Below are positions 1 through 32,000 of a DNA stretch of 32,000 nucleotides, in pieces. Origin of the DNA: Haloferax volcanii DS2 (lineage in GTDB: Archaea; Halobacteriota; Halobacteria; Halobacteriales; Haloferacaceae). The notes beneath the pieces are model-generated. The model worked only from the letters and a program-made list of their open reading frames with translations, searched no databases and was not told where the DNA came from. The stretch is taken from assembly GCF_000025685.1 (NCBI RefSeq), contig NC_013967.1, positions 2,010,001 through 2,042,000 on the forward strand. Reading direction: 5' to 3'. The position numbers and the translations under genes were made by a program. The number at the start of each line of letters is the position of its first letter. The first letter of the stretch is position 1.

Positions 1-1830
1 GTTGATGAGCGGGAGGTTGATGAAGAAGCCGAGCACGCCCGCGCCGACGAAGTTCCAGACGCCGCTGGCGACGATGAACATGAACGGCAGGCGGTACGGG
101 AACGACTCGCCCGACATCGCGCGGTACTGCCCGAGCGCCTCGTAGAGGATGAACACCAGCGGGATGAGTTCGAGCGTCGAGAAGACGCTCCCGATGGGCA
201 CCCACATGTCGGGCATGCCGACCCACCAGTAGTGGTGCGAGACGCCGATGATGCCCGTCCCCATGACGAGCAGCGCCTGGAGCATGACGGCCTTCTCTGC
301 GCTCCGGCGGGACAGCAGGTTCATCGACACCAGCGTCAGGCCGACGATGGCGACGATGAAGAACTCGAACGCCCCCTCGACCCACATGTGGACGACCCAC
401 CAGCGCCAGAACTCCGTGACGGCGATGTTCGTCTCGGGGGTAAAGAGGAAACCCGCGGTGAACAGGAGGGCGATGGAGCCGCCGGCGTACAGAATCATGT
501 GCGCCAGTCCGTACGGCGGTTCCTTGTCGAGAAGCGGTTTCAGGCCGCGGACGGCCAGTCCCGCCCAGATGAGGAAGCCGGCGAGGATGCCGAACTGCCA
601 GAGCTTCCCGACTTCGAGGTATTCGAGCCCCTCGTTGCCGAGAATCCACCACAGCGAGCCGTCGATGTAGCCGTTCGCGCCCAGCCAGATGCCCGACAGG
701 CCGCCGACCACGACGACGACGATAGCGCCGAGGAGGACGTTGATGTACCTCGACTGCTTCGGCGGTTCGTAGCCGGTCAGAAGCGGCGGGAGGAACAGCC
801 CCGCGCCGAGCCACGTCGCGGCTATCCAGAGGATACCGAGGTCGATGTGCCACGTCTTGGCGATGGCGAACGGGAGCAGTTGCAGGATGGGCACGCCGAA
901 TAGCGACTCGATGCCGAAGAAGCCGGCGCGCTCGATGTAGAAGTGCGCGAGCAGACCGCCCAACAGCACCTGCGCCAAGAACAACCCGGCGGCGACCGGG
1001 ATGAACCGGAGCGCCGCCCGCTGGCTCGGGAAGACGCTCACGTCGCCCGGTTCGGGCACCGTGATGTCCTCGGCCGACGGCTCGGGGAGTTCGACCGACT
1101 TGTACAGCCAGATGCCGAGGCCCGCCCCCGCGACGAGAAGCACCATGGCGACGACGCTCCACGTCATCGAGGCGGCGGTGGCGTCGTTCCCCGCGCCGGG
1201 CTGGTACGGCCAGTCGTTCGTGTACGAGTGGGTGCCGTCGGGGCGGTCGGTGTGAGAGAACCACGCCGTCCACATGGCGAAGTCCGCGAACGCCCGCGCC
1301 TCCTCCTCGGAGTCGATCATGTTTACGGGCACGCCGCGCTCGTGGTCGCCCTCGTGGTAGCGCTCGACGTACTCCTGTCGAACCTGCTCGTGGGCGTAGA
1401 CCTCGGCCGCAGTGTACCGAATCACGCCGCCCTCGTAGCTGTCGTCGAGGTCGGATTTCACCACGTCGGCGACGGCCGCTTGGTCTGCGGAGTCGAGTTC
1501 GTCGTAGGGTTCACCGTAGCGCTCTTGGGCGTAGTAGTTCCGCATGAACCCGACTTTCAAATCCAGCGCGTCGGCGGTGTAGTCCGCGCCGTAGTACGCG
1601 CCGTTGCCCAGTATCGACCCGTGGTTCATCAGGCCGTCTCTCTGGAACACCGTCTTGCCCTCTCGAATCACGTCGCCGTTGGCGACGACGTCACCGTCGG
1701 GTCCGACCACCTCGTCGGGGATGGGTGGGGCCTCCTGATAGGCGAACCACGCGCCCGCACCCATCACGACGAGGTTGAAGACGAACACGACGACGATTGC
1801 CTTCGCGATGGTCTTGCGTTGTATCTCCAT
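1..1830 (-). CDS. norZ: Quinol-dependent nitric oxide reductase (single-subunit qNOR, NorZ/NorB type). First 610 codons only; the C-terminus runs off the left window edge.
   Basis: The reverse-strand frame is open from ATG at 1830-1828 to position 1. It is missing from the ORF track because it has no in-window stop. My translation begins MEIQRKTIAKAIVVVFVFNLVVMGAG. After TM1 comes the long soluble extension typical of qNOR (GKTVFQRDGLMNHGSILGNGAYYGADYTADAL), then heme-copper-oxidase-like helices (EFWRWWVVHMWVEGAFEFF; GVSHHYWWVGMP). Plus-strand ORFs 232-903 and 943-2268 (5' part) are antisense artefacts. Confidence 0.9.
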   Translation of the reverse strand, partial: MEIQRKTIAKAIVVVFVFNLVVMGAGAWFAYQEAPPIPDEVVGPDGDVVANGDVIREGKTVFQRDGLMNHGSILGNGAYYGADYTADALDLKVGFMRNYYAQERYGEPYDELDSADQAAVADVVKSDLDDSYEGGVIRYTAAEVYAHEQVRQEYVERYHEGDHERGVPVNMIDSEEEARAFADFAMWTAWFSHTDRPDGTHSYTNDWPYQPGAGNDATAASMTWSVVAMVLLVAGAGLGIWLYKSVELPEPSAEDITVPEPGDVSVFPSQRAALRFIPVAAGLFLAQVLLGGLLAHFYIERAGFFGIESLFGVPILQLLPFAIAKTWHIDLGILWIAATWLGAGLFLPPLLTGYEPPKQSRYINVLLGAIVVVVVGGLSGIWLGANGYIDGSLWWILGNEGLEYLEVGKLWQFGILAGFLIWAGLAVRGLKPLLDKEPPYGLAHMILYAGGSIALLFTAGFLFTPETNIAVTEFWRWWVVHMWVEGAFEFFIVAIVGLTLVSMNLLSRRSAEKAVMLQALLVMGTGIIGVSHHYWWVGMPDMWVPIGSVFSTLELIPLVFILYEALGQYRAMSGESFPYRLPFMFIVASGVWNFVGAGVLGFFINLPLIN

Positions 1831-1896
1831 ACACGTCGTGGTTCACACGCCTGCAATAGGCTCTACACGCCGCTTCCCGGCCTCGCACAGCTCGGA

Positions 1897-1908
1897 CGAA
1901 CATGTTCG
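1897..1908. promoter_or_regulatory. Palindrome CGAACATGTTCG, copy 1, between divergent norZ and the CGCGG-protein gene. Candidate operator.
   Basis: Perfect 12-bp inverted repeat read directly from the sequence. Its centre is 72.5 nt from the norZ ATG and 45.5 nt from the ATG at 1948. Identical copies lie at 4643-4654 and 5890-5901. Confidence 0.6.
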
Positions 1909-1947
1909 GATAGGCTCTTTGAGCCGGACGCCGTTCCTCGAAGCGTA

Positions 1948-2268
1948 ATGACGACCGATTCGCGACCCGCGGCCCACGACCACGACACGCCCGACACGGC
2001 GACCGACCGCGTCCACGACACCTCGTGGTCCGCGAACCTCGAACTCCCGCGACACGCCGCCGACCGCGACCTCGTCGTTGCGGAGGCGGTCGCCGCTGTC
2101 GAACACACGACCGCCGGCCACCACGTCAACCTCGTCACCCACGGCGACCACGGCCACCCGGAGACGTACCTGTACGACGCGCTCGCGGAACGGTTCGACG
2201 GCGTGGCGTACGAGTACGTCGAACAGTGCGGCTGCGGCGGGCACGTGACGCGGGTGTACGTGGAATAG
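1948..2268 (+). CDS. Small His-rich acidic protein (106 aa) with a C-terminal CGCGGH motif. Possibly a member of the CGCGG family.
   Basis: This is the ATG-initiated 3' part of track ORF 943-2268: MTTDSRPAAHDHDTPDTATDRVHDTSW...HVNLVTHGDHGHPETYLYDALAERFDGVAYEYVEQCGCGGHVTRVYVE. It has very high GC3 and an acidic composition typical of real haloarchaeal genes. A TATA-like GGCTCTTT box lies about 30 nt upstream. The family name is recalled from memory and not verified. Confidence 0.65.
   Translation: MTTDSRPAAHDHDTPDTATDRVHDTSWSANLELPRHAADRDLVVAEAVAAVEHTTAGHHVNLVTHGDHGHPETYLYDALAERFDGVAYEYVEQCGCGGHVTRVYVE
2047..2096 (+). repeat. 50-bp direct repeat, copy 1 (inside the CGCGG-protein CDS)
   Basis: ccgcgacacgccgccgaccgcgacctcgtcgttgcggaggcggtcgccgc matches 3057-3106 at 46/50 positions. 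The four differences are all transitions. A 31-nt block (2066-2096) is identical. Confidence 0.9.
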
Positions 2269-2302
2269 TCTCGGTCTCGTGCTCGAACGTCGAGACCGGT
2301 GT

Positions 2303-2953
2303 CTACACTCGCGGCGAGTCGGTGTCTAGCTCCCCCGACGAGTCCGGGGTTTCAGCGGTTCCGTCGCCGGCATCCGTTCCGGCGAAGAAGTCGAACGCCA
2401 GTTCGCCGTCGAGGACGTGCGTGTGCTCGAACGTCCCCGTCTCGACGAGTTCCACGGTACTATCGACGACGAGTCTGCGGGCCGAGTCCGGCCATTCGGT
2501 GACCGCGAAGTTGATGAACGCGATCTCGTCGGCGAGCTCGCCGAACCGGTGGACCTCGAAGACTGTGGCCGTATCGTCTCGGAACAGCGACACGGACGGG
2601 TGAGGCTCGTGGCCTCCCTCGAACGGCCCGTGGAGTGAGAGTTTCGGCGGAGACCCGTCGCCGTCCGGTGCCGCGAACCGCTGTGTGAGCGACCGGAGTT
2701 CGGTGTCGTCTGTATGCGAAATCGAGACGGCGAGCGGCCTCGGAAGGGGGCCGGAAGTGGGGTCGACGCCCACGGTGGCGAGGTCTCCGTCGTCTCCGGC
2801 CCCGAATTTGAGGTATTTTCCCCTGTCTCGGTGGTTGTCGTCGGTCTCGACTACCGGGTCCGTGTGTTCGGTTTGCGGGCCGAGAGAGCTACATCCTGCG
2901 GTCAGGGTGGTGGCTGCGGTCAGGGCGGACGCGAGAAACGCGCGACGGCGCAT
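2303..2953 (-). CDS. Tat-dependent lipoprotein of unknown function (216 aa)
   Basis: Internal ATG of track ORF 2303-3154. MRRRAFLASALTAATTLTAGCSS combines a twin-arginine motif, a hydrophobic stretch and an LTAGC lipobox. The mature part is acidic and His-containing. The upstream 67 codons of the track ORF are Arg/Ser-rich and implausible as coding sequence. Confidence 0.75.
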   Translation of the reverse strand: MRRRAFLASALTAATTLTAGCSSLGPQTEHTDPVVETDDNHRDRGKYLKFGAGDDGDLATVGVDPTSGPLPRPLAVSISHTDDTELRSLTQRFAAPDGDGSPPKLSLHGPFEGGHEPHPSVSLFRDDTATVFEVHRFGELADEIAFINFAVTEWPDSARRLVVDSTVELVETGTFEHTHVLDGELAFDFFAGTDAGDGTAETPDSSGELDTDSPRV

Positions 2954-3056
2954 ACGTAGCAACACACCGGAGTCAGTAACAATGTTCTGGACCGGTGACA
3001 CGCGCTGTGAGTGCTTCGGCAGCGTCCCAGTTCTGTTCGCTGTCGTCCGGTCACAA

Positions 3057-3106
3057 CCGCGGCACACCGCTGACTGCGACCTCGTCGTTGCGGAGGCGGT
3101 CGCCGC
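3057..3106 (+). repeat. 50-bp direct repeat, copy 2 (intergenic, between the lipoprotein gene and the XapX-like gene)
   Basis: ccgcggcacaccgctgactgcgacctcgtcgttgcggaggcggtcgccgc lies exactly 1010 bp downstream of copy 1, in the same orientation. It ends 20 nt before the TATA-like box at 3126-3133. Confidence 0.9.
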
Positions 3107-3125
3107 GCTCGCGTCGATGCTGTAC

Positions 3126-3133
3126 CTATTTAT
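3126..3133 (+). promoter_or_regulatory. TATA-like box (CTATTTAT) for the XapX-like gene
   Basis: AT-rich octamer centred about 27 nt upstream of the ATG at 3157. This is the expected geometry for a leaderless haloarchaeal transcript. Confidence 0.4.
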
Positions 3134-3156
3134 CGGGGAACGCGGATGACTCACCT

Positions 3157-3354
3157 ATGGCCTCGCAACTCGTTTTGGCCCTGCTGGCAGGCGTCTTCGC
3201 CGGAGCCCTGTTCGGCCTCATAGAAACACCGATTCCGGCCCCGCCCAACCTCGCCGGGATACTGGGTATCGTCGGCATCTACCTCGGATACAAGGGCGTC
3301 CAGCGGTTGGGGTTCCACGTCGATATCTCGGGGGTGCTCGCGTCGCTGTTCTGA
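3157..3354 (+). CDS. Small membrane protein (65 aa), XapX-domain-like
   Basis: MASQLVLALLAGVFAGALFGLIETPIPAPPNLAGILGIVGIYLGYKG has two hydrophobic segments around a P-x-P-A-P-P turn. By eye this resembles XapX/DUF1427 mini-proteins. It starts at an internal ATG of track ORF 2995-3354, and a TATA-like box sits at -27. Confidence 0.6.
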   Translation: MASQLVLALLAGVFAGALFGLIETPIPAPPNLAGILGIVGIYLGYKGVQRLGFHVDISGVLASLF

Positions 3355-3418
3355 GCGCGCAGTTCGAGAAAAACAGTTCGGCCCGACACTGAAACCCCCG
3401 ACTCCTTCCGCGGACGAG

Positions 3419-4540
3419 TTACTCCGACTTCCCCTTCGGATACGTCTCACCCGCTGACTCGCCGCCCTCGCCCTTGAGCCATATGAACGCGCCGAACAGC
3501 GCGGGTGACGCCAGCATCGCGCCGAACGTCCCGGCCAGCGCGATGCCGCCGAGGCGCTCGGTCCCGGGGTCACCGAACGGTTCGGCCACCTGCGCGTTCG
3601 ACCCGCCCTCGTCGTCGGTGACGACGACTGCCCCTTTCATGCCGAGCGTCTTGTGCGGCGTGCAGGCGTAGGTGTACGTCCCGGCCTCCTCGAAGGTGTG
3701 TTCGAACGTGTGGTCGCCGGCGCTGACGAGGTCGGATTCGAAGCTCCCGTCCTCGGCGGCGACGTTGTGCGACCCGCCCTCGCCGGTCCACGTCCACGCG
3801 ACAGTCGTCCCCTTCGAGACGCGAATCGCCGCGGGGCCGAAGCCGAACGCCCCGCCGTTGGCCTGCGACCCGACCTCGACCGTCACGCGCTGGAGGCCGG
3901 TCTGCGCCTCCACGCCGTCGAAGTTCGAGGTGTTTTCGAACCACGCGTCGAGGTCCGCGTCTCCCTCGCCGGCGCTCTCGGTGGACTCCGACTCGCCCTC
4001 GCCGGCCGAGTCGGTCGAGTCGGTCGAGCCGGTCGAGCCGGCTGCCTCGGTCGCGGTCGCGCCGCCGACGTCGCCGACGACGATTGCACCCTTCATGCCG
4101 AGCGTCTTGTGCGGCGTGCAGACGTAGGTGTAAACGCCGGTCGAATCGAACGTCCGCTCGAACGTGTGGCCGCTGTCGCCGACGAGGTCGGACTCGAAGC
4201 TCCCGTCCTCGGCGGCGACGTTGTGCGACCCGCCCTTCCCGGACCACTCCCAAACGACGGTCGTGCCGGGGTCGACGCGCACGGCGGCCGGGCCGAACCC
4301 GAACGCCCCGCCGTTGGCCTGTGACCCCACCGTCACCGTCACCGTCGAGCGTCCCGTCTCGTCCACCACCCCGTCGTAGTTCGAGGTCTGTGCGAACCAC
4401 GAGTCGAGGTCGGACCCCGACTGCGCTCGTGCGGAATCGGTGATGCCTCCCAGCGCGGTCGTAGAGACGGCCGCGCCGCCGAGGAGTCGAAGTACGGTTC
4501 GCCGGCCGAGCGTCGGAGATGTGGTGTCGTTCGAACTCAT
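3419..4540 (-). CDS. Halocyanin (blue copper protein) with two tandem cupredoxin domains, a Tat signal and a C-terminal TM anchor
   Basis: 373 aa. The N-terminus GRRTVLRLLGGAAVSTTALGG is a Tat signal. There are two ~114-aa repeats, each carrying GGSHNVAAEDGSFES and Y(V/A)CTPHKTLGMKG (type-1 Cu ligands His, Cys, His, Met). A hydrophobic C-terminal segment LGGIALAGTFGAMLASPALFGAFIWL follows. Confidence 0.92.
   Translation of the reverse strand: MSSNDTTSPTLGRRTVLRLLGGAAVSTTALGGITDSARAQSGSDLDSWFAQTSNYDGVVDETGRSTVTVTVGSQANGGAFGFGPAAVRVDPGTTVVWEWSGKGGSHNVAAEDGSFESDLVGDSGHTFERTFDSTGVYTYVCTPHKTLGMKGAIVVGDVGGATATEAAGSTGSTDSTDSAGEGESESTESAGEGDADLDAWFENTSNFDGVEAQTGLQRVTVEVGSQANGGAFGFGPAAIRVSKGTTVAWTWTGEGGSHNVAAEDGSFESDLVSAGDHTFEHTFEEAGTYTYACTPHKTLGMKGAVVVTDDEGGSNAQVAEPFGDPGTERLGGIALAGTFGAMLASPALFGAFIWLKGEGGESAGETYPKGKSE
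3614..4411 (-). repeat. Intragenic tandem duplication: two cupredoxin modules (4070-4411 and 3614-3955) separated by an acidic Ser/Thr/Gly/Glu linker
   Basis: Residues 44-157 and 196-309 of the halocyanin align without gaps (DLDSWFAQTSNYDGV... against DLDAWFENTSNFDGV...), with long identical stretches such as GSQANGGAFGFGPAA and GGSHNVAAEDGSFESDLV. Confidence 0.9.
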
Positions 4541-4641
4541 GATTGAGGATGGCGAGGCGGTGGACCCGCCCCGCTCGACACTCGACGGTCGGGGGTCCGG
4601 TGAAAAGCCCGTCTCGGTGGTTCTCGAACCGCGGCCGGAAG

Positions 4642-4655
4642 CCGAACATGTTCGG
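4642..4655. promoter_or_regulatory. Palindrome CCGAACATGTTCGG (core CGAACATGTTCG), copy 2, between the divergent halocyanin and HTH_10 regulator genes
   Basis: Perfect 14-bp inverted repeat. Its centre is 48.5 nt from the ATG at 4697 and 108.5 nt from the halocyanin ATG at 4540. Confidence 0.6.
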
Positions 4656-4696
4656 AACTATCTTTGTGCGGCGGGGACGACTTCGTTTCACTACCG

Positions 4697-5338
4697 ATGC
4701 CCCGGGCAACACTCTCCATCACGCTCCCCGAGCAGGTCTGGGTCTCCGACCTCTCGGGCCGCTATCCGGACGCCGAGTTCACCGTGCTCGCGGCGATGCC
4801 GGCCGACGAGACGGGCGTCGGCCTCGTCGAGATACGAGCGGCCGACATCGAACCCGTCGTCACCACCATCGACGAGTACGAGTCGGTCGTCTCGGTGACG
4901 ATTCTCGAAGCGCAGCCGGAGCGCGCGCTCGTGCAGTTCGAGACGACCGAGCCGCTGTTGATTCTCACGCTCAGCGAGGTGGGAATCCCGCTGGAACTGC
5001 CCATCACCATCGTCGACGGCGAGGTGACAGTCGAGGTGACTGCGCCGCGGGAGAACCTCTCGGAGTTGGGCGAACAGCTCACGCAGTTCGGCATCCCGTT
5101 CGACCTCGTCTCCATCCACCAGTCGATAGACACGGAGTCGCTTCTCACCGACGACCAGTACGACCTCCTCGAAACGGCCGTCTCCGAGGGCTACTACGAC
5201 ACGCCGAGGACGTGCACGCTCACCGAACTCGCCGAGGCCGTGGGGCTGGCGAAGTCGACGACGAGCGAGAAGCTCCACCGGGCGGAGGGCAAAGTGATGA
5301 AGGCGTTTCTCGCGCGGGACGACGCGACGGTCGGGTAG
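4697..5338 (+). CDS. HTH_10 (bacterio-opsin-activator-type C-terminal HTH) transcription regulator
   Basis: The C-terminus LTDDQYDLLETAVSEGYYDTPRTCTLTELAEAVGLAKSTTSEKLHRAEGKVM matches the haloarchaeal HTH_10 pattern. I chose the ATG start (MPRATLSITLPEQVW) over the TTG start used by track ORF 4664-5338. Confidence 0.85.
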   Translation: MPRATLSITLPEQVWVSDLSGRYPDAEFTVLAAMPADETGVGLVEIRAADIEPVVTTIDEYESVVSVTILEAQPERALVQFETTEPLLILTLSEVGIPLELPITIVDGEVTVEVTAPRENLSELGEQLTQFGIPFDLVSIHQSIDTESLLTDDQYDLLETAVSEGYYDTPRTCTLTELAEAVGLAKSTTSEKLHRAEGKVMKAFLARDDATVG

Positions 5339-5341
5339 GTC

Positions 5342-5710
5342 TCAGTCGTCGGCTTGGTCGCTGACGGCCGACCACATCGTCGAGAGCTGGTCCGAGGCCG
5401 ACCGCGACGGCGACGACACCGAAAGCGAGAGGTCGCCGGGTTCGCGCGTCACGACGACCTCCTCGAAGCCGAGCGCGTAGCGGGCGGCGTCGCGGCCGCG
5501 GTCGCGTTTTTCGAGGAGCCCCGCCTCGACCATCTGTTCGAGCTTTCGGTACACCGTCGACCGCGGGAGGTCGCACGCGGCGGCGATGTCCGAGGCGGTC
5601 ATCGGCCCGTCGAGCCGCCTGAGGACCGCCCGACACTGCGGGCTGGTGAGGGCGGCGAACACCGTCTCGAAGTCCGGTTCGAGCGCGTCTGAGAGAGGAT
5701 TGGTCGACAT
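5342..5710 (-). CDS. ArsR-like winged-helix transcription regulator (122 aa)
   Basis: Internal ATG of track ORF 5342-6028: MSTNPLSDALEPDFETVFAALTSPQCRAVLRRLDGPMTASDIAAACDLPRSTVYRKLEQMVEAGLLEKRDRG. This shows the wHTH pattern (LxxPxRxxIL...S.STVxxHLxxLxxAGL-like). The upstream 106 codons of the track ORF are Arg-rich and cross the promoter region. Confidence 0.8.
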   Translation of the reverse strand: MSTNPLSDALEPDFETVFAALTSPQCRAVLRRLDGPMTASDIAAACDLPRSTVYRKLEQMVEAGLLEKRDRGRDAARYALGFEEVVVTREPGDLSLSVSSPSRSASDQLSTMWSAVSDQADD

Positions 5711-5888
5711 CTGCGTGAGAGTGGATTGCTCGGCGGCGACCCGCGCGCCGTCGGTTCGATTCCCGATACACCTCCGGGGCGTATGAAAGTCGTGGGGCAC
5801 CAGCGTCGGTGCGGTCGAACCGATGGCCGTCGATTCTGACTGGTACGCCCGACTCGACTGTTTTCCCGCCCGGTACGTATCGACCATG

Positions 5889-5902
5889 CCGAACATGTTC
5901 GG
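5889..5902. promoter_or_regulatory. Palindrome CCGAACATGTTCGG, copy 3, upstream of the two-domain multicopper oxidase gene
   Basis: Perfect 14-bp inverted repeat. Its centre is 72.5 nt from the ATG at 5968, the same distance as copy 1 from the norZ ATG. Confidence 0.6.
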
Positions 5903-5967
5903 TGAACTCCTGTGCGTCGGGAACCGGCGAGACCGTATTCCATACCCCCGGACAACGACCGACCGTA

Positions 5968-7125
5968 ATGCGAAACTACGTCGGTGCACCCGGTTCGACG
6001 GTATCGCGTCGCGAATTCCTCGCCGCAACGGGAAGCGTCGGAGCGCTCGGCCTCGCGGGGTGCGCCGCGCCCACGAACGATGACGGCAACGCCGCCGTCG
6101 GCACGGACGAGACGACGGTCGCCCAGACGAGCGAGTCGAGTCTGCCGTACACCAGTCCGCCGGAGGTCGTGCAGGTGGACGAACAGGGCGGGCAGGTCAC
6201 CCTCAAGAGCGCGCCGGCGCGCCACGCGGCCCACCCCCTCGAAACGATGGGCGGGCCGGTCGAACTCCCGCAGGTATGGGCGTTCAGCGCCGACGACGGC
6301 GAGCCGAGCGTCCCCGGGCCGATTCTCCGGACGACCGAGGGCAACGACATGGAGGTCACGCTGGACAACACCGACGGGATGCGCCCGCACACGGTCCACT
6401 TCCACGGCGTGCGCAAGGCCTGGAAGGACGACGGCGTGCCGACGACGACGGGCATCCGAGTCGACCCCGGCGAGAAACACACCTACACCATCCCGGCGAA
6501 CGTCCCCGGAACGCACCTCTACCACTGTCACTACCAGACCCACCGGCACATCGAGATGGGGATGTACGGCATCCTCCGCGTCGACCCGAAGGGGTACGAG
6601 CCGGCCGACCGGGAGTACTTCATGACCGTCCGCGACTGGGACTCGCGGCTCCCCCGGCAGATGGCCGGCGAGAACGTGACGTACGACCCCCGGGACCGGA
6701 AGCCGGACGTGTTCACCGTCAACGGGAAGAGCGCGCCGCGGACGCTCCACCCCGAAGACGGCTCGCCCATCATCGTCGAGCAGGGCGACACCGTCCGGGT
6801 CCACTACGTCAACGCGGGCTACATGAGCCACCCGATGCACATCCACAACCACCGCTTCCAGGTCGTCGAGAAGGACGGCGGCGTCGTCCCCGAGGCCGCC
6901 CGCCACGACATGGACGTGACGAACATCGCGCCCGCGGAGCGCCACACCATCGAGTTCACGGCGGACGCCCAACCCGGTATCTACCTCATGCACTGCCACA
7001 AGGTCAACCACGTCATGAACGGGGGCTTCTACCCCGGCGGCATGCTGAGCGGCGTCGTCTACAAGGAGGCGATGGACACCGACATCTTCGCGAGCCTGAT
7101 GGAGTACGCCGGCTACGAGGGCTGA
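5968..7125 (+). CDS. Two-domain multicopper oxidase, Tat-exported lipoprotein (385 aa)
   Basis: The N-terminus SRREFLAATGSVGALGLAGCAAP combines a twin-arginine motif with an LAGC lipobox. Copper motifs appear twice: HTVHFHG plus HLYHCHYQTHRHIEMGM in domain 1, and HPMHIHNH plus LMHCHKVNHVMNGG in domain 2. The H-C-H-x3-H spacing is MCO-type, not NirK-type (H-C-x8-H). I chose the start at the internal ATG of track ORF 5809-7125. Confidence 0.9.
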   Translation: MRNYVGAPGSTVSRREFLAATGSVGALGLAGCAAPTNDDGNAAVGTDETTVAQTSESSLPYTSPPEVVQVDEQGGQVTLKSAPARHAAHPLETMGGPVELPQVWAFSADDGEPSVPGPILRTTEGNDMEVTLDNTDGMRPHTVHFHGVRKAWKDDGVPTTTGIRVDPGEKHTYTIPANVPGTHLYHCHYQTHRHIEMGMYGILRVDPKGYEPADREYFMTVRDWDSRLPRQMAGENVTYDPRDRKPDVFTVNGKSAPRTLHPEDGSPIIVEQGDTVRVHYVNAGYMSHPMHIHNHRFQVVEKDGGVVPEAARHDMDVTNIAPAERHTIEFTADAQPGIYLMHCHKVNHVMNGGFYPGGMLSGVVYKEAMDTDIFASLMEYAGYEG

Positions 7126-7201
7126 ACGACGCACCCTCGTGTCGTCGGAGCCGGTAAGCAGGTCGCCCGCTTGTCGGTCCCCCGTTTCCGACCCGCCCGT
7201 C

Positions 7202-7223
7202 ACAACTGTTATTAACTAGTTGT
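7202..7223. promoter_or_regulatory. thiC promoter: TATA-like TTATTAA (7209-7215) embedded in the inverted repeat ACAACT-N10-AGTTGT. Candidate operator.
   Basis: The only AT-rich patch in 7126-7238. The TATA centre lies about 27 nt upstream of the ATG at 7239. The inverted-repeat arms are 7202-7207 and 7218-7223. An 8-bp palindrome AACTAGTT (7214-7221) and a second ACTAG (7228-7232) overlap the site. Confidence 0.4.
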
Positions 7224-7235
7224 ATCACTAGCTAA

Positions 7236-8687
<1,452 letters not shown>

Positions 8688-8754
8688 CGACCGCCGCGTC
8701 CGCGGCCCGCCGACCAACCGACCCCGCGGGCAATCGACCGAACCCACCGCGCGA

Positions 8755-8780
8755 CCACCCCGTGTCGGTGGCTTCTTTTT
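8755..8780 (+). terminator. Candidate thiC terminator: short hairpin CCACC-N7-GGTGG followed by TTCTTTTT
   Basis: Read directly from the sequence. The 5-bp stem is 8755-8759 / 8767-8771, and the oligo-T tract is 8773-8780, 68 nt after the thiC stop. Archaeal termination typically uses oligo-T tracts. Confidence 0.4.
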
Positions 8781-8804
8781 CCGGGTCGCTGAAAGGGAGT
8801 ACCA

Positions 8805-9839
8805 ATGGTCCTCGGCAGTCTCCTCCGGTCGTCGCCGCTCGCGAACGTCGCCCTGATTCTCCTGATGACCGGTCTCATCTGGGTCGGCAGCGGGTGGCTC
8901 GAAGCGTCAGCCGACCACCTCGCGGCGTACTACGGCCTCCCGGCGGTCGTCCAGGGCTCCATCATCGTCGCCCTCGGGTCGAGCTTTCCCGAGTTCGCCA
9001 GCGTCGCCGTCGCCGCGGCCGCGGACGTCTTCGACATGGGCGTCGGCGCAATCGTCGGCTCGGCCATCTTCAACATCCTCGTGATTCCGGCACTGTCGGG
9101 TCTCGCCACCGACGGCGACCTCGAAACCAGCCGGCTCGTCGTATACAAGGAGGCGCAGTTCTACATGGTCGCGGTCGCCACGCTCGTCGTCACCTTCTCG
9201 CTGGCGGTCATCTACTTCCCCGTGCCCGACGGCCCGCCGCTGACGGGAGAACTCACCCGCCCCATCGCGCTCATCCCACTGCTCCTCTACGGGCTCTATC
9301 TATTCATCCAGTGGCAGGACGTGTCGGAGCACGAAGCCGAGGACGCTGGCGTCGCTGACGGCATCGGCCGCGAGTGGGCGCGGCTCCTCGGCGGCCTCCT
9401 CGTCATCCTCGTCGGCGTCGAGCAACTGGTCGGGAGCGTCGAGTCGCTCAGCGCGACGTTCGGCGTCCCGACGTTCCTCGCGGGCGTCACTGTCGTCGCC
9501 GCCGCGACGAGCCTCCCCGACACGCTCGTCAGCGTCCGTTCGGCCGCCGACGGCAACAGCGCGACGAGCCTCGGCAACGTCCTCGGGTCGAACACGTTCG
9601 ACCTGCTCGTCGCCATCCCCGTGGGCGTGCTCATCGTCGGGAGCGTCCCGGTGGACTTCGCCGTCGCCGTCCCCATGCTGGGCGTGCTGACGCTGGCGAC
9701 CGTCCTGCTTTTCGGCCTGCTCCGGACGGACCTGTCGCTCACCCGGCTGGAGTCGTACGCGCTCGGCGCGGCGTATCTCGTCTTCGTCGGCTGGGTTATC
9801 GCCGAGACCGCGGGCGTCACGTCGCTACTTCGGAACTGA
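8805..9839 (+). CDS. Ca2+/cation antiporter (CaCA family, sodium:calcium exchanger-like membrane protein)
   Basis: 344 aa and polytopic. The two alpha-repeat signatures are GSSFPEF (N-terminal half) and ATSLPDT (C-terminal half). An AGGGAG Shine-Dalgarno-like element lies 6-10 nt upstream of the ATG. Confidence 0.88.
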   Translation: MVLGSLLRSSPLANVALILLMTGLIWVGSGWLEASADHLAAYYGLPAVVQGSIIVALGSSFPEFASVAVAAAADVFDMGVGAIVGSAIFNILVIPALSGLATDGDLETSRLVVYKEAQFYMVAVATLVVTFSLAVIYFPVPDGPPLTGELTRPIALIPLLLYGLYLFIQWQDVSEHEAEDAGVADGIGREWARLLGGLLVILVGVEQLVGSVESLSATFGVPTFLAGVTVVAAATSLPDTLVSVRSAADGNSATSLGNVLGSNTFDLLVAIPVGVLIVGSVPVDFAVAVPMLGVLTLATVLLFGLLRTDLSLTRLESYALGAAYLVFVGWVIAETAGVTSLLRN

Positions 9840-9910
9840 CGGGCGGACGCGGTCGGTCCGTCGGGTCCGCCGACTCGGGCCGACTCGCCCCGACGCCCGG
9901 CGACCCCGCC

Positions 9911-10816
9911 CTACTCCTCTCGCGGCTGTCTGACCGTCACCACCGGCACCGGCGAACTCCGAACCAGCTTCTCGGCGACGCTCCCGAGCATGTAGCGGTC
10001 GAACCCCGTGTGGCCGTGGGTTCCCATCACCACGATGTCCACGTCGTACTCGTCGATGTACGCGAGGATGCCGTCGTGAATCGACACGTCGCGGCCGACC
10101 GACTTCCTGATAGTCTCGACGCCCGCGGCGGCCGCCGTGTCGCTCGCCGCGTCGACCGCGTCGCTCGCCCGCTCTTCGAGTTCGTCGAGGAGGAGCGGTC
10201 CGCGGATGTCCGCGCCGAAGGCGGCGACGTTGACGACCGACACCGCGTGGAGCGCCGCGTCGGTCGCCGCGGCCAACTCGCTCCCGAACGTGACCGCCGC
10301 GGTCGCGCAGGCGCTCCCGTCGGTGGGCGTCAGCACGTCGGCGTAGGGGTACGCGAGGTCGGTCGCCGCGTCCGGCCGAACGGTGAGCACGGGCACGTCC
10401 GACCGCCGGACGACGCGCTCCGTGGTGCTCCCGAGGAGGAGGCGGCTCAGCCCCGTCCGCCCGTGGGTCGGCATGACCACGAGGTCGGCGCCCTGCTCGG
10501 CCGCGTACTCGGTGATGACCTGATACGGCTCGCCGCGCTCGACGCTCGTCACGGCCGTCACATCGGACTGCGACGCGCGGGCCGCGGCGTCGCTCACGAA
10601 TCGCTCGCCGTCGCTTCGGCGGCGTTCGCTGGGGTCGTCGCCGGCGCCGTCGCCCTCGGAGCCGCCGGTCAGGCTCGGGCGGCGCTCGGGCTCCGGCGGG
10701 GCGACGTGCAGTAGGTGGAGGGTCGCGTCGTGGGCGGCGGCCATGTCGACGACGTGGTCGAGGACGGCGTCCGCGCCGTCGCTCCCGTCGGTCGGAAAGA
10801 GGAGTTGGTCGAACAT
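9911..10816 (-). CDS. Tandem-domain universal stress protein (UspA family)
   Basis: 301 aa containing two Usp modules. Each ends in the typical motif GSTTERVVRRSDVPVLTVR or GSVAEKLVRSSPVPVVTVR, preceded by VVMPTHGRTG or VVMGTHGHTG. Confidence 0.9.
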   Translation of the reverse strand: MFDQLLFPTDGSDGADAVLDHVVDMAAAHDATLHLLHVAPPEPERRPSLTGGSEGDGAGDDPSERRRSDGERFVSDAAARASQSDVTAVTSVERGEPYQVITEYAAEQGADLVVMPTHGRTGLSRLLLGSTTERVVRRSDVPVLTVRPDAATDLAYPYADVLTPTDGSACATAAVTFGSELAAATDAALHAVSVVNVAAFGADIRGPLLLDELEERASDAVDAASDTAAAAGVETIRKSVGRDVSIHDGILAYIDEYDVDIVVMGTHGHTGFDRYMLGSVAEKLVRSSPVPVVTVRQPREE

Positions 10817-10904
10817 GGTTCGATATTCTCAGCGAACGCACAAAAGCGAGGAGGCTGGTCGCCACGGGGTGAGAAGCCGACCGCGCCCCCACCCCCGTCC
10901 GCCG

Positions 10905-11102
10905 TCAGCGTCGGAGCGCCCAGACCGCCAGTCCGATGGCTTCCCGGAGCGTCACGCCCGCCGCGAACACGTACACCGTCTGTAACGGCAGTTCGAGGAA
11001 ATCGATGGCAGCGACCGCGAACGACATCACGATGGCCATCCCGACCCACCCGAGTGCGAACCGGCGCTCCGACGCCGACGTGTGTGTGCCCAACTCGACC
11101 AT
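10905..11102 (-). CDS. Small hypothetical membrane protein (65 aa, about 2 TM)
   Basis: MVELGTHTSASERRFALGWVGMAIVMSFAVAAIDFLELPLQTVYVFAAGVTLREAIGLAVWALRR. GC3 is good. An AT-rich box ATCTATTTAATTTC (11121-11134) is centred about 26 nt upstream of the ATG, which supports an independent leaderless promoter. Confidence 0.5.
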   Translation of the reverse strand: MVELGTHTSASERRFALGWVGMAIVMSFAVAAIDFLELPLQTVYVFAAGVTLREAIGLAVWALRR

Positions 11103-11221
11103 ACTCCCTGACTCGGCCGAATCTATTTAATTTCTCGTGCTGGCGCGCCCGAGCGGGCGGTCGGGTGCGCCGTCGACGGCGGGGTTACTCCGATCGGGTC
11201 GTGTCGTTCCGCTCGGGGCCG

Positions 11222-13477
11222 CTACTCCGATTGGGCGTCCACCACGGCGACCCCCGCCAGATTGACTATGTCTTTGACTTCGTCGCCGCGCTGGAGGACG
11301 TGGACGGGTTTGTCCATGCCGACGAGCATCGGGCCGATGGCCTCCGCGCCGCCGAGCCGCTGGAGCAGTTTGTAGCCGATGTTCCCGGCTTCGAGGTTCG
11401 GGAACACGAGGACGTTCGCGGGGTCGTCGAGTTCCGCGAAGTCGTAGGTGTCGGTCAGCATCTCCTCGACGAGGGCGGTGTCGGCCTGCATCTCGCCGTC
11501 GACCGGGAAGTCCACGTCGGGGTCGGCGTGCAGTTGTTCGACGGCGTTTCGGGGCTTGCGCGTCCCCTCGTTCGTGACGCTGCCGAAGTCCGAGTACGAG
11601 AGCAGCGCCGCGCGGGGTTCGACGTTGAAGCGCCGGGCGAGCTCGGCGGTGTGTTTCGTCACCTCGGCGAGCACGTTCTCGTCGGGGTCGAGGTTGACCG
11701 TCGCGTCGGCGCAGAAGATGACCCGGTTCCGGAACGTCAGCATGTAGACGCCGGCGGCGTAGTCGGCGTCGTCGGCCGTGCCGATAATCTGGAGCGGCGG
11801 GCGCAGCGCCGACGGGTAGTGGTGCGTGAGGCCCGTCAGCATCGCGTCCGCGTCACCGACTTCGACCATCACGCTGGCGAAGTAGTTCGAGTCGCCCCGC
11901 ACGAGTTCGGCCGCCTCGGTCCGGGTGAGGCCCTTGCGCTGGCGGCGCTCGTAGAGGTGGTCGACGTAGTGGTTCCACTCGCCGCTTTCGGGGTCCGCGA
12001 TGGTCGGGTCGAAGTCGAGGCCGAGGTCCTCGGCGGTGCGGAGAATCTCTTTCGTCCGGCCGACGAGGATGGGTTCGGCGATGCCCTCCTCGACTAACTG
12101 GCTCGCGGCGCGAATCATCTTCTCGTCTTCGCCCTCCGCGAGGACGACGCGCTTGGGGTTCGACGCCGCCTTGTTGAGGACGACGCGCATCATCTCGCGG
12201 GACTTCCCGAGGCGGGCTTCCAACTCCTCGCGGTAGTCGTCGAGGTCGCGCTCGCGGCGGGCCGCGCCGCTCTTCATGGCCGCCTCGGCGACGGCGGGCG
12301 TCACCTCGTAGAGGACGCGCTGGTCGAGCGGCTTGGGGATGAGGTAGTCGGGGCCGAACTGGAGCGGGCCGTCGCCGTAGGCCTTGACGACCGCGTCGGG
12401 CACGTCCTGTCGCGCGAGGTTCGCCAGCGCCTCGGCGGCGGCGCGCTTCATCTCCTCGTTAATCTCGGTCGCGCGCACGTCGAGCGCGCCGCGGAAGATG
12501 AAGGGGAACCCGAGAACGTTGTTCACCTGATTCGGGTAGTCGGAGCGCCCGGTGGCCATGATAACCGTGTCGTCGCGGGCCTCCTTCGCGTCCTCGTAAG
12601 CGATTTCGGGCTCCGGATTCGCCATGGCGAAGATGATGGGGTCGTCGGCCATCGACCGCACCGTCTCCTGACTGACGATACCGCCGACCGAGAGACCGAC
12701 GAGCACGTCCGCGCCCTCCATCGCGTCTTCGAGGTCGCCGTCGTCGACGCCGCGGGCGAACGGCTCGGCGTACTCGTCGAGTTCGCCGGCCTCGGCCCGC
12801 GACTCCGAGAGGACGCCGTCGATGTCGCACAGCGTGATGTTCTCGTGAGGGATGCCCAGCGAGACGTAGAACCGCGCCGTCGCGGTCGCGGCCGCGCCCG
12901 CCCCCGAGAAGGTGACGTTCAGCGACGACAGCTCCTTGTCCGCGATGTCGGCGGCGTTCAAAAGCGCCGCCCCGGAGATGATGGCCGTGCCGTGTTGGTC
13001 GTCGTGGAACACGGGGATATCCATCCGCTCGCGCAGGGACTCCTCGATTTCGAAGCATTCGGGCGCGCGGATGTCTTCTAAGTTGATGCCGCCGAACGTC
13101 GGCTCCATCGCGGCGACCGACTCCACGAACGCTTGGGGGTCGTCGTGGTCGAACTCGACGTCGAACACGTCGATGTCGGCGAAGCGCTTGAACAGCACGC
13201 CCTTGCCCTCCATCACCGGCTTCGACGCCTGCGCTCCGATGTCACCCAGCCCGAGCACCGCCGAGCCGTTGGAGACGACGCCGACGAGGTTGCCCTTCGC
13301 GGTGTACTCGTAGGCGGCGTTCTCGTCCTCCGCGATGTCGCGGCACGGCGCGGCCACGCCCGGCGAGTACGCCAGACTCAGGTCGCGCTGTGTGTTCGTC
13401 GGCTTCGTCGTCGCTATCTCTACTTTCCCCGCGGGCGGACGCCGATGGTAGTCTCGGGCGTCGTCTCCGAGTGTCAT
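11222..13477 (-). CDS. maeB: NADP-dependent malic enzyme, MaeB type (malic enzyme domain fused to a phosphate-acetyltransferase-like domain)
   Basis: 751 aa. The N-terminal half has [41 protein letters not shown] and FGGINLEDI. The C-terminal half is PTA-like. Confidence 0.95.
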
Positions 13478-13653
13478 TGCCCGTGATGGGAACGGTGAAG
13501 TAAGTAGACCCTTCGCTCCGACAGCGCCACGTCAACGAGAGTCACGCACAGCGCAGCCGCTCGTCGCGCCGTTTCCCCGCCGGGGTGATGAATGTACGGG
13601 TCCGGCTGGTGCGTACGGGCGGCAGCGTCGTTGGCACGCCCCCACCCGCGCGC

Positions 13654-13944
13654 TCACCGGAGCGCTTCGTGCGGCATCGTGTAGAGCTGAACGTTGTCCG
13701 CTATCGACACCTCCTCGAAGTGACTCTCCGTTACGAACAGGTCCGAAACCGCGTCGACTTGCTTGATGGGATAGATATGCTTCGCGCTGCCGTAGCCGTG
13801 GTACACCTCGACCGGCACGGCGAACGCAATCTCTCCCTCGTCGACTTCGACTGTCGCACCGAACGTCAGCTCGTCGTCCTCATCGACAACTGTACAGATA
13901 GTTGATGGTACCGTATCCCCTGCATCGTATATCTCTTTGACCAT
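13654..13944 (-). CDS. Small acidic protein of unknown function, paralog A (96 aa)
   Basis: Internal ATG of track ORF 13654-14022, chosen because MVKEIYDAGDTVPSTIC aligns with the N-terminus MVNKRYEAGENVPTDIC of paralog B. The shared core is FAVPVEVYHGYGSAKH(I/V)YP...VSDLFVT...LYT(M/I)PH(E/D)ALR. An AT-rich box lies at 13961-13974, about 25 nt upstream. Confidence 0.65.
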   Translation of the reverse strand: MVKEIYDAGDTVPSTICTVVDEDDELTFGATVEVDEGEIAFAVPVEVYHGYGSAKHIYPIKQVDAVSDLFVTESHFEEVSIADNVQLYTMPHEALR

Positions 13945-14394
13945 CCGTTGACAACCCACACTATTTTTCATTACTTTGAACCGTGTTTCTCCCCGCCCAC
14001 TCTTCGGGAACACACTGCTCAAGTTTCAGCCGTATGTCCAACGAGCACCGTGATAACTATTACTCAACCGTCAGAACTATCTGAGTAGTTGATACGTTCG
14101 GCGGCGCGTTGACCCGCGTGCGTCGAGTCACTGCGTCGGAACCGAACCGCGAGCCGCCGACCGCTAGCCGACGCCCGTGGTGTGTCTCTTCGCCCGCCTC
14201 GGGGGCGACGAACTCGACAGCCGACGCTCCCGGCCCGGGCGAGAACCCGCGCGTTCACCGACGCGTCGCCGGGTGAACTCCCCGTCAACTGTCTAGTCGT
14301 CTCCCTGGTACGTCGTCGTGCGCGCGGCCTGATAGTCGACCATCAGCTTGCGGACAGTTCGTGTCGCACGCGACCCGCGAATGCGACGTCGGGC

Positions 14395-14646
14395 TCAGCG
14401 GAGGGCGTCGTGCGGAATCGTGTAGAGTCGGACCTCGTCCGCGACGGTCATCTCGGCGGGTTCACCGTCCGTGACGAATAGGTCCGAGACGCGTTCGATC
14501 TGTTCTGTCGGATAGACGTGCTTCGCGCTGCCGTAGCCGTGGTACACCTCGACCGGCACGGCGAACGTCAGCACATCCTCGGCAGCGGGAACCGAGCAGA
14601 TATCCGTCGGTACGTTCTCTCCTGCTTCGTATCGCTTGTTAACCAT
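14395..14646 (-). CDS. Small acidic protein of unknown function, paralog B (83 aa)
   Basis: MVNKRYEAGENVPTDICSVPAAEDVLTFAVPVEVYHGYGSAKHVYPTEQIERVSDLFVTDGEPAEMTVADEVRLYTIPHDALR. It shares about 60% identity with paralog A, including a 49-nt identical DNA block (14519-14567 against 13778-13826). Confidence 0.7.
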   Translation of the reverse strand: MVNKRYEAGENVPTDICSVPAAEDVLTFAVPVEVYHGYGSAKHVYPTEQIERVSDLFVTDGEPAEMTVADEVRLYTIPHDALR

Positions 14647-15176
14647 TCTGATTACCCACCCTTTGTGGCGGCTCTGAGCAGTATCTCACCCACCCCTTGA
14701 GATATCCTATCGAGTTTCGACTACAACTCCAACGACCACGATGATAATCGTTCCCCCCAAGTGGACGAGAGCGGCGGCCGAACGGGTCTCACACGGTCGG
14801 GTGGTCGTGACCGCGAGTTTCATCGCGTTCGAGAACGTCCGACACGCGTGTTCTCGGCCGAGGTCGAACGCGCCAAACCGTGGTCGACTGTCCCAGAGTG
14901 TGATGAAGATACGTCTGTTACATCTCTGTCGGTCACTCGCGTTCCGTCCACCGCGGTCGCCTCGCAACGCCCCTCGCTTACGCGGGAGCCAAGTCGACAC
15001 CGCCGATATCATAACATATATTATGGATATTCGCACGTCGGCGGCGACCGCGCCGTGTCGCTTGCGACGACGGGGGTTGATTTCAACGGCGTGAGGTCCG
15101 CCCGAGACCAGGCATCGACCTTTCAGAAATTTTCACATTCAAAAGTATTATGCCGTTTCTATCTGTTGGGTGGGAT

Positions 15177-18100
15177 ATGAGTCGCTACCGCAGGCTCTCC
15201 CGACAAGGGTTGAGTCTTGCACTCACCCTCATCGTGGTATTCTCGGTTATCGCAGGGCCAGTCTCTGCGAGCGCCGGGACCGCCACAGGTGAGGCACAAC
15301 TGGGTGGACCGCCCGCTAACCAACTCGACACGGTCGACGACGACCAACTGACCCAGGCGTCGGAGAACATTAGCGTCTGGGACGGCGCGTTCCTGTCGCT
15401 CCGGCCTGACGACACCGACTCGCGGCTCGACTCGGCCGCGGCGTATCAGGTCCAGTCGACCAACACGTACGTGCGGGTAGACGGGAGGGAGCGGTCCCTC
15501 GAAAAGAATCCGATGTACGTGTACAACGTCGGACAGGAGGTCCCGTTCACGTTCTCCGGTTCGAGCGCCGGTGCGCCCCGAGCCATCGAGGGCCAGGACG
15601 TCCAACTCGTCGCGGCAAAGCTCGATAAGGGCGCGACGATTCCCCGGAGCGTCCCCGGCATCGCCCAGACGCTCACGAGCGACGACGACGTGAGTTCCTC
15701 GGTCGTCGGCTCGGCGCAGGGCACGTCGGACGACAACTCGTTCGCGTTCACGCCCGACGAGTCAGGCATGTGGATGTTCGCGGTCGTCACCGTCGACGAC
15801 GGCACCGGCTTTTCGGACGCCAACGGCGACGGGAACCTCGAAACCGACGGCAACGTCACGTTCGTCGGCGTCGACGCCCTGCCCGTTCAGCAGGGGTCGT
15901 CGTCGGTGAGCGCGCCGTCGCTCGCGGGCAACGGCCAGAACGTGACGGTTACGGTGGACGCCTCGTCGCTCGACGCGACCGAGGTCAGCCACACCGTCGC
16001 AATCTTCAACGAGTCCGACCTCTCGAACTACGACCAGACCATCAACGCGACCGACCGGTCGAGCATCTCGCTCGAAACCGAAATCGCGCGGGTCAACGGG
16101 ACCATTCGGATGCCGTCGAACGCGAACATCATGGGCGTCACGCCCGGTTCGCGCTCGTTCGTCGGCAGCGAGACGGCCGTTTCGATTTTCGACCAGCTCA
16201 ACGACAGCACGTCCCGGTTCGACGACGTGACCGTCGTCTCCCCGGGCGCGACCGTCTACGGTTCGGCCGTCACCGAGGTCGCGGGGAACCAGACGACCGT
16301 CGAGGTCCCCATCGCCGACGACGCCACGCCCGGTGACTACGTCGTGATGCACGTCGCGACGAACCAGTCGGGCACCGAGTCGGTGACGAACCGCGCGCCG
16401 CTGCAAGTCGCCCAGAGCGTCCAACTGAACCTGACGGCGAACACGACCACGCCCGTCGCGGGTGAGGACGTGGAGTTCGCCGTCACGCGCGAAGACACCG
16501 GCGCGGCCGTCGAGAACGCCGAGGTCACCGTCGGCGGAACGACCGTCCAGACGAACGCCAACGGCGTCGCGGTCGTCACCGTTCCGACGGCGGGCGAGTA
16601 CAACGCCACCGTCTCGAAGAACGCGACGAACGGCGAGGCGTTCGCCGGCGACGCGCTCGCGCTCGACGTGTTCGAGCCGGCGACCTTCGAGTACAGCAAC
16701 CTCACCATCGAACCGAAGCAGATCGTTCCCGGAACCGACGTGGTCGCGAACGCGACCGTCGAGAACGTCGGTGAAGTCAACGGGAGCTACGAGGCGGCGC
16801 TCACCGTCGACGGCGAGCCGCAGCCGTCCTCCGACACCGGCGAGCTCCAGCCCAACGAGTCGACCGAGGTGAGCTTCACCACCTCGTTCGAGGACCCCGG
16901 CACCTACAACGTCTCCATCGACGAGCTCTCGACCGACGACGCCGAACTCGTCTCGCGGACAGTCCGCGTCATCGCGCCGGCGAACTCGACCGTGACCGAC
17001 GTCACCGTCGAGCCGACGAGCGTCAACACGACCGAGCGCTACACCACTTCGGCGACCGTCGAGAACACCGGCGGTCGCTCCGACCTGGTCCGGCTCACGT
17101 ACACGACGACCGACGACTCGGGCACGGAGGTCTCCAACACCACCCGAACCGTCGTCGTGGGCGCTGATTCCACGGTCACGAGAAACGTGACCACGCTCGC
17201 GCCGACCGCGCTCGGTGCCGACGACGTCGGAAACTTCACCGTCACCGTCAACGGCGTCGAAGCGGATTCGACGCTGACGGTCACGCGGCGCGACCGGCTT
17301 CCGCCGACCGTCCGGCTTCCGGAACCCGCACAGGGCGCGGTTCCCTTCGGCACGCCCATCACGCTCAACGTGAGCGACGAGTCGGACATCAGGCGCGCGA
17401 CGTACAGCTTCGGTAACGGCTCGCAGCCGCTCTCGCTCGACGCCAACGGGAGTGCGACCGTCCCGACCGGCGACCTCGACGAGGGAGAGACGACGCTGAC
17501 GGTCAACGCGACCGACACGGCCGGGAACACGATTACCCGGACGTTCAGCTTCGACTTCGTCTCCTCGCCGCGCGTCACGAGCGTCGAACCGACCGACGTC
17601 GTCGGGCCGTCGAGCACTATCTCGGCGTCCTTCGCGGACGACCGCAACGGCGACGCGGAGTCAGGCATCAACGCCAGCGCGACGACGCTCGTGGTCAACG
17701 GCACGGCCGTCGACCTCTCGGGCGCGACGACGAACGACAACTCGACGCTCGAAATCAACGTCTCCGAACTCGGCGTCTCGCTCGACGAGGGGCCGACGAC
17801 CGCGAGACTGACCGTCGTCGACGAGGCCGGCCACGCCACCTCGCGGCTGTTCGAGTTCGAGTACGACGAGACCGCGCCGACCGCGAGTCTCACGCTCGAC
17901 CCCGACTACGACGAGGACCGCGAGGACGTGAGCGCGAACAACCCCGTCGACATCACGCTCGACAGCGCCGACGACAACCTCGAATCCGCGGCGTTCGTCG
18001 TCCGTGACTCGGACGACGAGGCGGTGTACACGCGCGACGTGACCTCCCTCGCCAGCACGACCGGCGGGTTCGAAATCGAGTGGGACGGCACGAGCGACGA

Positions 18101-21100
18101 CAGCAGTCTCGTCGACAGCTGTTCCTACAACCTCACGCTCGTGAGCACGGACGCCGGCGGTAACACCGGCGTCGCCAACGCCACGGTCTGCGTGGACAAC
18201 GATGAGCCGACCTACGACGTGTCGGCCGTCGACGGAACGACGGACCCCGTCTACACGAACGGCAGCGTCGATGTCGCGTACAGCACCTCGGAGAGCGTCA
18301 CCGTCGAATACGCGTTCGAGTCCGACTCGGGCGTGACGGCGACGTTCGAACGGACGCCCGACAACGGGACGGGCAACCACACGCTCGACGTGGCGTCGGC
18401 GCTCCCCGACGGGAACTACACGATGACGGCGACCGCCACCGACCTCGGTAACAACCAGGTCACCGTGGAACGGGCCGACCCCGTCGTGGTCGACACGACC
18501 GACCCCGGACTCACCGCGACGCTCAACACGACCGAGTCCGGCACCCTCTCGGTCAGCGTCGCCAGCACGGAACCGCTCGCCGGCACCCCCGACGCGGAAC
18601 TCACCGACCCGAACAGTAACGTCGAGTCGCTGAACCTCACGGAACAGGACTCGACGACGTGGACCGCCGAACTCGACACGACCGAGTCCGGCGAGTACGC
18701 ACTCGACGTGACGGGGACCGACCTCGCCGGCAACACGGCGAGCGACTCCAGTACCGCGACCGTCACGAGCAACAACTTCTCGGAGCGGTCGTCGGTGGTG
18801 CTCGTGAGCGCGAGCGGCGACACGTTCATCCGCATTAACGCCAGCGACGACGCCGACCTGCCCGCTGGGCAGACCGTCATCACGCTGACCGACACGAACG
18901 TCCCGCCGAACGCGCTCTCGCAGGGCACGGCGGCGACGAAGTACCTCGAAGCCAACGCCGGACTCACCGAGGACCAAATCGAGAGCGTCACCTACGGCTT
19001 CAACGAAGACCTCGACACCTCCGGAAACGGCTTCAACATCGTCTACATCGAGCGCGGCGGCACGCAGGTGCTTCCGACGACGCTCCAGACCGACCCGTTC
19101 GGCCTGTCCGGTAACTACTACACCGCGACCCGAACCGGTCTGTCGACCTACGGCGCGGTCGAAAACGACACGGAAGCGCCGACCATCAGCTACGACGACC
19201 CGGCCGAAGGCGCCGAGTTCTCCGAGGTCAACGACACGGTCTCGGTGAACGCGACGCTCTCCGACAACGTGGAGGTCAACACCTCCTCGGTGTCGGTGAC
19301 GCTCGACAGCGACGGACCGGTCAGTAACGTGGACGTGACCGACAACGCGACGATCACGAACGAGTCGGTCAACTACACCGCGTCCGGTCTCTCGCCGGCG
19401 GACTACACCGTCACCATCGAGGCGTCCGACACGAACCTGACCGCCAACACGGCGACCGAACAGGTCAACTTCACCGTGCAGGACGACCGCGAACCGCCGA
19501 CGATCACCGCGCTCGGCCCGACCAACGGCACGACCTTCCCGTTCGGCACCGACACGGTGGAACTCAACGCGACCTACGAGGAAGCGAGTGACGCGGTGAA
19601 CGACACCGGCGTCGACGCGGAGAACGTCACCGTCCTGTACGACGGACAGGACATCTCGGCCTCGGCCGCGCCCGACGCGACCGGGTTCAACACGACCGTC
19701 TCCGTGGACGGAAACGAGACGCACAACCTCACCGTTCGCGTGCTCGACAACGCCGGTAATAGCGTCGAGGACACGACGAACTTCAGCATCGCCGCTGACG
19801 ACGCCGAGCCGACGGTCGAGATTTCGAGCCCCGTCGAGGACGAGGAACTCTCGAACACGACGAGCTCGGTCAACGTGACCGCGAGCATCGACGACGCCGA
19901 AAGCGGCGTCAACCTCAGCTCCGTGACCGTCACCTTCGACGGGACCGACGTCACGAGCGAGGCGACCCTCGACGACCTCTCGAACATCCGGCTCAACGAG
20001 ACCGGTCTCGAACCGGGCACCAGCCACACGGTGTCCGTCTCGGCGGCCGACGAGAGCGGGAACGAGAACGCCTCGACGGTGAACTTCACCGTCGCGCCCG
20101 ACCTGACGGCACCGAACGTCACGCGGGTCAGTTCCCAGAACGCCACCTTCGAGAGCGACGCTAACGTCTCGGTCGAAGTGAACTACTCCGACCCCGAGAG
20201 CGGCATCGACGCCTCCGCGGTGACGCTGCTGCTCGACGGCGAGGACGTGACCGACGACGCGACGGTGTTCTCGAACCCCGGCGCGACGCTCGACCTCAAC
20301 ACGTCCGAAATCGACTCGGGCGAACACGTACTCAGCGTGCGCGTCACCAACAACAACGGTGACACGACCACGAACGACACCACGTTCTCGGTCAACCGAG
20401 GTCCGGACATCGCCGTGACCGCCGCGGACCTCAACGCGACCAGCGTGCAGACCGGCGACCAGGTCGAGGTGACCGCGCAGGTCGAGAACTTCGGTGACGA
20501 GACCGGGTCGCTCGACATCGGCGTCACCGGCACCAGCCAGGCGGGCACCACCGACTTCGGCGTCACGAAGTCCGTGACCCTCGACACTGGTGAGAACCAG
20601 TCCGTGAGCCTCGTCATCGAGCCGACGAGCGCGGGCACCTACTCCATCGCGGTCGACGAAACGACCACGGAGAACGCGCTCGACGTGAGCTCGCCGACGG
20701 CCGACATCCAACTGCTCAGCGACTCGTCGGCCAGCCCGTCGACGCTCCTCGAAGACGAGGAGACGACCGTCACGGTCAAACTCGGTAACCTCGGCGGCGC
20801 GAGCGGCAACATCTCCGGCGACGTGACCCGGAACGGGACGACGGTCGGGAACATCTCGACCTCGCTCGCGTCCGGCGCACAGCGGACGTTCACCTTCACC
20901 GACACGCCGCCGGGAACCGGCGACTACGTCTACGCGTTCGGCGGCGAGACCATCGAGACGGTCAGCGTCTCGGCGCGTCTCCCGGCGTTCAGCATCGACG
21001 CGAGCGCGAGTTCCATCTCGCAGTCGACCGTGGACACCGAAGAGACGTTCACGGTCTCGGTGCGCGTGAACAACACCGGAACCGCGGAGGGGACGTACAC

Positions 21101-21950
21101 CAAAGCGCTCACGGCTGACGGCACGACGCTGGCCACGGAGAGCGTCACCGTCGGCCCCGGTTCCTCCGGCACGCTGACGTACACCGTCTCCATCGACGAC
21201 GCCGGCACGTACGACCTTCAGGTCGACAACGTCACGGTCGGCAGCATCACCGTCGAGGAACCGAACGTCGGTGGCGGCGGCGGCGGTGCCGGCGGGAGCA
21301 GCCTCCCCCACGACGACACGACCGACAGCGACCGGCTGTTCTCGGCACGCGGCTTCGACGCCCAGTTCGACGGCGGACAGGGCGTCTCCGCGGTGAGCAT
21401 CACGTTCAGCGAGCAGACGACCGGCGAGGTCGTCGTCAGCGAACGGTCGGGGGTCCCCGGCAGCGTGGGACAGCCCGACGGCACGGTCGTCAGCTACGTG
21501 CGGATTGACGTGCCCGACAGCGCGCGCGACCGCGCGTCGACCCTCCGGTTCACCGTCAAACAGAGCCGGCTCGACGAACTCGGCATCGAATCGTCCGACC
21601 TCGTGGTCCGGCGGTTCAACGAGGACGCCGGTTCGTGGGAAAACCTCGAAACCAGCGTCGTCGACAGTGGTAACGGCGCGGTCGTCCTCGAGGCCGACAC
21701 GCCCGGCTTCTCGTACTTCGCCGTGACGTCGAGGCAGGCCGTCACGACGACGACGCCGGACGACGACGGCACGACGACGACGACGACGCCGGACGACGGC
21801 ACGACGACGACTGGCACTGCCGGCTTCGACGACGAAACGTCGACGGCAGCGAGCGGCACGACCGACTCCCCCGTTCCCGGATTCGGCGCGGCGCTCGCCG
21901 TGGTCGCGCTCCTCGCGGCCGCGCTCCTCGCCGTCCGTCGGAACGACTAA
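15177..21950 (+). CDS. Giant secreted cell-surface protein (about 2257 aa) with CARDB-like and Ig-like repeats, a PGF-pre-PGF domain and a PGF-CTERM archaeosortase signal
   Basis: The signal peptide is MSRYRRLSRQGLSLALTLIVVFSVIAGPVSASA. An alternative ATG at 15150 would add 9 aa. There are at least 5 CARDB-like modules (for example FEYSNLTIEPKQIVPGTDVVANATVENVGEVNGSYEAALTVDGE) and about 9-10 modules of roughly 100 aa bounded by D-x-x-x-P-T and containing ATD/AAD-x-(A/S)GN. NxS/T sequons are dense. A Thr-rich linker TTTTPDDDGTTTTTTPDDGTTTTG precedes the C-terminus SPVPGFGAALAVVALLAAALLAVRRND. Confidence 0.9.
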   Translation: MSRYRRLSRQGLSLALTLIVVFSVIAGPVSASAGTATGEAQLGGPPANQLDTVDDDQLTQASENISVWDGAFLSLRPDDTDSRLDSAAAYQVQSTNTYVRVDGRERSLEKNPMYVYNVGQEVPFTFSGSSAGAPRAIEGQDVQLVAAKLDKGATIPRSVPGIAQTLTSDDDVSSSVVGSAQGTSDDNSFAFTPDESGMWMFAVVTVDDGTGFSDANGDGNLETDGNVTFVGVDALPVQQGSSSVSAPSLAGNGQNVTVTVDASSLDATEVSHTVAIFNESDLSNYDQTINATDRSSISLETEIARVNGTIRMPSNANIMGVTPGSRSFVGSETAVSIFDQLNDSTSRFDDVTVVSPGATVYGSAVTEVAGNQTTVEVPIADDATPGDYVVMHVATNQSGTESVTNRAPLQVAQSVQLNLTANTTTPVAGEDVEFAVTREDTGAAVENAEVTVGGTTVQTNANGVAVVTVPTAGEYNATVSKNATNGEAFAGDALALDVFEPATFEYSNLTIEPKQIVPGTDVVANATVENVGEVNGSYEAALTVDGEPQPSSDTGELQPNESTEVSFTTSFEDPGTYNVSIDELSTDDAELVSRTVRVIAPANSTVTDVTVEPTSVNTTERYTTSATVENTGGRSDLVRLTYTTTDDSGTEVSNTTRTVVVGADSTVTRNVTTLAPTALGADDVGNFTVTVNGVEADSTLTVTRRDRLPPTVRLPEPAQGAVPFGTPITLNVSDESDIRRATYSFGNGSQPLSLDANGSATVPTGDLDEGETTLTVNATDTAGNTITRTFSFDFVSSPRVTSVEPTDVVGPSSTISASFADDRNGDAESGINASATTLVVNGTAVDLSGATTNDNSTLEINVSELGVSLDEGPTTARLTVVDEAGHATSRLFEFEYDETAPTASLTLDPDYDEDREDVSANNPVDITLDSADDNLESAAFVVRDSDDEAVYTRDVTSLASTTGGFEIEWDGTSDDSSLVDSCSYNLTLVSTDAGGNTGVANATVCVDNDEPTYDVSAVDGTTDPVYTNGSVDVAYSTSESVTVEYAFESDSGVTATFERTPDNGTGNHTLDVASALPDGNYTMTATATDLGNNQVTVERADPVVVDTTDPGLTATLNTTESGTLSVSVASTEPLAGTPDAELTDPNSNVESLNLTEQDSTTWTAELDTTESGEYALDVTGTDLAGNTASDSSTATVTSNNFSERSSVVLVSASGDTFIRINASDDADLPAGQTVITLTDTNVPPNALSQGTAATKYLEANAGLTEDQIESVTYGFNEDLDTSGNGFNIVYIERGGTQVLPTTLQTDPFGLSGNYYTATRTGLSTYGAVENDTEAPTISYDDPAEGAEFSEVNDTVSVNATLSDNVEVNTSSVSVTLDSDGPVSNVDVTDNATITNESVNYTASGLSPADYTVTIEASDTNLTANTATEQVNFTVQDDREPPTITALGPTNGTTFPFGTDTVELNATYEEASDAVNDTGVDAENVTVLYDGQDISASAAPDATGFNTTVSVDGNETHNLTVRVLDNAGNSVEDTTNFSIAADDAEPTVEISSPVEDEELSNTTSSVNVTASIDDAESGVNLSSVTVTFDGTDVTSEATLDDLSNIRLNETGLEPGTSHTVSVSAADESGNENASTVNFTVAPDLTAPNVTRVSSQNATFESDANVSVEVNYSDPESGIDASAVTLLLDGEDVTDDATVFSNPGATLDLNTSEIDSGEHVLSVRVTNNNGDTTTNDTTFSVNRGPDIAVTAADLNATSVQTGDQVEVTAQVENFGDETGSLDIGVTGTSQAGTTDFGVTKSVTLDTGENQSVSLVIEPTSAGTYSIAVDETTTENALDVSSPTADIQLLSDSSASPSTLLEDEETTVTVKLGNLGGASGNISGDVTRNGTTVGNISTSLASGAQRTFTFTDTPPGTGDYVYAFGGETIETVSVSARLPAFSIDASASSISQSTVDTEETFTVSVRVNNTGTAEGTYTKALTADGTTLATESVTVGPGSSGTLTYTVSIDDAGTYDLQVDNVTVGSITVEEPNVGGGGGGAGGSSLPHDDTTDSDRLFSARGFDAQFDGGQGVSAVSITFSEQTTGEVVVSERSGVPGSVGQPDGTVVSYVRIDVPDSARDRASTLRFTVKQSRLDELGIESSDLVVRRFNEDAGSWENLETSVVDSGNGAVVLEADTPGFSYFAVTSRQAVTTTTPDDDGTTTTTTPDDGTTTTGTAGFDDETSTAASGTTDSPVPGFGAALAVVALLAAALLAVRRND
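21871..21947 (+). other. PGF-CTERM sorting signal (archaeosortase ArtA-type recognition tripartite tail)
   Basis: A PGF motif, a hydrophobic helix and a basic tail (VPGFGAALAVVALLAAALLAVRRND), immediately after a Thr-rich linker. The preceding module ending PGFSYFAV is the usual pre-PGF domain. Confidence 0.85.
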
Positions 21951-21981
21951 CGACCGCACCGCGCGGTTCGTCCCTTTTTTC
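21951..21981 (+). terminator. Candidate terminator after the giant gene: GC palindrome ACCGCGCGGT followed by a T6 run
   Basis: The palindrome is at 21958-21967 and TTTTTT at 21975-21980, directly after the TAA stop at 21948-21950. Confidence 0.4.
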
Positions 21982-22067
21982 ATCTCTCATTTCTTCGACC
22001 GGTCCAGCGACGCCCGCGGCCGGCGCGACTGCCTACAAGCTTTTACCACCGGTGAGCAAAACGAACG

Positions 22068-23150
22068 ATGATGCTACGACCCCGCGTCTCGATTCCCGTT
22101 CTCGTGGTTGCCGCGATGCTCCTCGCGGCCGTCGCGCCCCCCGCCGTGGGGACGACCCACGACTACGACATCGACATCGACGGCTCGATCGACACCGTCG
22201 ACAGAACCGTCTCGACCTCGCAAGGCGAGTTCACCGTCACCCAAGTCGGCCGCGCCGACGCCGGCGACACCGTCTCGGTCTCCGTGGACGCGCCGAGCGA
22301 CAGCGACTACACAATCACGATTCTCGACTCCGAACAGCGATTCCGGCGGACCGCCGACGCCACCGGCGACGCGAGCCGCGAGTTCGGAACCGGTGGACTC
22401 GAGCCCGGAACCTACGCCGTCGTCGCCGGCAACCAGTCGACAGAAGAGGTCTACGCCGGCGAGCCGCTCGTGATTCGCGCCTACGCGGTCTCGACGCAGG
22501 CCGCCGAGAGCGTCGAGCTGTCGGACGACCTCGACGTGACCGTCGAACTCGACGAGGTCGAGTCGGGTGAGTCCATCGAGGCCGTCGAGGTCGTCCTCGC
22601 GGACGACTCCGAGAACCTCCGCGTCGACGCCTCGGCGGTCAACGACACGCACTACTCGGCGTCCGTCTCCACCGACGACGTGGACGCCGGCGACTACTCG
22701 CTGTACGCGGTCGTCCGCGGCGACGACCAGGCCCTCGGCGAGAACGAACTCATCGGCGTGAGCGACGCCTCGACGGTCGAGGTGGTCGAACAGAGCGACA
22801 CGTCGACGCCCGACGAGGGCTCCGGCGGTGCTGGCGGTGGCGGCGGTGGCGGCGGTGGCGCCGCGGACGACGCCACTGAGACGACCACCACGGAGTCCGA
22901 CGACACGTCGACATCGACGACCGACACCGCGGCGACGACCGACGACGACGAGCCGTCGACCACCGAGTCGACCGAGACGACCGACGCCACCGAGCCGACG
23001 GCGACCACGACGACCGATAACGTCGTGACGCCCAACGAGTCCACGACGACGGCCCAGACGACGACGTCTTCGGAAGTCCCGAACACGGCGCTCCACGTCC
23101 TGTTCGGCGCGCTCGTCGTCTTCGCGGTCGGTCGCCGCCTCGTCGGCTAA
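22068..23150 (+). CDS. Secreted acidic surface protein (360 aa) with a poly-Gly hinge, a Thr/Asp/Glu-rich linker and a C-terminal TM anchor lacking a PGF motif
   Basis: The signal peptide is MMLRPRVSIPVLVVAAMLLAAVAPPAVG. Two beta-rich acidic modules follow, then GSGGAGGGGGGGGGAADD, then a Thr-rich linker, then VPNTALHVLFGALVVFAVGRRLVG. A TATA-like CTTTTAC box (22040-22046) lies about 25 nt upstream of the ATG. Confidence 0.8.
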   Translation: MMLRPRVSIPVLVVAAMLLAAVAPPAVGTTHDYDIDIDGSIDTVDRTVSTSQGEFTVTQVGRADAGDTVSVSVDAPSDSDYTITILDSEQRFRRTADATGDASREFGTGGLEPGTYAVVAGNQSTEEVYAGEPLVIRAYAVSTQAAESVELSDDLDVTVELDEVESGESIEAVEVVLADDSENLRVDASAVNDTHYSASVSTDDVDAGDYSLYAVVRGDDQALGENELIGVSDASTVEVVEQSDTSTPDEGSGGAGGGGGGGGGAADDATETTTTESDDTSTSTTDTAATTDDDEPSTTESTETTDATEPTATTTTDNVVTPNESTTTAQTTTSSEVPNTALHVLFGALVVFAVGRRLVG

Positions 23151-23186
23151 CGCGTCCCCGCGTCACTCCCTGTTTTTCTGTGCCTC

Positions 23187-23732
23187 TCAGCGCTCCGCTC
23201 GCGCGCGCCGATTGTCGAGTCGGTTGACCAGCCAGATACCGAACGCGACGGCGGCGAGGGCGTACTGGAAGTTGTACCGCGGGTCGCCGAGCGATTCGAG
23301 GACGCGGACCCACGGCGGCACCGAGTCCGCGGCGTAGTCGGTCGCCGGGAACAGGGGCCACAGGAGGAACTGCATCGAACCCCAGTCGCCGGCGAGGAGC
23401 GCCCGGGAGGTGTCGCCGAGGTAGTGCGAGAGCGTCGCGACGACGAGGGCGGTCGCGTGCTCGCCGTAGCCCAGCCGATAGCCGACGCCGACGAGGACGA
23501 CGAGCACGGGCAGCATCACGAGAAGCGAGTGGCCGAGCGAGCGGCCGCTGACGAGGACGCCGTAGTACGCGAGCGGTTTGTCGATGAGGTCGGGCAACTG
23601 CGACCCGACGAGCGCGGCGGCCAGCGTCCACCCGGTCGGCAGCGGGCGACGCCGGCCGACCCGGAAGAGCGCGACCGAGAGATATCCGAGCGCGAGGTGG
23701 CCGATTGGGAACACTACCGAGGTGGACGGCAC
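23187..23732 (-). CDS. Membrane-bound metal-dependent hydrolase, YdjM/DUF457-like
   Basis: 181 aa and polytopic, with the N-terminus PIGHLALGYL, then PDLIDKPL, then GRSLGHSLL. This pattern is typical of YdjM-family proteins. The start is GTG (no in-frame ATG nearby), so the start position is less certain. Confidence 0.75.
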   Translation of the reverse strand: MPSTSVVFPIGHLALGYLSVALFRVGRRRPLPTGWTLAAALVGSQLPDLIDKPLAYYGVLVSGRSLGHSLLVMLPVLVVLVGVGYRLGYGEHATALVVATLSHYLGDTSRALLAGDWGSMQFLLWPLFPATDYAADSVPPWVRVLESLGDPRYNFQYALAAVAFGIWLVNRLDNRRARAER

Positions 23733-23867
23733 CGAGGCTATTCAACCGTGGGGACGGCGCGGGGCCGCACGATCCGCGAATCTGGACGTTCGTCGAATCG
23801 CGCTGGACTCTCGGCGTTCGCGACTCCACGCACCAAGTATATGTCACGTCGGGGACCACGTGGCAGT

Positions 23868-24617
23868 ATGTCTGATTCGGTCTCCGAACACCGCCCTCCC
23901 GCCGCGGCGGACTCGGCGGCGACGCTCCGTTGCGAGCGGGTCGTCCGCGAGTACACCCGCGGCTCCGACTCGTTTTTCTCCCGCGGGTCCGACGCCCCGA
24001 CGGTCCGCGCGCTCGACGGCGTCTCGCTTTCGGTCTCGACGGGCGAGTTCGTCGCCATCGCCGGGCCGAGCGGGAGCGGTAAGTCCACGCTGTTGCACCT
24101 CCTCGCCGCGCTCGACACGCCCACCCGCGGCGACATCCGGGTCGCGGGCACCGACGTTCGGTCGCTGTCGAACCGCGGGCGGACGAAACTCCGCCGCGAC
24201 ACCATCGGCATCGTCTTCCAGCATTTCCACCTGCTGCCCTCGCTTTCGGCCCGCGGCAACGTCGCGCTCCCGCTCATCGAACGCGGCGCGTCGAAGCGCG
24301 ACCGCCGCGCCCGCGCCGAAGACCTCCTCGAACAGGTGGGGCTCGGCGACCGCGCCGGCCACAAGCCGGGGGAACTCTCCGGCGGCGAGCAACAGCGCGT
24401 CGCCATCGCCCGCGCGCTCGTCTCCGACCCCGCGGTCCTCATCGCCGACGAGCCGACCGGCGAGTTGGACACCGAGACGGGCCAACGCGTCCTCGACTAC
24501 ATCGAACAGACCGCCACGGAGCGGGCGGTCGTCGTCGCCACGCACGACGAACACGTCATCGAGCGGGCCGACCGCGTCGTCCGCCTCCGCGACGGCCGCG
24601 TGGTGAGCGATGGCTAG
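23868..24617 (+). CDS. ABC transporter ATP-binding protein, MacB/LolD-like
   Basis: Walker A is GPSGSGKST, the signature is LSGGEQQRVAIARAL and Walker B is LIADEPTGELD. I chose the start at the second ATG of track ORF 23424-24617, because the TATA-like AAGTATAT box (23835-23842) is centred about 29 nt upstream of it. Confidence 0.9.
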   Translation: MSDSVSEHRPPAAADSAATLRCERVVREYTRGSDSFFSRGSDAPTVRALDGVSLSVSTGEFVAIAGPSGSGKSTLLHLLAALDTPTRGDIRVAGTDVRSLSNRGRTKLRRDTIGIVFQHFHLLPSLSARGNVALPLIERGASKRDRRARAEDLLEQVGLGDRAGHKPGELSGGEQQRVAIARALVSDPAVLIADEPTGELDTETGQRVLDYIEQTATERAVVVATHDEHVIERADRVVRLRDGRVVSDG

Positions 24618-25845
24618 GCGACACCGGCTGTTCGGCGTCGTCGGCCTCGCGGGCCGGCGCGTCCTCGGTCGCCTGCGGACCACGTCCTCGAAGCAGGTGC
24701 TTCTGAGCGTCATCGGCGTCGCCCTCGCCGTGACGCTCATGACGACCGTCAGCGGCATCGCCCTCGGTCTCGGCGCGGAAAACGCCATCCAGAGCGAGGG
24801 CGTCGACTACTGGGTCGTCCCCGAGGCCAGCACGGCCTCGTCGGTCGCCGTCTCGGTCGGCAGCCCGCAACTCGGCGACACCCACGCGATTACCGACCGA
24901 CTCGCGCGCGACGAGCGGGTGGACTACGCCACGCCGGTCCAGACGCAGTTGGTGACGCTCGCGCCCGAAGACGGCTCGACCGACGAGTACGTCCTCGCGG
25001 CGGGCATCATCCCGCCCGAGGAACCGACCTCGGTCGTCGGCGTCTCGACGGAGGCGCTCACGCCGGGCGACCCCCATTACGCCAACGGGAGCTACGACGG
25101 TCCCCGAACCGGCGAACTCGTCCTCAACGACGCCGCCGCGGAGCTGCTCGGCGTCTCGGCCGGCGACGAGGTGACCGCGAGCGTCGGCGGCTCGCGGGCC
25201 GAGTTCACCGTCGCCGACGTCCACGAGGGGTCGCTGTCGTCGGGCGTCGGGCCCGTCCCGGTCGCGCTCGTCCACCTCTCGGAACTGCAAACCATGACCG
25301 GCTCGACCGAGGGCGACCTCGCGGACCAACTGCTCGTCAGCACCGACTCGGCGGGCGTGCGGTCCGACATCGAGGCGCTCTACCCGCGGACCTCGGTCGT
25401 CACCCAGACCGGCCTCGCCGTCCGCGGCGCGTCGACCTCCAGCCTCCCGCTGGCGATGGCCGCCGTCTCGCTCGTCGTCGCCGTCCTCGTCGGCGTGCTG
25501 TTCGTCGCCACGATGATGGGCCTCGAAGTCAACGCGGACCGCCGCAACCTCGCCGTGCTCTCGGCGATGGGCTACCGGACGAGTTCGCAGATGTTGCTCG
25601 TCGTCGCCGAGACGGTGGTCGTCGCCACCGTCGGCGGCGTCGTCGGCGTCGTGGCCGGCATCGGCGGCATCTACCTGACGAACGCGATTACGCGGGAGCT
25701 CCTCGGCGTGCAGGTCGCGCTGTTCGACCCGGTGCTCGTCGGATACAGCGTCGCGGTCGCGGCGCTCATCGGCCTCGTCTCCTCGATTTATCCGGCGTGG
25801 CTCACCTGGCGGACCCCCACTCTGGAGGCGATGTCGCATGACTGA
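24610..25845 (+). CDS. ABC transporter permease, FtsX/MacB-type (permease 1)
   Basis: 411 aa. One N-terminal TM, an extracytoplasmic domain of about 240 aa, then three C-terminal TMs, which is the MacB/FtsX topology. It overlaps the ATPase stop by 8 nt (ATGGCTAG). Confidence 0.88.
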   Translation: MARRHRLFGVVGLAGRRVLGRLRTTSSKQVLLSVIGVALAVTLMTTVSGIALGLGAENAIQSEGVDYWVVPEASTASSVAVSVGSPQLGDTHAITDRLARDERVDYATPVQTQLVTLAPEDGSTDEYVLAAGIIPPEEPTSVVGVSTEALTPGDPHYANGSYDGPRTGELVLNDAAAELLGVSAGDEVTASVGGSRAEFTVADVHEGSLSSGVGPVPVALVHLSELQTMTGSTEGDLADQLLVSTDSAGVRSDIEALYPRTSVVTQTGLAVRGASTSSLPLAMAAVSLVVAVLVGVLFVATMMGLEVNADRRNLAVLSAMGYRTSSQMLLVVAETVVVATVGGVVGVVAGIGGIYLTNAITRELLGVQVALFDPVLVGYSVAVAALIGLVSSIYPAWLTWRTPTLEAMSHD

Positions 25846-27127
25846 GGACGCCGACCCGAACCGCGGTTCGGACGCAGCCACGACCCCGGAGTCGTCACGG
25901 TTCCCGCGACTCTCTCGGGTCCGCGCGTCTGCGGGCATCGCGGTCTCACAGCTCTCTCACGCCCGCGGGCGGACGGTCCTGACCGTCCTCGGCATCACGC
26001 TCGCTGTTCTCGCGGCAACGCTCTTGGCGGGGACGGGTATCGGCGTAATACAGACGGGCCAACAGCAGTTCGACGCGGCGGGTCGCGACGTGTGGATTAC
26101 CGGCGGCCCGGTCCGGTTCTCACCGACCGGCGTCGGCGGCTTCGAAAACAGCATCGTCGACGCCCACGGGTTAGACGCCGAACTGGAGGCCCGCGAGGAC
26201 GTGAAAGTCGTCACGCCGATGTCGTTCCAGACGGTGTACGTCAGGTCCAACGAATCGGACTACGAGACGCTCGTCGGCGTCGGCGCACCCGCCCGCGGCG
26301 GCTCGGTCCAGATTACGAACGGCTCGGGCTTCAGCCGACCGGACGTCCACTACGCCGGCGGCAACTACACCGGGCCGATGACCCACGAGGTCGTCATCGA
26401 CCAGCGGACCGCCGAGATGATGAACGTCTCCGTCGGTGATTCGCTGTACGTCGGCGGCACCACGGGAATCGCCCGCGAAAACGAGTTCACCGTCGTCGGC
26501 GTCTCGCCGACGTTCTCTCGGTTCCTCGGCACGCCGAGCGTCGTGGTCCACCTGAGCGAGCTTCAGGAGGTGACGGGCTCGACCGGCGCGGACACGGCCA
26601 CGCTCATGACGCTCACCGTCGCCGACGGGGCCGACCCCGAGGCGGTCGCGGCCGACATCCAAGCGGACTATCCGGACTACGACGTGCGGACGAACCAGGA
26701 ACAGCTCACGGAGATTCTGCGCGACCAGGCGGTCGTGATGGCCGCCGGCGGGAGCCTCGTCTTCCTCGCGCTCCTCGCGGGGCTGGCGCTCAGCGTGAAC
26801 GTCCTGCTGTCGCACGTCTACCACCAAAAGCGGGAGCTCGCGGCGCTGAAGGCGCTGGGTACGTCGTCGTCGACGCTGTCGCTGACGCTCGTCGCGCAGG
26901 CGCTCGTCCTCGGCACGTTCGGCGGCCTGCTCGGGGTGGCGCTGTCGTTCCCGGCGGCGGTCGGCCTGAACCGACTGGCACAGCTCCTCGTCGGCTTCGG
27001 TGACGTGGTCGTCCTCCCGCGGGCGGTGCTCGCCGGCGGCTTCGCCATCGCGTTCGTGATGAGCCTCGTGTCGTCGCTCGCGGTCAGCCGGCAGATAGCC
27101 GGCATCCGGCCGCTCGACCACCTGTAA
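25838..27127 (+). CDS. ABC transporter permease, FtsX/MacB-type (permease 2, distinct from permease 1)
   Basis: 429 aa with the same topology as permease 1 (TM1 LTVLGITLAVLAATLLAGTGIG, a large loop, three C-terminal TMs). It overlaps the permease 1 stop by 8 nt (ATGACTGA). Confidence 0.88.
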   Translation: MTEDADPNRGSDAATTPESSRFPRLSRVRASAGIAVSQLSHARGRTVLTVLGITLAVLAATLLAGTGIGVIQTGQQQFDAAGRDVWITGGPVRFSPTGVGGFENSIVDAHGLDAELEAREDVKVVTPMSFQTVYVRSNESDYETLVGVGAPARGGSVQITNGSGFSRPDVHYAGGNYTGPMTHEVVIDQRTAEMMNVSVGDSLYVGGTTGIARENEFTVVGVSPTFSRFLGTPSVVVHLSELQEVTGSTGADTATLMTLTVADGADPEAVAADIQADYPDYDVRTNQEQLTEILRDQAVVMAAGGSLVFLALLAGLALSVNVLLSHVYHQKRELAALKALGTSSSTLSLTLVAQALVLGTFGGLLGVALSFPAAVGLNRLAQLLVGFGDVVVLPRAVLAGGFAIAFVMSLVSSLAVSRQIAGIRPLDHL

Positions 27128-27201
27128 TCGCGGGGCCATCCGGGCGTCGCCCGACCCCCGCAAGCGATAGTTTAGTTATCCCGCCCCGTCCACGACCGTA
27201 C

Positions 27202-27477
27202 ATGGCAACGGCACGACGCGAGCGATTCATCCGCGCCCAGCTCGCCTGGATGCTCGGCGCGACCCTCGTCTTGGTCCTCCTCGATTCGCTTTCCTACGAG
27301 TTGGTGTTCGTCGTGTCGCTCATCGGCTTTCTCGTCGTCGTCGAACTCACCGCGCCGGTCGCGGTGACGCCCGCGTGGCGACGACGGCTCCTGTGGCTCA
27401 TCGGCGGCGGCCTCGTCGCCTTCGGCTACATCGTGGTCAGACGCATCCTCGACATCCTCCCGCCGGGGGTGTTCTGA
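27202..27477 (+). CDS. Small membrane protein (91 aa, about 3 TM), first gene of the DUF4350 operon
   Basis: MATARRERFIRAQLAWMLGATLVLVLLDSLSYELVFVVSLIGFLVVVELTAPVAV... An AT-rich box ATAGTTTAGTTAT (27167-27179) is centred about 29 nt upstream. Its TGA stop abuts the GTG start of the next gene. Confidence 0.6.
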   Translation: MATARRERFIRAQLAWMLGATLVLVLLDSLSYELVFVVSLIGFLVVVELTAPVAVTPAWRRRLLWLIGGGLVAFGYIVVRRILDILPPGVF

Positions 27478-28389
27478 GTGCGCCTCGGCTCCCGCGAGGT
27501 CGGCTATCCGCACCTGTTGGTCGCGGCGCTCCTCGTCGCGATGCTCGTTGGCGTCGGCGTCGGCGCGGGTACCTCGTCGTCCACCTACGGCGCGTTCAAC
27601 GCCGCGTGGGACGGCGGCTCCGGCGTCCGCGGGGTCGCGGCCGACGCGGGCGCAGAGACCGAGGTCGTCTACAACACCACCGAGTACGACGCGGTCGACC
27701 CGGCGCCGGCGGGCTCCGTCGCGTTCGTCATCTCGCCCGAGCGGGGCTACACCGACGCCGAGGCCGCCCGCATCGAGGCGTTCGTCCGCGCCGGCGGGAC
27801 CGTCGTCGTCGCCGACGACTTCAGGCCGCACGGCAACGACCTGCTCGCCCGACTGGGCGCGTCGGCGCGAATCGACCGGACGCCGCTCCGCGACGACCGC
27901 CACCAGTACAAATCGGGCGCGCTCCCGGTCGCCACGCGTGTCGCCGCGGACCCGCTGACCCGAAACGTGACGCAACTCAGCTTGAACCACCCGGCGACGG
28001 TGACGGCGAACGAAAGCACCGTCCTCGTCCGCTCGTCGAACTTCTCGTATCTCGACCGCGACGACGACGGCGAACTCGACGACGACGAGACGCTCCAATC
28101 GCACCCCGTCGTGACCAGAGAGCGCCTCGGCGCGGGCGACGTGGTCGTCGTGAGCGACCCGAGCGTGTTCATCAACGCGATGCTCGACCGGCCGGACAAC
28201 CGGGCGTTCGCGACGGCGCTCGTCTCTGACCGGGCGACCGTCGTGTTGGACTTCTCGCACGCCGAGGAGCGCCCGCCGCTGCAAGTCGCGCTTCGGGCGC
28301 TCCGCGACTCGGGCGCGCTGCAGCTCCTGTTCGGCGTCGTCGCCGCCGGTGCGGTCGCGTTGGTCGCCCGGCAGGGACGGCTCTCGTAG
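27478..28389 (+). CDS. DUF4350-like membrane-anchored protein (303 aa)
   Basis: GTG start directly after the upstream stop. An N-terminal TM and a C-terminal TM flank a soluble domain containing FVRAGGTVVVADDF and GAGDVVVVSDPSVFIN. By eye this pattern matches DUF4350 proteins that accompany MoxR/DUF58 genes. Confidence 0.7.
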   Translation: MRLGSREVGYPHLLVAALLVAMLVGVGVGAGTSSSTYGAFNAAWDGGSGVRGVAADAGAETEVVYNTTEYDAVDPAPAGSVAFVISPERGYTDAEAARIEAFVRAGGTVVVADDFRPHGNDLLARLGASARIDRTPLRDDRHQYKSGALPVATRVAADPLTRNVTQLSLNHPATVTANESTVLVRSSNFSYLDRDDDGELDDDETLQSHPVVTRERLGAGDVVVVSDPSVFINAMLDRPDNRAFATALVSDRATVVLDFSHAEERPPLQVALRALRDSGALQLLFGVVAAGAVALVARQGRLS

Positions 28390-28487
28390 GCCGTCTCGAC
28401 GCTCGGGCGGCGCTGTTGCCTCGCTGTCCGTCTCGCGGGGTCGCGGAGACCGCAGTTATATGTGGCCGCCGTCCCGACTGTTGCCAT

Positions 28488-29477
28488 ATGAGTGCTCCCG
28501 AAGAGGTCTACGAGACCATCCTGGACGAGACGTCGCAACTCCTCGTCGGGAACGAAGACGCGATTGAGGCGCTCACCATCGCGTTGCTGACGAACGGGCA
28601 CGTCCTCCTCGAAGGGGTTCCGGGCGTGGCTAAGACGACGATTGCCAACCTGTTCGCCCACGCCGCGAACCTCGACTACCAGCGGATTCAGATGACGCCC
28701 GACGTGTTGCCTGCCGACATCACGGGCACCCACATCTACCGCGAGAACCTCGGTGAGTTCGAACTCCAGCGGGGGCCGGTGTTCTCGAACGTCGTCCTCG
28801 CGGACGAGATAAACCGCGCGACGCCGAAGACGCAGTCCGCGCTCCTCGAAGCGATGGAGGAGGGACAGGTGACAATCGAGGGCGAGACGCTCAAGCTCCC
28901 CTATCCGTTCATAGTCGTCGCCACGCAGAACCCCATCGAGTACGAGGGGACGTTCAATCTCCCGGAGGCCCAGCGCGACCGCTTCCAGTTCAAGGTCGTC
29001 GTCGACCTCCCCGAACGGGCCGACGAGCGGGAGATTCTCGAACGGTTCGACCGCTCGCCGTCGCTCAAGCCCTCGGACATCTCGAACGTCATCGACGACG
29101 CCGACATCGGGGAGGCCCGGCAGGTCGTCACGGGCGTCCACGTCGACGACAAGGTGTTCGACTACATCCTCGACCTCGTCGGCGCGACGCGGACGCACGC
29201 CGCGGTCGATTTCGGCGCGTCGCCCCGCGCCTCGCTGGCCTTCCTGCGGGCCGGGAAGGCCGCCGCGGCGATTCGCGGCCGCGACTACGTGATTCCGGAC
29301 GACGTGAAGCGACTCGCGCCCATCATCATGTCGCACCGCCTCGTTCTCGGGACCGAGGCGGACATCAGCGGGCGCGACCCCCGAGACGTCGTCGAGGAGG
29401 TCGTCGACACCGTTCCGACGCCCGAAGTCGGTCTCGACGAGTCGACGACGACCTCGGTCGCGGGCGACGACGACTGA
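28488..29477 (+). CDS. MoxR-family AAA+ ATPase
   Basis: Walker A is LLEGVPGVAKTT and Walker B is VVLADEINRATPKTQSALLEAMEE, followed by FIVVATQNPIEYEGTFNLPEAQRDRF. I chose the start at the internal ATG of track ORF 28416-29477. A TATA-like AGTTATAT box (28454-28461) lies about 30 nt upstream. Confidence 0.93.
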   Translation: MSAPEEVYETILDETSQLLVGNEDAIEALTIALLTNGHVLLEGVPGVAKTTIANLFAHAANLDYQRIQMTPDVLPADITGTHIYRENLGEFELQRGPVFSNVVLADEINRATPKTQSALLEAMEEGQVTIEGETLKLPYPFIVVATQNPIEYEGTFNLPEAQRDRFQFKVVVDLPERADEREILERFDRSPSLKPSDISNVIDDADIGEARQVVTGVHVDDKVFDYILDLVGATRTHAAVDFGASPRASLAFLRAGKAAAAIRGRDYVIPDDVKRLAPIIMSHRLVLGTEADISGRDPRDVVEEVVDTVPTPEVGLDESTTTSVAGDDD

Positions 29478-29492
29478 GCGCGAGCCGGCGAC

Positions 29493-30533
29493 CTATCGGC
29501 GCTCGTCGGGGTCTGCGTTCTCGGTCTCTCTTCTCGTTTCGGTCGTGCCGTCCGCCGCGTCCGCCGACGGCTCGGTCTCGGTCTCGGTCTCTTCGTCGCC
29601 TCCGACCTCCCACCGGCAGGTGACGGCGAAATCCATCTCCTCGCCGGCGGCGACCTCCGTGACGACCGGCGCATCGAGGCCGCGGGCGACGACCACGGCG
29701 ACCAACGACGCGACCGGCGTGTCGAACGTCTCGGCGGCGGCGAACCGACAGTCCTCGACGCGGACCGTCAGGCGACCGTCCGCGGCGTCCGTCTCGGCGG
29801 TCGCGGCCCCGGCGAGTTCGAACAGTTCCACGAGCGCGTCGGTCGCCTGTCGCGCCAGCGTCTCGGGGTCGTCGCCGAGGGGACCGTCGAGACTTCGCTC
29901 GAACTCGTCGAACAGGCCGCCGCCGCTGGGGTCGAACGCGACGCCGCGGGCCAGTTCGTCGTCGGTGACGACGAAGGTGTCCCGGAGCGCCTCGGCGTCG
30001 GGAAGCGCGTAGGCGCGGTGCTCCGGGACGAACAGGCGGACGCTGTCGCGGTCGGCGTCGGGGACGTAGACGGTCGCGTCCTGCAACCCGAGCTCGTCGA
30101 CGACGGCGGCGTGGTTGCCCGCGTGCGCGCCGAACACCGACGCGCCGACGCCGACGGAGATGAACCGCTCGGGGCTGAGATATCGGGTCACCGCGGCGGC
30201 GAACAGCCCGATAGCCCCGAGGACGACGAGCGTCTCGCGAACGGGCGGAAACAGCGCCCCGCCGAGCAGTCCGGCGACGCCGAGCGCGGTCAGCGCGACC
30301 GCGGTCCGCCGGTACTGCCCCTCTCGGAGCGCTTCGTAGCGCTGTCTGAGCCGGACGTTCTCGCGCCGGAGCCCGGCGAGTTCGGCGCGGTCGGCGTCGG
30401 CGTCGGGGTCGCCGGTGTCGCCGGTGCCGGTTCGGCCGGCGTCGCCGTCGCGCTCGGTCGCAGCCGACACGACCGCGTGGGTCTCGCCGTTCGCCAGCCC
30501 CTCGTCGAGACGGTCGGGGTCGTCCGCGCTCAT
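29493..30533 (-). CDS. Hypothetical membrane protein (346 aa): acidic N-terminus, coiled-coil-like segment, 2 TM, soluble C-terminal domain, acidic tail
   Basis: RAELAGLRRENVRLRQRYEALREGQYRR is followed by TAVALTALGVAGLLGGALF and LVVLGAIGLFAAAV. GC3 is high. Its ATG overlaps the stop of the upstream gene (ATGA at 30530-30533). Confidence 0.7.
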   Translation of the reverse strand: MSADDPDRLDEGLANGETHAVVSAATERDGDAGRTGTGDTGDPDADADRAELAGLRRENVRLRQRYEALREGQYRRTAVALTALGVAGLLGGALFPPVRETLVVLGAIGLFAAAVTRYLSPERFISVGVGASVFGAHAGNHAAVVDELGLQDATVYVPDADRDSVRLFVPEHRAYALPDAEALRDTFVVTDDELARGVAFDPSGGGLFDEFERSLDGPLGDDPETLARQATDALVELFELAGAATAETDAADGRLTVRVEDCRFAAAETFDTPVASLVAVVVARGLDAPVVTEVAAGEEMDFAVTCRWEVGGDEETETETEPSADAADGTTETRRETENADPDERR

Positions 30534-31036
30534 CGCTCCGCCCCCGGCGCGTCAACGAGACCGAGGGCGACGCGCTCGTATCGGTGGATCCCGTAGGCGA
30601 CCGCCGCGGCGAGGACGGCGGCGACCGCCGCGGCCTGCCACGCCCACCGAAGCGTCGACCACAGCGCCCACGCGACCCCGAGGGCGACGACGTAGCCCGC
30701 CGCCAGCCGGGCGAGTCGAGCGCGGTCCGGCGGCCACCCGTACGCGGCGCTCGCGAGGAGCGGGAACGCGGCGAGCTGCGCGCCCCCGACCGCGACGAGG
30801 CCGGCGTCTCCGAACAGCGAGACGGCGGTCAGTTGGGCGACGACGAACGCGAGCGGTCCCCCGGTCGCCGCCGCCGCGACGAGGACGAGGACGCCGGCGG
30901 CGACGCCCCACGGCCCGCTGGCCAGCCCCACCGCGAGCGTGAAACAGAGGACGCCCGCCGCGTCCATCGGGGTGAGCTCGTTCGCGTCCAACACGGTTCG
31001 AATCGTCAGTTCGCTCTGGTTCACAGGTGTCTCCAT
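30530..31036 (-). CDS. Hypothetical polytopic membrane protein (168 aa)
   Basis: METPVNQSELTIRTVLDANELTPMDAAGVLCFTLAVGLASGPWGVAAGVLVLVAAAATGG... has 4-5 Ala/Gly/Val-rich hydrophobic segments. It starts 6 nt after the DUF58 gene stop and is coupled to the downstream gene. Confidence 0.65.
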   Translation of the reverse strand: METPVNQSELTIRTVLDANELTPMDAAGVLCFTLAVGLASGPWGVAAGVLVLVAAAATGGPLAFVVAQLTAVSLFGDAGLVAVGGAQLAAFPLLASAAYGWPPDRARLARLAAGYVVALGVAWALWSTLRWAWQAAAVAAVLAAAVAYGIHRYERVALGLVDAPGAER

Positions 31037-31042
31037 CGGTGT

Positions 31043-32000
31043 TCACTCCGCTGTGGTGGCCCGCGCCGTCGCCAGTGCCATCGCGCTCTTCGGGGCGACC
31101 TCGTAGACGGTGACGTTCGGCAGCCGTTCGAGGAGCTTTCTGAACTCCTCGAAGGCGACGAGTCCGGCCGCGAAGTCCGTGGCCGCCGCGTCGGCGGCGT
31201 CGTCGAAGAACGTCGTCGGCGTGAGGAAGACGCTCGTCTGGCTGCTCCGCTTCGATGCGACGACGACCGCCTCGTAGGTCTCGACTTTCGCCGAGTCGTC
31301 GGTGACGAGCACGAGGTGGTCCTGTCTGTTCGACCGCGAGCACGCGGATTTCACCGCGTCGAAAAGCGGCCGGTCGCTGACCCGCGAGACGTAGCTTTCG
31401 CCGTCGCGGAGATACGGGCGGAGCGTCGCCGCGAACGCCGAGTCGTCGTCGAGGAGGCGACTCCGCTTGCGGGCGTCTTCCGGGGCGACCGGGCGGGACG
31501 CGTCGACCGGGCGGCGCGGGCTGGCGGTCGGCTCCATCGAGAGCAGTCGCCGCCGAACCGTCTGGTAGGCGTTCGACGAGGAGGAGGGGCCGAACTCCCA
31601 CTCCATCGCGTCGTCGCCGACGAACTGCGTCGAGACGGGGTCGCCGTGGGACTCCGCGGCGTCGACGAGGCCGAGCGCGATTTCGCGCGCGTACGACAGC
31701 ATCGTCCGCCCGGTCGGGCCGCGGTTCATGTGCGACCCGCAGTCGACCACGAGCGACAGCAGGTAGTCGGACTCAGATTCGAACTCGCGGATGTACGGGT
31801 GGTTCATCCGGGCGGTGGTCTTCCAGTCAATCTGCGACAGCGTGTCGCCGGGGAGGTACTGCCGCGTCTCGTGGGGGACGAGCCCCGGTCCGGTCTGGTC
31901 GCTGGAGTGGTCACCGAACGTCGTGCCGACCAGTTTGCCGCCGCGCCCGACGTGGATTCCCTCGGGGGCCGGCGGTTCGACCAGACAGCGGGCGTCGGCG
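31043..32000 (-). CDS. DUF58 (vWA-like) domain protein, N-terminally truncated by the right window edge
   Basis: Track ORF 31043-31807 starts at an internal Met. The frame stays open to position 32000, and my upstream translation reads ...HETRQYLPGDTLSQIDWKTTARMNHPYIREFESE. This is the DUF58 hallmark (R-x-Y-x-P-G-D-x4-I-D-W-K-x-T-A-R). Confidence 0.85.
   Translation of the reverse strand, partial: ADARCLVEPPAPEGIHVGRGGKLVGTTFGDHSSDQTGPGLVPHETRQYLPGDTLSQIDWKTTARMNHPYIREFESESDYLLSLVVDCGSHMNRGPTGRTMLSYAREIALGLVDAAESHGDPVSTQFVGDDAMEWEFGPSSSSNAYQTVRRRLLSMEPTASPRRPVDASRPVAPEDARKRSRLLDDDSAFAATLRPYLRDGESYVSRVSDRPLFDAVKSACSRSNRQDHLVLVTDDSAKVETYEAVVVASKRSSQTSVFLTPTTFFDDAADAAATDFAAGLVAFEEFRKLLERLPNVTVYEVAPKSAMALATARATTAE

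Follow-up and report, generated by a model that had tools for sequence, protein, structure and literature searches.

The three identical palindromes in the intergenic regions of the nitric oxide reductase/copper-protein cluster are very probably copies of the known haloarchaeal denitrification cis-element, i.e., upstream activating sites for a putative dimeric helix-turn-helix regulator, each serving two divergent promoters. We infer that the binder is an HTH_10 (Bat-family) activator. The likeliest candidate is the regulator encoded at 4697-5338, to which we give an even chance; in that case, the regulator would drive its own expression in a positive feedback loop.

A search of the whole window (the 32,000 nucleotides of Haloferax volcanii DNA analysed here) found the perfect 12-mer CGAACATGTTCG at three starts, 1897, 4643, and 5890, and every copy is intergenic. 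This agrees with the sequence-only reading, which had described three perfect copies and no others, two of them longer than the third and all followed by G: the palindrome is lengthened to CCGAACATGTTCGG in copies 2 and 3, the sequence at copy 1 is ACGAACATGTTCGG, and the next base is G in 3/3. The perfect palindrome was absent from all of 100 dinucleotide-preserving shuffles of the window. Allowing up to two mismatches, the window holds seven matches; the shuffles averaged 2.1, and none of them had as many as seven. Base composition predicts about 0.001 copies per window; the 0.004 per 32 kb previously estimated was slightly too high because the palindrome is identical on both strands, and the conclusion that the sequence is rare is unaffected. 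Only two further CGAA-N4-TTCG matches occur in the window, CGAACACGTTCG at 9589 and CGAAGTAGTTCG at 11878, both intracoding, and the genes around them encode a Na/Ca exchanger and a malic enzyme. The three copies are as follows:

1897-1908: palindrome copy 1, CGAACATGTTCG, common to norZ (minus strand) and the CGCGG RiPP-precursor gene (plus strand), 66 nt from the norZ ATG
4643-4654: palindrome copy 2, extended to CCGAACATGTTCGG at 4642-4655, common to the di-halocyanin gene (minus strand) and the BAT + HTH_10 regulator gene (plus strand)
5890-5901: palindrome copy 3, extended to CCGAACATGTTCGG at 5889-5902, upstream of the two-domain multicopper oxidase (MCO) gene (plus strand), with the ArsR-like gene (minus strand) 191 nt away

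On the basis of Pfam and NCBIfam matches, the three spacers carrying these copies separate divergent pairs: norZ and the CGCGG gene, the di-halocyanin and BAT + HTH_10 genes, and the ArsR-like HTH_20 and MCO genes. The genes are:

1-1830, minus strand: norZ, quinol-type NO reductase, truncated by the window start (Pfam NorB_cytochrome_c-like, 5e-51, and COX1)
1948-2268, plus strand: CGCGG-family protein of 106 aa, a putative radical-SAM-modified RiPP precursor (TIGR03995 in NCBIfam, 6e-40, which passes the cut-off)
3419-4540, minus strand: di-cupredoxin halocyanin, 373 aa (TIGR03102, 1.9e-84, in two stretches)
4697-5338, plus strand: BAT + HTH_10 regulator, 213 aa, orthologue of H. mediterranei E6P09_00735 (Pfam HTH_10 and BAT)
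5342-5710, minus strand: ArsR/HTH_20-type regulator, 122 aa (Pfam HTH_20, 2e-15; NCBIfam ArsR/SmtB match below the cut-off)
5968-7125, plus strand: two-domain multicopper oxidase, 385 aa (Pfam Cu-oxidase_2 and Cu-oxidase_3)

The repeat search also found an internal 300-nt repeat of 80% identity in the halocyanin gene. The identification of the MCO as NirK was rejected, its TIGR02376 score being 70 bits against the NCBIfam cut-off of 296.

The denitrification motif of H. mediterranei has been published as CGAAYATDKTYG (Miralles-Robledillo et al. 2023, PMC10062603; 2024, PMC11218638). In that species the same 12-mer lies 66 nt before nor, and changing its first base significantly lowers the activity of the nor and nos promoters under anoxia; the effect of motif mutagenesis in the nirK promoter was not significant (PMC10062603). 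All three copies in the window match exactly the motif published for the nor and nos promoters, and the distance from the motif to the norZ ATG equals that of H. mediterranei. In the part of Supplementary Table S8 considered here, a perfect CGAACATGTTCG is given both between the MCO and HTH (ArsR-like) genes and between the CGCGG RiPP gene and nor of H. mediterranei; for the HTH_10/halocyanin spacer, an overlapping weak match, CGAATGTTTTTG, is among the rows listed (PMC10062603). In the H. mediterranei sequence examined here, this spacer contains a perfect copy, 53 nt before the regulator gene. The two Haloferax species thus have in common the core, the nor gap, the neighbouring genes (MCO/HTH, CGCGG/nor, and HTH_10/halocyanin), and the gene order.

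For H. volcanii, the passages of PMC5746218 that cite Hattori 2016 place a CGAA-X4-TTCG palindrome in the promoters of nirK, norB, halocyanin genes, and ahbD, and report it as essential for anaerobic nirK transcription. The window copies share with it the palindrome class and, as far as these passages go, a presumed binder of the HTH_10 type. The sequence-only reading had mentioned a connection between CGAA-N4-TTCG repeats and NarO-type HTH_10 regulators, and the same passages, together with PMC10062603, bear it out. In the H. mediterranei cluster, eight motif copies were described, and the HTH_10 gene E6P09_00735, which is bat-like and induced under denitrification, was named as the leading candidate regulator (PMC11218638). 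Furthermore, the H. volcanii genes HVO_2141, 2147, 2150, and 2153 show co-regulation (PMC10716476). The palindrome and its neighbouring genes are therefore already published for both species, and the element is not of a new kind. The novelty earlier claimed for the association of these genes with the site does not hold, since the MCO/HTH and CGCGG/nor sites are in Table S8 of PMC10062603 and the regulator was proposed in PMC11218638.

Related genomes keep the motif in front of the orthologous genes. Before the regulator gene, a match with at most one mismatch starts 46-58 nt from the ATG in 65 of the 80 loci, spread over at least 14 genera; 45 of these 65 are perfect, and 15/80 loci have no motif at the usual position. 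The motif centre lies 70.5-74.5 nt upstream (around 72.5) of norZ in 24/26 loci, and within the same interval upstream of the MCO gene in all 21 loci with an orthologue (at least 79% identity), a spacing kept in Halobellus despite an inverted gene order. Footprinting of orthologous promoters, which the sequence-only reading had proposed as a check, thus returned fixed spacings for all three genes. Perfect copies number 81 across 1.56 Mb, where base composition would predict about 0.05. Not one of the 81 lies at a position classed as coding; for background positions the figure is 44%. The classification was based on codon periodicity and calibrated on the window, where it had 72% sensitivity and made no false coding calls; a simple ORF/GC3 gene caller was dropped because it over-extended start codons and missed small genes. 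DNA identity to the window is about 83% for H. mediterranei (aligned parts) and about 92% for H. denitrificans, H. marisrubri, and H. gibbonsii. What the comparison adds to the published work is the spacing at the regulator gene in at least 14 genera, the fixed norZ and MCO spacing, and the two promoter geometries with their GrGAAC element.

The same data bear on the idea that the palindrome is non-regulatory, i.e., a chance repeat, a restriction-modification target, a remnant of duplication, or a hairpin terminator. A terminator scan does flag site 2, where CCGAACATGTTCGG is followed by AACTATCTTT, and the halocyanin-side and MCO-side promoters resemble each other over 45 nt (4611-4655 pairs with 5889-5933 in the repeat search, 71% complementary). 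However, none of the three sites coincides with the end of a gene, so the terminator call was rejected, and a palindrome of 12 bp has hardly any room for a hairpin loop. The flanks differ outside short functional elements, the shuffles produced no copies, and across genera the motif keeps its place relative to the start codons. Moreover, published mutagenesis affected expression (PMC10062603). Conservation and mutagenesis effectively refute this idea, which we regard as having next to no chance of being correct; conversely, they support well the earlier interpretation of the palindrome as a putative operator of a dimeric regulator with a compact regulon.

The elements around the palindromes, read from the sequence, are:

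1853-1860, minus strand: TATA-like CCTATTGC of norZ, 30-23 nt before the ATG
1873-1879, minus strand: auxiliary CGGGAAG of the norZ promoter, 17 nt downstream of the palindrome
1915-1923, plus strand: TATA-like CTCTTTGAG of the CGCGG gene, 6 nt past the palindrome (CTTTGA core 8 nt past), with the ATG about 30 nt on
4600-4607, minus strand: TATA-like CTTTTCAC of the halocyanin gene, 67 nt before the ATG
4620-4626, minus strand: auxiliary CGAGAAC of the halocyanin promoter, 16 nt downstream of the palindrome
4661-4668, plus strand: TATA-like TCTTTGTG of the regulator gene, 6 nt past the palindrome (TTTGTG core 8 nt past)
5918-5924, plus strand: auxiliary CGGGAAC of the MCO promoter, 16 nt downstream of the palindrome
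5935-5941, plus strand: TATA-like GTATTCC of the MCO gene (in other genera, consensus TTATAC at +45 from the motif start)

The distance from the motif to the start codon shows two peaks, one at 50-54 and the other at 75-84 nt, and the footprinted promoters are AT-rich at the positions where TATA and -10/-11 WW elements are expected. The norZ TATA-like position is conserved and AT-rich in orthologous promoters, and its location suggests that the norZ mRNA may be leaderless; that of the halocyanin box implies a probable leader of about 35 nt. The TATA-like element of the CGCGG gene is conserved in Haloferax loci, with the geometry of the proximal class, and that of the regulator gene reads TGATAG, TTATGG, or TTTATT in other genera at an unchanged offset. 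CGrGAAC is conserved in the halocyanin promoters of Haloferax and Halobellus, and it lies within the stretches that the repeat search paired independently; more generally, sGrGAAc at an offset of 29-31 from the motif start is conserved in 36 of the 61 unique distal-class promoters, and in sequence it resembles a half-site. A sigma-70 promoter scan of the window, a model not applicable to archaea, found nothing.

These observations are consistent with two arrangements, in which positions relative to the transcription start are derived from TATA-like boxes and start codons. In the proximal one (CGCGG gene and regulator gene), the palindrome would end about 8 bp before a weak TATA-like box and, starting 50-54 nt before the start codon, would span roughly -50 to -39 if the transcript is leaderless. 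In the distal one (norZ, MCO, and halocyanin genes), the palindrome would be followed by 16-17 nt, the conserved GrGAAC, 10-13 nt, and the TATA box, and would lie about 28 bp further upstream than the proximal one. A second activator contact at GrGAAC could then bring the activator to the same place beside the basal transcription machinery.

Five genes have conserved spacing and promoter geometry. The earlier statement that the three sites drive six genes is thus borne out only in part, the exception being the ArsR-like gene, from which the motif is 181-196 nt away, at a variable distance, in Haloferax. The ArsR-like gene has in its 5' region a different conserved inverted repeat, GAAyCGA-N6-TCGrTTC, at 5817-5836. 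The same gene raises the question of whether its product (5342-5710) could itself bind the palindrome. ArsR-family dimers bind inverted repeats, and the gene adjoins site 3. In Haloplanus, Salinirarus, and related loci, an ArsR-like homologue (39-43% identity) has the motif 50-92 nt upstream, and the HTH_10 gene of such loci has no motif at the usual position. Nevertheless, the large and variable distance in Haloferax argues against this binder, the repeat at 5817-5836 looks more like the operator of the ArsR-like gene itself, and the motif behaves as an activator site, its mutation lowering expression (PMC10062603), whereas ArsR proteins are typically repressors. We consider binding by the ArsR-like protein very unlikely.

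The HTH_10 regulator contains a BAT domain (PF15915, 1e-8) followed by a C-terminal HTH_10 domain (PF04967, 4.7e-18), both above their cut-offs, which places it in the Bat family; Pfam detected no PAS or GAF domain. It is 89% identical to its H. mediterranei counterpart (protein P0007). Its recognition helix, AKST[TAC]SE[KTR]LHRAE, is invariant or nearly so in 24 sequences from many genera, matching the invariant CGAAC/GTTCG of the palindrome, and we counted this in favour of the regulator as putative binder. The comparison of helix and motif variants for covariation has no power, as both are essentially invariant. The protein has a single cysteine, C173, and none is conserved in its N-terminal half; sequence, alignment, and structure comparison revealed no cysteine cluster, histidine motif, or recognisable ligand-binding domain through which it might sense oxygen or NO, and this counts against the proposed role. 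A sequence search of the PDB gave no match. The AlphaFold model is good (pLDDT 82.7), and its only Foldseek match in the PDB was marginal (Ta1207, E 1e-3, TM 0.44), therefore giving no clue to a sensor function.

NarO reportedly carries the N-terminal motif CXnCXCX7C. The regulator shares the HTH_10 domain with NarO and does not have the four-cysteine motif. It is encoded within the nor/halocyanin/MCO cluster, between the halocyanin and ArsR/MCO genes, and not upstream of the nar operon as NarO is. With its single cysteine, it is a NarO paralogue and not NarO itself.

NarO could still be the protein that occupies the palindrome: this oxygen-responsive HTH_10 protein, encoded beside the nar operon on a megaplasmid and thus outside the window, would act on the local regulator gene as one of its targets, in a cascade. 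Indeed, the motif before the regulator gene fits a cascade driven by another factor as well as autoregulation. The portions of PMC5746218 and PMC10062603 citing Hattori 2016 report, with genetic evidence from H. volcanii pointing to NarO, that NarO is required for denitrifying growth; they also report that the denitrification genes share the cis-element. A plasmid paralogue of H. gibbonsii has a very similar recognition helix, AKSTCSEILHRAE, and paralogues could therefore share the palindrome site. However, H. mediterranei lacks NarO according to the authors, yet it has the same sites, and mutating them is effective (PMC10062603); moreover, loci of the local regulator family carry the motif in at least 14 genera. 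For these reasons we consider NarO a possible but rather unlikely binder. The H. gibbonsii paralogue, located on pHGLR1 between nosZ and nirK (plasmid tblastn, 45.6% identical), was rejected as NarO itself, as its cysteine pattern does not fit the NarO motif given above.

We tentatively propose, at somewhat less than even odds, a fuller model in which the adjacent BAT/HTH_10 regulator (HVO_2151/E6P09_00735 family), and not NarO, binds the palindrome and activates its own gene in at least 14 genera from the site 50-54 nt ahead of the start codon, acts through proximal sites beside the TATA box and through distal ones dependent on the conserved GrGAAC half-site about 30 bp downstream, and includes the CGCGG precursor in its regulon.

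In bacteria, denitrification genes have class I and class II promoters with TTGAT-N4-ATCAA boxes, which are recognised by FNR/CRP-family regulators (FNR, DNR, and NNR). The haloarchaeal system would resemble them in its dyad-symmetric site, its dimeric activator, and the switching on of nir, nor, and nos at low oxygen or NO (putative here), as well as in using two discrete positions, one close to the core promoter and the other about 2.5-3 helical turns further upstream. The analogy would be functional only: the protein is unrelated (HTH_10/Bat rather than CRP/FNR), the core promoter is the archaeal TATA/BRE with TBP and TFB, and the sequence differs. If the adjacent regulator is the binder, the proximal and distal arrangements would be the archaeal equivalent of the class II and class I promoters used by FNR/DNR. 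Among archaeal activators, Bat at the bop promoter and GvpE at gvp promoters also have sites directly upstream of BRE/TATA, and Bat is an HTH_10 protein too; the sites differ in sequence, and Bat has PAS and GAF sensor domains that the regulator studied here lacks (PMC11218638).

Part of the nitrogen gas and N2O emitted by hypersaline systems comes from haloarchaeal denitrification. Footprinting across genera ties the motif to one regulator family in many of them and fixes two promoter geometries. In addition, it identifies the conserved GrGAAC as a further element, outside the targets of mutagenesis to date.

The palindrome CGAACATGTTCG occurs exactly three times in the whole window, at 1897-1908 (site 1), 4643-4654 (site 2) and 5890-5901 (site 3), and 100 dinucleotide-preserving shuffles of the window gave no copy. 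The base after the palindrome is G in all three cases; copies 2 and 3 show the extended form CCGAACATGTTCGG, and the base before copy 1 is A. The three-copy observation made in an earlier sequence-only reading is therefore borne out as written, in both count and positions. The only further CGAA-N4-TTCG matches in the window are at 9589, within the Na/Ca-exchanger gene, and at 11878, within the malic-enzyme gene. The former (9589-9600, CGAACACGTTCG) has one mismatch to the motif, is also found at matching positions in other Haloferax loci, and is probably kept as coding sequence and not as a regulatory site.

Profile matches against Pfam and NCBIfam confirmed the gene calls of that reading around the three sites.

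Genes around the palindrome copies (Pfam and NCBIfam matches)
1-1830, minus strand: norZ, cut by the window start
1948-2268, plus strand: CGCGG-family radical-SAM RiPP precursor
3419-4540, minus strand: di-halocyanin
4697-5338, plus strand: BAT + HTH_10 regulator (the local regulator)
5342-5710, minus strand: ArsR/HTH_20-type regulator
5968-7125, plus strand: two-domain multicopper oxidase (MCO)

The identification of the MCO as NirK was rejected (70 bits against a cut-off of 296). Since the genes past the MCO are thiC, the Na/Ca exchanger and malic enzyme, the MCO marks the boundary of the denitrification island in this direction. DNA identity to several Haloferax species is ~92% over the window's first 12 kb, and the local regulator shares 97-99% identity with proteins from Haloferax denitrificans, H. 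volcanii, H. gibbonsii and others (89% with the H. mediterranei protein); these values place the window in a Haloferax species. The nor site and the regulator are 1967-2803 nt apart, depending on the Haloferax species.

The motif is already known from published work. In H. mediterranei, the promoters of nar, nirK, nor and nos were found to carry CGAAYATDKTYG; for nor and nos it takes exactly the form CGAACATGTTCG, located 66 and 69 nt upstream of the start codon, and changing the first base significantly lowered nos and nor promoter activity under anoxia (PMC10062603, 2023). Among the rows covered here from Supplementary Table S8 of the same paper, perfect copies are reported in the MCO/HTH and CGCGG RiPP/nor spacers, and the HTH_10/halocyanin spacer has an overlapping weak match only; in this H. 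mediterranei spacer, we located a perfect copy 53 nt before the regulator gene. The 12.5-kb nirK-nor cluster of H. mediterranei carries eight motif copies, and its genes are induced under denitrification; the bat-like regulator E6P09_00735, orthologue of the 4697-5338 product, was proposed as the likely main regulator, while the motif-binding protein was stated to be still undisclosed (PMC11218638, 2024). In H. volcanii, the CGAA-X4-TTCG palindrome was described in denitrification promoters and ahbD, and the part of that paper citing Hattori 2016 calls it essential for nirK transcription (PMC5746218). Furthermore, the expression of HVO_2141, 2147, 2150 and 2153 changes together (PMC10716476).

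The window sites are orthologous copies of this motif and adjoin the same published genes. This work shows that the sequence-only reading was right in taking the palindrome as the operator of a regulon and in linking it to CGAA-N4-TTCG repeats; what it had considered new, namely the sharing of the site by the MCO, the CGCGG protein, the regulators and qNOR, was already in print. The three-copy palindrome is genuine, has a function and makes a textbook case of a regulon operator.

We then evaluated the conservation of the motif across genera. A total of 24 homologues of the local regulator were aligned, and the alignment was used to fetch 80 genomic loci out of 350 genomes encoding a relative. 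Among the 24 homologues, the recognition helix AKST[TAC]SE[KTR]LHRAE is essentially invariant. When one mismatch at most is allowed, the motif begins 46-58 nt upstream of the regulator start codon in 65/80 loci, spanning at least 14 named genera, and 45 of these 65 copies are perfect. Its centre lies 70.5-74.5 nt before norZ in 24/26 loci. The same range holds upstream of the MCO gene wherever an orthologue with at least 79% identity is present (21/21 loci), even in Halobellus with its inverted gene order. For the CGCGG gene, the centre is 46.5-47.5 nt upstream in Haloferax; the spacing is more variable for the halocyanin gene (105-138 nt) and, in Haloferax, for the ArsR-like gene (181-196 nt). 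Loci and window together (1.56 Mb) contain 81 perfect copies, against ~0.05 expected from base composition, and none of the 81 is at a position that codon periodicity classes as coding, against 44% for background positions. The outcomes that the sequence-only reading had named as counting against an operator, such as a comparable density inside genes or absence upstream of orthologues, are not what we found.

In many genera, including Haloarcula, Halococcus, Halobaculum and Halorarius, a second, AT-centred copy is present between the first palindrome and the regulator start codon, at positions -23 to -11 of the gene (loci L033, L039-L041, L046, L050, L051, L056, L059, L063, L068, L070, L071, L073, L074, L077, L078 and L080). 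Its usual form is CGAATATATTCG, although close variants, for example CGAATACGTTCG or CGAATATCTTCG, also occur; the window has no such second copy. A copy so placed could repress the gene, giving negative feedback.

Across 387 site-gene pairs, the spacing between the start of the motif and the nearest credible start codon that follows is bimodal, with a proximal peak (143 pairs at 50-54 nt and 36 at 55-59 nt) and a distal one (44 at 75-79 nt and 14 at 80-84 nt). Promoters of the proximal class have a TATA-like box ~8 nt past the palindrome and an AT-rich pair at -11/-10 relative to the ATG. This sequence feature points to leaderless transcripts, which would place the palindrome at about -50 to -39. 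In distal-class promoters, a gap of 16-17 nt separates the palindrome from a conserved sGrGAAc, which is followed after 10-13 nt by a TATA box (consensus TTATAC) and then by the ATG at +78/79; sGrGAAc is at offset 29-31 in 36 of the 61 unique distal-class sequences. Beyond the window, the element is seen in loci L001-L023, L049, L063, L064 and L076. Within the window, norZ, halocyanin and MCO genes have the distal layout, and the CGCGG and regulator genes the proximal one, so sites 1 and 2 each serve two divergent promoters, one per class.

Auxiliary elements (sGrGAAc) of the distal-layout promoters in the window
1873-1879, minus strand: norZ promoter
4620-4626, minus strand: halocyanin promoter
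5918-5924, plus strand: MCO promoter

A repeat search independently paired the halocyanin-side with the MCO-side promoter over 45 nt. The auxiliary element occupies approximately the position of the palindrome's upstream half in proximal promoters, ~30 bp from the distal palindrome, and resembles a third half-site, placed about three turns of the helix away. We infer that the distal palindrome would help to load an activator at this weak proximal half-site. The cited papers on the motif do not mention the sGrGAAc element, and the cross-genus autoregulatory pattern and the two geometries are also absent from them; these points are a refinement of a known system and not a new one, and are worth a short experimental follow-up.

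The best candidate for the binding protein is the local regulator, to which we assign about an even chance: the motif accompanies its gene across genera, its DNA-reading helix varies no more than the CGAAC/GTTCG arms, it responds to denitrification by induction, and functional sites persist in H. mediterranei, which is reported to have no NarO. This last point also counts against NarO, the HTH_10 regulator encoded next to the nar operon; binding by NarO or another paralogue is rather unlikely. The case for the local regulator is not closed, because the helices of paralogues are near-identical, because a motif in front of its gene is as compatible with a cascade as with autoregulation, and because the protein has no obvious sensor. 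Indeed, it has a single cysteine, and no conserved histidine or cysteine was found in the N-terminal half among the 24 homologues; a PDB sequence search returned no relative, and the predicted structure gave a marginal fold match only.

The third protein to be weighed is the ArsR-like one, whose binding to the palindrome we regard as very improbable. Its side of site 3 does not fit cleanly into the proximal or distal class, and the 5' region of its gene contains a separate TATA-like box and a different, imperfect inverted repeat at 5817-5836 (GAACCGAT-GGCC-GTCGATTC; on the ArsR strand, GAAyCGA-N6-TCGrTTC), which is shared by Haloferax species, H. mediterranei among them. This repeat may be the ArsR-like regulator's own operator.

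The wider regulon near the regulator was read from the 80 loci as the genes with the motif upstream at the fixed spacings; these include two DUF2249 families, a ThiS-like protein, a cupin, an SRPBCC protein, a protoporphyrinogen-oxidase-like flavoprotein and a radical-SAM enzyme that presumably acts with the CGCGG peptide. This set is in line with the accessory genes considered in the H. mediterranei work. In many genera, the motif-controlled set contains a CGCGG-family RiPP precursor and, in relatives, a radical-SAM enzyme (1948-2268 in the window; 2750-3880 and 8308-8658 in locus L082).

On the H. gibbonsii megaplasmid pHGLR1 (228408-241019), a 45.6%-identical regulator paralogue is encoded between nosZ and nirK, and motif variants are found at the same two spacings, with the centre ~75 nt before the azurin-nosZ operon and the start 52 nt before a cupin gene.

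The halocyanin gene contains an internal 300-nt repeat (3604-3903 and 4060-4359, 80% identity), which is a tandem duplication of the cupredoxin domain. A 55-nt direct repeat (89% identity) links 2047-2101, in the CGCGG gene, to 3057-3111, in the spacer preceding a small membrane-protein gene (3157-3351); this has the look of a leftover from a second CGCGG gene. Lastly, a very long ORF (15150-21950, 2266 aa) shows strong codon-position GC bias, with a GC3 of 0.91.
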